From an uncultured Prolixibacteraceae bacterium (GTDB taxonomy: Bacteria; Bacteroidota; Bacteroidia; Bacteroidales; FEN-979), in contig CAZSDU010000001.1 of NCBI GenBank assembly GCA_964605775.1, positions 102,741 to 166,740 of the forward strand: a stretch of 64,000 nt of DNA. The letters are read 5' to 3'. Both the position numbers and the translations under genes were made by a program. The notes beneath the pieces were generated by a model. That model did no database searches. It was not told where the DNA came from and saw only the letters and a list, made by a program, of their open reading frames with translations. Shown piece after piece: positions 1 to 64,000 of this stretch (within the stretch, counting starts at the first letter, position 1; every line of letters begins with the position of its first letter).

Positions 1-820
1 CCCTTTCGGCATCCACAATCAGCACACATACATCACTTGATTCAATGGAACGGATGGCACGCATCACGGAATAAAATTCAATATCTTCTTTCACTTTGGC
101 TTTTTTCCTAATCCCGGCTGTATCCACCAGTATAAAATCCATACCGAAGAACTGATAATGAGAATTTATGGAATCGCGTGTTGTTCCCGGGATTTCCGTG
201 ACGATGGTCCGGTCTTTCCCCAGCAGGACATTCACCAGGGAAGACTTTCCCGCGTTCGGTCGTCCAATGATGGCAATCCGGGGTAAATCACTCAGGGTTG
301 CCGGCTCGTTTTCTGAAACTTCCACAGGGGGAAAGTCCATCACCAAGGCATCCAGCAACTCTCCCGTCCCGCTTCCGGTCATGGCTGAAACCCCATAGAT
401 TTCTCCCAGTCCCAGGCGGTGAAATTCATGAATGTCTTCCGTTTGCTTATTGCTGTCGAGTTTATTGGCTACCAGGAAAACCTTTTTTTTCGATCTCCTC
501 AGCAATTTCGCCACATCTTCATCCATGGTCGTGATGCCTTCACGGATATCTACCAGAAAGAGGATCACATCAGACTCTTCAATGGCCAGGTTGACTTGTT
601 TTTTGATCTCCGTTTCAAAGATATCCCCTGAATTATCCACATATCCGCCAGTATCGATGACCGAAAATTCTTTTCCGTTCCAATCGGATTTTCCATAATG
701 CCGGTCACGGGTTACTCCGCTTTCCGGATCGACAATGGCATCACGTTTGCCGCAAAGGCGGTTGAATAAGGTTGATTTTCCGACATTCGGCCGGCCAACA
801 ATGGCTACGATGTTTGACAT
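1..820 (-). CDS. der: ribosome biogenesis GTPase Der (EngA), 5' part; runs off window start
   Basis: Not in ORF track; manual reading from ATG at 820 gives [21 protein letters not shown], and a second G1 motif ([14 protein letters not shown]) lies near 240-285; adjacent to era. Confidence 0.95.
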
Positions 821-830
821 GACGATAATT

Positions 831-878
831 TGAAGATTTGAAAATTTGAAAATATCACTTTGTCACTTTGTGACTTTG
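831..878. repeat. two abutting degenerate 8-nt tandem arrays filling the era-der spacer
   Basis: tgaagatt tgaaaatt tgaaaata followed by tcactttg tcactttg tgactttg. Confidence 0.8.
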
Positions 879-1763
879 TTACTTATCTATTGAATATCCG
901 AACCTTTTCAGCGCACGTACGTCCTCTCTCCAATCCTTGGCCACTTTGATATGAAGCTCCAGGAAAACATGTTTCCCCAGAAATATTTCAATGTCTTTGC
1001 GGGCATCTGTACCCAGTTTCTTGATGGCAGAACCCTGATGTCCGAGTAAAATTCCTTTCTGTGATTCCCTGGCCACATAAATGGTTGCCGCGATACGTGT
1101 CAGTGAAGGTTCTTCCTTGAATTCAGTGATGGCAATTTCGGTGCAATAAGGAACTTCCTGGGAGAAATTCAAAAGAATTTTTTCCCGGATGATCTCACTA
1201 ATAAAAAAACGCTCAGAGCGATCCGTCAACTCGTCTTTGGAGAAATACGCGGGTGACTCAGGCAGGTGAAACAATATGGCCTTCATCACCTGATCGATAT
1301 TCATACCATGCAGGGCTGAAACCGGAAAGACTTCCGATTGGGGAAGCAGGGTTTTCCATTTGAACACTTCTGATTCCAGGATCTCCATATTGCCCAGGTC
1401 AACTTTATTGATGACCACAATCACTGGTTTTTGAATCTCTTTGATTTTATTCAGTATCTCTTCATGTTCAAAGTTCTGTTTGATTTCAGTAACCAGTAAA
1501 ATAATGTCCGCGTCATCCAGGGAAGAAAACACGGCCGACATCATGGCCTGATGAAGTTTATAATGGGGTTTGATAATTCCCGGAGTGTCGGAATAAATCA
1601 CCTGGAAATCTTCCCCATTGACGATCCCCATGATGCGATGGCGGGTCGTCTGGGCTTTGTGGGTGATGATCGAAAGTTTTTCTCCCACCAGGGCATTCAT
1701 CATGGTTGATTTTCCCACATTGGGATAACCGATAATTGCGACAAAACCTGATTTATGTGACAT
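879..1763 (-). CDS. era: GTPase Era
   Basis: MSHKSGFVAIIGYPNVGKST, DTPG, NKVD, C-terminal KH domain (QEVPY, LGHQGSAIKKLG); start moved to ATG at 1763. Confidence 0.97.
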   Translation of the reverse strand: MSHKSGFVAIIGYPNVGKSTMMNALVGEKLSIITHKAQTTRHRIMGIVNGEDFQVIYSDTPGIIKPHYKLHQAMMSAVFSSLDDADIILLVTEIKQNFEHEEILNKIKEIQKPVIVVINKVDLGNMEILESEVFKWKTLLPQSEVFPVSALHGMNIDQVMKAILFHLPESPAYFSKDELTDRSERFFISEIIREKILLNFSQEVPYCTEIAITEFKEEPSLTRIAATIYVARESQKGILLGHQGSAIKKLGTDARKDIEIFLGKHVFLELHIKVAKDWREDVRALKRFGYSIDK

Positions 1764-1826
1764 GGTGTTGTATTTAGTCATCAACGAACAGACGGGAAGC
1801 ATTCTGAAAACAAAGCTGTTCCGAGG

Positions 1827-1834
1827 CAAAGGTA
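1827..1834 (-). promoter_or_regulatory. Bacteroidota sigma70 -7 element (TACCTTTG) for era-der
   Basis: Matches TAnnTTTG about 65 nt upstream of the era ATG. Confidence 0.55.
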
Positions 1835-1898
1835 GGTAAAAAAAACGGGTTGTCAGCAGGGACCCACTAAGCTTAAGGGATGAATGAATTTCAGAAAA

Positions 1899-2282
1899 TT
1901 ACTCCGGCTGCTTTGTCCGGATCAGGTAAATATGAAGGCTCACCGCCAGGGTGATCCCGCTGACCAAGATTTTCAGCCAGAGATAAGGAATAAAGAAAAT
2001 CAGTGAAACAAGGGTAGAGGTCCACAGAAACCCTATGGAAAGAATTTTTACCCTGAGCGGAATGCCTTTTCCGGCTTTATAATCCCTTAGATAATGCCCA
2101 AAATAAGGATTGTTCATGATCATGTTATAGAAGCGGGCTGAACTCCGGTAGAAACAAGCAGCTGCTGCAACAAGGAAAGGGGTTGTCGGCAGTAAAGGAA
2201 GGATGGCTCCAAGAATGGCCAGGAAGGTAAAGAAGAAACCACATGCGATGAATACATGCCGGATTATTTTGTTTTTAGCCAC
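1899..2282 (-). CDS. YbaN/DUF454 family inner membrane protein
   Basis: LGAILPLLPTTPFL...SSARFY motif; probable GTG start at 2282 because the longer ORF overlaps the tRNA. Confidence 0.85.
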   Translation of the reverse strand: MAKNKIIRHVFIACGFFFTFLAILGAILPLLPTTPFLVAAAACFYRSSARFYNMIMNNPYFGHYLRDYKAGKGIPLRVKILSIGFLWTSTLVSLIFFIPYLWLKILVSGITLAVSLHIYLIRTKQPE

Positions 2283-2400
2283 TCTCGGGGTTTTATCGTC
2301 TGACTGTATCAAGAAAAATTCTGTTTGAGTTTGGATAAAAAGAATATAACTGCTATCTTTGCCGTTGGAACGCAGATTACAAAGATACATAAAAATATAC

Positions 2401-2472
<72 letters not shown>

Positions 2473-2477
2473 CTCAG

Positions 2478-2506
2478 AAAGTCAGCATTTAGCTGACTTT
2501 TTTTTT
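2478..2506. terminator. intrinsic terminator after the tRNA, possibly bidirectional
   Basis: aaagtcagc-attta-gctgacttt followed by T run. Confidence 0.8.
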
Positions 2507-2519
2507 ATTCAGGCAAGGG

Positions 2520-3731
2520 TTAAGCCTCCTTTTTTTGCTTCTTCCGCCATGATTCATCCAGCGCTTCACCCAGGTAGCGGAACTGATCGATCGAATTGTA
2601 CAGTTGAACGGTAATCCTTATCAACTGTTGAATCGGAACTCCCCAATGCCAAACCGGGATTTCAATATGATATTGATGGTAAAGATAATCCTGGAAGGGG
2701 GTCATGCTTTTATAATCAGGCCTGTCGGAAGAGTCATTCATTGGGAGTTCAAGGGTTGCCATCGAAGCGATCATGGAGTCGGAACATGGAATGGCAAGTT
2801 GAAGTTTTTCACAAAGAAAGTTACGCGCTTCTATACAGCCTTGATGATTTCGTTGCATCAGTTCATTCCATCCTCCCGGCAGTATTGAACCCAGGTAAGC
2901 AATGGTATCCCCAACACAGAGTGCAGGGGTGGGATCATAGGTCCCAGGCCAGTAAAATCTTTCAGAAAATGGTTGGGCATTATATCCGGCATGACTGACG
3001 ACAAGGGGAAAAATTAATTTCTGCTTATCCTTCCTGACATGCAAAATCGCTGTGCTTTTAGGAGCACAAAGCCATTTATGACAATTGGCCGTATAATAGG
3101 CCGCCCTCGTCTTTTCCAAATCGAGGGGGATACATCCCAGCGCATGAGCCCCATCGATCATGGTGTCTATGCCCCTGTTTTCCAGTTCAATCACAATTTG
3201 TTCCACTGGCTGTATGATAGCAGTAGCCGAAGTAATATGATCGATCAGGGCAATTCTTGTCTTAGGGGTCACTTTCCCAAGAACAGCGTCTATAATGATA
3301 TCGGGAGAACTGATCGGGAATTCATAGCAGGCTTCCACGAGGCGAGCGCCCGTCTGATCGCAGATAAACTCCAGTAAACGCCGGCAGGCTGGATAAATAT
3401 GATTGGTGGTAAGTAATTCATCTCCGGGATTGAAGCGCAGTGAACGAAATACAGTATTGACCGCTTCCGTAACATTACGGACAAAAACCAGATCGTCAGC
3501 GGAAGCATTCACAAAAGCTGCCACTTTTTGTCTTGACTGATTAAACATGGTTTCCAACTCCCGCATCATAAACCTTACCGGCTGACTTTCGAGCCGCTGA
3601 CGGTAACGTTGTTGTTTTTCCAGAATTGCTACTGGACAGGCTCCGAAAGAACCATGGTTAAGAAAGACCATCCCCGGATCAAGCGACCAAATTTTTGAAT
3701 ATTCAGAAGGTAATGGAAAATTCATGGACAT
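2520..3731 (-). CDS. class V PLP aminotransferase (CefD/L-cysteine desulfhydrase/EgtE-like)
   Basis: FLNHGSFGACP, IDGAHALG, NCHKWLCAPK (PLP lysine). Confidence 0.85.
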   Translation of the reverse strand: MSMNFPLPSEYSKIWSLDPGMVFLNHGSFGACPVAILEKQQRYRQRLESQPVRFMMRELETMFNQSRQKVAAFVNASADDLVFVRNVTEAVNTVFRSLRFNPGDELLTTNHIYPACRRLLEFICDQTGARLVEACYEFPISSPDIIIDAVLGKVTPKTRIALIDHITSATAIIQPVEQIVIELENRGIDTMIDGAHALGCIPLDLEKTRAAYYTANCHKWLCAPKSTAILHVRKDKQKLIFPLVVSHAGYNAQPFSERFYWPGTYDPTPALCVGDTIAYLGSILPGGWNELMQRNHQGCIEARNFLCEKLQLAIPCSDSMIASMATLELPMNDSSDRPDYKSMTPFQDYLYHQYHIEIPVWHWGVPIQQLIRITVQLYNSIDQFRYLGEALDESWRKKQKKEA

Positions 3732-3746
3732 CGTTTTTAAAAGTGA

Positions 3747-4931
3747 TTATTTTACATGAAGTATCATCCCTTTGAGGTAGTCCCCTTCGGGATGAAATAT
3801 ACTGACGGGATGATCAGGCCCCTGGGAAAGCCGGTGAAGGATCCTGACTTCGCGGCCGGCTTCCAGTGCGGCGCTCATCACTGCCGACTGAAAATTTTCC
3901 CGGCTGATGGCCTGGGAACAGGAAAAAGTAAACAATATCCCGCCTTTGTTTAACCGAATCAACGCATTTTTATTGATATGAACATAAGCATGTAAAGCGT
4001 TGTTGGTCACCTTATGCGTCTTGGCAAATGCAGGGGGATCGAGAATGATCATGTCATACCATTCACTGGTCTCGTTCAGATACTTTTTGGCATCTGTCAC
4101 CATTGCTTGATGATGACCGGAATCAAGCCCGTTAAGCGCCACATTTTCATTGGCCCAGTCAATTGACTGACTGGAGCTGTCGACGGAATGCACCAACCTG
4201 GCGCCACCTTTCAGCGCATATACCGAAAATGCCCCGGAATAACAAAAACAGTTCAGCACCTTCCTGTTTCTTGCATAATACTGGGCAAACATCCGGTTTC
4301 CCCTTTGATCCAGAAAGAAACCTGTTTTTTGTCCACGCTCCCAATCAACAAGAAAACGATGGCCGGTTTCAAGGATCTCACCCTTTTGGGAAATGCCATA
4401 TAAGTACTGATCACGGATGTCGGAGGACGGGTGAGGAGTTGTTTCTCTGCTTTTATCATAAACCGCTTTGAGTTGATCGCCGAATATTTGCTGAAGGGCA
4501 GTAACAAATACCGGTTTCAGTTTATGCATGCCCAGAGCGTGAGCTTGAATCACCGCCACACCATTGTACCAGTCAATAATCAGTCCGGGCAATCCATCTC
4601 CCTCAGAATTTACCAGGCGACAGGCATTGTCGGAAGGAGATGTCAACAGGCCAAGATGAATCCTGAAATCATACGCCTTTGAAACTTTTTCAATCCAGAA
4701 AGCCTCATTGATTTCTGTTTGTTGAAAACTGAATATCTTGACTGCAATGGAACTTTCAGCATAATGCCCCAGGGCAAGGAACTCATGTTGATGGGAAAAC
4801 AGTTCAACCGTATCACCTTCCTTTACATTTCCCTTTATCTGATTGATGGCTCCGGAAAAAATCCAGGGATGGAAACGTCTGACTGCCAATTCTTTACCCG
4901 GTTTCAGGATAATTTTGGGAAAGATGTTCAT
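3747..4931 (-). CDS. rlmI: RlmI-type 23S rRNA m5C methyltransferase
   Basis: PUA N-terminus RRFHPWIFSGAI, GQKTGFFLDQR, ILDPPAF, FTFSCS; start reset to ATG at 4931. Confidence 0.88.
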   Translation of the reverse strand: MNIFPKIILKPGKELAVRRFHPWIFSGAINQIKGNVKEGDTVELFSHQHEFLALGHYAESSIAVKIFSFQQTEINEAFWIEKVSKAYDFRIHLGLLTSPSDNACRLVNSEGDGLPGLIIDWYNGVAVIQAHALGMHKLKPVFVTALQQIFGDQLKAVYDKSRETTPHPSSDIRDQYLYGISQKGEILETGHRFLVDWERGQKTGFFLDQRGNRMFAQYYARNRKVLNCFCYSGAFSVYALKGGARLVHSVDSSSQSIDWANENVALNGLDSGHHQAMVTDAKKYLNETSEWYDMIILDPPAFAKTHKVTNNALHAYVHINKNALIRLNKGGILFTFSCSQAISRENFQSAVMSAALEAGREVRILHRLSQGPDHPVSIFHPEGDYLKGMILHVK

Positions 4932-4980
4932 TTTTTTGTTTTTCTTAGTAAATTTGATGCAAATTAAAAAATTCAACCCA

Positions 4981-5832
4981 ATGAAAAAGTATTTATTGCT
5001 TTTATTAATTCCGGTATTTTTTGCCTGTGGCCGTGAGGCCAAGAAAAAAGCCGAAGAATTGCAGGCCAGATCAGATAGTCTGATGAGCCAAACCCTCCAA
5101 AAAGATGAAGCCATCAACGAATTTATCCGCTCCATTAATGAAATCCAGGGGACCCTGGATACCATCAAGATGAAAGAAAACATCATCAACCTGAATACGG
5201 ACCGTGGTGAAGAACTGAAACTTTCTGCCAAAGATCAGATCAAGAACGACATTCAATCCATTTATGGTTTGATGGCTAAGAATAAGGAAACCATCAATGC
5301 CCTGACCAAAAAGCTGAAAAATTCCAATATGAAAGTGGACGAACTTCAGAAAATGGTTGAAAGGCTGAATAAGGACCTTGCCCAGAAAACAGCCGACATT
5401 GAAGAGCTGAGGGAAAAACTTTCCAAGATACACATCGCCTTTGAAAAAGCCAATCTGAAGATAGATACCCTTTCAAGGACGGTTAAATCCCAGGACAGGC
5501 AGTTATCAGATCAGGGTCAGACGATTGCGGAACAGGATGCCGCCCTGCATACCGCTTATTACGTTATCGGGACAGCCAAGGAATTAAAGAAAAGCGGAGT
5601 CATCAAGAGTGGCGAGGTACTGGCAGACTTCAACAAGGATCTCTTTACCCGTATAGACATCAGAAAAACCACCGAGATTTCTGTCCTGAGCAAGAAAGCC
5701 AAGATTCTTTCAAGCCATCCTTCCTCCTCCTATAAATACAATGGGGATAAAAAACTTATCCAATCGCTTCAGATTCTCGATTACAAATTATTCTGGAGCA
5801 ATAGTAAATACCTTGTCATTGTGGTAAACTAA
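4981..5832 (+). CDS. coiled-coil lipoprotein with conserved C-terminal domain (resembles Bacteroidales Cbp1-like family)
   Basis: Signal MKKYLLLLLIPVFFAC (lipobox Cys), long heptad region, C-terminal AYYVIGTAKELKKSGVI. Confidence 0.7.
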   Translation: MKKYLLLLLIPVFFACGREAKKKAEELQARSDSLMSQTLQKDEAINEFIRSINEIQGTLDTIKMKENIINLNTDRGEELKLSAKDQIKNDIQSIYGLMAKNKETINALTKKLKNSNMKVDELQKMVERLNKDLAQKTADIEELREKLSKIHIAFEKANLKIDTLSRTVKSQDRQLSDQGQTIAEQDAALHTAYYVIGTAKELKKSGVIKSGEVLADFNKDLFTRIDIRKTTEISVLSKKAKILSSHPSSSYKYNGDKKLIQSLQILDYKLFWSNSKYLVIVVN

Positions 5833-5852
5833 ACCTAATATCATAACTTCAG

Positions 5853-5880
5853 GGGGCGGGATCAGTCCTGCCCTTTTTTT
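5853..5880 (+). terminator. intrinsic terminator
   Basis: ggggcggga-tcag-tcctgccc followed by T run. Confidence 0.75.
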
Positions 5881-5903
5881 TATCTTTACTGAAATAGAAA
5901 AAC

Positions 5904-6920
5904 ATGCGCCTTCGGTTAATTATTATTCTGACTTTCGTCCTGAGCAGTCAGGTTGTATTATCGCAAAAACACAGCACGGAACTATTTAAGATCGTTTTTT
6001 ATAATGTCGAAAACCTGTTCGATACCCTTGACAATCCCCTGACTGATGACGAGGAATTTTTACCTGATTCCAAGATAGCATGGAACAGTGAACGTTATTG
6101 GCATAAAATTCAAAATACTGCAAGGGTACTGATGGCTATCGACAGTGTGAATCTGCCGGGAATGATAGGACTGGCCGAGATCGAGAACAATTCAGTACTT
6201 GAAGATTTAATCCTGACCACGGGATTAAAACATGGTAATTATGATATCATTGTTGAAAGCGGACAGGATCCCAGAGGAATCAATGTTGCGTTATTATATA
6301 GAAAAAACATCTTTCGTCAAATAGATCATAAGGCAATCCCCTCAGCGCTTTCTTTTAAAACCCGGGATATCCTTTATGCCAGGCTGTTATGCGCCTCAGG
6401 CGATACTTTCCATGTTTTTGTCAACCACTGGAAGTCAAGACACGGAGGGGCACAGGAAACAGAAATCATGCGTATTGAAAACGCCAGGACCTTAAAACAT
6501 CAGACCGACTCTGTGCTAACCGTGTTTCCTCAGGCCAAACTGATCATCATGGGAGATTTCAATGATGAACCCGGAGATAAAAGCATAACGGAAACCCTCG
6601 GAATCAAAAAACCCGGGGAAACAATTTCCCCTACCGGATTATATAACCTGCTTTATGACCATTACGAAAAGGGGGAAGGGACTTTATATTATAAAGACTG
6701 GGACGTGTTCGACCAGATCATTGTTTCCGGAAATTTGCTACTGAAAAAGAAAGGGAAAAAGCCATTCATTCTGACTGTCGATACACAGATTTTTAAACCT
6801 GACTGGCTGCTCTACAAAAATAAAAACGGAGAACTTGTACCAAACCGGACAGCGGGTTCAAAAGAATATTTCGGGGGCTTTTCCGATCATTTGCCGGTCT
6901 ATACTACAGTAAGGTATTAA
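5904..6920 (+). CDS. exported endonuclease/exonuclease/phosphatase (EEP) family protein
   Basis: Signal peptide; FYNVENLFD, GLAEIEN, VNHWKSR, MGDFND, FDQIIVS, SDHLPV. Confidence 0.9.
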   Translation: MRLRLIIILTFVLSSQVVLSQKHSTELFKIVFYNVENLFDTLDNPLTDDEEFLPDSKIAWNSERYWHKIQNTARVLMAIDSVNLPGMIGLAEIENNSVLEDLILTTGLKHGNYDIIVESGQDPRGINVALLYRKNIFRQIDHKAIPSALSFKTRDILYARLLCASGDTFHVFVNHWKSRHGGAQETEIMRIENARTLKHQTDSVLTVFPQAKLIIMGDFNDEPGDKSITETLGIKKPGETISPTGLYNLLYDHYEKGEGTLYYKDWDVFDQIIVSGNLLLKKKGKKPFILTVDTQIFKPDWLLYKNKNGELVPNRTAGSKEYFGGFSDHLPVYTTVRY

Positions 6921-6937
6921 TGGTCAGAAGTCAATTT

Positions 6938-7384
6938 TTAATTTTTGATAACTTTCGCTGGTAGCGGGTAGTCGATTTCCTTTAAGAGCCGTCCGTTTTC
7001 ATCATAGAAGCTCCATTTTCCAATCCGGGTATCTTCTTTATAATACCCTTCATAACGGATCTTCCCATTTTCAAAATAGACGATCCGCTTGCCATCGCTT
7101 TTTCCGTTTTTAAATGACCCTTCACTCCAGACCTTACCGTTATCATACCAGGAAACCCACTTTCCGTCACGTTTTCCATCCTTATACGTTCCCTCCATCT
7201 GGATCTGCTTATTGGAATAATAGGTTGTTTCTTTCAGCAATTCACGGGTTTCGTCTTTACCTCTATAGATACAGACTCTTTTCGGCGAGCCATCAGGATA
7301 GGATTCTTCAACGACTTTGTATTCAAATTTGCATGAGTAGAGAATTAACAGCAGTGCCGTCATTATTGTCACTCTGATTTTCAT
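6938..7384 (-). CDS. MORN-variant repeat lipoprotein (YwqK-like)
   Basis: Lipobox LYSC; repeated Y/W-Y-x-NG-x(4)-EG-x-Y/F-KxG units. Confidence 0.8.
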   Translation of the reverse strand: MKIRVTIMTALLLILYSCKFEYKVVEESYPDGSPKRVCIYRGKDETRELLKETTYYSNKQIQMEGTYKDGKRDGKWVSWYDNGKVWSEGSFKNGKSDGKRIVYFENGKIRYEGYYKEDTRIGKWSFYDENGRLLKEIDYPLPAKVIKN

Positions 7385-7386
7385 TG

Positions 7387-8745
7387 TTATTCCATGTTAA
7401 ATTCCAATCGCATTCCCTGTTTTGATTCCATGATATTTCCTTGCTGATATAACAGATTCCCGTTCACCCAGGTATGGCTGATACGTGATCTGAAAGAAAA
7501 CCCCTCCAGGGGTGACCATCCGCATTTATACAGGAGGTTATCCTTTTTCACGGTCCAGGGATCATTCAGATCCACCAGTAAAAGGTCGGCAAAAAACCCT
7601 TTACGGATAAACCCCCTGTTTTTGATCCGGTACAAGGTAGCCGGTCCATGGCACATTTTTTCCACGATCAGCTCGAGGGAAATTTTCTGCTGGTGATAGT
7701 ATTCAAGCATGGTTACCAGACCATGTTGTACGAATGGCGCTCCCGAAGGACAAGAAAGATAAGGTTGTTGCTTTTCTTCTAAGGTATGAGGGGCATGATC
7801 TGTGGCGATGATATCGATTTTTCCGGATAACAGTCCCTGAAACAATCCAAGCTTATCCCCTTCTGTTTTTATGGCCGGGTTCCACTTGATTTTTGCACCC
7901 AGCCTGTCATAATCACTATCGTCAAACCAGAGATGATGTACGCAAACTTCGCCGGTAATGAACTTTTCAGCGAGGGGTTTGTCGTTTTCCAGCAATTCGA
8001 GTTCTCGGGCTGTGGAGAGGTGAAGCAAATGCAGGCGGGAGGAGTACTTCTTAGCCAGTTTGACTGCTTTCAGTGAGGAAGCATAGCATGCCTCCTCATT
8101 CCGGATGAGGGGATGAGCGAAAACCGGAATGTCTTCTCCGTATTTCTTTTTGAAATATGCCAGGTTTTCCCGGATAATGGATTCTTCTTCAGCATGAACC
8201 ACTATCCTGATTGGGGATTGACGGAAAATTTTTTCAAGGATACCGGGATCATCCACCAGCATATTCCCGGTTGATGCTCCCATAAAGATTTTCAGTCCAC
8301 AGATCCTTAGCGGATCGGCTTTTAAAATTTCATTGAGGTTATTATTGGAAGCGCCAAGGAAAAAAGAATAATTGGCCAGTGACTTAGTAGAGGCAAGATG
8401 ATACTTCTCTTCAAGGATATCCAAAGTAGTCGCTTTAGGCTCGGTATTGGGCATATCCATGAAGGAGGTCACTCCTCCGGCGACGGCTGCACGGCTTTCA
8501 GTCAGCAAATCACCTTTGCGGGTCAAACCGGGCTCGCGAAAATGAACCTGATCATCGATAATCCCAGGCATCAGGCATCTGCCATGTGCATCAATCCTCA
8601 GGATATTTTCAGGCAAGAGAAGATCTTCCGGGGGGTCACCTTCAAAAACATCAGCAATAAGCCCATTTTCAACCCTGACAGACCCGTGAAATTGTCTGCC
8701 CTCGTTAACGATAAGGGCATTGCTTATAATAAAAGGAGAACTCAT
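7387..8745 (-). CDS. pyrC: dihydroorotase
   Basis: PGIIDDQVHFREPG, MDMPNT, KWNPAIK, IATDHAPH. Confidence 0.92.
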   Translation of the reverse strand: MSSPFIISNALIVNEGRQFHGSVRVENGLIADVFEGDPPEDLLLPENILRIDAHGRCLMPGIIDDQVHFREPGLTRKGDLLTESRAAVAGGVTSFMDMPNTEPKATTLDILEEKYHLASTKSLANYSFFLGASNNNLNEILKADPLRICGLKIFMGASTGNMLVDDPGILEKIFRQSPIRIVVHAEEESIIRENLAYFKKKYGEDIPVFAHPLIRNEEACYASSLKAVKLAKKYSSRLHLLHLSTARELELLENDKPLAEKFITGEVCVHHLWFDDSDYDRLGAKIKWNPAIKTEGDKLGLFQGLLSGKIDIIATDHAPHTLEEKQQPYLSCPSGAPFVQHGLVTMLEYYHQQKISLELIVEKMCHGPATLYRIKNRGFIRKGFFADLLLVDLNDPWTVKKDNLLYKCGWSPLEGFSFRSRISHTWVNGNLLYQQGNIMESKQGMRLEFNME

Positions 8746-8746
8746 T

Positions 8747-9487
8747 TTAACCTTTGAGACGTTTGTATTTTTTAAAGAGACTTTGTATTCTCAGACTCAT
8801 GACTCCAAAAATCGCCTCTTTAAAAATACCCTTACTCATTTTTGACTCACCCATGGTACGGTCAGTAAAAATGATGGGAACTTCCACGATATTGAATCCC
8901 AGTTTCCAGGCAGTGAACTTCATCTCAATCTGGAAGGCATATCCGGTAAATCTTACTTTATCCAGGTCGATGGCTTCAAGAACCTTGCGGGTATAACATT
9001 TGAAGCCTGCTGTGGTGTCCCTGACTTTCATCCTGGTCACAAAACGCACATAGGAAGAGGCATAGTAGGACATTAGAACCCTGCCGATAGGCCAGTTTAC
9101 GACATTGACACCGGAAACGTAACGGGAACCGATCACCAGATCGGCTCCCTTGTTTTTTGCAGCATCATATAAACGCAACAAATCTTCAGGATTATGGGAA
9201 AAGTCGGCATCCATCTCGAAAATAAAATCGTATGCATGCGACAATCCCCAACGGAAACCATGAATATAGGCCGTACCAAGACCCAGTTTCCCTTTACGTT
9301 CTTCCATCTTCAGACGACCGGGAAACTCCTGCATTAAACCCTTAACAATATCAGCCGTGCCATCAGGAGAATTGTCTTCGATGATTAAAATATCAAAATC
9401 CTTGGCAAGGGAAAATACCTTACGGATAATCCGTTCTATGTTTTCCTTTTCGTTAAAAGTAGGGATGATGACTAAGCTATCTGACAC
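8747..9487 (-). CDS. polyprenol-phosphate mannose synthase-like GT2
   Basis: IIPTFNEKENI, DNSPDGT, EMDADFSHNP, DTTAGFKCY. Confidence 0.9.
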   Translation of the reverse strand: MSDSLVIIPTFNEKENIERIIRKVFSLAKDFDILIIEDNSPDGTADIVKGLMQEFPGRLKMEERKGKLGLGTAYIHGFRWGLSHAYDFIFEMDADFSHNPEDLLRLYDAAKNKGADLVIGSRYVSGVNVVNWPIGRVLMSYYASSYVRFVTRMKVRDTTAGFKCYTRKVLEAIDLDKVRFTGYAFQIEMKFTAWKLGFNIVEVPIIFTDRTMGESKMSKGIFKEAIFGVMSLRIQSLFKKYKRLKG

Positions 9488-9513
9488 AAGCTGATGATTT
9501 AAAGGTTAAATGA

Positions 9514-11961
9514 TTAATTGATTACGATTTTTTTAAAGAGTTTTCCTTCCGAGGTCGATAACTGCAATAAATATATGCCTTTGGTTAGCGTTAAGTTATT
9601 AACCGGAACATCATTGTTTCCCTGATGAATGTTACGATTTTCTTCCCAAAGTGTTCTGCCATCAAAGCCAATCAAACCAAGATGAATAATTTCATTGTTT
9701 TTAGCCTGGAACCTAAGTGTAAAATGATCGGTAGTCGGATTTGGGTAGATGATTAACTTGGAAATCAAGTCATTCTCTTCACTGATCCCGTCATGAGGCT
9801 TGAAGGTTATCCTGACTGTATCTGACTGAACACCGTAAGAGTCGGTCACCCTGCAGTATACTTTTTTAGTACCAAAACCCACGCCTGTAGAATCGATATG
9901 AACGATTTGTCCCAGATCTCCTGTGGACCACACATAGGTTTCAAATTGACCGGCATCCAGGGTCACGGTTTCATTTGCATATACAATCTGATCAGGACCC
10001 AGGTCAAGCACGGGGTGATCGCTTAAAGGAATGGCAAGCTTAAAACGCTGGATAAACTCCTGATAAAAAAGATTAGCAATCAAGGCATCATGAATGACGA
10101 TGCTGTTTTCGTCATTATTGACGTTGGCTGCATCGCTCCAGTTATGGGAACCAGTCCACACGAAGGGGTCAGAAGATGGATTTGACTGATCCACTATCAT
10201 CATCTTGCTATGGAGTAGTCCCTGTTCATGGTATTCCCTGAAATTATTCCCGAGGGCAGTGCCAAGGTTTGCGACCACGGTAGCATCGGAAGTGGCACGA
10301 TTGGAGATAACCACCTTGGAGTTCACTCCTGCCTGTGATTTTGCAATGATGGCATTGCTGATCACAGTACGGGTGATTAGCATTGTCCCGACCTCCATAT
10401 CCGTATTGGCTGTTCCGATGTGGTTGACGATCTGCTGATTGACGCCATCGCTGGGACTGAAATAAACTTCCACCCTTTTACCCCCAATGATCAGTTCATG
10501 AGGAGTATTATCGGATTTCGCGGGTCCAAATTTTGCATTGGACGCGTTGGGGGTAATGGTGGATGAACCATACATTTCTTCGAATTCAAGGGTATAAACG
10601 ATGGCCAAACTCTTGTCCTGAATAAACAATACATTATTGGCATCGGTATTTATATTCTGATCTGTCCAGTTACAGGACCCTGTCCATACGATGGGATCGT
10701 TGGGGTTGGCAGACTGCCCATCGATCACCATGAATTTGTCATGCATTATTCCCGAAGTAACCGGCCGGGCAATTTTCCCGATACCGGCATTGAGCTCCTG
10801 CATGGCGGAGTTATTGGTTCCCCCATCGGTTACGATCCTGACCCTGACCCCTCTGGCATTGGCAGCATTAAGCGCGCCTACGATACTACTGATCCCTTCA
10901 ACGTTAAAATTGTAAATGGCAATATCGATGGTTTGTTTGGCCCGGTTAATATAAGCGATACAAGTATCATCCACAGCGCGGTTAATTTGTATTGCTTTTT
11001 CAGAAGTTGCTACGGTAGTATCAACCGGTCTTGTGAAATAAATCTTGAATATACCGCTGGAAAGGGATTGAGTGACGAAATTCTTCAGTCCCGACCAGCC
11101 GGTATCGGAAGCGGCCACAGAAAAGGCTTTAACATAGATCAAATCGGAAGGGCTGAGCCCTGAAAGACTGATGCTGTGTGTCAGTCCGCTTCCTGTCGAA
11201 GGAATATGACCGAGTTCCAGTTGAGGGGTGCGTCCATAGAAAAGCTCCGTGCTTCCTGCAATATTGGTTGTCCAATCCAGGGAAAACCCGCTGGTGGTAA
11301 TATTGCTGACTGCAAGGGGGGTGGTGAACAGGATTGAGCTGCTGGCAAGAATATCATTTTTATCGCGGAGCAGCAGTTGATATCCCTGGGTGGGGTTCGA
11401 ATAATGAAATTGAGAACAGATACCTACGAGGGTGACTTTATCCGCAGGGATGATTTGTCCTACAAGGTTTGAATTATTGTTGACACGAACCTGGGCAGTT
11501 TGACTCCCTGCGGTCACATTATAATTGGTATTTCCGGCAAAAACTCCACCGGCATTGGCAAATGTAACATCTACCATTTTGACCAGCATGGCTTCGTTGG
11601 CTTCATTCATTCCGCCGGGAGTGATGACCAGGGGTTCAGGAAGATTAACCGGGGCTATGGCCGAAAAGGAATTAACCGGATCCAATTCAAGGAGCTGGTT
11701 ATATAATTTCGTGACCCCGGTGATCAGGATGGAATCCCCCCTGACAACGGAGCTCAGGGTATTGCTATAAGCTGCAATGCCGGCAGTGCCATCCTGCAGA
11801 TAACGGATAATGCCCAATTCAGAACCATTGGTAACGACTCCACGGACAGTGACTGTCGATCCTTCAGGCATAGCTTTGGCAGCGGCGATGGTAATCGCCT
11901 GAGAGAAGCCCTGAAGTCCAAAGATCGTCAGGAAAATGATTAAAGAAGCAATTTTTTTCAT
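9514..11961 (-). CDS. T9SS cargo: two OB-fold-like domains, Fn3-like domain, double-HKD phospholipase D/Nuc-like domain, CTD
   Basis: Signal peptide; TVTVRGVVT...YLQDGTAGI; HDKFMVID and HSKMMIVD with WTGSxNW; IYPNP CTD. Confidence 0.85.
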   Translation of the reverse strand: MKKIASLIIFLTIFGLQGFSQAITIAAAKAMPEGSTVTVRGVVTNGSELGIIRYLQDGTAGIAAYSNTLSSVVRGDSILITGVTKLYNQLLELDPVNSFSAIAPVNLPEPLVITPGGMNEANEAMLVKMVDVTFANAGGVFAGNTNYNVTAGSQTAQVRVNNNSNLVGQIIPADKVTLVGICSQFHYSNPTQGYQLLLRDKNDILASSSILFTTPLAVSNITTSGFSLDWTTNIAGSTELFYGRTPQLELGHIPSTGSGLTHSISLSGLSPSDLIYVKAFSVAASDTGWSGLKNFVTQSLSSGIFKIYFTRPVDTTVATSEKAIQINRAVDDTCIAYINRAKQTIDIAIYNFNVEGISSIVGALNAANARGVRVRIVTDGGTNNSAMQELNAGIGKIARPVTSGIMHDKFMVIDGQSANPNDPIVWTGSCNWTDQNINTDANNVLFIQDKSLAIVYTLEFEEMYGSSTITPNASNAKFGPAKSDNTPHELIIGGKRVEVYFSPSDGVNQQIVNHIGTANTDMEVGTMLITRTVISNAIIAKSQAGVNSKVVISNRATSDATVVANLGTALGNNFREYHEQGLLHSKMMIVDQSNPSSDPFVWTGSHNWSDAANVNNDENSIVIHDALIANLFYQEFIQRFKLAIPLSDHPVLDLGPDQIVYANETVTLDAGQFETYVWSTGDLGQIVHIDSTGVGFGTKKVYCRVTDSYGVQSDTVRITFKPHDGISEENDLISKLIIYPNPTTDHFTLRFQAKNNEIIHLGLIGFDGRTLWEENRNIHQGNNDVPVNNLTLTKGIYLLQLSTSEGKLFKKIVIN

Positions 11962-12019
11962 GTTATTGTTTTTATTTCAGTATTAGATTAGTACCAGAGT
12001 AACAAAGTTAAACATCTTA

Positions 12020-12051
12020 CTCACCATCTCACAAACTCACCATCTCACCAG
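12020..12051. repeat. degenerate 8-nt tandem array (ctcacca-type)
   Basis: ctcaccat ctcacaaa ctcaccat ctcaccag. Confidence 0.8.
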
Positions 12052-12055
12052 CTTA

Positions 12056-14935
12056 TTAATAGCTGATAGCGATGGATGCATTGAACCTTCTTCCCATCCC
12101 AAAGAATACGCCGGCCGATGAAGCATCAAATCCTGTGGTTTTTGTAGAATAGGAATCGTTGTTTTTGGCATCAGAAATATACTTCTGGTTAAGCAGGTTT
12201 AAAACGCTTGCCCTGATATCCAGCTTGAAATTTTTAAATGTAAAACGATATCCGGCATTCAGGTCAACCAGATAATACACGGGTAATTGCCAGGAATCAG
12301 GAGGATTTCCATCTTTGTCCATATATTTTGGAATCAGGGAGGCGGGATCCATCTGGGAGTAATTTTTAGCAAACAGAGTAAAGCTGCCAGAGACATACAG
12401 ATATTTAATGATTTCCCAACGCAGGCTTTCCATCAACTGGAACTGGGCTGCATCTCCGACATGTACTCCTTTGGCATTAAAAGTCAGGCTATCCAGCAGG
12501 TTGCCACTGGGATCGTAAACATAGGCCGTACCTCCTGACATCCATCGCCAATCTCCCCAGGCTACTACCTGATCCCATTGTATTGAGGGAATGGGTTTCC
12601 ATCCAAATTCAACTTCTATCCCGGTATGTAATGCATCTATACCGTTTATGTTTACAGGAAAATTGTCGCCATTGATCGTAACGTATAATGCTTGATCAAG
12701 GGGGCGGTTTTTCCAGTTGGTGAGGTAGGCATTAAGATTAAGTCCGATGGTTTTTGAATTGTAGCTATATCCTACTTCCACAGCCCTGATGATTTCATTT
12801 CTTACATCCAGGTATTCCTTATTGTTGTTATCAAATACATTCTGGAAACGGGGAGCTTTCGACAAATAACCCAGGTTGATAAATACGTTATTCCTTTTAT
12901 CAATATTATAGTTCGCTCCTCCTTTGATGGTAAATCCGGGAAAATATTTCCATTTTGTCCTTGTCGCAAACGCATGAGATGAATTAATATCGTATGCCGT
13001 GGGATTGACAATGGAAAAGGTGTCTTTTATCGAACCATTCTGTTTTACCACGAAAACAGTATCTCCTGAAGTAAATTGGGTATCTCCTTTCCCCTGTGAA
13101 TAAGTGAGATTGTCATTGCCATTATAATAGAAAGTATCTCCATATCCCACTGCCTGGGTGAAAGTATTGCCATCCACGATAATATCTTTTTTCTTGAAAT
13201 AATCAATACGGTTATAGGCAGATAAGGCAGTGGTCAGGTTAATGAAAGCCGACCATTTATCTTTTTTAAATTCCAGTTGTGCAAAGACTCCTCCCCAGCG
13301 GACCAATCCATCATTGTAATAATAGATTTTGTCGCCAACAACCATGTTATCATACTGATTTTTATTCTTGTTGGCATCATCCCGCATGAAATCGCCTCCC
13401 AGCAGGTCGTACACCTCACCGTAATGCTGACCCTTGTATGTTCTCAGGTCAAGACCACCGGAAAGGGTGAACATCGGGTTAATCTCCCAGTTAAAAGTAG
13501 ATAACAATCCATACCAGTAATGATTGTTAACACTACTGCGAATAATGCCTTCGGAACGATGAGTGGGATCATTCATATTCCTGTCATAATAACTCTGGTA
13601 ATTGATCAGTCCATTAGAAAGGTCAATATTCGAAAAAGTAGAGGTGATATAGGCTCCGCTGGAAGTAGTGGAAAAATTCCCCGTTCCTCCTCCGTTTCCG
13701 ATGGAAGCATAAACAATATTAGACCAATAAAATTTATCGGTGACACGCCAGAAATCCCTTAAACTGAGCTGGGGTTTGAAATAATAATTTTTGGATTGGG
13801 ACAGATCTTCCGTTTTATCCAGATAGACCGGATTTCCTTCTGTATCTTTTTCTGTCCAGCGGTTCAGGTGTCCCCAGTTCGAATTGTATCGGATCCCATA
13901 GGAATAGGTGGAATCTATGAGGCCCTGGCGGACGCCGACTTTTGCCGCATAAACCTTATCAAAGGTGGCGATGGATTTCATATAGGATCGCTGGGCATGC
14001 TGCTGGGGAGCACCCATGGCTGAAAAGGTGAGGGTATGCCGGCCAAATCGCTTATCCACCCGGATATATCCAAACCAGCCTTTGGTCCAGGTATTGTCCA
14101 CCCAGCCATTACCTTGTTTGTAGGAAGCGGCTATTGTCACGCCCCAGCCATATTTCAATTGACCGGTCGTGACGCCAAGGGAGGTCCTGAAAAAACCATC
14201 GCTGCCAAATTCCTGTTTGACGATTCCGCCCAGGTTCACATCTATCCCCTTGGTGATAATATTCATGGTTCCACCGACGGAAGGCAAAGCCAGTTTTGAA
14301 GCGCCCAGACCACGTTGGACCTGGATATTCCGGGTCACGGCATCAAGGCCGAACCAGTTGGACCAGTAAACCCATCCATTTTCCATATCATTCACCGGAA
14401 TCCCGTCAATCATCACGGCAAGATTGCGTTGGCTGAAACCCCGGATGTTAATACGGGCATCGCCATCGCCTCCTCCCTGTTGGGTAGCATAAACCCCGGG
14501 AGTTTTGTTAAGGATCATCGGGAGATCGCGGGAAGCAAGTCCTTCCTGCATCTGAAGAGGAGTCACCGTGGAAAATGCAACGGGGGTTTCCCGGGTTTTT
14601 GCCACATCACCCACAACTTCCACCTCTGTGAGGGTGGGTGTTTTTAACTGAAAGTCATAGGTGATATCCGACTCGGCGACCACGATATCTGCTTCCTGGG
14701 GAAGATATCCCACATAAGAAACCCTGAGGTGGTAGTTGCCCTTTTCAACTTTGATATAATATCTTCCATCCATATCGGAAACAACTCCTTTATTTTCACC
14801 ATACATGATGGTAGCGCCGATAAGTGTTTCCCCTGATCCGGCATCTTTGATCACTCCCCTGATCATCCGTTTTTGCGCAAACATAACAACAGGCAGGAAC
14901 ATGATCAACATAAGAACAACTGCACGCTTTGTCAT
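12056..14935 (-). CDS. TonB-dependent receptor with N-terminal carboxypeptidase-regulatory-like domain
   Basis: GETLIGATI, plug motifs (TPGVY, INIRGF, DGIPVND, IQVQRGLGAS..GGTMNIIT), C-terminal NLLNQKY...GRRFNASIAISY. Confidence 0.93.
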   Translation of the reverse strand: MTKRAVVLMLIMFLPVVMFAQKRMIRGVIKDAGSGETLIGATIMYGENKGVVSDMDGRYYIKVEKGNYHLRVSYVGYLPQEADIVVAESDITYDFQLKTPTLTEVEVVGDVAKTRETPVAFSTVTPLQMQEGLASRDLPMILNKTPGVYATQQGGGDGDARINIRGFSQRNLAVMIDGIPVNDMENGWVYWSNWFGLDAVTRNIQVQRGLGASKLALPSVGGTMNIITKGIDVNLGGIVKQEFGSDGFFRTSLGVTTGQLKYGWGVTIAASYKQGNGWVDNTWTKGWFGYIRVDKRFGRHTLTFSAMGAPQQHAQRSYMKSIATFDKVYAAKVGVRQGLIDSTYSYGIRYNSNWGHLNRWTEKDTEGNPVYLDKTEDLSQSKNYYFKPQLSLRDFWRVTDKFYWSNIVYASIGNGGGTGNFSTTSSGAYITSTFSNIDLSNGLINYQSYYDRNMNDPTHRSEGIIRSSVNNHYWYGLLSTFNWEINPMFTLSGGLDLRTYKGQHYGEVYDLLGGDFMRDDANKNKNQYDNMVVGDKIYYYNDGLVRWGGVFAQLEFKKDKWSAFINLTTALSAYNRIDYFKKKDIIVDGNTFTQAVGYGDTFYYNGNDNLTYSQGKGDTQFTSGDTVFVVKQNGSIKDTFSIVNPTAYDINSSHAFATRTKWKYFPGFTIKGGANYNIDKRNNVFINLGYLSKAPRFQNVFDNNNKEYLDVRNEIIRAVEVGYSYNSKTIGLNLNAYLTNWKNRPLDQALYVTINGDNFPVNINGIDALHTGIEVEFGWKPIPSIQWDQVVAWGDWRWMSGGTAYVYDPSGNLLDSLTFNAKGVHVGDAAQFQLMESLRWEIIKYLYVSGSFTLFAKNYSQMDPASLIPKYMDKDGNPPDSWQLPVYYLVDLNAGYRFTFKNFKLDIRASVLNLLNQKYISDAKNNDSYSTKTTGFDASSAGVFFGMGRRFNASIAISY

Positions 14936-14958
14936 AATTCAGTTATTAGTGTTTTGAC

Positions 14959-14997
14959 ACAATATAGGGGCAACCCTGCGGCTTGCCCCTATATTGT
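14959..14997. terminator. perfect 15-bp stem-loop between the LTD and TBDR genes
   Basis: acaatataggggcaa / ttgcccctatattgt with 9-nt loop. Confidence 0.7.
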
Positions 14998-15021
14998 TTT
15001 TAACCATTTTCAATCATTCCT

Positions 15022-16044
15022 TTATTGGGTAATGATCTTTCGGATCACCGGCTGATTGTCGCCCAGGAACACTTTAACCAGATAAATTCCATCGGGCATT
15101 TCATTCAGCACAACCCTGACTTCTTTCTGACGGTTAGCCAGGGTTTTGGAATAAACCGTTTTCCCCACGATGGAAACTACTTCTACCGCGGTGATGGATT
15201 GGTTGGCAGCAACAGTAAACTGATTATTGGTCACAGGATTCGGCTGAACAGTAACGCTGACCGATTGCTGGGGTTCAGTAATCCCCTGTGAGGATTTGCA
15301 ATCGCACCAATGGGTTCCGAGGCTGTCGAAAAAGTTGGCAGGCAGTGTATCATATTCTTTCAAGGCATAGAAGCTGTTGGGGACACCGCCGGTGATTGAA
15401 TCTCCATAATGGCTCATGGTTATTCTGTCAACCCCGAACTTAACGGTATGCTTGCGAACCAGGGTTTTACTTTTCGTCAGGTATCGTCCTGTTCCAATCA
15501 CATAGGGTTTGGTATCGGTCCAGGCGCCGGAAGGGCTGTAAGTTCCCTGCCAGTTTTTCGGACGAACGCCGATTTCCCCGAAAATATCTATATCCTTCCA
15601 GGATTCGTTGGGTTGTTTTTTCTGAAGGGATACGGCATCATCTCCATTCCAGAAAACACAATTTCCGCCGGGAGTTGTTCCACCATAATCATAAGGTGCG
15701 AGCCAGTCTGCTTTTTTACGTAAGCCAGGCCAAACCATGGTATCCTGGCCGGGTTTGGTAGTATCCTGTATGATGACCCAGGTGGAAAACGCAGCAATGG
15801 TTCCGGTCAAGGGCAGATTGTAAAGCAATTCCTGATCAGAAGTAGTGCTTCCGTTGGAATAACGGATAAGGCGGTAATTACCATCCAGGGTAATGGGGTT
15901 GGGGGTAGGATTATACAATTCAACGGCTTTGTTATTGTTCCATCCTTCCACATGTTCCGACATGAAGATATCAGCACAGTCTGTCTGTGCATAGATCAAA
16001 GCTGCCGGAAAGAAAAGCGAAATAGAAAGTAAAAGTTTTTTCAT
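15022..16044 (-). CDS. T9SS cargo with lamin-tail domain
   Basis: Signal peptide; IFMSEHVEGWNNNKAVELYNP, FWNGDDAVSL, DIFGEIG; VQPNP CTD. Confidence 0.82.
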   Translation of the reverse strand: MKKLLLSISLFFPAALIYAQTDCADIFMSEHVEGWNNNKAVELYNPTPNPITLDGNYRLIRYSNGSTTSDQELLYNLPLTGTIAAFSTWVIIQDTTKPGQDTMVWPGLRKKADWLAPYDYGGTTPGGNCVFWNGDDAVSLQKKQPNESWKDIDIFGEIGVRPKNWQGTYSPSGAWTDTKPYVIGTGRYLTKSKTLVRKHTVKFGVDRITMSHYGDSITGGVPNSFYALKEYDTLPANFFDSLGTHWCDCKSSQGITEPQQSVSVTVQPNPVTNNQFTVAANQSITAVEVVSIVGKTVYSKTLANRQKEVRVVLNEMPDGIYLVKVFLGDNQPVIRKIITQ

Positions 16045-16121
16045 ATTTTAGGTATTAAGGGGGTTTCTCCGAAATTCTATACAAAAATAGAAAAAGAATG
16101 TCCGTGAAAGTTAAGGGATTA

Positions 16122-19100
16122 TTAAATGTTAGTAACTTTTTGCAAAGATAAAGACTCAAGTCTGGTCAGCGCATCTTCAATTCCGGCTACATTCTTCAGG
16201 GTGATCAGTAAACGATCCTTGTCTTCCTTCATCTGGCAAAACCGGGGATGATCCTTTATAAAATCGAGCAATGCGGTAAACTGGAGCGACTGATAGTAAG
16301 GAGAGTCGGGGTTTGAGATGAAATAAGCATTCAGGCGGTTGTTACGCAGCAACAGTTTTTCAAAGCCGATCTTTCTTGCCAGCCAGCGTAACCGGATGGT
16401 AAGGATAAGGGTTTCCGTCTGAGGTGGAAGGGGGCCAAAACGATCCGTCAATTCAGTCTGAAACCGGATCAGTTTTTCTTCCGTTTCAATGGCATCGAGT
16501 TCCTTGTAAAGATTGAGCCTTTCCGTGATATTCACAACATAATGGTCGGGGATGAGAATTTCGAGGTCAGTTTCAATAACACAGTCTTTCACGTACTCCC
16601 CTTGGAAATCTTCTTTGAAAACATCCCTGAATTCATTTTCCTTCAGTTCAAGTAAGGCTTCATCCAGGATTTTCTGGTACATTTCATAGCCGATTTCTGA
16701 AATAAAACCGCTTTGTTCCCCTCCCAGGATGTTTCCTGCTCCGCGAATATCAAGGTCGCGCATGGCAATACTGAACCCACTGCCAAGGTCGGCAAATTCT
16801 TCAATGGTCCTCAGGCGTTTTCTTGCCTCATCGGTCAGGGTTGACATGGGTGGGGCAAGAAGATAGCAAAAAGCTTTCTTATTGGAACGGCCCACCCTCC
16901 CCCTGAGTTGATGGAGATCGCTCAGTCCATAATGATGAGCATCATTGATGATAATGGTATTGACGTTGGGAATGTCAAGCCCTGATTCGATGATGGTAGT
17001 GGAAACCAACACATCATATTCTCCTTCGATGAAATCGATCATGATCTTTTCCAGCCTGGCCCCTTCCATTTGTCCATGAGCGATGGCAATTTTTGCCCTG
17101 GGAACAGCCCTTTGGATCATCCCCGTGATGTCAAGGATATTCTGAACCCTGGTATTCACAAAGAATACCTGTCCTCCCCTGGCCACTTCATCATTGATGG
17201 CGTCCCGGATAATTGCTTCACTGAAGGGATGGATTTCTGTCTGGACAGGATATCGGTTGGGGGGAGGGGTGTTGATGATGGAAAGGTCGCGGGCGCCCAT
17301 GAGGGAGAATTGCAAGGTACGGGGAATGGGTGTGGCGGTGAGCGTGAGTGTATCCACGCTCACCTTGAACTGTTTGATTTTCTCTTTTGCCCCTACCCCG
17401 AATTTTTGTTCTTCATCTATAATCAGTAGTCCGAGATTTTTAAACTTTACGTCTTTACTGAGTAATCTGTGGGTTCCGATCAGGATGTCGATTTTCCCAA
17501 CAGCCAGGTCCTGAAGTAATTTTGTTTGAGCTTTGGTCGTTCTGAAGCGATTGATATAATCCACCCTGCCCGGAAAATTCTTTAAGCGGTCGGAAAATGT
17601 TTTATAATGCTGTAAAGCGAGTATGGTCGTAGGAACGAGAATGGCGACCTGCCGGCTTTCCGTGATGACTTTAAACGCTGCCCGGATGGCGATTTCCGTT
17701 TTTCCGAAGCCGACATCCCCGCAGATCAACCGGTCCATGGGATAAGTTTCCTCCAAATCCTTTTTTACATCCAGGGTAGTCTTGATCTGGTCGGGAGTGT
17801 CTTCATAGATAAAGGAAGCCTCCAGTTCATGCTGAAGATAAGTATCTGGAGCACAGGCATAACCCTTGGTAGCGCGCCTTTCGGCATAAAGTCGGATCAG
17901 ATCCTTGGCAATGTCCTTGACCCTGCTCTTGGTTTTGGTTTTCAGTTTATTCCAGGCCTCCGACCCCAGGCGGTTGAGGCTGGGGGCAGATCCATCCTTT
18001 CCGATGAATTTTGTTATCCTGTGGAGGGAATGAATACTGACATAGAGAAGGTCATTGTTTTTATAAATCAGGCGGATGGCTTCCTGTTCTTTTCCGTTAT
18101 TGACAATCTTCTCCAAGCCATCGAAACGTCCTACTCCATGATCAATATGGGTAACGAAATCTCCGGGTTTCAGATCGTAAAGCTCTTTCAGGGTCAGGGC
18201 TTCTTTGCTGGTATATCCATCCCTCAGATGAAACCGGTGGTAACGTTCAAAGATCTGATGGTCAGTATAACAGGCCAGCTTCAGGTCATGGTCAATGAAA
18301 CCCTCATGAATGGTGAAATTCAGCGTAAGCAGGGAGGGATCAGTATCGGGTGATAAGGGAGGGGAAATGAGAAAAGATTTGCTTTTCATCTCCTCAACAA
18401 TACTGTACAGGCGTTCTGCTTGTTTTGGATTGTCGGTCAGTAAAATATTCTGAATGCCCTGATCCCGGTTTTTATCAAGGTTTTGCAGCAGAAGGTCAAA
18501 GTTTTTATTGAAAGAAGGCTGGGGTTGGGTATGGAAGGTTACAGATGCGGCTGATTTAAAATAAAACTGATGACCAAATTCGAGGGTGGAGAAGCGAAGC
18601 AGCCACATCAGAAAGTCATTGCCTGTTAACAAAAGATCAGAGGCAGGTTGTTTGTTGATGATGTCGCTTATATAATCCATATCATCCAGCCAGATCATAG
18701 CGGCATCCGGAAGGAAAGAAAATAAAGGCTCATAGGATATTTTCTTATCCGGGCTGATTCTGATATCCGGCACAATGGAGATCTCGGCTTTTTTCTCAAT
18801 CGACAATTGCGTGGAAGGGTCAAAGCTGCGGATGGAGTCCACTTTATCATCCAGAAAAGAAATGCGGTAAGGGTGGTCACTACTGAAAGAATATACGTCA
18901 ATAATTCCGCCGCGCAACGAGAACTGACCCGGTTCTATGACAAAATCAGTGCGTTCAAACTCATATTCCACCAGCAAATCCAGAATAAAATCCATGTTCA
19001 CCTGCTCGCCTGCAAATAGTCTGAGGGTATTTTTCTCCAGAAATTTTTTATTGACTACTTTTTCGGCCAGGGCTTCCGGGTAAGTGACCAGGAGGAATTT

Positions 19101-19520
19101 CGGGGATTTGCGGTTCAGGCGGTTCAGCACTTCGGTTCTGGCAAGCAGTCCCTGATTGTCCTTCAGTCCGGAATCAATACCGCGTTTGAATGAAGAAGGA
19201 AAAAACAGCACCATTTTTTTTTCCGAATCCAGGTCCTTTTCGTCCAGGATGTTTTCAAGGTCATTATAAAAATATGCCGCCGATTCTTTATCAGGGAGAA
19301 TAAAAAAATGGACAGCGGGAAGCTTACTGAATACGGAAACCGCCACAAATGCTTTAGAAGAAGCGACAAGCCCCCTGAGGTGGAGACGAAATCTGGTGAG
19401 CTGGTGAGTGGGTGAGCTGGTGAGTGGACGAGTGGACTCAGACAGGTTTAGAATTTCCTGGACCCCGGGATGCTGGTGATAGGCTGAGAGTAATGCTGCG
19501 TGGTTCAATCCTTTATTCAT
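16122..19520 (-). CDS. mfd: transcription-repair coupling factor
   Basis: UvrB-like region (GQFSLRGGIID), CarD/TRCF domain (VTHIDHGVG), GDVGFGKT, DEEQKFG, TATPIPRTL, QLRGRVGR; likely start ATG at 19520. Confidence 0.97.
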   Translation of the reverse strand: MNKGLNHAALLSAYHQHPGVQEILNLSESTRPLTSSPTHQLTRFRLHLRGLVASSKAFVAVSVFSKLPAVHFFILPDKESAAYFYNDLENILDEKDLDSEKKMVLFFPSSFKRGIDSGLKDNQGLLARTEVLNRLNRKSPKFLLVTYPEALAEKVVNKKFLEKNTLRLFAGEQVNMDFILDLLVEYEFERTDFVIEPGQFSLRGGIIDVYSFSSDHPYRISFLDDKVDSIRSFDPSTQLSIEKKAEISIVPDIRISPDKKISYEPLFSFLPDAAMIWLDDMDYISDIINKQPASDLLLTGNDFLMWLLRFSTLEFGHQFYFKSAASVTFHTQPQPSFNKNFDLLLQNLDKNRDQGIQNILLTDNPKQAERLYSIVEEMKSKSFLISPPLSPDTDPSLLTLNFTIHEGFIDHDLKLACYTDHQIFERYHRFHLRDGYTSKEALTLKELYDLKPGDFVTHIDHGVGRFDGLEKIVNNGKEQEAIRLIYKNNDLLYVSIHSLHRITKFIGKDGSAPSLNRLGSEAWNKLKTKTKSRVKDIAKDLIRLYAERRATKGYACAPDTYLQHELEASFIYEDTPDQIKTTLDVKKDLEETYPMDRLICGDVGFGKTEIAIRAAFKVITESRQVAILVPTTILALQHYKTFSDRLKNFPGRVDYINRFRTTKAQTKLLQDLAVGKIDILIGTHRLLSKDVKFKNLGLLIIDEEQKFGVGAKEKIKQFKVSVDTLTLTATPIPRTLQFSLMGARDLSIINTPPPNRYPVQTEIHPFSEAIIRDAINDEVARGGQVFFVNTRVQNILDITGMIQRAVPRAKIAIAHGQMEGARLEKIMIDFIEGEYDVLVSTTIIESGLDIPNVNTIIINDAHHYGLSDLHQLRGRVGRSNKKAFCYLLAPPMSTLTDEARKRLRTIEEFADLGSGFSIAMRDLDIRGAGNILGGEQSGFISEIGYEMYQKILDEALLELKENEFRDVFKEDFQGEYVKDCVIETDLEILIPDHYVVNITERLNLYKELDAIETEEKLIRFQTELTDRFGPLPPQTETLILTIRLRWLARKIGFEKLLLRNNRLNAYFISNPDSPYYQSLQFTALLDFIKDHPRFCQMKEDKDRLLITLKNVAGIEDALTRLESLSLQKVTNI
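19393..19437. repeat. 8-nt tandem array inside the mfd coding sequence
   Basis: ctggtgag ctggtgag tgggtgag ctggtgag tggacgag tggac. Confidence 0.85.
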
Positions 19521-19617
19521 TACACAAACCGGGAGGGTTAAGGGGGCGGGGTTTATAATTTTATTCCTGAGCAAAATTACAAAAAGATCCGTCCGGAATT
19601 TTCCTTATTTTTGATCC

Positions 19618-20940
19618 GTGTTAATCAATGTATTCAAATTCGGAGGGGCATCGGTAAAAGGTGCAAAGGGCGTGAAAAACGTAGCCGACATCCTGGAGGA
19701 TCAGGGTGACAAACCTATTGTGGCAGTCATTTCGGCCATGGGTAAAACCACCAATGCGCTTGAAACTTTACTGGGACATTTTCTTTGCGGGGATTCGGTA
19801 TCCATGGTGGAAACCTATCATCGGATCAAGGATTTCCATTTCAACCTGCTGGAGGAACTTTTTCCGGTCAGGGATCATCCGGTCTTCTCAGAAGTTGAGG
19901 TTCTTTTCCAGCATTTAAGGGTTTATCTGGCAAGGAAAAGACTGGTAAACGAGAGCGCATACAATTATGATTTCGAATATGATCAGATCGTGGTTTTTGG
20001 TGAACTGATCTCTTGCTGTATTGTTTTTCACTTTCTGCTTCTCAGGGGGCTTTCCGTTGCCATTCAGGATGCCCGTGACCTCATCAGAACCGACAGTACT
20101 TACAGGGATGCAAATGTGGATTGGAAGCTGACCAAAAAGCTGATCAGGGAGAACATTCAATCCACTCTTCACGGTGGTTCAAATCCGGTGAATATTGTTC
20201 TGACCCAGGGTTTTATCGGCAGGGACTCCAAGGGATATTCCACGACCCTGGGCAGGGAGGGTTCTGATTTCTCGGCTGCTATTTTCGCCTTTTCTTTGCA
20301 ATCGAAAGAAGTCACCATATGGAAGGATGTACCCGGGGTCATGAATGCCGATCCGAAATGGATGAAACAAGCCCGTAAGCTGGACCTTCTCTCCTATCGC
20401 GAAGCCATTGAGCTGGCGTATTTCGGAGCATCCATCATTCATCCCAAGACCATCAAACCCCTGGAAAATGCAAATATCCGTCTGAGGGTAAAATCTTTTC
20501 TCCATCCGGAGGAAGAAGGAACCCTGATAGAAAACTTAGATACCTGGGAAATACACTGCCCTATTTTTATCCGAAAAAAAAATCAGGTACTGGTTTCTGT
20601 TTCTCCCAAGGACTTTTCCTTTATTCAGGAGGAAAACCTGAGTCAGATCTTTGCCATCCTGACGACCTTAAGGGTGAAGGTGAATGTCATGCAGAATTCT
20701 GCAATTTCATTTTCAATTTGTGTTGATGGCAGCCATCAGTCGTTGCCGGAATTGATCGCTGCCCTGAAAAAAAAGTATAAGGTGAGGTATAACGATGGGC
20801 TTGAACTGATCACCATACGACATTATCATTCCCGGGATATTCAAAGAATTACACGAAACAGAAAAGTGTTTCTGGAACAAAAGACCAGAAACACCGTACA
20901 TTTGGTTGTATCCACTCCTACGTCTCCCCTCCTGGTCTGA
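19618..20940 (+). CDS. lysC: aspartate kinase
   Basis: VFKFGGASV, VISAMGKTTN, TLGREGSDFSAA, WKDVPGVMNADP, C-terminal ACT. Confidence 0.93.
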   Translation: MLINVFKFGGASVKGAKGVKNVADILEDQGDKPIVAVISAMGKTTNALETLLGHFLCGDSVSMVETYHRIKDFHFNLLEELFPVRDHPVFSEVEVLFQHLRVYLARKRLVNESAYNYDFEYDQIVVFGELISCCIVFHFLLLRGLSVAIQDARDLIRTDSTYRDANVDWKLTKKLIRENIQSTLHGGSNPVNIVLTQGFIGRDSKGYSTTLGREGSDFSAAIFAFSLQSKEVTIWKDVPGVMNADPKWMKQARKLDLLSYREAIELAYFGASIIHPKTIKPLENANIRLRVKSFLHPEEEGTLIENLDTWEIHCPIFIRKKNQVLVSVSPKDFSFIQEENLSQIFAILTTLRVKVNVMQNSAISFSICVDGSHQSLPELIAALKKKYKVRYNDGLELITIRHYHSRDIQRITRNRKVFLEQKTRNTVHLVVSTPTSPLLV

Positions 20941-20953
20941 GCAGTAAGGCAAC

Positions 20954-22189
20954 CTATTCCGGCAACACTACAGGAAAATTGTAACGAAATTCGCCGAATT
21001 GAGGCTGTTCAAGGATCTGAGTAAGAAAATCCATATAGGCGGGAGTAAATGAAAATTTATTGATATCGTAATAATCTTCAGAAAGGGGTTTGTTCCCCAC
21101 TGCTCCCATGTCAATGGAAACCGTGTTAAATTCTTCGAGTTCAACCAGTGGAACGATTTTCTTTATTACCGGCATCTGTCCATAATCTTCGCGAAGGAGC
21201 AGGTCAACCACTTTATCGGCCAGGGTTGTGGTAAGCCTGCGGTCGTAATGACGGCAATGGCCGGAACGGGCAAAATATCCGCTGATCTGTGCCCTGGCTT
21301 CAATGCCCAGCTTTTTAGAAATTTCTGAAGCCACTACCCCGCTGACACCTCCGAAACGGGGATGACCGTATTCATCGACTTCTGAGCTGGCATAGACCAT
21401 GTCGACCTTTCCTGATTTTTCATCATACCATCGGATGCCTTCTGAAACCGGAATGACGAGACATTTCTTTTTAGAATTCATATAAGCCTCTTTGACTGTT
21501 TCCAAAAAGACTTCTTTCCTTTCTTTCGTGATCTCAAATTCGGGGATCAGTCCGAGAGATGCTCCTCCAAAAATGGCAGAGCCGGTCAGCCAGCCGGCAT
21601 CCCGTCCCATGACCTCCATCACGATGATACGGGAATGTGATTCTGCCGTAGTTCTTAAAGTGGCGGTAAATTCCATGACAGAGCGGGCGGCAGAGGGGAA
21701 ACCCGGACAAAGTACGGCTTCTATTTCCTTCCCCTGATAATGATGCATGGTGCGCGTCCTCAAATCATTATCAATGGTTTTCGGAAATCCGATCACCGGA
21801 ATGCCTTCGGTTTCAAACAAGCGTTTGGCGGCTCCATTGGTATCGTCTCCACCGATTGAAACAAGGACGTCAATTTTATAGCGCTCGAAATTTTTCAGGA
21901 CCTGGGGAACCCGGCTTTCCGGATTCTTTTTTGAAGGGAAGGGATTGGTACGGCTTGAACGTAGGGCCGTTCCTCCATAATACCCATCATAAGGCTGATT
22001 GGTAAGGTCAACGATATTCCCGTTTCCCAGCAGGCCTTTCCATCCCTGCAATACGCCCAGCACCCTGAAACCAAGCAGGGAAGCCCTGTTTCTTATTGCT
22101 TCTATACTGGAATTGATGGCCGGAGTATCGCCTCCGCCAGATAAAATAGCTAAAGTTTTGCCGTTAAATAGCTTGTGATCCTGTTTCAT
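20954..22189 (-). CDS. 6-phosphofructokinase, PPi-dependent signature
   Basis: SGGGDTPAIN, GGDDT, PKTIDND, EVMGRDAGWL. Confidence 0.88.
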   Translation of the reverse strand: MKQDHKLFNGKTLAILSGGGDTPAINSSIEAIRNRASLLGFRVLGVLQGWKGLLGNGNIVDLTNQPYDGYYGGTALRSSRTNPFPSKKNPESRVPQVLKNFERYKIDVLVSIGGDDTNGAAKRLFETEGIPVIGFPKTIDNDLRTRTMHHYQGKEIEAVLCPGFPSAARSVMEFTATLRTTAESHSRIIVMEVMGRDAGWLTGSAIFGGASLGLIPEFEITKERKEVFLETVKEAYMNSKKKCLVIPVSEGIRWYDEKSGKVDMVYASSEVDEYGHPRFGGVSGVVASEISKKLGIEARAQISGYFARSGHCRHYDRRLTTTLADKVVDLLLREDYGQMPVIKKIVPLVELEEFNTVSIDMGAVGNKPLSEDYYDINKFSFTPAYMDFLTQILEQPQFGEFRYNFPVVLPE

Positions 22190-22253
22190 AATTCAAAATA
22201 ATTTAAGGCAAAGCTAAAAGAAAATAGTGAAATAATGATGTCCCGGGTATGGA

Positions 22254-23186
22254 TTACAAGTCAAGAATTTTTTGAACCAGGACTTCAGCAAGTCTGATGT
22301 TGGATTCTACCGTCCAACCGGCGATATGTGGTGAGAGGATGACATTTTCTGATTGTACGAGGTATTGAAAATCATCCGGAAGCCGTTCTTTCATGGCTTC
22401 TAATGTAGAGTCCTCATATTCCAGAACATCCAGTGCCGCACCCAGCACTTTGCCTGATTTCATATTCCTGACCAGATCGGCGGTGTTTACCACACTTCCG
22501 CGGGAGGTATTGATCAGCATGACAGGTTTTCTGAAATGCTGCAGGAAGGAGTGATTGACGAGGTAATGCGTTTCCCGGGTAAGCGGGACATGAAGGCTTA
22601 ATATATCACAGTTCTCAAAGACTTTTTCCAGGGTCGATTCTCTGACAAATTCATCAGCATAATCGGTTTTATATTTATCATATGCCAGAACTTCGGCTTC
22701 AAACCCTTTCAATCGTTGGGCAAATGCACTGCCCATGTTGCCATAACCGATGATGCAGATTGTTTTCCCCTTGATCTCTCTGCCCCGGTTTTCTTCTCTT
22801 TTCCACAATCCCTGGCGTACCTGGCGATCGGCTCTTGGCAGATGGTTCAGAAGTGCAAGGAGCATGCCCAAAGTATGTTCTCCGACAGCATCGCGATTGC
22901 CTTCCGGAGAATTCAGGCAGCAGATATTCCTGCTTATGGCATATTCCACATCAATGTTTTCCATTCCCGAGCCAACCCTGCCGATAAATTTCAAACGTTT
23001 GGCTTTCTGAAGGATTTCCTTGTCAAGAATGATCTTACTCCGGATGATCAATCCTTCATAATCTCCGATGATCCGCTCATACTCCTCACGATGATATTCC
23101 GGGAAATAATCGCAGCCATAACCCCTGGCCGAAAGCCGCTCCCGGATCAGGGGATGAACGGAATCAATGAAAAGGACTTTCTTCAT
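22254..23186 (-). CDS. D-2-hydroxyacid dehydrogenase (SerA-like)
   Basis: RVGSGMENID, IIGYGNMG, INTSRG, LDVLEYE, SPHIAGWT. Confidence 0.88.
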   Translation of the reverse strand: MKKVLFIDSVHPLIRERLSARGYGCDYFPEYHREEYERIIGDYEGLIIRSKIILDKEILQKAKRLKFIGRVGSGMENIDVEYAISRNICCLNSPEGNRDAVGEHTLGMLLALLNHLPRADRQVRQGLWKREENRGREIKGKTICIIGYGNMGSAFAQRLKGFEAEVLAYDKYKTDYADEFVRESTLEKVFENCDILSLHVPLTRETHYLVNHSFLQHFRKPVMLINTSRGSVVNTADLVRNMKSGKVLGAALDVLEYEDSTLEAMKERLPDDFQYLVQSENVILSPHIAGWTVESNIRLAEVLVQKILDL

Positions 23187-23194
23187 ATGGTGAC

Positions 23195-23202
23195 AAAGTT
23201 AC
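23195..23202 (-). promoter_or_regulatory. -7 element (TAACTTTG) of the dehydrogenase; a divergent TAATTTCG variant at 23216-23223 serves the MMPL gene
   Basis: TAnnTTTG match in a 57-bp divergent spacer. Confidence 0.45.
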
Positions 23203-23243
23203 CAAGGATTTTCGTAATTTCGCTGTTCTAAATTTTTGTTATT

Positions 23244-25595
23244 GTGTGGAATTTTCTGGTTAGGTTGATTTTAAGAAACCGCATTACGATTCTGATACTG
23301 GTAGGGCTGATCACCTCCTTCATGGGTTACAAAGCCCTGGATGTCAAACTTCAATATGAAAGCAGCAGTATTCTTCCTGCCTCCGATTCAACGAATATCG
23401 TCTATCAAAGTTTCATCAAGCAATTCGGGGAGGACGGAACCATCATGTTTCTGGGTATTGTTGACAGCAATCTTTTTCGCCTGTCAAAATTCAATGATTA
23501 TTATGATCTGGCAGATTCCCTGAAAAAAATCAAGGGGGTCCAGGAGATCGTGTCCATCACCCGCCTCTATCGACTGGTTAAAAATGACTCCCTTAAAAGA
23601 TTTGAATTCCAGCCGGTTTGTCCCCGGAAACCGGTTACCCAAAGCGAACTTGATTCCATCAAGGGGCTGATCTATTCGTTACCTTTTTATGAAGGTCTGG
23701 TTTACAATAAGCATACTTCAGCCACACTGCTTGCACTCACCCTCGATAAGAAGACCATAAATTCCAAAGAGCGTCTCAGGCTAATTCTGGAAATCAAAGC
23801 CATGGTCGATCGTTTTGCCAAGAAAGACCAGGTGGAAGTTCATTTCTCCGGACTGCCTTATATCCGTACCCTGGTAGCCAAAATGCTGGAAAACGAGATG
23901 CGGTTATTCATGGTTCTGGCCATTCTGATCTCCGCGGTTTTTCTATTTATCTTTTTCCGTTCTGCAAAAGCGGTCATTTTTCCTATTCTGATCGTGATCA
24001 TCAGTGTGATCTGGGCACTTGGCTTTATGTCGTTGTTCGGATATAAAATCACCATGCTTACGGCTATCATACCGCCTTTACTGATCGTAATCGGCGTAGA
24101 GAACTGCATTTTTATCCTGAACAAATATCACTACGAATTCAGTCATCACCGCAACCAGGCCAAATCCCTTTCCAGGGTGATCCAGCGTATCGGGATGGCC
24201 AACCTGCTCACGAATGCAGCCACTGCCACCGGTTTTGCCGCGTTTACCATCACCAATAACAAACTGCTGGTAGAATTCGGTCTCATCGCGGCCATTAACA
24301 TCATGGTGGTGTATGTGCTTTCACTTACCCTGGTTCCGATTTTCTTCAGCTTTTTACCTCCACCCAAAGGTCGGCATACCAAGCACATCCAGGACAGCCT
24401 GGCAAAATCGTTTATTGATAAAGCTGTTTTCTGGGTTACCCATTACCGTAACCCCATCTATATTTTCATGGGTATAATCATCGTGGTGGCTATCATCGGG
24501 GCATTCCGGCTCAAAACAAGCGGAACCATCGTAGATGACATTTCGAAACGGGATCCGATTTATAAAGACATGCTCTTTTTTGAGCGACACTTTAAAGGGA
24601 TCATGCCCCTTGAAATCACCATTGATACAAAAAAGAAAAAAGGGGTTATGCAATTGACTACCCTGAAAAAAATCGACCGTTTACAGGACAGCCTCAGCAC
24701 CTTCACTGAATTGTCGAAAGCTTTATCCATCGTGGAAGTGGTTAAAACAGCCCGACAGGCTTTTTACCAGGGTGACCCGGAATATTACGCCCTGCCTGAC
24801 AACAACGAACTTGCCTTTATGGCCGATTACCTGCCTCAGTTTAAATCGAACAAACGTACCCTCATTAATAATTTCCTCGACACCAATCTCCAGGTAACCC
24901 GTGTGAGTGTGCAAATGGCCAATGTCGGAACAAAAAAGATCGATAGTATCCAGAAAAAACTCAGACCTGTCATTGATTCTATCTTTAATCCTCAGAAATA
25001 TAAAGTAGAAGTCACGGGTACCAGTGTGGTATTTTTAAAAGGCACCAATTTTCTGATCCGTAACCTCTGGGAAAGTATTGCCCTTGCCGTGGTTGTAATC
25101 GCCATTCTGCTTGCCTTTCTGTTCGCTTCCTGGAGGATGATCCTGATTTCCATGATCCCCAACCTGATTCCGCAATTGATGACCGGCGCCTTGATGGGTT
25201 TTTTGGGCATCCCCATCAAACCTTCAACCATTCTGATATTCAGCATTGCCCTGGGGATTTCCGTGGATAATTCAATTCAGTTCCTGTCGCGTTACCGTTT
25301 GCAATTGAAGCAAACCGGGCACAACATTCCTGCTTCCGTGGTCTCTGCCCTGAAAGAAACGGGTTATAGTATGATCTATTCCTCTACCGTGTTGTTTTTC
25401 GGCTTTGGAATTTTTGTCCTTTCTTCCTTCGGGGGTACGCAGGCGCTTGGATTCCTGGTTTCCTTCACCCTGCTGGTTGCAGGCTTGCTGAACATGTTCG
25501 TCTTGCCTTCCCTGCTTTTGACTTTAGATAAATGGAGTACCACCAAGGCTTTCGAAAAACCACTGGTAGAAATCTACGGCGATCCTGAAGATTAG
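23244..25595 (+). CDS. MMPL/RND family membrane transporter
   Basis: Two repeats of TM + periplasmic loop + 5 TM; IVIGVENCIF and ALGISVDNSIQF motifs. Confidence 0.9.
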   Translation: MWNFLVRLILRNRITILILVGLITSFMGYKALDVKLQYESSSILPASDSTNIVYQSFIKQFGEDGTIMFLGIVDSNLFRLSKFNDYYDLADSLKKIKGVQEIVSITRLYRLVKNDSLKRFEFQPVCPRKPVTQSELDSIKGLIYSLPFYEGLVYNKHTSATLLALTLDKKTINSKERLRLILEIKAMVDRFAKKDQVEVHFSGLPYIRTLVAKMLENEMRLFMVLAILISAVFLFIFFRSAKAVIFPILIVIISVIWALGFMSLFGYKITMLTAIIPPLLIVIGVENCIFILNKYHYEFSHHRNQAKSLSRVIQRIGMANLLTNAATATGFAAFTITNNKLLVEFGLIAAINIMVVYVLSLTLVPIFFSFLPPPKGRHTKHIQDSLAKSFIDKAVFWVTHYRNPIYIFMGIIIVVAIIGAFRLKTSGTIVDDISKRDPIYKDMLFFERHFKGIMPLEITIDTKKKKGVMQLTTLKKIDRLQDSLSTFTELSKALSIVEVVKTARQAFYQGDPEYYALPDNNELAFMADYLPQFKSNKRTLINNFLDTNLQVTRVSVQMANVGTKKIDSIQKKLRPVIDSIFNPQKYKVEVTGTSVVFLKGTNFLIRNLWESIALAVVVIAILLAFLFASWRMILISMIPNLIPQLMTGALMGFLGIPIKPSTILIFSIALGISVDNSIQFLSRYRLQLKQTGHNIPASVVSALKETGYSMIYSSTVLFFGFGIFVLSSFGGTQALGFLVSFTLLVAGLLNMFVLPSLLLTLDKWSTTKAFEKPLVEIYGDPED

Positions 25596-25638
25596 GATTA
25601 TTTTTTATTACTTTTATTGACTGTTAAATGTTCTGAAG

Positions 25639-26499
25639 ATGAAAGGAATCATTCTCGCAGGTGGCGCCGGTACAAGGCTACATCCTTTGACTTTGGCAGT
25701 GAGTAAACAACTGATGCCGGTTTACGACAAACCCATGATCTATTACCCCTTATCGGTGTTGATGATGGCCGGGATCAGGGAAGTACTGATCATTTCAACG
25801 CCTCATGATCTGCCAAATTTTCGTCAGTTGCTGGGGGATGGTCACGCGCTGGGATGTGAATTTTCCTATGCCGAACAAGTGATCCCTAACGGACTGGCAC
25901 AGGCTTTTGTGATCGGGGAATCCTTCATCGGGAAAGACAAAGTGGCCCTGATCCTTGGCGACAATATTTTTTATGGCAACGGATTGTCACAAATCGTGCA
26001 GGAAAACAACGACCCTGAAGGCGGAGTGGTTTTCGCCTATCACGTGAACGATCCGGAAAGATATGGCGTAGTGGAATTCGATGAGGACTTCAATGCCCTG
26101 TCCATTGAAGAAAAGCCGAAACAACCCAAGTCCAATTACGCTGTACCTGGTTTGTATTTCTATGATAATACCGTCATTGAAACCGCCAAAAACATACAGC
26201 CAAGCGCCCGCGGCGAATATGAGATCACCGATGTCAACCGGTTTTACCTGATGCAAAACAAACTCAAAGTAGGCGTTCTCAGCCGGGGTATCGCATGGCT
26301 TGACACCGGGACCTTTGAATCCCTGCTTCAGGCTGCCCAGTTCGTGGAAGTGGTACAAAATCGTCAGGGACTAAAGATCGGTTGCATCGAAGAAATCGCT
26401 TTTCGTATGAAATTCATCAGTAGAGAACAACTCCATGCCATCGCTCAGCCCCTTCTGAAAAGCGGGTATGGACAGTACCTTATTAACCTTCAGGATTAA
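25639..26499 (+). CDS. rfbA: glucose-1-phosphate thymidylyltransferase
   Basis: [47 protein letters not shown]. Confidence 0.97.
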
Positions 26500-26506
26500 A
26501 CCAGCC

Positions 26507-27481
26507 ATGCACACTGCCTCCCTCCTGCAGGAAAAAATACGGAAAGTTTTTATAGCGGAAAACTTTCTTTTTGATCCCCCCGAGCTGTATGCACCCATCG
26601 CCTATACTTTATCGCAGGGGGGAAAACGACTACGCCCCTTACTGACCCTGATGGCATGCGATCTTTTCGGAGAAAATCCGGAAAAGGCTGTATTTCCTGC
26701 CATGGGACTTGAAATTTTCCATAATTTCACCTTGTTGCATGATGACATCATGGACAATGCCCCTTTAAGGCGCGGACAACCCACGGTGCATAAAAAATGG
26801 GATAGCAATACCGCCATTCTTTCCGGGGATACCATGTTTGTGATGGCTTATGAATATATCACCCGAACCGAGCCGGATAAGTTACCCCGCGTCCTCGACC
26901 TGTTCAACACAACAGCAAGAGCTGTTTGCGAAGGTCAGCAATACGACATGAATTTCGAAACCTCTCCAGATATAAGCATTCCTGATTATCTGATGATGAT
27001 CCGCCTGAAAACGGCGGTGCTGATCGCCTGCAGCCTGAAACTCGGGGCCATCCTTTCCGGAGCTAACGAAGAAGACACTGAAAATATCTACTTTTTTGGT
27101 GAACACCTGGGAATGGCTTTTCAGCTTCAGGATGATTACCTCGATGCTTTCGGGGAGGTCAATAAATTTGGAAAAACAATCGGAGGGGATATTCTGACCC
27201 GGAAAAAAACCTATTTAACCCTTAAAGCGTTTGAGTTGTCCAGGGAAGATACCCTGATCCGCCTGACCCATTACTTTTCCGATCAGGAATTACCCTCTGC
27301 TGAAAAAGTTCAGAAAATCACTGAAATTTACAAATTGCTTAAAGTGGATGAAATGATCCAGGAGGAGATCCGGAAATATCTCGAAAAAAGTCTGACCTAC
27401 CTTCAAGCCATTCACCTTGACGATGATCGAAAAGCCGGGTTAAAGTCACTGGCTATGGAGATGATCGGCCGGGAAAAATAA
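26507..27481 (+). CDS. polyprenyl diphosphate synthase
   Basis: GGKRLRP, LLHDDIMD, GQQYD, KTA, FQLQDDYLD; start ATG at 26507. Confidence 0.92.
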   Translation: MHTASLLQEKIRKVFIAENFLFDPPELYAPIAYTLSQGGKRLRPLLTLMACDLFGENPEKAVFPAMGLEIFHNFTLLHDDIMDNAPLRRGQPTVHKKWDSNTAILSGDTMFVMAYEYITRTEPDKLPRVLDLFNTTARAVCEGQQYDMNFETSPDISIPDYLMMIRLKTAVLIACSLKLGAILSGANEEDTENIYFFGEHLGMAFQLQDDYLDAFGEVNKFGKTIGGDILTRKKTYLTLKAFELSREDTLIRLTHYFSDQELPSAEKVQKITEIYKLLKVDEMIQEEIRKYLEKSLTYLQAIHLDDDRKAGLKSLAMEMIGREK

Positions 27482-27484
27482 CAA

Positions 27485-27508
27485 CTCACCAACTCACAAA
27501 CTCAATAT
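27485..27508. repeat. degenerate 8-nt array (ctcacca-type) overlapping the ABC-F stop codon
   Basis: ctcaccaa ctcacaaa ctcaatat. Confidence 0.65.
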
Positions 27509-29434
27509 CTCCAACTCATAATGGAGGGTTTCCCAGTGATGCATTTCCGTTTTAAGGGCTTGCTTCAACTTTTCATATTCACAATATAAACTGCCGTCCT
27601 GGATTTGTTGTTGATATTTTACCGGATTTCCAAGCATTTCTTCCTTCAGCTTCATTTCTTTTTCAAGCTTCTCAATTTCCGCTTCGCTTTTCGTGATCTT
27701 CGTGTTAATTTTACGGATCTCCCGCTCATTTTCTTTCTTTTTTTCCCAGTTTATTTTATTGGTAGAAACCGTTTGTTCTTCCTTTGAGTTTATATTGGTC
27801 TGAAGCAGGTCAAACTCTGAAAGCGTGCGCATTTTCCTTTGCTCAAGAAAATCATAGATATCCCCAAGATACTCCTTGATTTTTCCATGGCGGAATTCAA
27901 AGACACGCTTAGTCAGGCCCTGCAGAAAATCACGGTCATGGGAAACGATGATCAGGGTGCCATCGTATTGAAGCAAAGCGTTCTTCAGTACATCTTTCGA
28001 GCGCATATCCAGGTGGTTGGTAGGCTCATCAAGGATGAGAAGATTGGCGGGGGTCAGCAAAAGCTTAGCCAGGGAAAGCCTCGACTTTTCCCCTCCGGAA
28101 AGCACTTTTACCTTTTTTTCAATGTCGTCGCCGCTGAATAAAAAACCTCCGAGGATACCTTTAATTCTTGCCCGGATATCGCCCACGGCAATATCGTCAA
28201 TGGTCTGAAAAACGGTTTTTTCCTGATCGAGGTAGTCCCCCTGATCCTGGGCGTAATAACCCATCACGATGTTATGTCCGTATTTCAGCTCCCCAGAGTA
28301 ATCCGACTTTCCATTAATGATTTTCGACAGGGTTGTTTTTCCCTCCCCGTTTTTTCCGACAAAGGCGATGCGGTCGTTTTTAATGATGGAAAATTCCAGC
28401 TCGTTCAATACCCGTTTCTGGGGATAATCCTTGCACAGATGTCTGGCTTCCAGTATGATTTTTCCGGAATGAGGGGCTTTGGGAAAGCGGAAATTGATCG
28501 CTGACTCATCCATGATGTCGATCTCCACCAGATCGATTTTTTCCAGCATTTTAATCCGTGATTGGACCTGTGCCGCTTTGGTGGCTTTTGAGCGGAACCT
28601 TTCAATGAAACGTTCCACCTGCCGGATTTGTCTTTGCTGATTGTTAAAAGTCGCCAACTGGCTCTCCATCCGTTCTTCCCGCATCAGGACATAGCCCGAG
28701 TAATTGGCTTTATAATCAAATATTTTTCCCAGGCTGATCTCGATGGTACGGCGGGTGACATTATCCAGGAAGGCCCGGTCGTGAGAAACCAGCATCACCG
28801 CGCTTGTACAGGAGGAAAGAAACCCTTCCAGCCATTGAATGGATTCAATATCCAGATGGTTGGTAGGCTCATCAAGCAGGATTAGGTCTGGTTTTTGCAA
28901 TAAGATTTTCGCGATCTCAACCCGCATTTGCCATCCGCTGCTGAAAGTCGAGAGACTGCGGTCCAATTCCTCTGATTCGAAACCCAATCCCAGCAGTATC
29001 TTTTCAATATCCACATGAACGGCCTGCCCCCCGAGCATATGATAGCGTTCAAGCGTATCGGCATGACGTTTTAATAATCGCTGATAATCTTCAGACTCAT
29101 AATCGCAGCGTATCCTGATTTCCTCTTCATCATGATGCAATTGTTCTTCCATTTCAATGATCTCCTGAAAAGCAGTCAGTGCTTCTTCCATCACAGTCTT
29201 TGTGCTTCGCGACTGAAGTTCCTGTGGCAGGTAGCCCACAGTGAATCCTTCCGGTAAAATGACCTCCCCTTCATCGGCTTTCTGCAAACCTTTAATAATT
29301 TTCAGCAAAGTAGATTTTCCTGCCCCATTTTTACCAACCAGACCTATACGGTCCTTTTCGTTGATAAAAAATGAAAGATGGTCAAAGAGAGATTCCCCTC
29401 CGAAAGCAACAGAAAGGTTGTTGATTGAGATCAT
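27494..29434 (-). CDS. ABC-F family ATP-binding protein
   Basis: Two ABC domains (GKNGAGKST, FSSGWQMR, LDEPTNHLD; GKNGEGKTT, LSGGEK), no TM segments, C-terminal coiled coil. Confidence 0.93.
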   Translation of the reverse strand: MISINNLSVAFGGESLFDHLSFFINEKDRIGLVGKNGAGKSTLLKIIKGLQKADEGEVILPEGFTVGYLPQELQSRSTKTVMEEALTAFQEIIEMEEQLHHDEEEIRIRCDYESEDYQRLLKRHADTLERYHMLGGQAVHVDIEKILLGLGFESEELDRSLSTFSSGWQMRVEIAKILLQKPDLILLDEPTNHLDIESIQWLEGFLSSCTSAVMLVSHDRAFLDNVTRRTIEISLGKIFDYKANYSGYVLMREERMESQLATFNNQQRQIRQVERFIERFRSKATKAAQVQSRIKMLEKIDLVEIDIMDESAINFRFPKAPHSGKIILEARHLCKDYPQKRVLNELEFSIIKNDRIAFVGKNGEGKTTLSKIINGKSDYSGELKYGHNIVMGYYAQDQGDYLDQEKTVFQTIDDIAVGDIRARIKGILGGFLFSGDDIEKKVKVLSGGEKSRLSLAKLLLTPANLLILDEPTNHLDMRSKDVLKNALLQYDGTLIIVSHDRDFLQGLTKRVFEFRHGKIKEYLGDIYDFLEQRKMRTLSEFDLLQTNINSKEEQTVSTNKINWEKKKENEREIRKINTKITKSEAEIEKLEKEMKLKEEMLGNPVKYQQQIQDGSLYCEYEKLKQALKTEMHHWETLHYELEILSL

Positions 29435-29496
29435 GGAACAAAGATACGAAAAGTCACCTCCCTACCAGTAGGGATGGGCCGGGGGTGGGTACAACA

Positions 29497-29526
29497 AAAA
29501 AAGGCCGGGGAAACCCGGCCTTTTTT
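29497..29526 (-). terminator. intrinsic terminator of T9SS gene 1
   Basis: A-tract-ggccggg-gaaa-cccggcc-T-tract. Confidence 0.85.
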
Positions 29527-29542
29527 AATATCCAATGAAGGA

Positions 29543-32500
29543 TTAGTGGCTGACCGTGATTTTAACGGTACGGATACCTTGTGTGGTAGTGACTTTCACA
29601 AAGTAAACTCCGTTCATCAAAACAGAAACATTGACCTTGGCGGTTTTACTTTCAACATTTTGTTTAGTGTAAACCGTTTGTCCAAGATAATTCATCATTT
29701 CAATGTTGGTGATGTTATCACTGCTCTTAATGTTCACGACTTCAGTTGCCGGATTCGGGTAAACCGAGAAGTTGGTCGTAACCTGAGGATCTATACCAAG
29801 CACAACATCTGCCATAACAATGTTAGAAGCATCTGAGGTACATTCTGCAAATACTGAAGTGACATAATAATAATGCAAACCATATTCAACACCCATATCA
29901 ACATAGGTAGTATCCGTAACAACGGAAGTGTTGATCTTGTTGAATGTAATCTGGTTGTCGTCACTACGCCAGATATCATATCCCTGGAGAGAGGAAGCCG
30001 TTGGATTGTTCGGCATGATCACGCCACTACCGATATGACTGTAAGTATCCCCGCTGATATTGGAGAGCTCGGTAGTATTGTTGCCAGGTGTGCCGGTAAA
30101 TGGATTCTGTCCGGGAAGAATGTTGAAACCATTTGCACTTTTGCCATTGGTATAACCATTGGCCCTGATGGTAGCAACAGCCGGGGTTCCCAGATATTCA
30201 CCAAAGGTTTGCCATACGGATCCATCATACCTCATGCCATAATCGTCTGCAGCATAAGGTCCGTTATCGTCAACACCCATCCAATACGGTCTGGTTCCTG
30301 TATGGTTTGAATGAACCATACCATAGAAGGTACCGCTGAAATCGATGTTGGGAACCGGGATATTCTGCCATACATTGGGAACCTGCATTACCGGTGCCGA
30401 TGTTCCGATGAGGGTATAAGTATCATCAAAGACATCAATGGTAACCTGAGTTGCCCCGGTGGAAGAACCATCATAGTGGAATACATCAAAAGAAGTCAGG
30501 GTTCCGCTGCCACCGCTGGGGAGCATGAACATATTTCCAAACCATCTTTCTCCACTGGATGAACTCAGCCCGTTCTCGTAAGTGCCATCATCCCAGATGA
30601 TCTGGAAAGCAGTACTCGAAACACAAAGAGGGCCGGTCCATGACAGATAGACATCCTGGTCGGCAATATCATTTACCAGTAAATTCGTCGGTGGTGTACA
30701 AACGGCATAAACATGGATGTTATCCACATACCAGTGGAGCATGTCAATAGAGTTCTCTCCATTGGCGCGGAAACGAATCTTGAAGGCCTTGCCCATGGTG
30801 CCCTTGAGTTCGAAGTGCTGGCTGTTCCAGTCAACATCACCTTCATTGACGAATTCCGTTACTTTTTTCCAGGAACCGTTGGTGTATAATTCTACCGTTA
30901 GTTTTTCATCACCGGTTGCATTGCGGTCAAGAAGCTTATAGTCGAAGTCCAACCATATCTTGGCACAGGTATAAATTGCTGCGCTCAGGGTCGGGGATTC
31001 AATGCTTCTCGAATAATTGGTCAACAGTGAAGTAAAGGCCTGGAAGTCGGCTGAAGGCAATGGATTTCCAAAGCCAGTGCTGACCACCCAACCACCTTCA
31101 GTATTCCATTCATGAAATGTGAATGTTCCCTGATCCCATGGTTCGTAGAACGGTATGGGAATACCATAATTGATCGTTACTTCAACCGGTCCGGCTGCCA
31201 GTGAATTGTCATTCAGCGGCGGAATCGGGGCAACATCATAGTAACCCGTCACTTCATAGGAATATACTCCCGGATCCAGGAAATAATCATAATACTCAAG
31301 CGTATTGGGATTGGGTACATAACCTACCAAAGCTCCATCACGCCAGATATTGTATCCCAGCAAGGTCGGGGGAGAGGTCATCGGTGCACTCGGGGAGACA
31401 TCGGCTACAATCGTCTGGTCCATGCCAAGATTGATGGCGGCGCCAACCAATTGAGTCGGGTTCTGGCCCTGGGGCTTCTGGGTGGGATCCAATACCACCG
31501 TACTGCCGCCGTGACCTTTCTTGTCATATACAAATGCCGTGGCCCTTTGCAGGAAGGTACAGGGAGTATAGCCAAATACGTCGACTGCGCTCGCGAATAC
31601 CCCGTCATAGTTTGTCCAGGCGAGTCCATCAGGAGGTACCTGAGGTCCGCTGTTGTCATACATGAAGTAGTTCTTCACCGGGGTGGCTGATATATAATAA
31701 TCTACCAGCGCGTAGAAGGGTCCCGTAAACGGAATATCGTTTACGTTCACCGTTACCCAGTTCCCTGAAGGATAGGGGGCGCCTGTGTTGATAAACGGCG
31801 CCGACTGGCCGATCAGGTTTTCGGCTATATCATAAATGTATAGGATACAGCTCTGTGCAGATGAACTGCTGGTGGAGCTGAAATACATATCAAAGGATTT
31901 CAGTACGCCAGTGGTTGCGGCATCGATCGGGAATTTGTTACCCATCATGATCTGGTAACCGGCATTGATCGATACTCCGTTTTCTGCCGTTCCGTCGTCA
32001 TATACCCAGGTGACCAGGTGACCGCCTCCGCAATTCGGCTTCTCCCAGGTCAGGTAAGCCGTGCTTTCAATCGGCGTTCCCGTAAGTTCTGTCGGGGGAC
32101 AGAGGAACTTGGCCGTGAAAGTGGTGCATACCTGGGGTGAATATCCGCTTCCATAGACTGCTTCCACGCAGGCATTATAGGTGTTGCCATAAATCACTTC
32201 GCCCGGGGGAATATTGTAGGTAGTATCCGGGGTGAAGTGAAGTGCTCCATTCAGGTAGAAATTATAACCGTAAACACAGGGGTTAGGTCCGCTTACGGCA
32301 TCAACGCCGTACAACTGGATATTGTCAAGGTTCCAGTTGTTGATATCATAGGAGTCTTCGCCGGCAGCATGGAACCTGAATTTAAAGGTGTTGTTCACCT
32401 CATAGGGGGTGACATCCACTGCGATGGTCGTCCAGGCGATATTGCCAGTATTGGCATGGCTGTCAACTTCAACCCAGGTTGTCCCGTTCCAGAACTCCAC

Positions 32501-35095
32501 GGCCATGGTATTCAGGTTACTGGTACCATAATTGCTCAGGTAGAGGTCATAGACGAACAGGTGGGCCGGGGCTGCAGAGCCCTCAAGCACCTTGCTGGTA
32601 ATATACTGGTCGTAGCCCATGACTTCAGGACTCCAGTTGAACATGGCCGATGGAGCCGGGTGGCCTGTACCGGTGCTCACGCTCCAGTTTCCGCCATCAA
32701 CTGTCCAGCCGTTGGCGGTAAAGTTGCCACTTGCCCAGGCTTCATTGAAGAGAAGCTTCTTATTCCTGGGAGGAGACCAGCTTGCTTCAAGGGTTACACC
32801 ATCAACCATCAGGTTGGTGACCGGATCCTTGACATGCAAGGGCGATACATCAAAGGTTGAAGGACCGAAAATGGCTACATCCTGGGTGTAAAGATCATAG
32901 AAAATACGATCCACGATCAGGTGGTAATTGCCTTTCCATACATTGGTAAAGTTGACTTTACCCGTGGCATCGGTCGTGCCGGTATAAGTGGTATCCGGAA
33001 TATCAATGTTCTCCAGCGTGACAACCGTTCCTTCCAGAGGATCCGAAGCGCAGGTAAGAGTGACGTTGACCGTAACGTTGGTCGTCCAGTTCTTGCCCAA
33101 TATATTGGAGAAGATATAGTCTGACCAGCGGTTGCCGGTGTATTTGGCTTTCACGGCCCAGCGGTAAGCGCCATCGGGCAGGGAAGGCCAGCTATTGTCA
33201 ACGGTACTGTTAGTAGTCGGGGTAGAAACCGAAGTCCAGACAGCCGGATTGGTTTCTTCACCCGGGTGGAGACGAAAGACCTGATAGCCTATGAGTGCCG
33301 TGGGGGCATCAATGGGGCCGCCGAGTCCGTTCACCACGCAGCGCATCATAAAGTTGCCGTCGGCAGGTACCCAGGGGCCGCTGCCGGTCACAAATTGACT
33401 ATAGCTGCGAAGCTGGGTGGCTGTATTGTCAACAGCCAAACGGGCAGCTACCGAGGAGTTGCCTCCCTGGATCATCACCATATAGAAATTGCCCGAGTTG
33501 ATCACCACGCTGGGAAGCGTGAAGGTGTTCCAGCCAAATACGCTGGGCACTACATCCACGGGATCCCCTATGGGGCTGCCCGGAAGTCCGCCTGGGCCGG
33601 TGGCATCATAAAGCTGGACCTGGAAAGGAGCCAGATCTCCGATGGCCGGACTGCCCGGATAATCACTTTGTGCGCCAATGTTTATACTACCGCTTTTAAT
33701 GGTCACCGGGTAGTTCAGCGGGGTGAATTTCAATGCATTGAAATTCCCTTCTGCTGCCCATACCGTGGTAGTTTCTTTAACCCCGTCGTCATAGATCAGC
33801 TCATAGTCGCCAATGGGTTGTCCCCAGGTCAGCGCCACCTGTGTCGGCGGTGTGTTCAGCGTAGCTGTAAACGGTTGAATAGGTTTGTTCAGGGCTTCAC
33901 CCAGGGCGATGTTTACCGTTTGGGTAACACCCGGAGTAAAAGTATAATTACCTGAGAGGAAGTTCTCAAATCCGGCTTTGCTTACCGCGATCGGATAACT
34001 GCCACCGGGAAAGACCTGAAGGGAATAAGTTCCACCTTCGATAGAATAAGTAGTCAGTCCGTTCACCGTGATCTTAGCTCCTTTTACCGGTGCTCCATTG
34101 GCCGCATTGGTAATGGTTCCGTTAAGAATGGCCGGAGTCGGCGTCATGGTAAAGTTTTTGGTTGTGGTGGACCCGCTGACAATAACCGCAGTGCCTGAGT
34201 ATGGCATATAGCCTGCTAAGGTGGCATTGACCGTAGCCGTTCCGGCAGGAATACCGGTTTTGGTATAAACCCCAGAAGCATTGGTAGTGACCGGAGTAAG
34301 GGCATTCACGGTTACGGTTACTCCTGAGATTGGAGTACCTGTAAAGGTATTGGTAACCGTACCTGTTAAGGTTCCGCCGGGTCCTCCCGGCAGGGTGATA
34401 TTCCAGGTAGCCAGCACTTCTGCATCGCTTAAAGCCCGGTTGTATAAACGGAATTCATCCATCAGACTTCCTCCTGGCATACAGTAGGTAGTTGTTCCAT
34501 ACCCGCCAATCAGGAAGGGACCGGCGCCTGATATTGTTACAGCCGGTTGAGTTACGGGAGTCCCGGAAAGAACACCATTTTTAAAAACCCTGATCGAAGT
34601 TCCGGTATAGACAAAATGAACAACCACAGGCCCCGTTGAAACACCTGATACGACAACATCACTTAAACCTCCACCGCGAAGTAAGAGATTCCCTGCCCCA
34701 GCAGCGCCGTTCATAAAGCAACGGAAAGAAGTGGCGTTAATGTCACCAAAAAGATAGTTCAGATCGGTATTACTGGGAATCCCGTTCAACCACATCGAAA
34801 TGGTCCAACCGGTACTGGGCAGATTCGTAACCCAGTTAGTATTTAAGCGGTGTGAAGAGGAGGGATTAGTCGTTCCGACACCCTGCATGGCAGTGCTGAA
34901 CTGACCCGTACCACCAATGGTCAATCCTGAAAGGATAGCAGGATTAGTCCCTGTAGGAGGTGCGGAGGCATAATTCACCTGATTGCCGGCAGCGTTGAAG
35001 TTATAATACATCAACTCAGGAACATTCTGGGAGAATACTTCCATGGTCATAAATACCAGGAAAAACATCTGAATAATTTTGTACAATTGTTTCAT
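29543..35095 (-). CDS. large T9SS adhesin-like protein 1 (LamG-like head, carboxypeptidase-regulatory-like repeats, Fn3-like hosts with inserted domains, CTD)
   Basis: 1850 aa; signal peptide; WTISMWL...MDEFRLYNRALSD head; VYPNP CTD. Confidence 0.85.
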   Translation of the reverse strand: MKQLYKIIQMFFLVFMTMEVFSQNVPELMYYNFNAAGNQVNYASAPPTGTNPAILSGLTIGGTGQFSTAMQGVGTTNPSSSHRLNTNWVTNLPSTGWTISMWLNGIPSNTDLNYLFGDINATSFRCFMNGAAGAGNLLLRGGGLSDVVVSGVSTGPVVVHFVYTGTSIRVFKNGVLSGTPVTQPAVTISGAGPFLIGGYGTTTYCMPGGSLMDEFRLYNRALSDAEVLATWNITLPGGPGGTLTGTVTNTFTGTPISGVTVTVNALTPVTTNASGVYTKTGIPAGTATVNATLAGYMPYSGTAVIVSGSTTTKNFTMTPTPAILNGTITNAANGAPVKGAKITVNGLTTYSIEGGTYSLQVFPGGSYPIAVSKAGFENFLSGNYTFTPGVTQTVNIALGEALNKPIQPFTATLNTPPTQVALTWGQPIGDYELIYDDGVKETTTVWAAEGNFNALKFTPLNYPVTIKSGSINIGAQSDYPGSPAIGDLAPFQVQLYDATGPGGLPGSPIGDPVDVVPSVFGWNTFTLPSVVINSGNFYMVMIQGGNSSVAARLAVDNTATQLRSYSQFVTGSGPWVPADGNFMMRCVVNGLGGPIDAPTALIGYQVFRLHPGEETNPAVWTSVSTPTTNSTVDNSWPSLPDGAYRWAVKAKYTGNRWSDYIFSNILGKNWTTNVTVNVTLTCASDPLEGTVVTLENIDIPDTTYTGTTDATGKVNFTNVWKGNYHLIVDRIFYDLYTQDVAIFGPSTFDVSPLHVKDPVTNLMVDGVTLEASWSPPRNKKLLFNEAWASGNFTANGWTVDGGNWSVSTGTGHPAPSAMFNWSPEVMGYDQYITSKVLEGSAAPAHLFVYDLYLSNYGTSNLNTMAVEFWNGTTWVEVDSHANTGNIAWTTIAVDVTPYEVNNTFKFRFHAAGEDSYDINNWNLDNIQLYGVDAVSGPNPCVYGYNFYLNGALHFTPDTTYNIPPGEVIYGNTYNACVEAVYGSGYSPQVCTTFTAKFLCPPTELTGTPIESTAYLTWEKPNCGGGHLVTWVYDDGTAENGVSINAGYQIMMGNKFPIDAATTGVLKSFDMYFSSTSSSSAQSCILYIYDIAENLIGQSAPFINTGAPYPSGNWVTVNVNDIPFTGPFYALVDYYISATPVKNYFMYDNSGPQVPPDGLAWTNYDGVFASAVDVFGYTPCTFLQRATAFVYDKKGHGGSTVVLDPTQKPQGQNPTQLVGAAINLGMDQTIVADVSPSAPMTSPPTLLGYNIWRDGALVGYVPNPNTLEYYDYFLDPGVYSYEVTGYYDVAPIPPLNDNSLAAGPVEVTINYGIPIPFYEPWDQGTFTFHEWNTEGGWVVSTGFGNPLPSADFQAFTSLLTNYSRSIESPTLSAAIYTCAKIWLDFDYKLLDRNATGDEKLTVELYTNGSWKKVTEFVNEGDVDWNSQHFELKGTMGKAFKIRFRANGENSIDMLHWYVDNIHVYAVCTPPTNLLVNDIADQDVYLSWTGPLCVSSTAFQIIWDDGTYENGLSSSSGERWFGNMFMLPSGGSGTLTSFDVFHYDGSSTGATQVTIDVFDDTYTLIGTSAPVMQVPNVWQNIPVPNIDFSGTFYGMVHSNHTGTRPYWMGVDDNGPYAADDYGMRYDGSVWQTFGEYLGTPAVATIRANGYTNGKSANGFNILPGQNPFTGTPGNNTTELSNISGDTYSHIGSGVIMPNNPTASSLQGYDIWRSDDNQITFNKINTSVVTDTTYVDMGVEYGLHYYYVTSVFAECTSDASNIVMADVVLGIDPQVTTNFSVYPNPATEVVNIKSSDNITNIEMMNYLGQTVYTKQNVESKTAKVNVSVLMNGVYFVKVTTTQGIRTVKITVSH
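30699..33928. repeat. 3,230-bp direct repeat, copy 1
   Basis: Matches 36556-39785 at offset 5857; translations and all shadow ORFs are identical; boundaries read by eye. Confidence 0.92.
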
Positions 35096-35150
35096 AGATT
35101 TGGTTTTTTTTAGATAGCTAAAATATAATGGATCAACTAATTCGATAATT

Positions 35151-35168
35151 AATTGATATATATAGGGA
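35151..35168. promoter_or_regulatory. 18-bp upstream motif shared by T9SS genes 1 and 2
   Basis: aattgatatatataggga, 56 nt from the gene 1 ATG; identical at 40912-40929. Confidence 0.55.
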
Positions 35169-35345
35169 GGGCGTTTCGTACATACCTGTTTTTCAGTATT
35201 TTAAAAATTGTGCCAAATATACATAAAAAAATAATTCAAATAAAAAAATAATTTTGGGAATATTTTCCAGAAATTAACTTCAGGGAAAGGGAAGGAAAGA
35301 GAATAGAACTCCCTACGATTTTTGAAATGGCTGAGGGGTGAGCAT

Positions 35346-35380
35346 AAAAAAAGAGGGCGGCCAATGGTCGCCCTCTTTTT
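35346..35380 (-). terminator. intrinsic terminator of T9SS gene 2
   Basis: aaaaaagagggcggcc-aat-ggtcgccctcttttt. Confidence 0.85.
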
Positions 35381-35399
35381 AGAAATTTCCAATGAAGGA

Positions 35400-38300
35400 T
35401 TAGTGGCTTACAGTGATTTTAACGGTACGGATACCCTGTGTAGTAGTAACTTTCACAAAGTAAACTCCGTTCATCAAACCGGTAACATTAATCTTTGCTG
35501 TCTTGTTATCAACATTCTGTTTTGTGTAAACAGTCTGTCCAAGATAGTTCATGATTTCAATGTTGGTGATGTTATCGCTGCTCTTGATGTTCACGACTTC
35601 AGTTGCCGGATTCGGGTAAACTGAGAAGTTGGTCGTTACTTGAGGATCTATTCCAATGATAACGTCAACAGTAACAGTATCCGAGGTCATGGACATGGTG
35701 CATTCCGGATACACGGAGAGTACATAATAATTATACTCACCGGCATTCAGGTCAAGATCCATATAGGTGGTATCCGTAACAAGTGCAGTATTAATCTTGT
35801 TGAATTCCGTTCCGTTAGGATCCATACGATAGACATCATATCCTGCCAGTGCGCTGGGTTGGTTAGAAGTAACCTGAGCAGCATGCTGGTTGGTTTGGAG
35901 GTATCCGTTAAAGGTATAAGAAGGATTGACGTTGCGTGTCATGGCCTGAAGTTCTGAAACAGGAACCTGACGCGGGGAAACGAGTTCTCCCTTGCCAAAT
36001 TCTGTTCTGATCCAGAGGTTCTGGAGGAAGTCACCAATACCAGAGGTGGCAAATCCGGAATAATCAGGTAAAGGACCATAGACAGAAACGCCATCCGGAC
36101 CGCTGTTGTCAGCAGAGAAGCAAGGATAGGCATCGGTTGAAGAATTGCTCAGAGGTTCAAGCATGATACCAATCATACCACCTCCGGAGCCATCGGTTTC
36201 TTCAAGAGAAACACCATTTTCCCAGATATCATCGCCGGTTGTGGTCAAAGGACCAAGAACAGCAATCTCGGTATAGGTATTCCAATCCACGATATGGATG
36301 TTATACTGCCAGGTGCCCATTGTGCCCCAGGAAGCATGATGGAAGTCAATCATTTCAAGGGTAGCATCAGGATATGCAGCCAGATCATATACCACGCCGT
36401 AAGCATAGTCATAATTCTGATAATAACCATTATCCGGATCGCCATCCCATTGCCATAATTTAACCAGAACGCCTGAATTACCGCAATTCGGTGATTTCCA
36501 GTCGAGTTTCACATTCATACCCTGTGCATCGCCAGCAAGATCCTGTGCAGGTTGGCAAACGGCATAAACATGGATGTTATCCACATACCAGTGGAGCATG
36601 TCAATAGAGTTCTCTCCATTGGCGCGGAAACGAATCTTGAAGGCCTTGCCCATGGTGCCCTTGAGTTCGAAGTGCTGGCTGTTCCAGTCAACATCACCTT
36701 CATTGACGAATTCCGTTACTTTTTTCCAGGAACCGTTGGTGTATAATTCTACCGTTAGTTTTTCATCACCGGTTGCATTGCGGTCAAGAAGCTTATAGTC
36801 GAAGTCCAACCATATCTTGGCACAGGTATAAATTGCTGCGCTCAGGGTCGGGGATTCAATGCTTCTCGAATAATTGGTCAACAGTGAAGTAAAGGCCTGG
36901 AAGTCGGCTGAAGGCAATGGATTTCCAAAGCCAGTGCTGACCACCCAACCACCTTCAGTATTCCATTCATGAAATGTGAATGTTCCCTGATCCCATGGTT
37001 CGTAGAACGGTATGGGAATACCATAATTGATCGTTACTTCAACCGGTCCGGCTGCCAGTGAATTGTCATTCAGCGGCGGAATCGGGGCAACATCATAGTA
37101 ACCCGTCACTTCATAGGAATATACTCCCGGATCCAGGAAATAATCATAATACTCAAGCGTATTGGGATTGGGTACATAACCTACCAAAGCTCCATCACGC
37201 CAGATATTGTATCCCAGCAAGGTCGGGGGAGAGGTCATCGGTGCACTCGGGGAGACATCGGCTACAATCGTCTGGTCCATGCCAAGATTGATGGCGGCGC
37301 CAACCAATTGAGTCGGGTTCTGGCCCTGGGGCTTCTGGGTGGGATCCAATACCACCGTACTGCCGCCGTGACCTTTCTTGTCATATACAAATGCCGTGGC
37401 CCTTTGCAGGAAGGTACAGGGAGTATAGCCAAATACGTCGACTGCGCTCGCGAATACCCCGTCATAGTTTGTCCAGGCGAGTCCATCAGGAGGTACCTGA
37501 GGTCCGCTGTTGTCATACATGAAGTAGTTCTTCACCGGGGTGGCTGATATATAATAATCTACCAGCGCGTAGAAGGGTCCCGTAAACGGAATATCGTTTA
37601 CGTTCACCGTTACCCAGTTCCCTGAAGGATAGGGGGCGCCTGTGTTGATAAACGGCGCCGACTGGCCGATCAGGTTTTCGGCTATATCATAAATGTATAG
37701 GATACAGCTCTGTGCAGATGAACTGCTGGTGGAGCTGAAATACATATCAAAGGATTTCAGTACGCCAGTGGTTGCGGCATCGATCGGGAATTTGTTACCC
37801 ATCATGATCTGGTAACCGGCATTGATCGATACTCCGTTTTCTGCCGTTCCGTCGTCATATACCCAGGTGACCAGGTGACCGCCTCCGCAATTCGGCTTCT
37901 CCCAGGTCAGGTAAGCCGTGCTTTCAATCGGCGTTCCCGTAAGTTCTGTCGGGGGACAGAGGAACTTGGCCGTGAAAGTGGTGCATACCTGGGGTGAATA
38001 TCCGCTTCCATAGACTGCTTCCACGCAGGCATTATAGGTGTTGCCATAAATCACTTCGCCCGGGGGAATATTGTAGGTAGTATCCGGGGTGAAGTGAAGT
38101 GCTCCATTCAGGTAGAAATTATAACCGTAAACACAGGGGTTAGGTCCGCTTACGGCATCAACGCCGTACAACTGGATATTGTCAAGGTTCCAGTTGTTGA
38201 TATCATAGGAGTCTTCGCCGGCAGCATGGAACCTGAATTTAAAGGTGTTGTTCACCTCATAGGGGGTGACATCCACTGCGATGGTCGTCCAGGCGATATT

Positions 38301-40850
38301 GCCAGTATTGGCATGGCTGTCAACTTCAACCCAGGTTGTCCCGTTCCAGAACTCCACGGCCATGGTATTCAGGTTACTGGTACCATAATTGCTCAGGTAG
38401 AGGTCATAGACGAACAGGTGGGCCGGGGCTGCAGAGCCCTCAAGCACCTTGCTGGTAATATACTGGTCGTAGCCCATGACTTCAGGACTCCAGTTGAACA
38501 TGGCCGATGGAGCCGGGTGGCCTGTACCGGTGCTCACGCTCCAGTTTCCGCCATCAACTGTCCAGCCGTTGGCGGTAAAGTTGCCACTTGCCCAGGCTTC
38601 ATTGAAGAGAAGCTTCTTATTCCTGGGAGGAGACCAGCTTGCTTCAAGGGTTACACCATCAACCATCAGGTTGGTGACCGGATCCTTGACATGCAAGGGC
38701 GATACATCAAAGGTTGAAGGACCGAAAATGGCTACATCCTGGGTGTAAAGATCATAGAAAATACGATCCACGATCAGGTGGTAATTGCCTTTCCATACAT
38801 TGGTAAAGTTGACTTTACCCGTGGCATCGGTCGTGCCGGTATAAGTGGTATCCGGAATATCAATGTTCTCCAGCGTGACAACCGTTCCTTCCAGAGGATC
38901 CGAAGCGCAGGTAAGAGTGACGTTGACCGTAACGTTGGTCGTCCAGTTCTTGCCCAATATATTGGAGAAGATATAGTCTGACCAGCGGTTGCCGGTGTAT
39001 TTGGCTTTCACGGCCCAGCGGTAAGCGCCATCGGGCAGGGAAGGCCAGCTATTGTCAACGGTACTGTTAGTAGTCGGGGTAGAAACCGAAGTCCAGACAG
39101 CCGGATTGGTTTCTTCACCCGGGTGGAGACGAAAGACCTGATAGCCTATGAGTGCCGTGGGGGCATCAATGGGGCCGCCGAGTCCGTTCACCACGCAGCG
39201 CATCATAAAGTTGCCGTCGGCAGGTACCCAGGGGCCGCTGCCGGTCACAAATTGACTATAGCTGCGAAGCTGGGTGGCTGTATTGTCAACAGCCAAACGG
39301 GCAGCTACCGAGGAGTTGCCTCCCTGGATCATCACCATATAGAAATTGCCCGAGTTGATCACCACGCTGGGAAGCGTGAAGGTGTTCCAGCCAAATACGC
39401 TGGGCACTACATCCACGGGATCCCCTATGGGGCTGCCCGGAAGTCCGCCTGGGCCGGTGGCATCATAAAGCTGGACCTGGAAAGGAGCCAGATCTCCGAT
39501 GGCCGGACTGCCCGGATAATCACTTTGTGCGCCAATGTTTATACTACCGCTTTTAATGGTCACCGGGTAGTTCAGCGGGGTGAATTTCAATGCATTGAAA
39601 TTCCCTTCTGCTGCCCATACCGTGGTAGTTTCTTTAACCCCGTCGTCATAGATCAGCTCATAGTCGCCAATGGGTTGTCCCCAGGTCAGCGCCACCTGTG
39701 TCGGCGGTGTGTTCAGCGTAGCTGTAAACGGTTGAATAGGTTTGTTCAGGGCTTCACCCAGGGCGATGTTTACCGTTTGGGTAACGCCTGAAGCAAAAGT
39801 ATAATTACCTGAGAGGAAGTTCTCGAATCCGGCTTTGCTTACCGCGATCGGATAACTACCCGGAGTGTAAACGTTCAAAGAGTAAACACCACCTTCAATA
39901 GAATAGGTAGAAAAACCATTCACTGTAATCTTGGCTCCTTTAACCGGTGCGCCATTGGCCGCGTTGGTAACAATACCATTCACGATACCCGGCAAGGGGT
40001 AAAGGGCAAAATTCAATGTTGCGGTTCCACCTGAGGGAACGGTGGTACTCTTGGTCTGTGGTTCATAGAGGGCTTTAGCAGCAGTGGCAGAAACCAGGCC
40101 TGAAGGAACAGTCATGGTATAATTACCTGATGCATTGGTTGTAGCTACCGTTGTTCCGACTGTAACCGTGGCGCCCACCAGGGGTGCATTGGTGTTGGCA
40201 TCCTTGACCTGGCCGGTCAGTGTTCCCGGAGGAATAGCCAATTGGTACAAACGGATATTTTCACGGACAGAAGCCATGTAAACAGTACCGGTAAGGGAAC
40301 AACCTGTTCCGTAATCGGTATAAGCATAATTGGCCTGTGTGGTGTTGGCCGTTCCATTTACAGAAAACGAGGTACCCCATACAGCGTCTGCATTATCATG
40401 GCAGAAATTCAGCTTAATGTTGGAGGTGCCATTCCATGGAAATGGAGTTGTCAGTGTAATGATCTGCCATCCTGTTCCGGAAAAGGCGAAACTGGCCGAC
40501 TCATAGACTATCGTCCAGCCTGCTTCATCAAAAGCAGTAGTAACAACAGCATCCGTAGTATTCTTCATGGAAATTTTGAAGTTCACCAGTGCAAATCCAC
40601 TGGCGGTGGTGTTGTCGAATGCCAATTTGGTGATGTTCCCAGCTGTTAAAGTGGGAGTCATTTCACTGGCAAGAAAGATTACCTGATGACGGTGATCGGC
40701 CCAGGTTGAATAGAAGGGGTAAGAGGTCGTTGAGGTCCCAGTCCCGATCTGAACATACACTTCCTGCGCCAAACCTGTCTTCGCAAATAGCATCATCGAC
40801 ACAAAAAAGAGCAGCATCGACTTTGCAAGCAGTTTGGTAACATTTTTCAT
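35400..40850 (-). CDS. large T9SS adhesin-like protein 2 (different head and tail, shared core)
   Basis: 1816 aa; signal peptide; head QEVYVQIGTGTSTTSYPFY; VYPNP CTD. Confidence 0.85.
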   Translation of the reverse strand: MKNVTKLLAKSMLLFFVSMMLFAKTGLAQEVYVQIGTGTSTTSYPFYSTWADHRHQVIFLASEMTPTLTAGNITKLAFDNTTASGFALVNFKISMKNTTDAVVTTAFDEAGWTIVYESASFAFSGTGWQIITLTTPFPWNGTSNIKLNFCHDNADAVWGTSFSVNGTANTTQANYAYTDYGTGCSLTGTVYMASVRENIRLYQLAIPPGTLTGQVKDANTNAPLVGATVTVGTTVATTNASGNYTMTVPSGLVSATAAKALYEPQTKSTTVPSGGTATLNFALYPLPGIVNGIVTNAANGAPVKGAKITVNGFSTYSIEGGVYSLNVYTPGSYPIAVSKAGFENFLSGNYTFASGVTQTVNIALGEALNKPIQPFTATLNTPPTQVALTWGQPIGDYELIYDDGVKETTTVWAAEGNFNALKFTPLNYPVTIKSGSINIGAQSDYPGSPAIGDLAPFQVQLYDATGPGGLPGSPIGDPVDVVPSVFGWNTFTLPSVVINSGNFYMVMIQGGNSSVAARLAVDNTATQLRSYSQFVTGSGPWVPADGNFMMRCVVNGLGGPIDAPTALIGYQVFRLHPGEETNPAVWTSVSTPTTNSTVDNSWPSLPDGAYRWAVKAKYTGNRWSDYIFSNILGKNWTTNVTVNVTLTCASDPLEGTVVTLENIDIPDTTYTGTTDATGKVNFTNVWKGNYHLIVDRIFYDLYTQDVAIFGPSTFDVSPLHVKDPVTNLMVDGVTLEASWSPPRNKKLLFNEAWASGNFTANGWTVDGGNWSVSTGTGHPAPSAMFNWSPEVMGYDQYITSKVLEGSAAPAHLFVYDLYLSNYGTSNLNTMAVEFWNGTTWVEVDSHANTGNIAWTTIAVDVTPYEVNNTFKFRFHAAGEDSYDINNWNLDNIQLYGVDAVSGPNPCVYGYNFYLNGALHFTPDTTYNIPPGEVIYGNTYNACVEAVYGSGYSPQVCTTFTAKFLCPPTELTGTPIESTAYLTWEKPNCGGGHLVTWVYDDGTAENGVSINAGYQIMMGNKFPIDAATTGVLKSFDMYFSSTSSSSAQSCILYIYDIAENLIGQSAPFINTGAPYPSGNWVTVNVNDIPFTGPFYALVDYYISATPVKNYFMYDNSGPQVPPDGLAWTNYDGVFASAVDVFGYTPCTFLQRATAFVYDKKGHGGSTVVLDPTQKPQGQNPTQLVGAAINLGMDQTIVADVSPSAPMTSPPTLLGYNIWRDGALVGYVPNPNTLEYYDYFLDPGVYSYEVTGYYDVAPIPPLNDNSLAAGPVEVTINYGIPIPFYEPWDQGTFTFHEWNTEGGWVVSTGFGNPLPSADFQAFTSLLTNYSRSIESPTLSAAIYTCAKIWLDFDYKLLDRNATGDEKLTVELYTNGSWKKVTEFVNEGDVDWNSQHFELKGTMGKAFKIRFRANGENSIDMLHWYVDNIHVYAVCQPAQDLAGDAQGMNVKLDWKSPNCGNSGVLVKLWQWDGDPDNGYYQNYDYAYGVVYDLAAYPDATLEMIDFHHASWGTMGTWQYNIHIVDWNTYTEIAVLGPLTTTGDDIWENGVSLEETDGSGGGMIGIMLEPLSNSSTDAYPCFSADNSGPDGVSVYGPLPDYSGFATSGIGDFLQNLWIRTEFGKGELVSPRQVPVSELQAMTRNVNPSYTFNGYLQTNQHAAQVTSNQPSALAGYDVYRMDPNGTEFNKINTALVTDTTYMDLDLNAGEYNYYVLSVYPECTMSMTSDTVTVDVIIGIDPQVTTNFSVYPNPATEVVNIKSSDNITNIEIMNYLGQTVYTKQNVDNKTAKINVTGLMNGVYFVKVTTTQGIRTVKITVSH
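36556..39785. repeat. 3,230-bp direct repeat, copy 2
   Basis: Matches 30699-33928. Confidence 0.92.
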
Positions 40851-40911
40851 AATGTTAGATTTAAGTGAATATTAATTGATTATTAGAAGAAAATATGGGG
40901 ATCAATTTTGC

Positions 40912-40929
40912 AATTGATATATATAGGGA
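40912..40929. promoter_or_regulatory. 18-bp upstream motif, second copy
   Basis: aattgatatatataggga, 62 nt from the gene 2 ATG. Confidence 0.55.
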
Positions 40930-41143
40930 AATTTGTCTCATACAATTAAAAATGTCAATTATTCAGAAATTTTTTCTAAATAATTGATTATCTTAGTTTT
41001 AAAAATTATTCTGGAGAAGAACAACATTGATTTTCTACTCCGACAGCAAATATAAAACAAATTATATTATCCCATGCAAATTTTTTCGTTTTTTCTTTCT
41101 TTTTGCCTCAAGTGGATTTTTTATAATTTTGCAAAAAAAAAAC

Positions 41144-41533
41144 ATGAAAATTATCAGACCGCTGCTTATTATTCTCTCCTGCGTGATCATATTTGATGGC
41201 TGCAGTTCCCTGAAGAACACCAATAAAAAAACCGTGATCGGTTACTGGAAAAAATACCAGGGTAATGCTGAAGGGGAAAAAACTGCTGCTTTAAAGGGAG
41301 AATTGACTGCCATGGAATTCAGGGCAGATAAAACGGCCACCTTAACTTATACGGACAGGGAATTAAATGGTAAATGGGCACTTGACAATACCGGAACGGG
41401 CATCTTATTTACTGAAACAAACACCAAAACTCCCTTTGAAATACGACTGGCCCGGGTGGCAGATGATGCTTTGGGAATCAATGAAGATGTTGAAGGAGGG
41501 GAAAGGCTAATAAAATTCCTCAGGGAAAAATAA
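41144..41533 (+). CDS. small lipoprotein, lipocalin-like
   Basis: MKIIRPLL...FDGC lipobox; IGYWK, FRADKTATL, GKW; start ATG at 41144. Confidence 0.65.
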   Translation: MKIIRPLLIILSCVIIFDGCSSLKNTNKKTVIGYWKKYQGNAEGEKTAALKGELTAMEFRADKTATLTYTDRELNGKWALDNTGTGILFTETNTKTPFEIRLARVADDALGINEDVEGGERLIKFLREK

Positions 41534-41664
41534 TCCCCTGATTAATCCGTTCCTTCCCTGTAATTCTTTTTATCATGAAATATCAGCAAGAATAACGTTC
41601 AGGCAAACCGTGAATGATAATTTATGGATATTCCTGACTGATTTGTAACCATCAATATTATCCT

Positions 41665-42192
41665 ATGAAAAATAATACCACCCTATTACTCCTTGTATTT
41701 TCCGCCATGATTATGCTGGGGTCCTGTTCCGTTTCGAATATGAACAAGCAGTTGATCCTGGGTCGCTGGGAAGTTGTCAAAACAGGTCCATTTATCCAGA
41801 AAAATACCGCGGCTGAATCGCTGCAGGCCGGCGACAGCCTTACAGCCTTAGCGCTGAATCCGGACGTTCAGGCAGAAATGGAACGCCAGGGAATGACCAA
41901 TTACAAGAACATCGCCCGTGACACCAAAAAGAAACAGCGCCAGGTCATGCGGGCAAGTCTTTTTTCGAGTGTAGTTTTTGATGCGGATCAGACCGCAACC
42001 TTATATTTCGGGAAAAAGGGATTTCCTGCCCAATGGAAAATGAACCGTAGGGGAAATAAAATCATGATGAGGGATACTGCTTCCTCGATCAAAGCTACCC
42101 TCACGGTTGTTCTTCTGGATTCCCTCAACCTGAAAACGATCAATAAATTCCCGGAGGGAAAGCTGGAAAAAACATACCTCAGGCAGAAGTAA
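41665..42192 (+). CDS. small lipoprotein, lipocalin-like
   Basis: MLGSC lipobox; LGRWE, FDADQTATL, AQW. Confidence 0.65.
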   Translation: MKNNTTLLLLVFSAMIMLGSCSVSNMNKQLILGRWEVVKTGPFIQKNTAAESLQAGDSLTALALNPDVQAEMERQGMTNYKNIARDTKKKQRQVMRASLFSSVVFDADQTATLYFGKKGFPAQWKMNRRGNKIMMRDTASSIKATLTVVLLDSLNLKTINKFPEGKLEKTYLRQK

Positions 42193-42196
42193 TCCG

Positions 42197-45100
42197 CTAA
42201 TATTTGATCATTGGAATACAGTACATCCCGGCATTGCCGGTGGTGAAAACTTTCATCAGGTAATGACCCTCCGACAGGTTCTCTAAGGGGATGATCGTCT
42301 CCAACACAGCATTCAGGGAAAAATCGGCTACTTTTAATCCCAGGACATTGATCAGGAGTATCCTGTTCATGGGCATCGTGGATTTCACCCGGATCTGATC
42401 CCGGGCGGGATTGGGGTAAACAGTGAGTGGTCCATCATACTGCTTTCCCAAGGAGGTAATCACATCCACTTCAATGGTATCGGAAGCTGTGGCTTCGTTG
42501 CAGGTATTGCCGGTAGTCTGAATATAGTAACGATACAAGCCGTAAGGGAGTCTGAAGTCAATGAAGGCCGTATCGGTCAAAGGCTGGGAATTGGCTTTGA
42601 CATAAACCCCGCCGGCAGGGTCCTGGCGGTAAACGTCATATAAGATCGGAGGGGTAGTAAATTCCAGTTTTTGTCCCCCCAGGGTACAGTCGTCTATCCC
42701 CCAGTAATACCACAGACCCTGTCCGCCGTTGTCGGTGGCATGCCAGGCCAGGTCAACCACATCCCCCAGGTAGGATGACATATTAATCATATAAGGATGT
42801 TGCCATTGATTATACCCGCCGGGTCCCGGGAAGGGAGGAAGGGCGGAGAGGTCCATCAGTACATCCCAGCTATTGCCCTGGTCGGTGGAAACCTTGACAT
42901 AGTAATGGTCATCATGGGCTGATCCCTGATAGGCGAGACTCCAGAAGCTGAGGTTGCCACCCACATAGACATTTTTAGCGATAAGCCATTCGTCCTGATG
43001 GTTATAGTCCCAGTATAATCCTGCGGAATAATTCCCGGAATGCACGCCAATCGGTGGGGAGATACCTGTATGCGTCCAGCTTGCCCCGGCATTATGCGTG
43101 ATCTGAGACCAGCCCGGGGGAGGAAATTCTTCTCCCTCAAACCCTTGCTGAAGAATATTTCCTCCTCCGCTGCATTGGGGAGGGCTCCAGGAGAGATGAA
43201 TATCATCACCCCAGGCTTCGCCGTAAGGATCAGTGGGTGGCAAACAAACAGCATAAACAGCAATATTATCCACCAACCACGTACTGATGTTGTCGGAATT
43301 ATTTCCGCCGGCAATGAAGCGAAAACGAAAGCCTTTTCCTTTCACCACGCTGATATCGATATGCTGAGTAATCCATTCGATATTGCCCGAATTGCTGAAT
43401 TCGGCTTTTTGATGCCAGGTGTTATTGTAAAAAACCTCTGCGGTCAGCTTTTCATTTCCGTTAGCTGTTTTATCCAGGAGTTTCAGGTCGAAATCCATCC
43501 AAATTTTTGCGCAGTTATCCGGTGTTGCATCCAGGACGGGACTTTCGAGGGCAAAGGAATAAAGCTGATGGTTGGGAGATCCCGTAAAAACGGCTGAGGG
43601 AAGAGGGTTTCCCTCCTCCTGACTGATCACCCAGTTTCCCTGCTGACCGTTGAAACGCCATTCATTATAGGTAAAAGACCCCTGATTCCAGGGTTCATTA
43701 AAAGGCAGTAACCTTCCGTAATGAATCATGACCGATACCGGTCCAGCGGGCATCGAATGGTCTTCCTGACCGGGATGTCCATAAGTGGTAAGGTCATATA
43801 AAGCATCCACCGTATAGGAATAGTTGCCGGGTTCCAGATTGACATCATAAAAGGAGAGGTTATCGTTCCCCGGAAGATAGATAAGAAAACTGCCGTTTCT
43901 ATAGATGTTGTATCCTTTGATTCCTTCGGGCATTACCGGGCCTGAATCCGAGGGCATGGTAGGTTCGTGCCAGCTCAGGTAAACGGTATTTTCAAGGATT
44001 TCGGCATTCAGTTCGGTGGGAGGCCAGAGAAAATGTGACGTTAATGCAGCGCAGACCTGTTCGGAATACCCGCTGGTATAGATGGCCCTGACGCATGCCT
44101 GATAAGTGGAATCGTAACGGACCAGGGATCCGTCTATGGTATAATGGTTATCGTTGACCAGGGCAAGCAGGGTGTTATCAAGATAAAAATTATAGCCAAA
44201 AATACAGGGAGCCAGGAGGTGGGCGGATTCTGAAGCCGTGATTAGGATATTATCAATATACCAGCCGTTGATCTGGTAAGAATCTTGCCCGAATGCCCGG
44301 AAACGGATGTTAAAGTGGGTGTTGGAATAGGCAGAAATATCGATGACATCGGTGGTCCAGGGGATGCTGCCGCCGGCATTGGTCCATACTTTCAGGGTAT
44401 GCCATGAAATTCCGTCGTAAATCTCTATGGCCATCTGGTTGAGCGCCGCCGTGGAATAATTATCCAGGTTGATTTCGTATTGCAGGGTCATGATGGGACT
44501 GTTCTGACCTTCTACCATCCGGCTGGTCAGCGATTGTTCATAGTTGGGAACAGGAGGGGACCAGCTAAAAAACGCGGAGGGTGCAGGATGACCTGCCGTC
44601 ATGGAAATCCTCCAGTTGATCCCTCCTTCTCTTACCCAGCCCCCGCTCAGAAAATCGCCGCTGTTAAAGTTTTCCTGCAGCAGGGGAAGGGAATAAAACG
44701 GTTCATCCCAGACCGCGTGAAGGCTGACACTATCCACGACCAGGTTAGTGGGCGGGGATTTGATCTGAAGCAGAATGATATCGAGGGATAAAGGGGTATT
44801 GACAGAGCAAAACCCTGAATAGGTAAGATAACCAAACTTCATCGCTTTGACTTCATAGGACCCTTTCCATACGCCGGGGAAAACGACCTGGCCGCTGGGA
44901 TTGCAAACCCCCTGGTAAACGGTATCCTGATAGACCTGATTCGTCAGGGTGATGAGGGTTCCTTCGGGGTCGGCTGCTGCACAGCTCAGGCTAAGGTTGA
45001 TGTTAACCGGAGCTGTCCAGCATTTTCCCAGTACATTAGAGAAAGTCGGTTCTGACCATCGGTTACCTGTATAACCCGTCTTTACACACCAGCGGTGAGG

Positions 45101-46168
45101 GCCGCAGGGCAGGGCCGGCCAGGAAGGGTCCACCGTCTCGGTGATGTTCACGCTACCCAGGAAAACCCAAGCCATGGGGTTCAGTTCTTCACCCTGATGC
45201 AACCTCCATAATTGATAGCCTATCAAGCTTTGTTCGCCGGAAGTGAGGTCCAAAGGCCCGCCAGTACCTGATACCAGGGCACGGATCATGAAATTCCCTG
45301 CTGCCGGTACCCAGGGTTGGTTTCCCGTGACTGCTTTAAAATAACTGCGGTATTGAGGGAAAGTCACATCAATGGCCAGTCCGGCTGCATTGGGAGCATT
45401 TCCACCCTGTATCATGGCAATGAAGAAGTTCCCTGCTGCAAGGCTTACCGGAGACGGAAAGGTAAAATCTATCCATCCCAAAGCGGCGGGGATCACATCA
45501 AAGGGACCCGCGATCACATTTCCGGGTGTACCTCCCGTTCCGTTTCCATCCAGGATGATCACCTGGAAAGGGACCAGGGGATTACTTCCCGGTGGATAGT
45601 TGGAGGCGTTTCCAATATTGATTTTACATCCTTTAACCAGAACAGGATATCCCACTGGCGTAAATTTCACGGCATTCATGTTTCCCGCCTGGGACCATAC
45701 GGTAAAATTATCCTGCAGGCCATCGTCATAGATCAGTTCGTATGTTCCTTCGGGTTGGCCCCAGGAGAGATAGACTCTCTGGTTGGCCGTATCCATCACT
45801 GCCGATAATAGCGGTGAAGGGTTGGGGGTTTCCCATAAAGTAATATTGAGGGTAATGATGTTCCCGGACTGAAAGGTTACGGGATCAGAAGTGAAAGGGT
45901 CAAAGCCGGCTTTTGATGCGTTCACCGGAAAAACGCCTAAGGGTTGAATGTTAAGACTGTAAACTCCGGCGGTAACCGAGTACGTGGAAACACCGTTGAC
46001 CGTTATCCTGGCACCGATCACGGGATGTCCGGTGGTGGCATGGGTTACGGTACCCACCAGGGTGGCGGAGGACAGAAATCCGGTTTGCGAAAAAAGAGGA
46101 AAACCAGTTAAAAACAAAAGTCCCCAAAAAAGGATCTGAAAATAATATTTTATTTGTGATGGATTCAT
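42197..46168 (-). CDS. large T9SS adhesin-like protein 3 (headless paralog with cleaved-adhesin/choice-of-anchor-J-like tail)
   Basis: Clear homology to the core of genes 1/2 (ELIYDDG..AGNMNAVKFTP, KYTGNRWS, GKCWT); tail QGFEGEEFPPPGW...QDEWLI...YYVKVSTDQGNSW; VYPNP CTD; start ATG at 46168. Confidence 0.82.
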   Translation of the reverse strand: MNPSQIKYYFQILFWGLLFLTGFPLFSQTGFLSSATLVGTVTHATTGHPVIGARITVNGVSTYSVTAGVYSLNIQPLGVFPVNASKAGFDPFTSDPVTFQSGNIITLNITLWETPNPSPLLSAVMDTANQRVYLSWGQPEGTYELIYDDGLQDNFTVWSQAGNMNAVKFTPVGYPVLVKGCKINIGNASNYPPGSNPLVPFQVIILDGNGTGGTPGNVIAGPFDVIPAALGWIDFTFPSPVSLAAGNFFIAMIQGGNAPNAAGLAIDVTFPQYRSYFKAVTGNQPWVPAAGNFMIRALVSGTGGPLDLTSGEQSLIGYQLWRLHQGEELNPMAWVFLGSVNITETVDPSWPALPCGPHRWCVKTGYTGNRWSEPTFSNVLGKCWTAPVNINLSLSCAAADPEGTLITLTNQVYQDTVYQGVCNPSGQVVFPGVWKGSYEVKAMKFGYLTYSGFCSVNTPLSLDIILLQIKSPPTNLVVDSVSLHAVWDEPFYSLPLLQENFNSGDFLSGGWVREGGINWRISMTAGHPAPSAFFSWSPPVPNYEQSLTSRMVEGQNSPIMTLQYEINLDNYSTAALNQMAIEIYDGISWHTLKVWTNAGGSIPWTTDVIDISAYSNTHFNIRFRAFGQDSYQINGWYIDNILITASESAHLLAPCIFGYNFYLDNTLLALVNDNHYTIDGSLVRYDSTYQACVRAIYTSGYSEQVCAALTSHFLWPPTELNAEILENTVYLSWHEPTMPSDSGPVMPEGIKGYNIYRNGSFLIYLPGNDNLSFYDVNLEPGNYSYTVDALYDLTTYGHPGQEDHSMPAGPVSVMIHYGRLLPFNEPWNQGSFTYNEWRFNGQQGNWVISQEEGNPLPSAVFTGSPNHQLYSFALESPVLDATPDNCAKIWMDFDLKLLDKTANGNEKLTAEVFYNNTWHQKAEFSNSGNIEWITQHIDISVVKGKGFRFRFIAGGNNSDNISTWLVDNIAVYAVCLPPTDPYGEAWGDDIHLSWSPPQCSGGGNILQQGFEGEEFPPPGWSQITHNAGASWTHTGISPPIGVHSGNYSAGLYWDYNHQDEWLIAKNVYVGGNLSFWSLAYQGSAHDDHYYVKVSTDQGNSWDVLMDLSALPPFPGPGGYNQWQHPYMINMSSYLGDVVDLAWHATDNGGQGLWYYWGIDDCTLGGQKLEFTTPPILYDVYRQDPAGGVYVKANSQPLTDTAFIDFRLPYGLYRYYIQTTGNTCNEATASDTIEVDVITSLGKQYDGPLTVYPNPARDQIRVKSTMPMNRILLINVLGLKVADFSLNAVLETIIPLENLSEGHYLMKVFTTGNAGMYCIPMIKY

Positions 46169-46268
46169 ACGCTCCCTACAAAAATACAAAAAGCAGGGTT
46201 GAAAAAGACTTTTTCATGCTTTTAAGGTTCTTTTTTTTCGGAAAAACTTGCCAGAATGAAAATTTTTA

Positions 46269-46276
46269 TAACTTTG
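46269..46276 (+). promoter_or_regulatory. -7 element (TAACTTTG) of rplU-rpmA
   Basis: TAnnTTTG match 35 nt upstream of the rplU ATG. Confidence 0.65.
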
Positions 46277-46310
46277 CACTCCCAAAATTATGAACATCAA
46301 CCCATCAAAA

Positions 46311-46685
46311 ATGTACGCAATCGTTGAAATCGCAGGGCAGCAATTCAAAGTTGAGAAGAATGATGAAATCTTCGTCCACCGTCTCGAAGGTGAAGCCGGG
46401 ACGAAGGTAGCATTCACTGATGTCTTGCTACTGGATCATGACGGAAAAATATCTGTCGGAAAGCCCCATGTTGAAGGCAGTCGGATTACCGGAAAAATTC
46501 TTGAGCATGTCAGGGGGGATAAGGTGGTTATTTTCAAGAAAAAGCGTCGGAAGGGTTATGAGAAAGAAAGCGGTCACCGCCAGGATTTCAGTAAAATTTT
46601 AATTGAAAATATCAGTGTCAAAGGAGCTTCCAAAGCGAAAAAGGCAAAGGAAGAGGAAGAGGAAATCGTCAATCGTCAATCGTAA
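46311..46685 (+). CDS. rplU: 50S ribosomal protein L21 with charged C-terminal extension
   Basis: MYAIVEIAGQQFKV, FKKKRRKGY..GHRQ. Confidence 0.97.
   Translation: MYAIVEIAGQQFKVEKNDEIFVHRLEGEAGTKVAFTDVLLLDHDGKISVGKPHVEGSRITGKILEHVRGDKVVIFKKKRRKGYEKESGHRQDFSKILIENISVKGASKAKKAKEEEEEIVNRQS
46664..46684. repeat. 7-nt tandem array encoding the last L21 residues and stop
   Basis: aatcgtc aatcgtc aatcgta. Confidence 0.7.
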
Positions 46686-46699
46686 ATACATAAGGTGTT

Positions 46700-46972
46700 A
46701 TGGCACATAAAAAAGGGGCGGGTAGTTCAAGTAACGGCCGCGAATCACACAGCAAACGTTTAGGCGTTAAGATCTACGGAGGCCAGGCCGCCAAAGCCGG
46801 CAACATCATTATCCGTCAGCGTGGAACCGTGCACAATCCCGGGCTGAATGTCGGCATCGGAAAAGATCATACCCTGTTTGCGCTTGTGGATGGCATCGTT
46901 GAATTCAAAAAGAAACGTCAGGAACGTTCCTATGTTTCCGTGCTTCCTTTTGAAGAAAAAGCCAGTTCATAA
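46700..46972 (+). CDS. rpmA: 50S ribosomal protein L27
   Basis: [24 protein letters not shown]. Confidence 0.98.
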
Positions 46973-46987
46973 GCACAGCTCATCATC

Positions 46988-47224
46988 TTCAACGCAAAGA
47001 CGCTAAAATTATTAACATAGCGCTTAATTCCTTCCTTAAATACTGACCCATCAGACTTAATCAGGAATCCTGATTTCTTATTGGATAGACTTATTTAACC
47101 ACAAAGTTCACCATGATTTTTACAAAGACCGCAATGGGTTGCTTTGACTGCATTGAGCCTCCCTGGTGTTATTGAGGTATGAAAAATTTCATCTTTTTTG
47201 CGTCTTGGCATCTTTGAGGTTAAA
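46988..47224. repeat. non-coding element bounded by degenerate inverted repeats
   Basis: ttcaacgcaaagacgctaaa at left; ttttgcgtcttggcatctttgaggttaaa at right; inner aaccacaaag copy at 47098. Confidence 0.45.
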
Positions 47225-47259
47225 GGAGAAAGGAGCAGAATTGGGGTTTGGAAATTTTT

Positions 47260-47267
47260 TACCTTTG
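47260..47267 (+). promoter_or_regulatory. -7 element (TACCTTTG) of serS
   Basis: TAnnTTTG match 70 nt upstream of the ATG. Confidence 0.6.
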
Positions 47268-47283
47268 CAGAACCCCACCCCAA

Positions 47284-47306
47284 CCCCTCCCCTTGGAGGG
47301 GAGGGG
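47284..47306. repeat. GC-rich REP-like palindrome in the serS leader
   Basis: cccctcccc-ttgga-ggggagggg. Confidence 0.7.
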
Positions 47307-47336
47307 CTCTTGTCACAAAAACAAAACTTCCGTAAA

Positions 47337-48608
47337 ATGCTGCAATTAAACTATATCCGGGAACATGAAGCAGAAGTCTTAGATCGGCTTTCCATCAAGA
47401 ATTTCAATGCCCGTGATATGATCCGGGAAATTATCCTGCTGGATAATACGCGTAAGGAAACGCAAAAAATGCTGGATGAAATCCATTCCCGTGAAAACAG
47501 TCTGGCAAAAGAAATCGGAATATTGTTCAAAGCCGGGAAGCAGGAAGAAGCCGGTGCCCTGAAAGCACAAACAGTTCAATTAAAAAATACGGCCAAAGAA
47601 CTGGACCTGAAACTTGAAACCACCTGTAAATCCCTGGATGAGCTGCTGGTGAAAATTCCAAATCTCCCTCACCCGGATGTCCCTCCGGGGAAATCCTCAG
47701 AAGATAACATTACTGTTTTTCAGGAAGATAACATCCCGTTTGATACTGCCGGTTTACTGCCCCATTGGGATTTGTGTTCCAAATACGATCTGATTGATTT
47801 TACGACGGGGACAAAAATCGCCGGGGCAGGATTTCCCTTATATAAAGGCAAAGGAGCCCGGTTGCAGCGCGCCCTGATTAATTTTTTCCTTGAAGAAGCA
47901 ATCCAGGCAGGGTATGAAGAAGTACAACCACCCTACATGGTAAATTCAGCTTCAGCCTTTGCCACCGGACAACTGCCTGATAAAGATGCCCAGATGTATC
48001 ATGTCGGACTTGACAATCTCTACCTGATCCCCACCGCAGAAGTTCCGGTGACCAATATTTACCGGGATACAATTCTGAAAATCAAGGATATGCCACTGAA
48101 AAACGTAGCCTATTCCGCCTGCTTCCGCCGTGAAGCCGGTTCTTACGGTAAAGACGTGAGGGGTTTAAACCGCCTTCATCAGTTCGACAAAGTAGAAATC
48201 GTTCAGATCGTCCATCCCTTACATTCCTACGAAGTGCTCGAAGAAATGCGGGAATACGTAGCCGGGCTGCTACGGAAGCTGAAACTCCCTTTCCGTATTT
48301 TAAAACTCTGCGGAGGGGATATGAGCTTTACATCCGCTATGACTTATGATATGGAAGTATGGTCATCAGGACAGGGCCGCTGGCTTGAGGTCAGTTCCGT
48401 TTCAAATTTTGAAAGCTTCCAGTCCAACCGAATGAAACTCCGCTTCAAGGACGATGACGGTAAAATGCAGATGGCCCATACCCTGAACGGAAGCGCCCTG
48501 GCCCTACCCCGCGTTGTGGCAGCCCTGATGGAAAACAACCAGACCCCTCAGGGAATAATCATTCCGGAAGCGCTTGTGCACTATACAGGGTTCAACATTA
48601 TCAATTAG
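47337..48608 (+). CDS. serS: serine--tRNA ligase
   Basis: N-terminal coiled arm, LIPTAEVP, FRREAGSYG, RLHQFDKVE, TLNGSALA; start ATG at 47337. Confidence 0.97.
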   Translation: MLQLNYIREHEAEVLDRLSIKNFNARDMIREIILLDNTRKETQKMLDEIHSRENSLAKEIGILFKAGKQEEAGALKAQTVQLKNTAKELDLKLETTCKSLDELLVKIPNLPHPDVPPGKSSEDNITVFQEDNIPFDTAGLLPHWDLCSKYDLIDFTTGTKIAGAGFPLYKGKGARLQRALINFFLEEAIQAGYEEVQPPYMVNSASAFATGQLPDKDAQMYHVGLDNLYLIPTAEVPVTNIYRDTILKIKDMPLKNVAYSACFRREAGSYGKDVRGLNRLHQFDKVEIVQIVHPLHSYEVLEEMREYVAGLLRKLKLPFRILKLCGGDMSFTSAMTYDMEVWSSGQGRWLEVSSVSNFESFQSNRMKLRFKDDDGKMQMAHTLNGSALALPRVVAALMENNQTPQGIIIPEALVHYTGFNIIN

Positions 48609-48640
48609 GAATTAAAAATTGGGAATTAAGAATGAGGAAT
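48603..48640. repeat. degenerate 7-nt array over the serS stop codon
   Basis: aattagg aattaaa aattggg aattaag aatgagg aat. Confidence 0.65.
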
Positions 48641-48732
48641 TTTTTTAATAAAAAATTTATAAATATTTCCATTTTAATTTTTCTCGTATTTATTAATTTT
48701 TAATTTTGTTTTTCATCTAAACCTTTTATTCT

Positions 48733-49326
48733 ATGAAAAAATACTTTTTATTTTTCGTGTTCCTGCTTTCAGCAAGCATTGTTTTTGCAGGACTTGATCT
48801 GGGTGTAAAAGTTGGCTATAATGCCGCCAAACTATCCACCAGTATGGACTCCATTAAAACCAACTTTAAATCCGGTTTTCAGTTTGGTGTCTTTGTCCGT
48901 ATCGGAAAACGCTTATATGTTCAGCCCGAAGCTTATTACACTACCCAGGGAGGTGTTTTCACCAGCAATGTATCAAACTGGAAGCAGAATGTCAAATTAG
49001 GTTCCGTGGATATCCCCGTCCTTCTGGGGTTTAAGATCATCAACAACGATAACCTGAACCTCCGCATCCTTGCCGGACCGGCTGCCTCCATCATCGTAAA
49101 CAAAACGATAGAGAACACCGGAAACATAACCGATCCCATCACCAAGGCTGACATCCATACCTTGAACTGGAACATCCAGGCAGGAGCCGGGGTGGACATC
49201 TGGAAGTTCACGCTCGATGTCCGTTACCAGATAGGATTGAATCAACTGATCAAAGACATTGGAAATAAGAAATTTAACTCCCACAACAACGTCTGGGTGG
49301 TCAGTCTCGGGTTTAAAATATTCTAA
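48733..49326 (+). CDS. outer-membrane beta-barrel (porin family/PorT-like)
   Basis: Signal peptide; GVKVGYN, YVQPEAYY, DIPVLLG, ILAGP; terminal aromatic LGFKIF. Confidence 0.85.
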   Translation: MKKYFLFFVFLLSASIVFAGLDLGVKVGYNAAKLSTSMDSIKTNFKSGFQFGVFVRIGKRLYVQPEAYYTTQGGVFTSNVSNWKQNVKLGSVDIPVLLGFKIINNDNLNLRILAGPAASIIVNKTIENTGNITDPITKADIHTLNWNIQAGAGVDIWKFTLDVRYQIGLNQLIKDIGNKKFNSHNNVWVVSLGFKIF

Positions 49327-49344
49327 TTCTTTATTTTACCCGGT

Positions 49345-49743
49345 ATGGAAAAAAGATACTATTTCCTTATCCTGGTTATTTTTTCCCTGACCTTTGTAAT
49401 CGTTGCATGCAATAAACTGGAAACGAATGACAATCCCCTTCCTGTATGGGAAGATACAGGCCCTGACTCAGTGACTTTTTCCGTCACGGTTCAGACCCTC
49501 GAGGGCATTCTGCTTCCCGGACAATATGTCAATCTGGCCTTTTCTCAAGACAGTATGGCCCAGGGCATCATGGTGAGAAGGGTCGCCACCAATGGCATCG
49601 GGCGGGCTCATTTTCCCAGATTGTATCCCCGCAAATACTATTACAATTGTTACGCCACTTATCTGACCAATATTTATTACGGATACTCTCTGATAAAATT
49701 GAATCCCATGGATATACGGGATACTATTCTCACGGTACATTGA
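49345..49743 (+). CDS. hypothetical lipoprotein (Ig/transthyretin-like)
   Basis: VIVAC lipobox; ATNGIGRAHF beta-rich segment. Confidence 0.6.
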   Translation: MEKRYYFLILVIFSLTFVIVACNKLETNDNPLPVWEDTGPDSVTFSVTVQTLEGILLPGQYVNLAFSQDSMAQGIMVRRVATNGIGRAHFPRLYPRKYYYNCYATYLTNIYYGYSLIKLNPMDIRDTILTVH

Positions 49744-49749
49744 AATGTT

Positions 49750-50796
49750 TTGATCGTTAACGGAAAAAATTACAGGACAGTCTGGTCAGAGGAAAACAGT
49801 GTTTTCTACATTGAGCAGAACCTGCTTCCTTTTCAGTTCATTATTCGCAAGGCAGACCAATACAGGGAATGTTGTCATGCCATTAGCAACATGGAAATCC
49901 GTGGCGCAGGGGCCATCGGGGCCATGGCCGGCTTTGCCATGGCGCTGGCTTTCAGGGAAGCGCCCGAAAAGGGATTCAGCGGTTTTGTCAACCAGGCCAG
50001 GCGCGATATCGAAGCCACCCGACCCACCGCCAGGAACCTGTTTTACGCGGTTGAAAAAGTCTATGACAAAGGACTGGTTTCCATTCAGGAAGCCGAAGCA
50101 GAGGCCCAGCGTCTGGCCGATCAGGATGCAGAGAGCTCCCGCCGGATCGGGGAACATGGATTGACCCTGCTGCGCGATGGATATTGTATCGAAACCCATT
50201 GCAATGCCGGCTGGCTGGCTTTCGTGGATTATGGTACGGCCCTCTCCCCTGTTTATCTGGCCCATCAATCGGGTATGAAGATATTTGTCTATGCCGATGA
50301 AACCCGTCCCAGGGGACAAGGCGCCAGGCTCACAGCCTGGGAGTTGCAGCAGGCAGGCGTACCGCATGTAATCATCCCCGACAATGCCGGGGCAGCCCTG
50401 ATGGCTCAAGGAAAAATTGACTTGATGATCACCGGGGCCGACCGCATTGCTGCCAACGGAGATACGGCCAATAAAATAGGCACGCTTGAGAAAGCCATTG
50501 TCGCTAAAAACCTGGGGGTTCCGTTCTATATTGCAGCGCCTACTTCCACTTTCGATCTGCAATGTAAATCCGGAAAGGATATCGTGATCGAAAACCGGAG
50601 TTCGGATGAAGTCTTGTACCAGGAGGGCGTGAACGAAAAGGGTGAATGGGTGAAAATCAGGGTTTGTTCTCCCGGTTCTCAAGCATTAAACCCGGCTTTC
50701 GATGTTACACCGGCAAAATTTATCAAGGGAATAATCACTGAAAAAGGGATCATTAAACCTGATCCTGAATCCATAAGGAGACTTTTTAAAGGGTAA
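49750..50796 (+). CDS. mtnA: S-methyl-5-thioribose-1-phosphate isomerase
   Basis: IRGAGAIG, TRPTARNL, THCNAGWLA, DETRPRGQGARLTAWEL, GADRIAANGDTANKIGT, NPAFDVTP. Confidence 0.93.
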   Translation: MIVNGKNYRTVWSEENSVFYIEQNLLPFQFIIRKADQYRECCHAISNMEIRGAGAIGAMAGFAMALAFREAPEKGFSGFVNQARRDIEATRPTARNLFYAVEKVYDKGLVSIQEAEAEAQRLADQDAESSRRIGEHGLTLLRDGYCIETHCNAGWLAFVDYGTALSPVYLAHQSGMKIFVYADETRPRGQGARLTAWELQQAGVPHVIIPDNAGAALMAQGKIDLMITGADRIAANGDTANKIGTLEKAIVAKNLGVPFYIAAPTSTFDLQCKSGKDIVIENRSSDEVLYQEGVNEKGEWVKIRVCSPGSQALNPAFDVTPAKFIKGIITEKGIIKPDPESIRRLFKG

Positions 50797-50809
50797 ATCA
50801 GTATGGTGT

Positions 50810-51940
50810 TTACTGATAAAATGCTGAGATTTTTTTGCAGATAAAATTTATCTGAGCGTTTTTGAGTTTATAGAAGAAAGGTAATCTTAGCAGGCAGTTG
50901 CTGAACGTATCGGTATTGGGTAAAGCCCGGCCACTATATTTTTCTGAGAGATAGGGACTGGAATGCAAGGGAAAATAATGAAAAACGGCATGGATTCCAT
51001 GATTTTTCAAATCGTTAAGTAAACGATCTCTTTCTTCCCGGGTATGTGTCACCATATAGAACATATTGCCGTTGACCGTAGCAAACTCAGGAATCACGGG
51101 ACATTTCAGATATCCTTTTGCTTCCAGCGGCTGTAGTCTTTCATAATACCGCCACCAGATTTTCCGGCGATGCCGCTGGATGTCATCAAGCCGGGACAGT
51201 TGTGTATATAGAATTGCGGCAGTGGTATCTGAGGGCAGAAAAGAAGATCCGATATCGACCCAACGGTATTGATCGATTTCACCCCGGTAGAAAGCAGCGC
51301 GGTTAGTACCCTTTTCCCAGATGATCTCTGCTCTTCCTGCATCTTCCTGACGATTGATTACGAGCATCCCGCCTTCTCCTGAAATGATATTTTTTGTTTC
51401 ATGAAAAGAAAAGGTACTGTAATCGCCAAAGGAACCCAGGGGACGTCCGCGATAATAGGAATCAAAAGCATGAGCGGCATCTTCAATGACTTTAATGCCA
51501 TGTTCCCCGGCAATCGCCATGATCCTGTCCATTTTACAGGCCAATCCGCTGTAGTGAACCACCACGATCAGCTTCGTCCTTGGCGTGATCAGCCTGGAAA
51601 TCTCTTCGGGATCTATATTGGGGACATCTGAGAGTGTATCCGCAAAAACCAAGCTGGCTCCCCTCAGCAAAAAAGCATTGGCGGTGGACATAAAGGTGAA
51701 GGAAGGAAGAATGATCTCATCCCCGGGTCCGATCCCGGAAAGCAGGGCCGACATCTCGAGGGCATCGGTACAGGAAGTGGTCAGCAGTACCTTGCGGAAT
51801 CCAAAACGATTTTCCATTACACGATGACATTTTTTGGTGTAAGGTCCGTTACCGGATATGTTGCCGGAAATGGCGGCGAGCGCCAAATTCTTGATGGTCA
51901 ATAGGGGAAAATAAGGCTTATTGAAAGGGATATGGCTCAT
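50810..51940 (-). CDS. wecE: dTDP-4-amino-4,6-dideoxygalactose transaminase (WecE/RffA family)
   Basis: TSCTDALEM, PSFTFMSTANAF, EDAAH, SFHETKNIISGEGG, EKGTNR. Confidence 0.9.
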   Translation of the reverse strand: MSHIPFNKPYFPLLTIKNLALAAISGNISGNGPYTKKCHRVMENRFGFRKVLLTTSCTDALEMSALLSGIGPGDEIILPSFTFMSTANAFLLRGASLVFADTLSDVPNIDPEEISRLITPRTKLIVVVHYSGLACKMDRIMAIAGEHGIKVIEDAAHAFDSYYRGRPLGSFGDYSTFSFHETKNIISGEGGMLVINRQEDAGRAEIIWEKGTNRAAFYRGEIDQYRWVDIGSSFLPSDTTAAILYTQLSRLDDIQRHRRKIWWRYYERLQPLEAKGYLKCPVIPEFATVNGNMFYMVTHTREERDRLLNDLKNHGIHAVFHYFPLHSSPYLSEKYSGRALPNTDTFSNCLLRLPFFYKLKNAQINFICKKISAFYQ

Positions 51941-51968
51941 AAATAGCGAAATAGTGAAGGAGCGAAAT
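51941..51968. repeat. degenerate 8-nt array immediately upstream of the wecE start
   Basis: aaatagcg aaatagtg aaggagcg aaat. Confidence 0.6.
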
Positions 51969-52032
51969 TATGAAATTCAGCTGGAATTATTTTACTTTTG
52001 TCCGCAATTTTGACTTTCATTTCCTTCATCCT

Positions 52033-53352
52033 TTGGCAAAAAGAACTTACCTCCGCGATATCCTTAGCATTTTAAGCAGTAACCTAATGGCTGCATGCTG
52101 CAACCTGGCCATAGGAATCATCTTGTCGAGGCTGTTGGGTGCAGCCGGTTATGGTTTATATTCCGCCATTATCGTGGTACCCATGATCGTGATCGGATTT
52201 ACCCAGTTAGGTATCAAACGGTCCACGATTTACCACATTGGAAATAAGCTACTGCCGGAAGATCATATTGTATCTGCTCTTTTCATTCTGCTGATTTATA
52301 CCAGTGTTTTGAGTATTCTCATCTGCGGACTGGTCTATTTTTTTTCCGCCACCCAACCCTTCGACCCCCTGATCGTAGTGTTTGTGCTGCTCACCATTCC
52401 GCTTCTTTTGACGAATGTATATGCCGGAGGCGTTTTCCTGGGGAAAGATGAGATCAGGCGGGCAAGTATCGTCAATGCCGGGCCTACCATCCTTATCCTG
52501 GTCTTCACCATTATTTTTGTATGGGTATTTCCCCTTTCGGTACTGGGAGCATTTTTAGCCATTCTGGTGGCAAATATCCTGATGTGTTTTTATAATTACC
52601 ATGTTTTCTTCAGGGTGTATCAGTACAGAATTACCTGGAAATACCATGAATCGCTCATTAAAAGCATGATCAAGCTGGGGTTGGTTAATGCCATGGCTGT
52701 TTTTATCATGCAGCTCAATTATCGCATGGATATCCTGATGCTGAAAAAACTCTCTTCGCTGGAGGAAGTTGGGTTTTATTCCCTTGGGATGCAGATCGCC
52801 GAGCAGCTTTGGCATATTCCCTATGCCATCGAAACGATCATTCTCAGCCGTTCTGCCAATTCCAACAACGATCAGCAAATCAACCGTACGGTAGCCTCAA
52901 TTTTCAGGGTTTCCCTGATCCTTGGCGTAACGGGAGGAATACTGATTTTTTTCATTGCTCCGTTGTTAATTCCTCTGATTTTTGGGAAAGCATTCATCCC
53001 AAGCGTCACCATGATCCAGGTGGTGCTTCCCGGGGTACTTTTCCTCGTAGGATTCCGAATCCTGAACAGCAGGTTGACGGGAATGGGGAAACCTCAGGTT
53101 GCGATATATGCTTTTCTTCCGGCCCTGGTCATCAATTTCATTGCCAATCTGTTCCTGATACCCCGCTTTGGCGGAATAGGGGCAGCCTGGGCCACCAACA
53201 TCAGTTACGGGATTGGCTCCCTTGCGTTTATCCTGGTCTATTCCCGTCTGTTGAAAATACCTTTGACCGAAATTTTAAGGATCAGGAAAAGTGATTTTTA
53301 TTTCATCCGTGATTTTAAAAAGATTCTTTATGAAAAACGAAGATCTAAGTAA
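52033..53352 (+). CDS. Wzx-type polysaccharide flippase
   Basis: About 12 TM; SRLLGAAGYGLY, YRMDILML..EEVGFYSLG, IPRFGGIGAAWAT; probable TTG start at 52033, downstream of TACTTTTG at 51993-52000. Confidence 0.88.
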   Translation: MAKRTYLRDILSILSSNLMAACCNLAIGIILSRLLGAAGYGLYSAIIVVPMIVIGFTQLGIKRSTIYHIGNKLLPEDHIVSALFILLIYTSVLSILICGLVYFFSATQPFDPLIVVFVLLTIPLLLTNVYAGGVFLGKDEIRRASIVNAGPTILILVFTIIFVWVFPLSVLGAFLAILVANILMCFYNYHVFFRVYQYRITWKYHESLIKSMIKLGLVNAMAVFIMQLNYRMDILMLKKLSSLEEVGFYSLGMQIAEQLWHIPYAIETIILSRSANSNNDQQINRTVASIFRVSLILGVTGGILIFFIAPLLIPLIFGKAFIPSVTMIQVVLPGVLFLVGFRILNSRLTGMGKPQVAIYAFLPALVINFIANLFLIPRFGGIGAAWATNISYGIGSLAFILVYSRLLKIPLTEILRIRKSDFYFIRDFKKILYEKRRSK

Positions 53353-54454
53353 GATACCCATTTTTTTTATCTTCGGACGACCCCGTTCCGGGACTACCTT
53401 ACTCACCACCCTTTTCAATGCGCATCCGAACATACGGATTGCACCGGAATTCCCGATCATGCTTTTCCTTTACCAAAAGTTCAGAAAAGTAAAAAATTGG
53501 GACGAAGCGACCATCAGGTCATTTATTGAACATGCCTATTACAATTCCAAATTCAATTACAGAACCCTTGAAAATCTGAAGATCGACAAGGAAAACCTCC
53601 TGGGGGACCTCATGAAATACCAGGGAAAAAATGATGTCAGCGTCTTTCTGAAAAGCATTAATTACCATGCGTTTTCGCTGTTTAAAAAAGAAGAGACGCT
53701 TTGGATTGGGGATAAAAACCCGATTTATTCCATCAATGCCCACCGCTTCCGCAAAATCTTCCCTGAAGCAAAATTCATCTGCATCATAAGGGATTACCGG
53801 GATAATTTTATCTCTATCCGCAAATTGGCGGAAAAGCAGGTGGAAGTTGAAGCCCCTGTATTGGATCTCCAGGTTGCCAGATGGCGTTTTTTTACCCGTC
53901 TGTTTTTTCAATGTCAAAGGAAATACCCGGATAAATATTATATCCTCCGTTATGAAGACCTGGTGACGGATCAGGAGAAAACCTTTCGTTCACTCTGTGA
54001 ATTCCTCGGCATTGTCTATGATCCGGCGGTTTTTGATTTTCACCGGAAAAAAGAAGAAACCCTGAATACTTATGGGAATGTGATCTGGGAGAAATTCCAT
54101 GAAAACCTGCTGAAGCCGATCCATACCGGAGGCATGAATACCTGGCAGAATGAGCTTACTCCAGCCCAGGTCAGGATGGCTGATCAGATCGCCGGAAAAT
54201 ATGCGGATCAGTTGGGATATCCGAGAGGAAACAAGCGTTTAAATGTTTGGTTGTTTCTGAAATCCAGACCCATGGTGGCCTACAATTATATCCTGCTGAA
54301 CCTGATGGTCTTTGGCACTTATCTGCCCTACAAAGCAAGTCGTTGGTGGTTTTTTAAATCCCTGATATTGCTTAAGATCTATATGCGATTCTTTGGCAGG
54401 AAAAAAGTTCCTATTCCCCATCCAGATGGTCCGCAACCAGCCTCCGGTCGTTGA
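53330..54454 (+). CDS. PAPS-dependent sulfotransferase
   Basis: 5'-PSB motif GRPRSGTTLL, GDKNP, 3'-PB IRDYRDNFIS, RYEDLV; start ATG at 53330. Confidence 0.88.
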   Translation: MKNEDLSKIPIFFIFGRPRSGTTLLTTLFNAHPNIRIAPEFPIMLFLYQKFRKVKNWDEATIRSFIEHAYYNSKFNYRTLENLKIDKENLLGDLMKYQGKNDVSVFLKSINYHAFSLFKKEETLWIGDKNPIYSINAHRFRKIFPEAKFICIIRDYRDNFISIRKLAEKQVEVEAPVLDLQVARWRFFTRLFFQCQRKYPDKYYILRYEDLVTDQEKTFRSLCEFLGIVYDPAVFDFHRKKEETLNTYGNVIWEKFHENLLKPIHTGGMNTWQNELTPAQVRMADQIAGKYADQLGYPRGNKRLNVWLFLKSRPMVAYNYILLNLMVFGTYLPYKASRWWFFKSLILLKIYMRFFGRKKVPIPHPDGPQPASGR

Positions 54455-56117
54455 AATTACCGTTGACATAGCGCTGCATCAGTTTAAACCGCTGGAGTTT
54501 GCCACTGGATGTTTTGGGGATTTCATTTGATTTAACCAGGATCAGCTCATCCATGGTGATCCCCAGGTTACTGCGCAGCAAAGCCCTGAGTTTCCGAAAA
54601 ACCTCCCTGGATTTTTCCTGATGAAGACCAGCCACAAAAGCGATCACTTTATCCTGTCCTGTCTCCCTGGCAGTCGTTCCTCCGAAACAGATCTTCCCGA
54701 AGTCGATTTCTTCCAAGGTGCAAGCCATGGCTTCGAGATCGTTGGCGAAATAATTGCGTCCATACTTAAAAATGATGTCTTTATAGCGTCCGCTGATATA
54801 TAATCGACCTTTATAGAAGAACCCGATGTCACCGGTTCTGAGCCATTCCCCGCAGAATGCAGCTTCCGTGGCTGGCGGATTGTTGTAATACCCCCGGGTA
54901 ACGCCGGCGCCCCTCAACTGGATATGACCCGAATTCCCTTCCTGAACGGGCTGATCATGCTCATCCGTAATCCGTATTTCGACTTCATTCAGCGCAAGGC
55001 CGACCTCGGAGAGTATCCTTGCCTCCGGATCTGAGGGATCCACCTCCCTGACCCGGTTTTCCGTATCCAGCAACATTGCATCAAAGGCCTTTATCTCCGA
55101 TGGTTCCATCAGCGGAGTGAAAGAAACGGCAAGCGTAGCCTCTGCCATCCCATAAACCGGCATCATCGCCTCTGGTCTGAACCCATATGGCTGAAGCACT
55201 TCCATGAATTCCTTCATGATGGTCACGGAAATGGGTTCGGCCCCATTAAGCAGGGCTCTCATGGCAGAGAGATTCCAGTCGGCCACAGGATTTTTCCGAT
55301 GAAAATAGCGTAAAAATAAAGCCAGTCCAAAGTTGGTACAACCAGAAATCGAAACCTTATGCTGACTCATTAAATTCAGCCATAAACCCGGATTCATTAT
55401 AAAATCATACGTTTCAATAAGGTATTGATATGATAGTGAAAATAAAGGGGTCAGATGATATCCTATTAAACCCATGTCATGGAAAAGTGGCATCCAGTTA
55501 CCGATATGATCAGGAAAGTGTAAATCAAGACCGATGCGTATGGCTTCCATGTTCACTATCAGGTTGGCGTGAGTGAGCATAACTCCTTTAGGCTCCCCTG
55601 TGCTTCCGGATGAAAACTGAATAAAAGCCAGATCATCGGGATTCAGCTTAGGTTTGGGATAGACCGCCTTTACCTCCAGGTCATTCTTGTGCTTGATTGT
55701 TTCCCGAGGTAACACGTCGGTATCCAGAAAATCCAAACTTAAAAAAACATAGGGTCTTCCGAGTTGTTCAAAAATATTCAACAGTTTCACAACCGGAGGG
55801 TTATATCCTGAAAAGGTCATGGGGGGCTGAAGAATGGTTGGGATAAGCCCAAGCAGAAAACAACCCCAGAGCAATTCAACCGTTTCCCGGTTATTGTTAA
55901 GGGCAAGGATCACTTTATCCCCCTGCCTGAGCCCGAGGGCATACAATCCGCCCGCCAACTGTTCGGCTTCGGTCAGTAAATCTTTCACATTCTGAATTTC
56001 GAGTTCCCCGTTTTTATCGGAATAGGCGATAAACAAATCCGGGTGTTTACGAATGGCCCTGTAAAGAATATCCGGTAAGGTGAGTTCAGCTTTGTAGTAT
56101 GCAGTTGGTAAAGGCAT
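54411..56117 (-). CDS. fatty acyl-AMP ligase-like adenylation enzyme
   Basis: FIQFSSGSTGEPKGV, WMPLFHDMGLIG, PVYGMAEATL, LRTGDIGF, KTSSGKLQR. Confidence 0.88.
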   Translation of the reverse strand: MPLPTAYYKAELTLPDILYRAIRKHPDLFIAYSDKNGELEIQNVKDLLTEAEQLAGGLYALGLRQGDKVILALNNNRETVELLWGCFLLGLIPTILQPPMTFSGYNPPVVKLLNIFEQLGRPYVFLSLDFLDTDVLPRETIKHKNDLEVKAVYPKPKLNPDDLAFIQFSSGSTGEPKGVMLTHANLIVNMEAIRIGLDLHFPDHIGNWMPLFHDMGLIGYHLTPLFSLSYQYLIETYDFIMNPGLWLNLMSQHKVSISGCTNFGLALFLRYFHRKNPVADWNLSAMRALLNGAEPISVTIMKEFMEVLQPYGFRPEAMMPVYGMAEATLAVSFTPLMEPSEIKAFDAMLLDTENRVREVDPSDPEARILSEVGLALNEVEIRITDEHDQPVQEGNSGHIQLRGAGVTRGYYNNPPATEAAFCGEWLRTGDIGFFYKGRLYISGRYKDIIFKYGRNYFANDLEAMACTLEEIDFGKICFGGTTARETGQDKVIAFVAGLHQEKSREVFRKLRALLRSNLGITMDELILVKSNEIPKTSSGKLQRFKLMQRYVNGNFNDRRLVADHLDGE

Positions 56118-56144
56118 AAGAGATCATTCAAAAAGGATTGAACT

Positions 56145-56198
56145 GCAAAGTAACGGATTTTTGTCTATATCTCTTTCTCGGGAAAATTCTTACATTTG
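56145..56198. promoter_or_regulatory. divergent -7 elements for FAAL1 (minus, TACTTTTG 56145-56152) and ACP (plus, TACATTTG 56191-56198)
   Basis: Two TAnnTTTG matches in a 100-bp divergent spacer. Confidence 0.55.
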
Positions 56199-56217
56199 CG
56201 CCAAAATTTGATGCCCC

Positions 56218-56466
56218 ATGAAAATTGAAGATTTCATCGCCCAACTGGAAGAAGAATATGAAGATATCAAACCCGGGACGCTTAGCCCTGAAAGTGTCTT
56301 CAGGGAAATTTTTGAATGGAGTTCCATCAACGCGCTCATCTTGATTGCCCTGGTAAAAACCCAGTACGATGTAACGATCAATGCTGAAGATATTGCCAAA
56401 TCCGTGACCATAAAAGACCTTTTCGGAATTATCCAGGAAAGGGCCCAAAAAAATCAACCGGTTTAA
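56218..56466 (+). CDS. acyl carrier protein
   Basis: 82 aa, acidic; FEWSSINALILIA (Ser attachment site), KSVTIKDLF. Confidence 0.85.
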   Translation: MKIEDFIAQLEEEYEDIKPGTLSPESVFREIFEWSSINALILIALVKTQYDVTINAEDIAKSVTIKDLFGIIQERAQKNQPV

Positions 56467-58508
56467 TTTTCCACTATCAGTTTCCTCCCTTCTGCTGCCA
56501 TCTGAAGGATGGACATCTCTTCGAAAAAAAGATAGGGTGGCCATTCAAATCCAAAAGTGGTTTTCGTCAGTTCAGTCAGTTCAAGCGCTTTTAAAGAATC
56601 TATCCCATAAGCAGCCAGGCTGCTGTCGGGGTTTATGGGGTTACCCTCATTCAGTCTCAATGTCACCCAATGAATAAGAAATTGTTCCAGGTTAAGGGGC
56701 TGATCGCTGAAAAAATCTGTCTGAGGTATTTCTCTTTCCGGAAAAAAACGCTCGGAGATAATCTCTAATTGCCCCTTGCACAGTGCTTCCCGAACGGCCT
56801 TTCGCATGATTTTGCCACTTGAGGTTTTCAGGATTGCTCCGCTCCGGATCAGGGTAACGCGTGCAGGTTGGATTTCGAATTCCCGGGAAACGGCTGCCAG
56901 GATATCAGCCATGATCTTATCGTGATCCTGTGGCAGAATGGAACGGCGTAACTCTGCTACGAGGGCAAGTCTTTCTCTTCCGTTTTCTTCAACGGAAAAA
57001 GCGGCGGTACATGTTTTTCGTATGGCAGCATGGGCTTCTTCCACCACTGTTTCAATGTCCTGGGGATAAAAATTGCGGCCCCGGATAATGATCAGATCTT
57101 TCAGTCGCCCCGTAATAAAAAGCTCTCCTTCATGGAGAAAACCCAGATCCCCGGTACGCAGCCAAACCGGTTCATCCTGTCCGGCAGGGCTTGCCCGGAA
57201 AACTTCCTCAGTCAGCTGAGGATTGTTATAATATCCCAGGGCAATGGTGCTTCCACTCCCCCAGATTTCGCCTACACGGTCTTCCGCAAGGATTTTCTTT
57301 GTTTCCGGATCAACGATGAGAACAACAGTATCAAGGCTTGTTTTACCGTTTCCGGTAATGATCCTGACATCCTCTTTTCTATCCCCTTTGCTGATCTTTT
57401 TCACCTGGTGCTGCCCAAGGGCTGAAGCCTGTATTTCCAGGAAATGAGGAACACGGGTTACATCAGCCACGGTAAGGATAAGGGTGGATTCTGCCATACC
57501 ATAACCGGGAGTAAAAGTTTCAGGTCTCAGGCCGCAGGGGGAAAAGGCCTCCAGGAAAAGATCCAGCGTTTGTTTTCTTACAGGTTCGGCGCCACTGTAA
57601 AGCACCCGGAGAGAAGACAAATCCAGGTTTCTTTTCCGGGCCTCCTCAATTCTCCCGACACAATGAAGGTAGGCGAAATCCGGTTGACCGCTCAGTGTAG
57701 CGTGATGGCGTGTGATGGTTTGCAGAAGGCAGATGGGGTCGGCAATGAAATCGAGGGGAGAGATCAAAACGGAGGATGAGCCGGAAAAAACAGTTTCCAG
57801 GATCCCGAAAACCAATCCGAGGTCGTGAAACTGAGGCACCCAGTGCACGGCTACGTCTGCCGGGGTGATTTGAAATAAAATCTGCAGTGAGCGCAGGTTA
57901 TACATTATATTCCTGTGACTCACCATCACCCCTTTGGGTTGTCCTGTCGAACCGGAGGTATATTGCAGGAAGGCAAGGTCTTCAAATCCGGGTTCAAAGG
58001 AATGACTTTCCACGGCTGTTCCTGACAACCAGGAATTTGTATCCATCCATGTCAGGCTATTCAGCAGGGGATCAGAAGAAAAATTTCTTTCCATGGAGCG
58101 GATTATCGTTTCTGTGGTCAAAATAGAAACAGCGCTGCAATCAGAGATGATGGCATGTATCCTTTGCAGGGAACGATTTTTTTTGGGAGGATAGGCAGTC
58201 ACGGGAATGACGGAGGCATAGAGACATCCGAAAAAAGCCAGAATAAAATCCAGCCCGGCAGGGTAGAACAACAGTACTTTTTTCCCTTTCAGTCCATGTT
58301 CTGTAAGCTTCATGGCGATATTCCGGGCGGAGGCATCCAGCTCCCCGTAGGATATGGAAACTTCTTCTTCTTTCCCGTCCACCAGAAAAGAAAAGGCATT
58401 TTTTTCCGGATGTAAGAGGGAACGTTGCTTCACGACAGAAACAAGGCTTGCCTGATGGGGAACCAAATGAAGGTCTCCGGGGACGGGCGTTGGTGTGATC
58501 AAATCCAT
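56463..58508 (-). CDS. fatty acyl-AMP ligase fused to a C-terminal carrier domain (FAAL-ACP)
   Basis: FLQYTSGSTGQPKGV, WVPQFHDLGLV, PGYGMAESTL, LRTGDLGF, GRNFYPQDIE, KTSSGKIMR; C-terminal YGIDSLKALEL. Confidence 0.92.
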   Translation of the reverse strand: MDLITPTPVPGDLHLVPHQASLVSVVKQRSLLHPEKNAFSFLVDGKEEEVSISYGELDASARNIAMKLTEHGLKGKKVLLFYPAGLDFILAFFGCLYASVIPVTAYPPKKNRSLQRIHAIISDCSAVSILTTETIIRSMERNFSSDPLLNSLTWMDTNSWLSGTAVESHSFEPGFEDLAFLQYTSGSTGQPKGVMVSHRNIMYNLRSLQILFQITPADVAVHWVPQFHDLGLVFGILETVFSGSSSVLISPLDFIADPICLLQTITRHHATLSGQPDFAYLHCVGRIEEARKRNLDLSSLRVLYSGAEPVRKQTLDLFLEAFSPCGLRPETFTPGYGMAESTLILTVADVTRVPHFLEIQASALGQHQVKKISKGDRKEDVRIITGNGKTSLDTVVLIVDPETKKILAEDRVGEIWGSGSTIALGYYNNPQLTEEVFRASPAGQDEPVWLRTGDLGFLHEGELFITGRLKDLIIIRGRNFYPQDIETVVEEAHAAIRKTCTAAFSVEENGRERLALVAELRRSILPQDHDKIMADILAAVSREFEIQPARVTLIRSGAILKTSSGKIMRKAVREALCKGQLEIISERFFPEREIPQTDFFSDQPLNLEQFLIHWVTLRLNEGNPINPDSSLAAYGIDSLKALELTELTKTTFGFEWPPYLFFEEMSILQMAAEGRKLIVEN

Positions 58509-58515
58509 TTCGGGG

Positions 58516-58561
58516 CAAAATTAGAAAAAATCGGATTTGATAAAAAAAAACAGTATTTTTG
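58516..58561. promoter_or_regulatory. divergent -7 elements for FAAL-ACP (minus, TAATTTTG 58516-58523) and KAS III (plus, TATTTTTG 58554-58561)
   Basis: Two TAnnTTTG matches in a 92-bp divergent spacer. Confidence 0.55.
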
Positions 58562-58600
58562 CTTAGTTCATCATTCCGGAAGAATCAACAGAAGCTCATA

Positions 58601-59674
58601 ATGGCAATTTTCGAAGTATCTGATGTACGCATTGCCGGTATTTCGGCATGTGTTCCCAAGAAAATCTCCTCCAATCATAATTATAACTGGATTACGCAAA
58701 AGGAGCGCGATCTTCTGATCAAGACCATAGGTGTGGAAACCCGTCATAAGGCTGCAGCGGGGCAAGCCTGTTCCGATCTCTGCCTTCAGGCTGCTGAACA
58801 ATTGCTTGAACGCCTGGGATGGGAACGGCAGGAGATCAATCTGCTGATTTTCGTTTCCCAGTCGAGGGATTATATCATTCCCTCCACTTCTGCTATTCTT
58901 CAAGACAGGTTAAACCTATCCACGCATTGTATGACCCTGGATATTAATCTCGGATGTTCCGGTTATGTTTACGGACTTTCCGTGATCACCAGCCTGATGA
59001 AGACCACCGGTCTCCGGAAAGCATTGTTGCTGGTCGGGGATATTTCCACCCTCACTTCTTCCTACCGTGATAAAAGCACCTTCCCACTTTTCGGTGATGC
59101 CGGAACGGCAACCGCACTGGAGTTGAAAGAGGGAGCTCCTGGGATGCAATTCAACCTGCAGACCGATGGAAGCGGATATGAAGCCATCATCATTTATGAC
59201 GGGGGCGTCAGGAATTTTCCCAGTAAAAAATCATTTATTTTTAAAAAGTACGGGGAAGGAATTTATCGAAACCGCTTACAGGTAGCGTTGAACGGGATTG
59301 AGGTATTCAATTTCTCACTCCGTGAGGTCGTTCCCAACATCAAGGCTACCCTGAGCCATTTCAACCGTAGTCTGGACGAGTTTGACTATCTGGTATTCCA
59401 TCAGGCCAACCGTCTGATCAATGAGACCATCCGGAAGATGCTTAAAGTTGTCCCTGAGAAAGTCCCCTATTCGCTGAAAGATTTCGGTAACACTAGTTGC
59501 TCTTCTATCCCTCTTACCATCGTTACCCAGATCAGGAATGAGGTGGAAAACAAACCCAAGAAACTCCTGTTTTCAGCTTTCGGAATCGGTTTGTCGTGGG
59601 GAAGCGTGCTTCTGGAAACCGATGGCATAATGGTTCCGGAACTTACGGAACAGGAGTATATTCCTAACGTCTGA
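58601..59674 (+). CDS. ketoacyl-ACP synthase III (FabH-like)
   Basis: Cys-His-Asn triad: [19 protein letters not shown]; LFGDAGTAT; start ATG at 58601. Confidence 0.92.
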
Positions 59675-59679
59675 CAAGT

Positions 59680-60414
59680 ATGAATGCATTTGATCTGAGC
59701 GGAAAAACAATCCTGGTCACCGGCGCCTCTTCCGGGCTCGGAAGGCAAACAGCCATCAGTGTTTCCCAGCACGGCGCCAGGCTGGTCATCACTGGAAGGA
59801 ATGTAGAAAGGCTGAATGAAACTTTTATGTCGCTAGAGGGTGAAGGACATCTTCAAATGACCGCTGATCTCACGGTTCAGGCAGATATCGACCAACTGGT
59901 GGCCAAGCTCCCTCCTCTTCATGGACTGGTTCACAGCACCGGTATATCCGATATGACACCGGCAAGATTCATTACCAGTGAAACCATTTCGAGAACCTTC
60001 CGCATCAGTTTTGATGCAATCGTCCTTTTAACTGCTGCTATTCTGGGAAAGAAAAAACTGGTCAAGGGGAATAGCTCCATTGTGTTTATTTCTTCCATTT
60101 CCACGCGATATCCTTTCATTGGCGGGGCCATGTATGTCAGCGCCAAAGCGGCCCTTGAAGGCTTTTCAAGGGTTCTCGCCATGGAACTCAATCCGCGGGG
60201 AACCCGGGTGAACTGCATTGCTCCTGCCCTGGTCAGAACCCCCATGATGGATGAAACGGCTGAAAACTATTCTGAAGAAGTCATCAGGCAGATTGAAGCG
60301 CGTCAATTACTTGGCCTCGGAGAACCTATTGATGTGGCCAATGCCATCATATATTTCCTTTCGGATGCATCAAAGTGGGTGACGGCCGGTCATCTGATTT
60401 TAGGAGGAGGTTAG
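59680..60414 (+). CDS. SDR oxidoreductase (FabG-like)
   Basis: [24 protein letters not shown]. Confidence 0.9.
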
Positions 60415-60415
60415 C

Positions 60416-61360
60416 ATGAACAATAGTAAAAACCCTGAGTATTCCATTGTGGTACCGGTTTTCAACAGCAGTGAATCGCTGGAGGAACTGTTCCGGAGGA
60501 CTGCCCAGACCATGCACAAACTGTCAAAGTCATTTGAGGTGATCTTTATCGACGACGATAGTCAGGACGACAGTTGGAGCAAGCTGGAAACCATCCGTAA
60601 CACCCATCCGGAAAAAGTTACGGCCGTACGCCTTGCCCGCAATTTCGGCCAGCACAATGCCACCATTTGCGGCATTGCACAAGCGAATGGGGAATATATC
60701 ATCACCATGGATGATGATCTTCAAAACCCACCGGAGGAAATGGCCAAACTGATCACCACCATGGATGCCGGCCAGGCCGATCTGGTCTATGGTATCTATG
60801 AGAAAAAGAAACATTCCATGGCACGCAACCTGGGCAGCAAAGCGATGAAGGTAACTTCCAGGAGACTGTTCCGCAACAAAGGCAAAGGGTCTTCTTTCCG
60901 CCTGATGAAAGCCTCACTGGGGAAATGCCTGCTTAAACATCAGATAAACTTTATTTATATTGATGAATTGTTTAACTGGTACACCAGCCATATTGGATTT
61001 GTGATGGTTGACCATCAGAAAAGACCCTACCAGAAATCAACCTATAGTTCCCGTTCCCTCTTTTCCATGTTCTCCAACCTGGTAATTTATTATACGGCCA
61101 TCCCATTGCGTATCATGGTTTACGGAGGGTTCATTTCCGCCCTGCTGAGTTTTATTTTCGGGCTGGTATTCATCTACCGGAAAATCGTCCATGACGTACC
61201 CCTGGGGTTTACCGCCCTGATCGTCGCCATCCTTTTTTCCACCAGTATTATCCTTTTATCTCTGGGTGTCATCGGAGAATACCTGAGCCGTATCTATACG
61301 GTTCAAAATAACAAACCCCCTTTTTCCATTAAAACAATCCTCCGCCATGAAGTTCTATAA
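60416..61360 (+). CDS. GT2 polyprenyl-phosphate glycosyltransferase (GtrB/ArnC-like)
   Basis: SIVVPVFN, IDDDSQD, LARNFGQHNA, TMDDDLQNPP, two C-terminal TM helices, GVIGEYLSRIY. Confidence 0.9.
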   Translation: MNNSKNPEYSIVVPVFNSSESLEELFRRTAQTMHKLSKSFEVIFIDDDSQDDSWSKLETIRNTHPEKVTAVRLARNFGQHNATICGIAQANGEYIITMDDDLQNPPEEMAKLITTMDAGQADLVYGIYEKKKHSMARNLGSKAMKVTSRRLFRNKGKGSSFRLMKASLGKCLLKHQINFIYIDELFNWYTSHIGFVMVDHQKRPYQKSTYSSRSLFSMFSNLVIYYTAIPLRIMVYGGFISALLSFIFGLVFIYRKIVHDVPLGFTALIVAILFSTSIILLSLGVIGEYLSRIYTVQNNKPPFSIKTILRHEVL

Positions 61361-62051
61361 ATACGGTATTACCCTGGAAAGACTGAAAGAAGAAGACATT
61401 GAGCTGGTCAGGCAATGGCGGAATTCAGACCCGGTAAGGCTGAACATGAAATACCGTGAAATCATCACGCCTGAGCAACAAAAAGCCTGGTTCCGTTCCA
61501 TCGACAACCTGAATTTCCACTATGTGATCATTCAGTACCAGGGTGAAAAAATCGGATTGCTCAATGACAAGAACATTGACTGGCAGAACCTGACCTCTGA
61601 AACCGGGATCTTTATCGGAAGGCCTGAATTTTACCATACTTTTGTCCCCTACCTGGTATCCATTGCCGGAATAGAAACCTTTTTTTATCTGATCGGTTGG
61701 AAAAAACAATATGCCCATATCCTGCGTAGCAATGCGAATGCCATCCAATATAATCTCGGGCTTGGATACAGGCTTTGCGAAGGTCAGGAAGGCATCGAAC
61801 ACCAGCGGTATGAGATTACCCGTGAAAGTTTTGAGCAGACAGCCGGAAAAATCAGGAAAATGGTCAGATCTGTTGCCGGAAATGACATTAGAAGCAGCAT
61901 GCTGTTTGAACCTCCCGATTATCAAAGCGGCATTGCACAGAAGTTCGAAGCTTTATTTCTGAACAATCATCTGCCTCATCAGCGCAAGGAGACTGCTGAA
62001 GGAGTATGGTATATGGAATGGGATGAAAATGTGACCCCTCAGCCTCACTAA
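61347..62051 (+). CDS. GNAT N-acyltransferase (PseH/RimJ-like)
   Basis: LERLKEEDIELVRQWRN, EQQKAWF, NANAIQYNLGLGY. Confidence 0.8.
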   Translation: MKFYKYGITLERLKEEDIELVRQWRNSDPVRLNMKYREIITPEQQKAWFRSIDNLNFHYVIIQYQGEKIGLLNDKNIDWQNLTSETGIFIGRPEFYHTFVPYLVSIAGIETFFYLIGWKKQYAHILRSNANAIQYNLGLGYRLCEGQEGIEHQRYEITRESFEQTAGKIRKMVRSVAGNDIRSSMLFEPPDYQSGIAQKFEALFLNNHLPHQRKETAEGVWYMEWDENVTPQPH

Positions 62052-62063
62052 TGCTCTCCGGCA

Positions 62064-63515
62064 ATGCTTTTCAATTCGATCGGATACCTGCTTTTTCTTC
62101 CTGTCACGGTTATCGTTTATTATTTTTTACCCTCTCGTTGGCGCCGGATCTTCCTCCTGGCCGCCAGTTATATTTTTTACCTCTTCTGGAAGGTTGAATT
62201 CGTTCTGGTATTGATGGCTGCCACCCTGGTTTCGTATTTTGCCTCCAGGCAAATGGGGCTGGTCCAACGCAAGAAAAAAAGGTTGAAGTACCTGGTTTTC
62301 GTTCTGGTTATAAACCTTGGAATGCTGTTCGTATTCAAATACCTTTTCTTTTTTACTGATCTCCTGAGCGAGATGGCCGGGATTGCCGGGTTCAGGATAA
62401 GTATTCCGATGATGAATATAATCCTGCCTGTCGGGATATCGTTTTATACTTTCCAGACCATTGGTTATGCCGTTGATGTTTACCGGGGGGTGATCAGACC
62501 TGAGCAAAATGCCGGGGTGTATGCCTTATTCGTATCTTTTTTCCCCCTGGTGCTGGCTGGTCCTATTGAAAGGGGGAGGAATCTGATTCCCCAGCTTCAT
62601 CTGAAACACAACTTTGATCCTCAACTGATCAGTTCAGGCCTGAGGCTGATCTTATGGGGAATGTTCAAGAAAATTGTCATCGCCGACCGGCTTTCCACCA
62701 TTGTTCAGCCGGTTTTTATGGAACCGGGATATTTTCATGGGATTGAGATCGTATTTGCCATTGTTTTAAAGATCATGCAGGTCTATGCTGATTTTTCAGG
62801 GTATACTGATATCGCCATCGGTTCGGCCAGGTTGCTGGGGTTCAGGCTGAGTCCCAATTTCAAGCGTCCCTTTGCCGCTCAATCCATCGCTGCTTTCTGG
62901 AGCCGATGGCATATCTCCCTGACTTCCTGGTTGAGGGATTATGTGTATTTCTCCCTGCCTTTCATGTTTCGTGGTAAAACCGTAGCATGGCGAGTTCACC
63001 TGAACCTGCTCTTCACTTTCCTGTTGGTGGGATTCTGGCATGGTCCTTACTGGAATTTTCTTATTTTCGGATTATTGCATGGTTTATTTATCATTCTGGC
63101 CAATATTTTCAAGCCGATGATGATAAATTTCAACCGGATCAGCAGTCTGGACGGAAAACCCGGGCTGCTGAAAGGATTGAACATCACCTGTACATTCCTG
63201 CTGGTGTGTTCCACGGGGTTTTTCTTCGGATCCCATCCCCTCAACGAATCCCTGATCATGATCAGGAACCTCTTTGATTTCAGTCATAGCGGAACTGCTT
63301 TGAAACTGTTGTTCGCGAACAATGATCTGATCCTGGGAATCCTCTTGATTATTTTTATGCTTTGGTTTGAATACCTGATTGCCGTGAAATCCCTGGCTGT
63401 GAAATTTTTAAGCAAACCCATTGTCCTAAGGTATACCGCTTATCTTTTCATGCTGTTTTTCCTGCTTATATTCGGGATCTTTTCAAATCAGCAATTTTTC
63501 TATTTTCAATTTTAA
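62064..63515 (+). CDS. MBOAT O-acyltransferase (AlgI/DltB/PatA-like)
   Basis: LPVGISFYTFQ, FFPLVLAGPIER, DFSGYTDIAIG, FWSRWHISL..WLRDY, GFWHG catalytic His. Confidence 0.95.
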   Translation: MLFNSIGYLLFLPVTVIVYYFLPSRWRRIFLLAASYIFYLFWKVEFVLVLMAATLVSYFASRQMGLVQRKKKRLKYLVFVLVINLGMLFVFKYLFFFTDLLSEMAGIAGFRISIPMMNIILPVGISFYTFQTIGYAVDVYRGVIRPEQNAGVYALFVSFFPLVLAGPIERGRNLIPQLHLKHNFDPQLISSGLRLILWGMFKKIVIADRLSTIVQPVFMEPGYFHGIEIVFAIVLKIMQVYADFSGYTDIAIGSARLLGFRLSPNFKRPFAAQSIAAFWSRWHISLTSWLRDYVYFSLPFMFRGKTVAWRVHLNLLFTFLLVGFWHGPYWNFLIFGLLHGLFIILANIFKPMMINFNRISSLDGKPGLLKGLNITCTFLLVCSTGFFFGSHPLNESLIMIRNLFDFSHSGTALKLLFANNDLILGILLIIFMLWFEYLIAVKSLAVKFLSKPIVLRYTAYLFMLFFLLIFGIFSNQQFFYFQF

Positions 63516-63517
63516 CG

Positions 63518-64000
63518 ATGAAACAGAACAAGCGGTTTTTTGTCAAATTCTTGGTTTTCCTGATCCTAGTCATTGGTATTAATACCGTGTTGAATGCGGT
63601 ATATGATCAATGGATGTACTACAACCGGCTGAATCGCAACCAGGATCAGCAATTCCTGTCTTTTTCCGACACCCTGAAATACCTGATGATGGGTAATTCG
63701 CATAACATAGTGAACCCGGCTCTTCTGAAAAACAGCTACAGCTATGTCACCCCGAGGGAATTATACACCCATACCTACTATAAGCTGAAATATATCCTGG
63801 AAAACACAGATAAAAAGCCGGATTACCTGTTACTTTCAATCGATCCTTTGAATTTTAGTCCGAAAGCCGAAACCGATCTGACTTTTGACGGGTATTGGCG
63901 AAAGTATCTTGATTACTGCGAACTCATAAGTGTTTCCCATGATCTCTCCTACCTCCTGAATTGGGCTTCCGGACATTACTTTTCCTATGTCGGGAACTTT
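63518..64000 (+). CDS. SGNH/DltD-like membrane-anchored protein, truncated by window end
   Basis: Not in ORF track; manual translation MKQNKRFFVKFLVFLILVIGINTVL...YLMMGNSHNIVNP... stays open to 64000; N-terminal TM and G-x-S-H block directly after the MBOAT gene. Confidence 0.65.
   Translation, partial: MKQNKRFFVKFLVFLILVIGINTVLNAVYDQWMYYNRLNRNQDQQFLSFSDTLKYLMMGNSHNIVNPALLKNSYSYVTPRELYTHTYYKLKYILENTDKKPDYLLLSIDPLNFSPKAETDLTFDGYWRKYLDYCELISVSHDLSYLLNWASGHYFSYVGNF

Follow-up and report, generated by a model that had tools for sequence, protein, structure and literature searches.

Several described systems resemble parts of the locus studied here. In the Arn pathway (ArnB, ArnA, ArnC, ArnD, ArnE/F and ArnT), 4-amino-4-deoxy-L-arabinose is transferred onto lipid A; the GtrA/B/V, Pgf and PpgS systems are related to it. 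Polyprenyl-monophosphate-linked sugars are normally flipped by ArnEF or GtrA, and a MOP/Wzx protein is not the textbook case. Further relevant systems are the olefin synthase (Ols) and the terminal module of CurM (FAAL-ACP-KS-AT-KR-ACP-ST-TE) and the membrane O-acylation pairs AlgI/AlgJ-AlgX, PatA/PatB and DltB/DltD.

A different group consists of N-acyl cassettes (Flavobacterium psychrophilum wfpC-G, the Parabacteroides distasonis capsule, Azospirillum brasilense), in which, as in the present locus, a dedicated carrier, a KAS III and a ketoreductase are encoded beside a sugar N-acyltransferase. For wfpC-G, the same logic was proposed to provide the 3,5-dihydroxyhexanoyl group on Qui2NAc4N of the O-antigen (PMC6519341).

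Gene content and extent of the locus

The twelve genes named in the original prediction were all found by ORF, Pfam and NCBIfam calls and were contiguous at positions 50810-64000 of the window, i.e., of the whole 64,000-nucleotide stretch of DNA that was analysed (Table 1). A public contig (L001) nearly identical to the window (8 mismatches in 11,937 bases) gave access to the genes past 64 kb. The last gene, cut by the window end, was recovered in full (L001:11455-12444, 329 aa) and extends approximately 507 bases past the window. The cluster thus ends approximately 0.5 kb beyond the window, or approximately 3 kb beyond it if a downstream TPR-repeat membrane glycosyltransferase is counted in. 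Housekeeping genes border the cluster on both sides, with mtnA, serS and rplU/rpmA upstream and genes for an rRNA methyltransferase and an M20 peptidase on the downstream side. An RmlA-like nucleotidyltransferase is also encoded inside the window, at 25639-26499. A literature search found no paper describing this gene combination, in agreement with the earlier remark that it was not recognised as a characterised pathway.

Table 1. Features of the locus (positions in the window)
Feature	Positions	Strand	Sequence evidence and remarks
WecE-like PLP aminotransferase, DegT family	50810..51940	-	Pfam DegT_DnrJ_EryC1 E 1.2e-85
Wzx-type (MOP family) flippase	51970..53352	+	Polysacc_synt_3 E 4.6e-15; Polysacc_synt E 1.4e-10
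PAPS-type sulfotransferase, TPST/CurM-ST clade	53291..54454	+	Sulfotransfer_3 E 1.9e-31; start probably Met at 53330
Stand-alone acyl-AMP ligase, FAAL-like, 568 aa, no carrier domain	54411..56117	-	AMP-binding E 1.8e-53
Free-standing acyl carrier protein, 82 aa	56218..56466	+	Between the two ligase genes, on the strand opposite to them
FAAL-ACP didomain, 681 aa	56463..58508	-	AMP-binding E 1.2e-60; PP-binding at residues 622-672
KAS III, FabH-like condensing enzyme	58559..59674	+	ACP_syn_III and ACP_syn_III_C; start probably Met at approximately 58601
SDR, FabG-like 3-oxoacyl reductase	59680..60414	+	adh_short E 7e-41; KR E 7.2e-13
ArnC/GtrB-like GT2, polyprenyl-phosphate glycosyltransferase	60416..61360	+	Glycos_transf_2 E 7.9e-28
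PseH-like GNAT, candidate amino-sugar N-acyltransferase	61347..62051	+	Acetyltransf_3 E 7.4e-6
MBOAT-family membrane O-acyltransferase	62064..63515	+	MBOAT E 4e-21
Membrane-anchored SGNH-like MBOAT partner, N-terminal 160 of 329 aa	63518..64000	+	Cut by the window end

The conserved core and its sugar-transfer genes

Relatives were gathered by a scan in which the KAS III gene served as the query; it yielded 25 species-level genomes, all of them MAGs and almost all from Bacteroidales, and gene presence was scored within 10 kb of KAS III. KAS III and the GT2 were kept together in all 25 loci, the SDR in 24 (after KAS III in gene order), the carrier in 20 and the GNAT in 19. The order KAS III, SDR, GT2, GNAT was constant, and the carrier lay upstream on the KAS III strand. 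The carrier, KAS III, SDR, ArnC-like GT2 and PseH-like GNAT form the core of the locus; both acyl-AMP ligases, the sulfotransferase, the MBOAT protein with its SGNH-like partner, the Wzx protein and the WecE-like transaminase are accessory. L026 and L027 retain KAS III, the SDR and the GT2, but neither a carrier nor a GNAT nor a ligase was seen within 10 kb. Because the same genes surround the KAS III orthologues in 25 species-level genomes with differing flanks, the grouping is far beyond chance. The locus had been predicted to be one functional unit, a claim that depended on the genes occurring together elsewhere, and such co-occurrence was indeed observed.

The 82-aa carrier scored just below the Pfam cut-off for PP-binding (20.3 bits, cut-off 20.8; E 6.5e-4) and matched AcpM among PDB sequences (E 3.6e-4). 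Its serine is conserved in the motif EW[N/S/D]SINAL of 13 orthologues. The orthologues in 20 of the 25 loci are 51-81% identical to it and lie on the KAS III strand every time, directly adjoining KAS III in several loci. KAS III matched PDB 4EFI at 220 bits and has all three of the residues Cys (GCSG), His (HQAN) and Asn (GNTS); its orthologues in the 25 genomes show 45-85% identity.

Among cultured bacteria, the carrier/KAS III/SDR cassette was found in glycan loci, namely a capsule locus of Parabacteroides, a pseudaminic-acid locus of Azospirillum and a plasmid of Rickettsia (KAS III 40-47.5% and SDR 35-44% identical). The P. distasonis cassette (carrier 37%, KAS III 47.5% and SDR 38% identity to the window) adjoins a sugar N-acetyltransferase of the NeuD/PglB/VioB family, and that of Azospirillum adjoins a GNAT, pseI and pseG. 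The association drawn earlier of ACP/KAS III/SDR sets with amino-sugar N-acylation is therefore borne out, since the cassette lies beside sugar N-acyltransferases in P. distasonis, Azospirillum and the Rickettsia plasmid; it also fits the wfpC-G proposal (PMC6519341). However, the described cassettes are parts of polysaccharide or nonulosonate loci and have no ArnC-like GT2, and their transferase is mostly of the PglD/NeuD left-handed beta-helix type, with a GNAT in Azospirillum, whereas the GNAT of the window is in an operon with the GT2. Loci of the window type, unlike these cassettes, recruit FAAL-type ligases, one of them with an ACP, and a sulfotransferase, and relatives of the locus also encode B12 radical-SAM enzymes.

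The GT2 aligned end to end with the ArnC model NF007986 at 168 bits (cut-off 529), scored 123 bits against PgfS and carries two TM helices at its C-terminus. The start of the GNAT gene overlaps the GT2 stop. The GNAT reached 52.6 bits against TIGR03585 PseH (cut-off 93), and the closest annotated relative that it has on plasmids is pseH (29% identity). Its named relatives are PseH enzymes only, which N-acylate nucleotide-linked 4-amino-6-deoxy sugars. Because the GT2, the GNAT, the MBOAT protein and both ligases fall below the curated NCBIfam cut-offs, none of them is an equivalog of a named enzyme. The transaminase exceeded the cut-offs of NF008687 (dTDP-4-amino-4,6-dideoxygalactose transaminase; 500 bits, cut-off 375) and TIGR02379 (ECA_wecE; 443.8 bits, cut-off 434.85), and it reached 214 bits against the ArnB model (cut-off 631). 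The flippase contains many TM segments (public gene call start at approximately 52087, 421 aa in L001). A DegT gene was present in 5 of the 25 loci and a Wzx gene in 7, each within 10 kb; thus, the identity of the amino sugar and the role of the flippase rest on window-type loci. A TPR-repeat protein with 9-11 TM segments adjoins the locus beyond the window in the window's genome and in 8 other loci. Its position relative to the locus varies. Of 8 members, 5 matched PMT_2, with a best E of 1.8e-8. This GT-C gene was adjacent in only 8 of the 25 loci, in addition to a C-terminal fragment at the contig edge of L014.

These genes were also considered as an ordinary Wzx/Wzy O-antigen or capsule locus for a glycan with a short N-(3-hydroxybutanoyl) amino sugar, in which the ligases, sulfotransferase and MBOAT protein would serve for routine tailoring and the remaining genes would be located elsewhere. 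WecE, GNAT and Wzx do resemble the trio of enterobacterial common antigen, and the P. distasonis cassette belongs to a classical capsule locus that also encodes a flippase, an EpsG-type polymerase and, besides an initiating sugar transferase, several glycosyltransferases. Nevertheless, we regard this reading as unlikely: no Wzy/EpsG polymerase, initiating phosphoglycosyl transferase or chain-length regulator was found in the window locus or the 25 relatives, the single glycosyltransferase belongs to the ArnC/GtrB polyprenyl-phosphate type, housekeeping genes lie on either side, and a PMT_2-type GT-C/TPR gene is adjacent. The architecture is that of an Arn/Gtr/Pgf-like single-sugar decoration route and not of a Wzy-type polysaccharide locus.

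Acyl-AMP ligases, sulfotransferase and the MBOAT pair

The 568-aa ligase, orthologues of which were found in 17 of the 25 loci, scored 348 bits against NF006624 fatty acyl-AMP ligase (cut-off 600). Its best PDB matches were 6ULW/6ULX, which we take to be a keto-acid-selecting NRPS adenylation domain, and McyG, followed by the E. coli FAAL 3PBK. The FAAL-ACP didomain, present in 11 of the 25 loci, is putatively a self-loading starter module. Its closest relatives among 1.84 billion representatives are PKS/NRPS loading modules; a single stand-alone relative (P0015, 47% identity) shares the KAS III/carrier neighbours. FAAL crystal structures match both ligases over almost their entire length. The original prediction took the FAALs to imply longer fatty acids. 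This does not necessarily follow, because the ligases are accessory, the FAAL substrates in the literature range from C4 to C18 (PMC11837247), and the 568-aa enzyme is nearer to 6ULW/6ULX and McyG than to the E. coli FAAL. Long-chain acylation is plausible.

The sulfotransferase contains the GRPRSGTTL loop, RDYRDN and an invariant Glu aligned under the TPST GEE, and was present in 11 of the 25 loci in two identity classes. Of the predicted sulfated product, the gene itself stands, but it is only an accessory. Together with the FAAL-ACP, KAS III and SDR, it could form a dissociated line of the olefin-synthase/CurM kind that yields a 3-sulfooxyacyl thioester bound to the carrier, the sulfate being either kept in the final N-acyl group or lost as a leaving group so that the chain becomes unsaturated. 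The locus shares with these modules the FAAL-ACP didomain, a KS followed by a KR and the same broad sulfotransferase family, and the order of chemistry (FAAL-ACP, KS, KR, ST) is that of Ols (PMC3903477). The best structure match of the FAAL-ACP was the FAAL domain of a Picosynechococcus PCC 7002 PKS (7R7E-G, 446 bits), although FAAL structures are few and the top match consequently tells little about the pathway. The type I PKS of this strain is the olefin synthase (PMC11730487). The sulfotransferase matched the activating sulfotransferases of OLS (E 3.3e-14) and CurM (E 8e-9), but its profile scored higher against TPST (99 bits) than against CurM ST (73) and OLS ST (68). Moreover, the proteins are discrete, KAS III replaces the type I KS-AT, no thioesterase is encoded in the locus or its relatives, 5 of the 11 loci with the sulfotransferase do not have the FAAL-ACP, and the context is sugar-modifying, not hydrocarbon-forming. 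A line of this kind is accordingly improbable.

The MBOAT gene was present in 13 of the 25 loci, and the SGNH-like partner was detected in 11, adjoining it in 11 of 11. As in the AlgI/AlgJ-AlgX, PatA/PatB and DltB/DltD pairs, the MBOAT gene immediately precedes that of a protein which spans the membrane once (TM helix at residues 5-30) and in which Ser, His and Asp residues are invariant; the invariant residues in 10 homologues are G59/S61/H62 (G-x-S-H) and D297/H298/N300 (D-H-x-N). The partner has no significant similarity to AlgJ, PatB or DltD and no significant match to Pfam families; its lone PDB match was weak (E 0.014) and is presumably the SGNH domain of S. aureus OatA. The label SGNH/DltD-like is upheld by the motifs and not by similarity to DltD or any Pfam family.

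With the 568-aa ligase in the role of DltA, the 82-aa carrier as DltC, the MBOAT protein as DltB and the partner as DltD, a four-component, carrier-fed O-acylation route might be envisaged, in which the ligase charges the carrier, the MBOAT protein moves the fatty acyl group through the membrane and the partner attaches it to a surface polymer. All four component types are there, the partner is membrane-anchored with residues of the Ser/His/Asp type, and DltB is the sole NCBIfam match of the MBOAT protein (residues 9-388), but at 156 bits against a cut-off of 375. The components also separate: in L026, L027, P. distasonis (L010) and Chondrinema (L011), the MBOAT pair had neither a ligase nor a carrier in its neighbourhood, whereas L020, L025 and L029 have a ligase and carrier but no MBOAT gene within 10 kb, and L031 and L036 have the carrier alone, again with no MBOAT gene in that range. 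Furthermore, the carrier sits upstream of KAS III on the same strand and is homologous to that of the P. distasonis KAS III cassette, the ligase is of the FAAL and not the DltA type, and the partner shows no detectable similarity to DltD. We consider a Dlt-like route to have little likelihood. The pair is also found as a free-standing two-gene unit in other Bacteroidota (P. distasonis, Chondrinema). Because it also occurs without ligase or carrier, O-acylation of the AlgI/PatA type is more likely than carrier-fed fatty-acyl transfer; of the two predicted acyl-transfer routes, both genes (GNAT and MBOAT) are present, but the second is probably not fed by the carrier.

Proposed pathway

The reading that we favour, somewhat above even chances, is Arn/Gtr/Pgf-like decoration through a lipid carrier with a sugar bearing a purpose-built acyl group. 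Domain assignments and co-occurrence were observed, and from them the following chemical steps are proposed. The WecE-like transaminase would form an NDP-4-amino-4,6-dideoxyhexose. The acyl chain would be assembled on the dedicated 82-aa carrier, with one or both ligases loading a free carboxylic acid: the FAAL-ACP would charge the ACP domain fused to it, and the free carrier would probably be charged by the 568-aa ligase. KAS III may then extend the starter by one malonyl unit, and reduction by the SDR would give a 3-hydroxyacyl thioester. Relatives with the carrier, KAS III and SDR alone would be expected to make 3-hydroxybutanoyl, and those with B12 radical-SAM enzymes may methylate the chain. 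The PseH-like GNAT would transfer the acyl group to the 4-amino group of the sugar, the ArnC-like GT2 would place the N-acyl sugar on polyprenyl phosphate, and the Wzx-type protein would flip it. The PMT_2-type GT-C with periplasmic TPR repeats could hand the sugar over to an acceptor in the periplasm, which may be a protein, LPS or another glycan. Two steps would be optional: on the cytoplasmic side, sulfation of a sugar hydroxyl or of the 3-hydroxyl of the acyl chain, and, outside the cytoplasm, O-acylation, probably O-acetylation, by the MBOAT protein and its SGNH-like partner.

In common with the Arn pathway, a DegT-family transaminase would produce a 4-amino sugar nucleotide that is then N-acylated, a GT2 of the ArnC type, with TM helices at its C-terminus, would put the sugar on polyprenyl phosphate, and the flipped sugar would be transferred outside the cytoplasm by a GT-C, here the adjacent PMT_2-type gene. 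However, the transaminase is of the WecE type (6-deoxyhexose) and not ArnB, N-acylation would use a dedicated carrier/KAS III/SDR/ligase line and a GNAT instead of a formyltransferase, and there is no deformylase in the locus. The flippase candidate is MOP/Wzx and not ArnE/F or GtrA, the GT-C has TPR repeats and is not ArnT, and the locus encodes a sulfotransferase and an MBOAT pair in addition.

Overall, the functional unit and the link to amino-sugar N-acylation that were originally proposed stand, whereas the step from FAALs to long fatty acids is uncertain. The locus is a variant of established sugar-decoration pathways and not a new type of system. It is a conserved, uncharacterised cluster of environmental Bacteroidales, which most likely builds a custom acyl chain, joins it to a lipid-carrier-bound amino sugar and decorates the cell surface with the product.

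Gene content and conservation of the locus

ORF listing and profile searches recovered all the genes named in the original prediction, in the order given there, and the second carrier domain proposed there was found to be the 82-aa ORF listed in the table below. Genes beyond the end of the window were retrieved from L001, a near-identical public contig (8 mismatches in 11,937 bases of overlap with the window) that continues past the window end. The gene cut by the window end was found to encode a 329-aa protein and to end at approximately window position 64507. It was followed by a DUF4890 gene and then, on the other strand, by a gene for a transmembrane protein with TPR repeats, designated GT-C/TPR.

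Genes of the locus in window coordinates, with their occurrence in 25 related loci (counted by tblastn with the window proteins; several absences are contig ends)
Gene	Position	Strand	Remarks	Related loci (of 25)
DegT-family transaminase	50810-51940	-	passes NCBIfam threshold for dTDP-4-amino-4,6-dideoxygalactose transaminase (WecE)	5
Wzx-type flippase	51970-53352	+	Polysacc_synt_3 and Polysacc_synt	7
Sulfotransferase	53291-54454	+	Sulfotransfer_3; five relatives at ~72% identity, six at 34-39%	11
568-aa FAAL-like ligase	54411-56117	-		17
82-aa carrier	56218-56466	+	between two minus-strand ligase genes	20
FAAL-ACP, 681 aa	56463-58508	-	PP-binding domain at residues 622-672	11
KAS III	58559-59674	+	Cys, His and Asn all present	25
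SDR	59680-60414	+		24
ArnC-like GT2	60416-61360	+		25
GNAT	61347-62051	+		19
MBOAT	62064-63515	+		13
SGNH-like partner (329 aa)	63518 onward	+	runs off window end; MBOAT adjacent in every related locus that has it	11
GT-C/TPR	~64939-66984	-	L001:12876-14921	8

Upstream of position 50810 lay mtnA, an outer-membrane protein gene, serS and rplU/rpmA, and in L001 the GT-C/TPR gene was followed by genes for an rRNA methyltransferase and an M20 peptidase. The locus is free-standing and comprises 12 to 15 genes. No Wzy, initiating phosphoglycosyl transferase or chain-length regulator was found between these housekeeping flanks, and none of them recurred in the related loci. In addition, only one cytoplasmic glycosyltransferase was present in the window locus. 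Therefore, it may be concluded that the locus is not part of a polysaccharide locus. An ordinary Wzx/Wzy-dependent O-antigen or capsule locus, in which the Wzx-type flippase would find a natural place, is excluded here because the polymerase, the initiating transferase and further glycosyltransferases are missing. The expected glycan polymer locus gave way to a probable Arn-like architecture for decoration with a single sugar.

Three other interpretations were considered and rejected. The GC content of the locus (0.44-0.48) was like that of the rest of the window, which spoke against a horizontally acquired island. A natural-product PKS/NRPS cluster was discarded because there was no megasynthase and sugar enzymes formed part of the core. 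A 138-aa ORF at 56128-56544(-) was not accepted as a gene since it had no Pfam match and was antisense to the conserved carrier. This ORF is longer than the true carrier gene, and longest-ORF calling picks it wrongly in several loci.

When the FAAL-ACP alone was used to scan genome contigs, no relative was detected, and a scan of metagenome contigs gave just three weak, unrelated ligase matches. Among 1.84 billion protein representatives, its matches were mostly loading modules of PKS/NRPS systems, together with a single stand-alone relative at 47% identity. The short contig of this relative had the same layout, with a divergent KAS III (72%), a FAAL-ACP and a small carrier on the opposite strand (66%). 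The two KAS III proteins were aligned, and two peptide patterns derived from them were used to scan species-representative genomes, a search that samples only this subfamily and its close relatives. It recovered 25 loci, in which ORFs were called by a simple longest-ORF heuristic. Nearly all of them came from MAGs of Bacteroidales that carried the labels Lentimicrobium, Prolixibacteraceae or Draconibacterium; one each was labelled Omnitrophica and Henriciella.

These loci confirmed that the genes co-occur in other genomes; the pathway is real and conserved. Because the flanking genes varied from locus to locus, it is the functional unit that is conserved and not the chromosome neighbourhood. 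A search of the literature revealed no description of this gene combination.

Several peculiarities of individual loci in other genomes (L-numbers) were recorded. Mobile-element-type genes interrupted the conserved operon at L019:11952-12575, L024:5024-5893 and L022:6686-7912; KilA-N and Bro-N domain genes were inserted between the SDR and GT2 genes, and an AAA_14/DUF4143 gene between the carrier and KAS III genes. The Omnitrophica WOR_2 MAG carried a Bacteroidales-like copy of the locus (L028; KAS III identity of 75%), which suggests a binning error or a recent transfer. The alphaproteobacterial locus from the Henriciella pelagia MAG (L037) contained DegT, a small ORF, KAS III, GT2 and GNAT without SDR, and this set was followed by a further GT2 gene and four PhyH-family dioxygenase paralogues.

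Elsewhere in the window, two giant T9SS cargo genes were adjacent to each other (29543-35095(-), 1850 aa, and 35400-40850(-), 1816 aa). Both products contained CarboxypepD_reg and Por_Secre_tail domains, and the 1850-aa protein alone contained Laminin_G_3. They were 81% identical overall, with a virtually 100% identical core of ~1,100 residues and diverged N- and C-terminal parts, and they apparently arose by a recent tandem duplication or by gene conversion. The window contained a third cargo gene related to these two, at 42197-46189(-). The sole Rfam match in the window was a single tRNA gene at 2401-2472(+) (65 bits).

Putative acyl-building enzymes and the sulfotransferase

Both ligases were more similar to FAALs than to acyl-CoA ligases. 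FAALs (FadD32, FadD28, EcFAAL, LpFAAL and the PCC 7002 PKS FAAL) were among the top NCBIfam and PDB matches of both, and both scored under the curated cut-offs. The best PDB match of the FAAL-ACP was the FAAL domain of the Picosynechococcus PCC 7002 PKS (446 bits), with the Legionella FAAL at 361 bits. The three top PDB matches of the 568-aa ligase were NRPS adenylation domains (6ULW/6ULX, a keto-acid-selecting domain, and McyG), ahead of the E. coli FAAL. In the region after YGxAE, where FAALs carry a specific insertion, both ligases aligned to FAAL structures with small gaps and had ~50-60 residues from YGMAE to the next conserved strand, the comparison being made with FAAL structures only. 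Each ligase had a possible cognate carrier at hand, since the 681-aa protein includes a PP-binding domain and the gene of the free carrier is flanked by those of the two ligases. Reported FAAL substrates span C4 to C18 (PMC11837247).

The 82-aa carrier matched PP-binding with an E value of 6.5e-4 and mycobacterial AcpM with an E value of 3.6e-4, and the serine in its EW[N/S/D]SINAL motif was kept in 13 orthologues. A dedicated carrier, a KAS III with the Cys-His-Asn triad and a ketoreductase are found in one operon beside a candidate sugar N-acyltransferase. A comparable arrangement was found in cultured bacteria when KAS III was searched against annotated plasmid and chromid records, which yielded three informative loci. 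A Parabacteroides distasonis capsule locus with a flippase, an EpsG-type polymerase and glycosyltransferases continued with a NeuD/PglB/VioB-family sugar N-acetyltransferase and a cassette that comprised a PP-binding protein with 37% identity to the window carrier, an ACP, an AMP-binding protein, KAS III (47.5%) and SDR (38%). A Rickettsia peacockii plasmid encoded an ACP, KAS III, SDR, an SRPBCC protein and an acetyltransferase, and an Azospirillum brasilense Sp7 plasmid encoded KAS III, two SDRs, an SRPBCC protein and a GNAT among pseI and pseG. The same logic was proposed by Cisar et al. for the 3,5-dihydroxyhexanoyl group on Qui2NAc4N in the Flavobacterium psychrophilum O-antigen, where the set consists of an ACP, two ketoacyl synthases, a reductase and a PglD-like transferase (PMC6519341). 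Considering these three loci together with the F. psychrophilum proposal, the carrier/KAS III/SDR cassette is a recurring putative device for N-acylating amino sugars. The acyltransferase of the window locus differs in being a GNAT and not of the PglD/NeuD type.

The two ligases and the sulfotransferase proved from their counts in the related loci to be accessory modules on a conserved, presumably short-acyl core. Minimal relatives, which have the carrier, KAS III, SDR, GT2 and GNAT, would yield a 3-hydroxybutanoyl sugar. In loci of the window type, which possess the PKS-style FAAL-ACP, the starter may be a longer acid.

In 12 of the related loci, though not in the window, one to three B12-binding radical-SAM genes, class B methylase-like and below all NCBIfam cut-offs, adjoined the carrier gene. 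Examples are L019:2675-4156, L020:6100-9160, L023:1319-4472 and L036:5425-9753; a PhpK-like radical-SAM gene was also present in L038 and L023. This hints that the acyl chain is C-methylated or otherwise modified by radical chemistry in these relatives.

The sulfotransferase contained GRPRSGTTL as its PAPS loop, an invariant Glu in line with GEE of TPST, and RDYRDN; the catalytic residues were compared through the TPST alignment only. Dissociated sulfonation of a 3-hydroxyacyl carrier, as performed by Ols/CurM-like systems, is suggested by the component list and by two PDB matches to activating sulfotransferases of the CurM/OLS type (4GOX, E 3.3e-14; 4GBM, E 8e-9). However, neither the window locus nor any of the 25 related loci contained an alpha/beta-hydrolase or thioesterase gene. 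Moreover, the enzyme is accessory, and its family profile was nearer to TPST (99 bits) than to the CurM (73 bits) or OLS (68 bits) sulfotransferase.

Candidate enzymes for sugar transfer and O-acylation

The sugar route resembled the Arn pathway in part. A DegT-family transaminase for a 4-amino sugar nucleotide is shared with it, although the window enzyme passed the WecE equivalog model and not that of ArnB (214 bits versus 631). The GT2 aligned over its full length with ArnC (residues 9-311 versus 8-314 of 316) and had the two C-terminal transmembrane helices of ArnC; the architecture agrees, but with 168 bits against a cut-off of 529 it is not an equivalog. The ArnA formyltransferase, ArnD deformylase and ArnE/F flippase were absent from the locus and its relatives, which have a GNAT and a MOP/Wzx protein instead. 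The only named relatives of the GNAT were PseH enzymes, with 29% identity to an annotated pseH product. PseH N-acylates a nucleotide-linked 4-amino-4,6-dideoxy sugar, which is also the sugar class predicted for the WecE-like enzyme.

GT-C/TPR is not ArnT. It is a 681-aa protein with 9-11 transmembrane helices, the first of which is followed by a DDE motif, and with TPR repeats at the C-terminus. In a per-member Pfam scan, five of eight family members matched PMT_2 (best E 1.8e-8), and the copy of the window genome scored 21.4 bits, below the cut-off of 26.1. A profile search against the PDB was swamped by TPR proteins and uninformative for the membrane domain. The gene adjoined the locus in the window genome and eight others; in five it preceded the 568-aa ligase gene and in the rest it followed the MBOAT pair. 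Its product is a candidate for the final transferase of the pathway.

Approximately 25 kb upstream of the locus, at 23244-27481, genes for an MMPL/RND-type transporter (23244-25595), an RmlA-like sugar-1-phosphate nucleotidyltransferase (25639-26499) and a polyprenyl synthetase (26468-27481) stood side by side. Of these, the nucleotidyltransferase might supply the locus with its dTDP-sugar precursor.

The 329-aa partner of the MBOAT had an N-terminal transmembrane helix and invariant G-x-S-H and D-H-x-N motifs. It gave a weak match (E 0.014) to the S. aureus OatA SGNH domain, in a profile search that also produced spurious prolidase matches. No DltD homologue was found in the PDB with either the single sequence or a 10-sequence profile, and the protein had no Pfam match. 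The MBOAT failed the DltB equivalog model (TIGR04091, 156 bits versus a cut-off of 375). Carrier-fed O-acylation of the Dlt type, for which a ligase, a carrier, an MBOAT and an SGNH-like protein would be the parts, is unlikely: these four genes do not co-vary, the MBOAT pair occurring without the ligase/carrier pair and the reverse, and the carrier tracks KAS III. The MBOAT route is thus probably independent of the carriers.

A free-standing two-gene unit of an MBOAT gene and a downstream hypothetical membrane protein gene was observed in Parabacteroides distasonis (L010:14001-16372) and Chondrinema litorale (L011:14001-17585); in the latter, the MBOAT gene was split by an IS630 element.

Proposed pathway and its meaning

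From the gene content, the most likely mechanism can be outlined as follows. The transaminase would produce an NDP-4-amino-4,6-dideoxyhexose, while the ligases would charge the fused ACP, the free carrier or both with a free acid. KAS III would extend the chain by one malonyl unit, and the SDR would reduce the product to a 3-hydroxyacyl thioester, with which the GNAT would N-acylate the sugar. The GT2 would then transfer the N-acyl sugar to polyprenyl phosphate, the Wzx-type protein would flip the lipid-linked sugar, and GT-C/TPR would hand the sugar to a periplasmic acceptor. Because PAPS is a cytoplasmic compound, sulfation would take place on that side of the membrane; the MBOAT pair would O-acylate outside the cytoplasm. 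The outline of the original prediction, an acylated and possibly sulfated surface sugar, was therefore right; it was amended by the Arn-like architecture, the accessory nature of the ligases and sulfotransferase, and the probable independence of the MBOAT route from the carriers.

A more far-reaching reading applies to loci of the window type with the FAAL-ACP. There, a medium- or long-chain 3-hydroxy fatty acid might be placed on the amino sugar, as in lipid-A-like chemistry, the product sulfated, and the amphiphilic sugar transferred by the TPR-bearing GT-C enzyme to periplasmic or outer-membrane proteins or to LPS. In a sub-variant, the sulfotransferase would act on the 3-hydroxyacyl-carrier, as in CurM/Ols. 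This long-chain reading appears rather improbable; if true, it would amount to a 'glyco-lipidation' of the cell surface of Bacteroidota that has not been described before.

The N-acyl groups that amino sugars carry influence how antigenic a bacterial surface is and what physical properties it has, and the making of unusual acyl groups is known mostly from guesses based on gene content. With 12 to 15 genes, conserved in at least 25 species of Bacteroidales from wastewater, sediment and freshwater, the present family is compact and self-contained enough to serve as a test case. Its acyl-building components (the ligases, carrier, KAS III and reductase, joined in some loci by B12 radical-SAM enzymes) appear to be coupled directly to lipid-carrier sugar transfer, with sulfation as an option, and the core-and-accessory pattern leads to clear predictions for each enzyme. 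A fatty acid as the acyl group would make the product a new amphiphilic decoration of the cell surface; with a short acyl group, the locus would still show how the carrier/KAS III/SDR cassette, widespread in capsule and flagellin-glycan loci, works.

Follow-up and report, generated by a model that had tools for sequence, protein, structure and literature searches.

A sulfotransferase that travels with a flippase in a conserved Bacteroidales locus, probably for decoration of a surface glycan

Background

What does a sulfotransferase (ST) sulfate when its gene lies among genes for FAALs, an acyl carrier protein (ACP), a KAS III condensing enzyme and a ketoreductase, in what looks like a glycan locus? 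The terminal module of the Ols/CurM systems has the order FAAL-ACP-KS-AT-KR-ACP-ST-TE, and CurM and Ols exploit the tendency of a beta-sulfated thioester to undergo elimination. An earlier note on the DNA analysed here, a 64,000-nucleotide stretch from an uncultured Prolixibacteraceae bacterium (the window), had proposed a discrete-enzyme parallel to this module, with the ST acting on a 3-hydroxyacyl-ACP that is then transferred intact, and had named sulfation of the glycan itself as an alternative. Here we describe the genes, their relatives and their neighbourhoods in other genomes; the locus probably makes a lipid-carried amino sugar, hydroxy-acylated and sulfated, that is destined for the cell surface.

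Results and discussion

Pfam and NCBIfam searches confirmed that an ST, a FAAL-ACP, a KAS III, a ketoreductase-like SDR and a free ACP are encoded next to one another as separate proteins. The PAPS-type ST gene (53330..54454, + strand; Sulfotransfer_3 E 1.9e-31, above cut-off) lies in a frame open from 53291, with its start placed at Met14 (53330) in agreement with orthologues, and its product ends in a hydrophobic helical hairpin (residues ~306-355). Its start is overlapped by 23 nt by the 3' end of a gene for a MOP/Wzx-like flippase (51970..53352, +; Polysacc_synt_3 and MurJ Pfam matches, ~8 hydrophobic segments). Where the earlier note had a single FAAL there are two FAAL genes, namely the stand-alone FAAL1 (54411..56117, -; AMP-binding E 1.8e-53, FAAL subfamily PRK09192 E 9e-104, with 6ULW, McyG and EcFAAL as PDB relatives) and the expected FAAL-ACP, fused to a carrier domain with the motif GIDSL (56463..58508, -; AMP-binding and PP-binding Pfam matches) and divergent from the KAS III gene. 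The free ACP (56218..56466, +; 82 aa, motif EWSS) scores 20.3 bits against a PP-binding cut-off of 20.8 and is also matched by ACP NCBIfam models; a 138-aa minus-strand ORF across its gene (56128-56544) was rejected as a spurious antisense frame. The FabH-type KAS III (58559..59674, +; ACP_syn_III and ACP_syn_III_C Pfam matches, likely start ATG at 58601) has an intact Cys-His-Asn triad (LGCSGY, FHQAN and GNTSC, by alignment to 4EFI), and is followed by a FabG-like 3-oxoacyl reductase of the SDR family (59680..60414, +; adh_short E 7e-41, KR domain E 7e-13, FabG NCBIfam matches).

The genes on either side give this set its context. Upstream, outside the region of interest, lies a WecE-type dTDP-4-amino-4,6-dideoxyhexose transaminase (50810..51940, -; DegT Pfam E 1.2e-85), which scores 500 bits against the NCBIfam model for dTDP-4-amino-4,6-dideoxygalactose transaminase (cut-off 375). 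Downstream is an ArnC/PgfS-like GT2, a polyprenyl-phosphate sugar synthase by family (60416..61360, +), matched over its full length by the ArnC model (E 2.2e-49, below the equivalog cut-off) and carrying two C-terminal transmembrane (TM) segments (residues 229-290). It is followed by a PseH/WecD-like GNAT (61347..62051, +; Acetyltransf_3), for which a query against the PDB gave no informative relative; we propose it as an acyl-ACP-using N-acyltransferase, by family resemblance, its 52.6 bits against the PseH model being under the curated cut-off of 93. Next come an accessory DltB-like MBOAT (62064..63515, +; MBOAT Pfam, DltB model E 1.8e-45 and 156 bits, under the cut-off of 375) and the 5' part of the gene for a membrane-anchored, DltD-like SGNH protein of 329 aa, X329 (63518..64000, +; the gene ends at 64507, past the window), with invariant GNSH and DPDH motifs. 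Neither X329 nor a 354-aa membrane protein was matched in Pfam and NCBIfam searches, and X329 is named by fold search only (AF2 pLDDT 85; the top 10 Foldseek matches are all DltD, E 1.7e-4, TM 0.39-0.47). Just past the window is a GT-C protein of PMT_2 and TPR type with ~11 TM segments and a weak PMT_2 match (E 3.6e-4). The earlier note saw no thioesterase or AT, and this was borne out: no ORF from 50.8 kb to ~5 kb past the window encodes a thioesterase or an alpha/beta-hydrolase, and the locus holds no AT (Acyl_transf_1), the one FabD of the genome being on contig C3. FabZ/FabA-type dehydratases are likewise absent from the locus.

The front half of the proposed parallel held up. The best PDB match of the fused FAAL is 7R7E (446 bits, E 1.7e-132), the FAAL domain of the PCC 7002 olefin-synthase PKS (PMC11837247), making an Ols FAAL its closest relative of solved structure. 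As in Ols there is a FAAL-ACP loading didomain (AMP-binding plus PP-binding, GIDSL). Common to the locus and Ols/CurM are FAAL-carrier loading, extension by two carbons, reduction of the beta-keto group and a PAPS-type ST, which belongs to one Pfam family in both. Unlike in those systems, the enzymes are discrete and of type II (KAS III, FabG-like), with no type I KS-AT, and the expected product is a glycan decoration and not a terminal olefin. A discrete chain of FAAL, carrier, condensing enzyme and ketoreductase is plausible, but the link with olefin synthases is only partial.

FAAL genes adjoin ACP-KAS III even in loci that have no MBOAT, and where an MBOAT is present there are usually two FAALs, which makes two acyl streams likely. 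The MBOAT and DltD-like pair is accessory, with about half of the loci lacking it. The idea that the FAAL-ACP feeds this pair only, with the Ols-like chain as an artefact of juxtaposed modules, was not supported by the co-occurrence table and was dropped.

The ST itself has the invariant motifs GRPRSGTT (the 5'-phosphosulfate loop) and RDYRD..S (the 3'-phosphate motif), together with Glu40, which aligns with Glu99, the catalytic Glu of TPST2; an APS kinase, for PAPS, is encoded in the genome. When its family profile was run against PDB chains, TPST1 (117 bits) and TPST2 (105 bits) scored above CurM (95 bits) and OLS (85 bits), although the STs of CurM (E 3e-14) and OLS (E 8e-9) are significant relatives by sequence. 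Foldseek likewise placed TPSTs first and the CurM/Ols STs at ranks 14-15, and also returned retinol dehydratase and LGS1, which are STs of sulfation-assisted elimination. By these comparisons the ST shares its Pfam family and fold with the CurM/Ols STs, yet appears no closer to them than to TPSTs. NoeE was the only NCBIfam model touched, over the PAPS loop only, and the protein atlas label is 'sulfotransferase' and nothing further. No PKS fusion was found among the longer relatives (656-2000 aa), which comprised B12-radical-SAM-ST, TPR-ST and GT-ST proteins and one weak NRPS C-PCP-ST fragment.

The C-terminal hairpin is seen in an AF2 model of the ST (pLDDT 82), and the tail is kept in paralogues down to 30% identity. 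Its maximum 19-residue KD hydrophobicity of ~1.2-1.6 is short of transmembrane level, so that we only infer that the ST is associated with the membrane.

The same cluster, containing a WecE transaminase, a MOP flippase, 1-4 STs, a GNAT, an ArnC-like GT2, an SDR, a KAS III and an ACP, often together with the PMT_2/TPR GT-C, recurs in more than 100 loci of Prolixibacteraceae, Lentimicrobium and related MAGs, although these loci are phylogenetically related and the counts are hence not independent. The arrangement, in many loci including the GT-C, is syntenic in 12 of 12 relatives and, among 78 loci of public genomes, in the majority, which is far beyond chance. The core (wecE, flippase, ST, GNAT, GT2, SDR, KAS III, ACP) is kept at one chromosomal site, mtnA/serS...ksgA, and is also conserved across families, with the free ACP adjoining KAS III in dozens of related loci. 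Among 301 genomes of the order, an ST was present in 35 of the 36 with a KAS III orthologue (E<=1e-120, a threshold picked after the data were seen). The STs are tandem paralogues, one to four per locus compared to a single ACP/SDR set; the suggestion that their number tracks that of KAS III copies (and so of acyl hydroxyls) was dropped, being inconsistent between loci.

Within this conserved arrangement the ST travels with the flippase, apart from the acyl-carrier enzymes. The two genes adjoin in 76 of the 84 loci that hold both, and in 116 dereplicated loci the neighbours of ST genes were the flippase (66), GNAT (50), wecE (15), ACP (1), SDR (1) and KAS III (0). In one genus (g7), ksgA-GT-C-[FAAL]-ACP-KAS III-SDR-GT2-GNAT-wecE is retained with neither ST nor flippase, and so the acyl chain does not depend on the ST for its processing. 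Conversely, tail-bearing relatives of the ST occur in triads of a PgfS/ArnC-like GT2, an ST and a flippase-like protein, or in GT-C-ST-flippase groups, with no ACP, KAS or SDR, and basal members of the family have no ACP context at all; the triad STs are only ~30-34% identical to that of the window and may have other substrates.

These observations weigh against the claim that the ST sulfates a 3-hydroxyacyl-ACP, from which a 3-O-sulfo-acyl group would pass intact to the glycan, as in an Ols/CurM line split into discrete enzymes. The adjacency of FAAL, ACP, KAS III, KR and ST, the Ols-like fused FAAL and the relatedness of the CurM and OLS STs in sequence and fold do speak for it. Against it stand the conserved membrane hairpin, which CurM/Ols ST domains lack, the pairing with a flippase with ACP, KAS III and SDR almost never as neighbours, the joint loss of ST and flippase where the acyl module persists, the basal STs outside any ACP context, the higher scores of TPSTs, the missing TE, the lack of FAALs in at least 17 otherwise complete loci, and the readiness of a beta-sulfated thioester to eliminate. 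We consider this form of the parallel very unlikely, and its ST part was not supported; sulfation of the glycan, which the earlier note had offered as the alternative, is the better reading, refined here to the lipid-linked stage.

The acyl chain could also receive its sulfate on the N-acyl beta-hydroxyl only after transfer to the sugar, whether dTDP- or polyprenyl-phosphate-linked, giving a stable sulfated hydroxy-fatty amide. The product of the KR has a free 3-OH, the position sulfated by the CurM/Ols STs of the same Pfam family and fold, the ST and KAS III orthologue occur together in 35 of 36 genomes, and the membrane tail and ST-flippase pairing are equally compatible with it; but tail-bearing relatives sit with an ArnC-like GT2 and a flippase where there is no hydroxyacyl module, a single ACP/SDR set can be joined by as many as four ST paralogues, and the ST has no specific affinity to CurM/Ols over TPSTs. 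Sulfation at that stage seems to us unlikely. Taken more broadly, a KAS III/KR beta-hydroxyl that is sulfated either on ACP or after transfer and keeps its sulfate, so that the activating sulfation of Ols/CurM is repurposed as a permanent charge, is a minority possibility. The gene order and co-loss also fit sulfation of the acyl beta-hydroxyl, whatever the stage, since a product of that kind would need the flippase too.

Two further readings concern the acceptor and the fate of the sulfate. The ST may act on a soluble dTDP-N-acyl sugar or a cytoplasmic glycan precursor, not the polyprenyl-phosphate form, with the hairpin serving only localisation or oligomerisation. Sulfated capsule loci are known to encode cytoplasmic STs (PMC11641403), and the hydrophobicity of the hairpin is moderate; the tight pairing of ST with flippase, however, and the triads of GT2, ST and flippase, where membrane enzymes are the only partners in common, make a soluble substrate decidedly improbable. 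Alternatively, sulfation may be cryptic, turning the 3-hydroxyl into a leaving group to give a 2-enoyl acyl chain in place of the missing dehydratase, or may be directed to an unrelated acceptor such as protein tyrosine. The absence of a FabZ/FabA-type enzyme from the locus and the presence of retinol dehydratase, LGS1 and TPSTs among the fold matches are consistent with this, but several ST paralogues per locus and a dedicated, co-inherited flippase favour a retained charge, and the glycan context is constant, leaving such a role hardly probable.

We therefore return to sulfation of a lipid-linked sugar. Tentatively, and at a little short of an even chance, we place the region at the centre of a conserved locus of the Bacteroidales for the decoration of surface glycans, in which a polyprenyl-phosphate-linked N-(3-hydroxyacyl) 4-amino-6-deoxyhexose is sulfated before flipping. 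The gene identities, catalytic motifs, synteny, co-inheritance and tail of the ST are observed; the pathway is drawn from family assignments, and its substrates, the order of its steps and the site of sulfation are all predictions. WecE would make a dTDP-4-amino-4,6-dideoxyhexose, while the ACP, KAS III and FabG-like SDR would make a 3-hydroxyacyl-ACP from an acyl-CoA primer or, where FAALs exist, as here, from a FAAL-loaded fatty acid. The GNAT would then move the 3-hydroxyacyl group onto the 4-amino group of the sugar and the ArnC-like GT2 would load the N-acyl sugar onto polyprenyl phosphate. The membrane-associated ST would sulfate the lipid-linked sugar from the cytoplasmic side, with a hydroxyl of the sugar as the most likely position, and the co-inherited MOP flippase would carry the charged product across the membrane, where the neighbouring PMT_2/TPR GT-C may pass the sulfated sugar to its acceptor. 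Outside the membrane, the MBOAT and DltD-like pair may add an O-acyl group, whose donor would probably be the second FAAL with its carrier.

Parts of this scheme have counterparts elsewhere. The linked GT2 (with two C-terminal TM segments), flippase and GT-C resemble the three-component polyprenyl-phosphate systems (ArnC/ArnT, GtrB/GtrA/GtrC, GacI/GacK/GacL, PgfS), but we know of no described system of this kind in which the sugar on its carrier is acted on by an ST or by a private fatty-acyl module. In the rhizobial Nod factor pathway, with NodF (ACP), NodE (KAS), NodA (N-acyltransferase), NodC (GT2) and the sulfotransferases NodH and NoeE, an ACP and a KAS are likewise reserved for the pathway, an amino sugar is N-acylated and the sugar is sulfated from PAPS, but the homology is at family level only and the Nod enzymes make a lipo-chitooligosaccharide that is secreted, compared to the carrier-linked monosaccharide proposed here. 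The locus resembles the Dlt relay (DltA, DltC, DltB, DltD) in having an adenylating enzyme and carrier, here fused, and a DltB-like MBOAT whose gene precedes that of a membrane-anchored protein with DltD as its best fold matches; the adenylating enzyme here, however, is a FAAL and not DltA, the MBOAT is under the DltB cut-off and the pair is accessory. In the O-antigen locus of Flavobacterium psychrophilum, wfpC-wfpG encode a KAS, an ACP, a KAS, a KR and a PglD-like acyltransferase, a module itself predicted to put an N-linked 3,5-dihydroxyhexanoyl group on the amino sugar Qui2NAc4N (PMC6519341). Both loci have a private ACP, KAS III and ketoreductase beside a sugar aminotransferase and an N-acyltransferase, but here the acyltransferase is a GNAT and not an LbH enzyme, the sugar would be of the WecE type, the carrier route would run through an ArnC-like GT2 and GT-C and not a Wzy repeat unit, and STs, FAALs and the MBOAT/DltD-like pair are added. 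Our literature search found no description of the cluster, nor of undecaprenyl-linked sugar sulfation in these taxa.

Conclusions

If the lipid-linked reading is true, a bacterial sugar would be sulfated while on its polyprenyl-phosphate carrier and would then require its own flippase, the ST and MOP flippase forming a compact two-gene cassette within an ArnC/GT-C-type decoration pathway that has a private fatty-acyl module. The ST family would be one of enzymes, probably membrane-associated and with one to four paralogues per locus, for regiospecific sulfation of glycans. Were the sulfate instead retained on the beta-hydroxyl, the surface amino sugar would bear a sulfated hydroxy-fatty amide that crosses the membrane by the dedicated flippase. 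The existence of natural relatives lacking the ST makes its function directly testable. As the system is found in ~12% of the sampled genomes of the order, mostly from uncultured anaerobes of sediments, lakes and digesters, the locus probably marks a common surface structure.

Organisation and conservation of the locus

The locus was mapped in window coordinates (the window being G000:C1:102741-166740, on contig C1 of its own genome) from the ORF listing and domain searches. A WecE-type transaminase gene (50810-51940, minus strand) is followed by genes for a MOP/Wzx-like flippase (51970-53352, plus), the sulfotransferase (ST; 53330-54454, plus), a stand-alone fatty acyl-AMP ligase (FAAL; 54411-56117, minus), a free ACP (56218-56466, plus), a FAAL fused to a carrier domain (56463-58508, minus), a KAS III enzyme (58559-59674, plus), a FabG-like SDR (59680-60414, plus), an ArnC/PgfS-like GT2 (60416-61360, plus), a PseH/WecD-like GNAT (61347-62051, plus), a DltB-like MBOAT (62064-63515, plus) and a 329-aa membrane-anchored protein (63518-64507, plus), which runs past the window end at 64000 and corresponds to 259-1248 of L001, the stretch continuing beyond it. 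Directly past the window end are genes for a DUF4890 protein, a GT-C-type membrane protein with PMT_2 and TPR domains, a 354-aa polytopic protein and ksgA. The domain searches upheld the gene list of the earlier note with three corrections; the FAAL-ACP that it described is present, and there are two FAAL genes rather than one. The ORF containing the ST begins at 53291, and a start at Met14 (53330) agrees with orthologues. A 138-aa minus-strand ORF (56128-56544), antisense to the ACP gene, was rejected as spurious. It has no domain match, and its translation looks low-complexity; such an ORF, almost certainly no gene, could mislead automatic annotation.

The 354-aa protein (seven segments; L001 3767-4831, minus) had no family match, and its gene shares about 145 nt with the beginning of the PMT_2/TPR gene (L001 1680-3911, minus); together they may make up a single or a split GT-C gene. 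Genes for a BglII-type restriction endonuclease and then an MT-A70 methyltransferase lie about 5 kb past the window (L001 8898-10185). Within the window are two adjoining large minus-strand ORFs of 1850 and 1816 aa (29543-35095 and 35400-40850) and a third of 1330 aa (42197-46189).

Homologues of the ST number more than 1000, the closest 120 being 52-78% identical and coming from Bacteroidales/Bacteroidota MAGs, and the same genes occupy the same chromosomal site, mtnA/serS to ksgA, in 12 relatives. Across 20 loci of further families within the order and 78 public-genome loci (titled Prolixibacteraceae, Draconibacterium, Lentimicrobium or Bacteroidales), the constant core is wecE, the flippase, one or two STs (up to four), GNAT, GT2, SDR, KAS III and ACP, often accompanied by the PMT_2/TPR protein. 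The gene set is a conserved locus and not a chance grouping. Literature searches found no description of it. The FAALs, and the MBOAT with the 329-aa protein, are accessory: among 43 complete-core loci, 17 have two STs and neither FAAL nor MBOAT, 13 have one ST with FAALs and MBOAT as in the window, six have one ST and FAAL without MBOAT, five have one ST and neither, and two have two STs and FAAL (one of these with MBOAT). The ST was found in 41 of 301 genomes sampled evenly across the order and the KAS III orthologue (E<=1e-120, a threshold picked after seeing the data) in 36, with both in 35, related genomes being non-independent in this count.

Acyl module, proposed sugar route and putative O-acylation pair

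The Cys-His-Asn triad of the KAS III is intact, and the carrier motifs are GIDSL in the fused carrier and EWSS in the free ACP. As the genome encodes one FabD and an APS kinase, malonyl loading and PAPS supply need not come from the locus. The best solved relative of the fused FAAL is 7R7E/F/G (E 1.7e-132, 446 bits), from a PKS which we take to be the olefin synthase (Ols) of its organism. 7R7E is listed as the FAAL domain of a Picosynechococcus PCC 7002 PKS (PMC11837247). FAAL genes adjoin ACP-KAS III in loci without MBOAT, so a FAAL to carrier to KAS III to KR chain, like the front half of the Ols domain order (PMC11730487), is plausible in the window, and to this extent the parallel drawn in the earlier note with Ols/CurM systems holds; MBOAT loci mostly have two FAALs. 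Such a FAAL-fed chain cannot be general: a FAAL is missing from many loci that are otherwise complete, and in these acyl-CoA would prime KAS III. A second, divergent KAS III (35-38% identity) lies beside the ACP in some loci (L027, L029, L041, L115 and L061), a pairing which resembles wfpC/wfpE of Flavobacterium psychrophilum and hints at two extension rounds there. The wfpC-G genes are a published precedent for a private KAS/ACP/KR set within a glycan locus; their predicted product is the 3,5-dihydroxyhexanoyl group N-linked to Qui2NAc4N (PMC6519341).

WecE scores 500 bits and passes the curated cut-off of 375 for dTDP-4-amino-4,6-dideoxygalactose transaminase, the GNAT is similar to PseH, and the GT2 gives full-length matches to ArnC and PgfS and has two C-terminal TM segments. 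These results fit a route in which a dTDP-4-amino-4,6-dideoxyhexose would be N-acylated and then loaded onto polyprenyl phosphate.

The 329-aa protein, with no Pfam or NCBIfam match, is anchored at its N-terminus, and its GNSH and DPDH motifs are invariant; the ten best Foldseek matches to its AF2 model (pLDDT 85) are all DltD, followed by SGNH esterases and PatB. Its gene always follows that of the MBOAT, and together with the FAAL-carrier fusion the two look like a Dlt-type O-acylation relay.

Relationships, pairing and losses of the sulfotransferase

By sequence the ST is closest to the tyrosylprotein sulfotransferases TPST1/2 (E about 3e-17), then to the OLS ST 4GOX (3e-14) and the CurM ST 4GBM (8e-9); a profile of 20 family members scored TPST1 at 117, TPST2 at 105, CurM at 95 and OLS at 85 bits. 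Foldseek with the AF2 model (pLDDT 82) put TPSTs at the top, with OLS/CurM at ranks 14-15 and identities of 18-23% throughout. The family is in the TPST/CurM branch of Sulfotransfer_3, without special affinity to the activating STs. Its PAPS loop, 3'-phosphate motif and catalytic Glu are invariant, and the enzyme is therefore probably active. Two more Sulfotransfer_3 genes in the genome (G000:C9:78397-79140, minus, and G000:C3:166012-166758, plus) are too divergent to be picked up by a search with the window ST at E<=1e-20, and a metagenome protein, P0125 (787 aa), joins an ST relative (33% identity) to a B12-binding radical SAM enzyme in one chain.

The beginning of the ST gene shares 23 nt with the end of the flippase gene, and among 116 dereplicated loci the flippase adjoins the ST in 76 of the 84 holding both. 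Neighbours of the ST gene in these 116 loci were flippase (66), GNAT (50), FAAL (27), wecE (15), the DltD-like gene (13), MBOAT (11), ACP (1), SDR (1) and KAS III (0). There are one to four ST copies per locus, whereas there is one ACP/SDR set. Within the same family, two genomes of a sister genus (completeness 97% and 94%) hold a syntenic locus (L141, G007:C71, and L142, G018:C2) in the order ksgA, GT-C, [FAAL], ACP, KAS III, SDR, GT2, GNAT, wecE ... mtnA, with a GNAT-wecE gap of only 189 bp, and both ST and flippase are absent from these genomes. The two genes thus behave as a cassette, and the acyl module, being kept, does not need the ST. In Ols, by contrast, sulfation is required for release.

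In the AF2 model, residues about 306-355 of the ST fold into a pair of helices with many aromatic and aliphatic side chains; an LP(Y/F)(K/R) turn is conserved, and the end is basic. This tail is conserved in paralogues as low as about 30% identity and, being less hydrophobic than a typical TM segment, is read as a putative monotopic membrane anchor. In one complete genome lacking the KAS III orthologue, a relative of the ST (33% identity) that bears this tail is flanked by a PgfS/ArnC-like GT2 on one side and a flippase-like LPG_synthase_TM protein on the other. Two other families show this triad as well; in one of these it is accompanied by further STs, GNAT, LbH acyltransferase, WbqC and DegT, whereas ACP, KAS and SDR are all absent. 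Triads without the acyl module are at L038 8780-11703 (G281), L127 2014-4914 (G219) and L128 (G306); that of G281 adjoins two arylsulfotransferase (ASST) genes. Two more genomes have the order GT-C, ST, MOP flippase. In a midpoint-rooted tree, whose root is itself not established, STs without the acyl module are basal, the window ST falls within a derived clade, and tandem copies arose by lineage-specific duplication.

The tail, flippase pairing, natural deletion, relatives without an acyl module and higher TPST than CurM/OLS scores make it unlikely that the ST acts on a 3-hydroxyacyl-ACP, as the earlier note had suggested it may. Its alternative, sulfation of the glycan, is favoured in the form of lipid-linked sulfation followed by flipping, because relationship, tail, neighbours, natural deletion, acyl-less relatives and copy number together point that way: the ST would sulfate the polyprenyl-phosphate-linked sugar on the cytoplasmic face, and the charged product would then be flipped across the membrane. 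Since the ST evidence fits a ring hydroxyl and the acyl 3-hydroxyl alike as the site, a sulfate kept on the acyl 3-hydroxyl of the product is a less probable but appreciable alternative.

The locus falls outside the Ols/CurM kind: a type I KS-AT and a TE were looked for there and not found, and the ST proved not to be obligatory. Rather, it unites known kinds: three-component polyprenyl-phosphate glycosylation, a private ACP/KAS/KR N-acyl module, PAPS-dependent sulfation and an MBOAT/SGNH O-acylation pair. Its workings parallel those of the Arn, Gtr and Gac systems, and it follows the logic of Nod factors, in which a private ACP and KAS, amino-sugar N-acylation and sugar sulfation are combined. 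The organisms carrying L141 and L142 are natural comparison strains lacking the ST and flippase.
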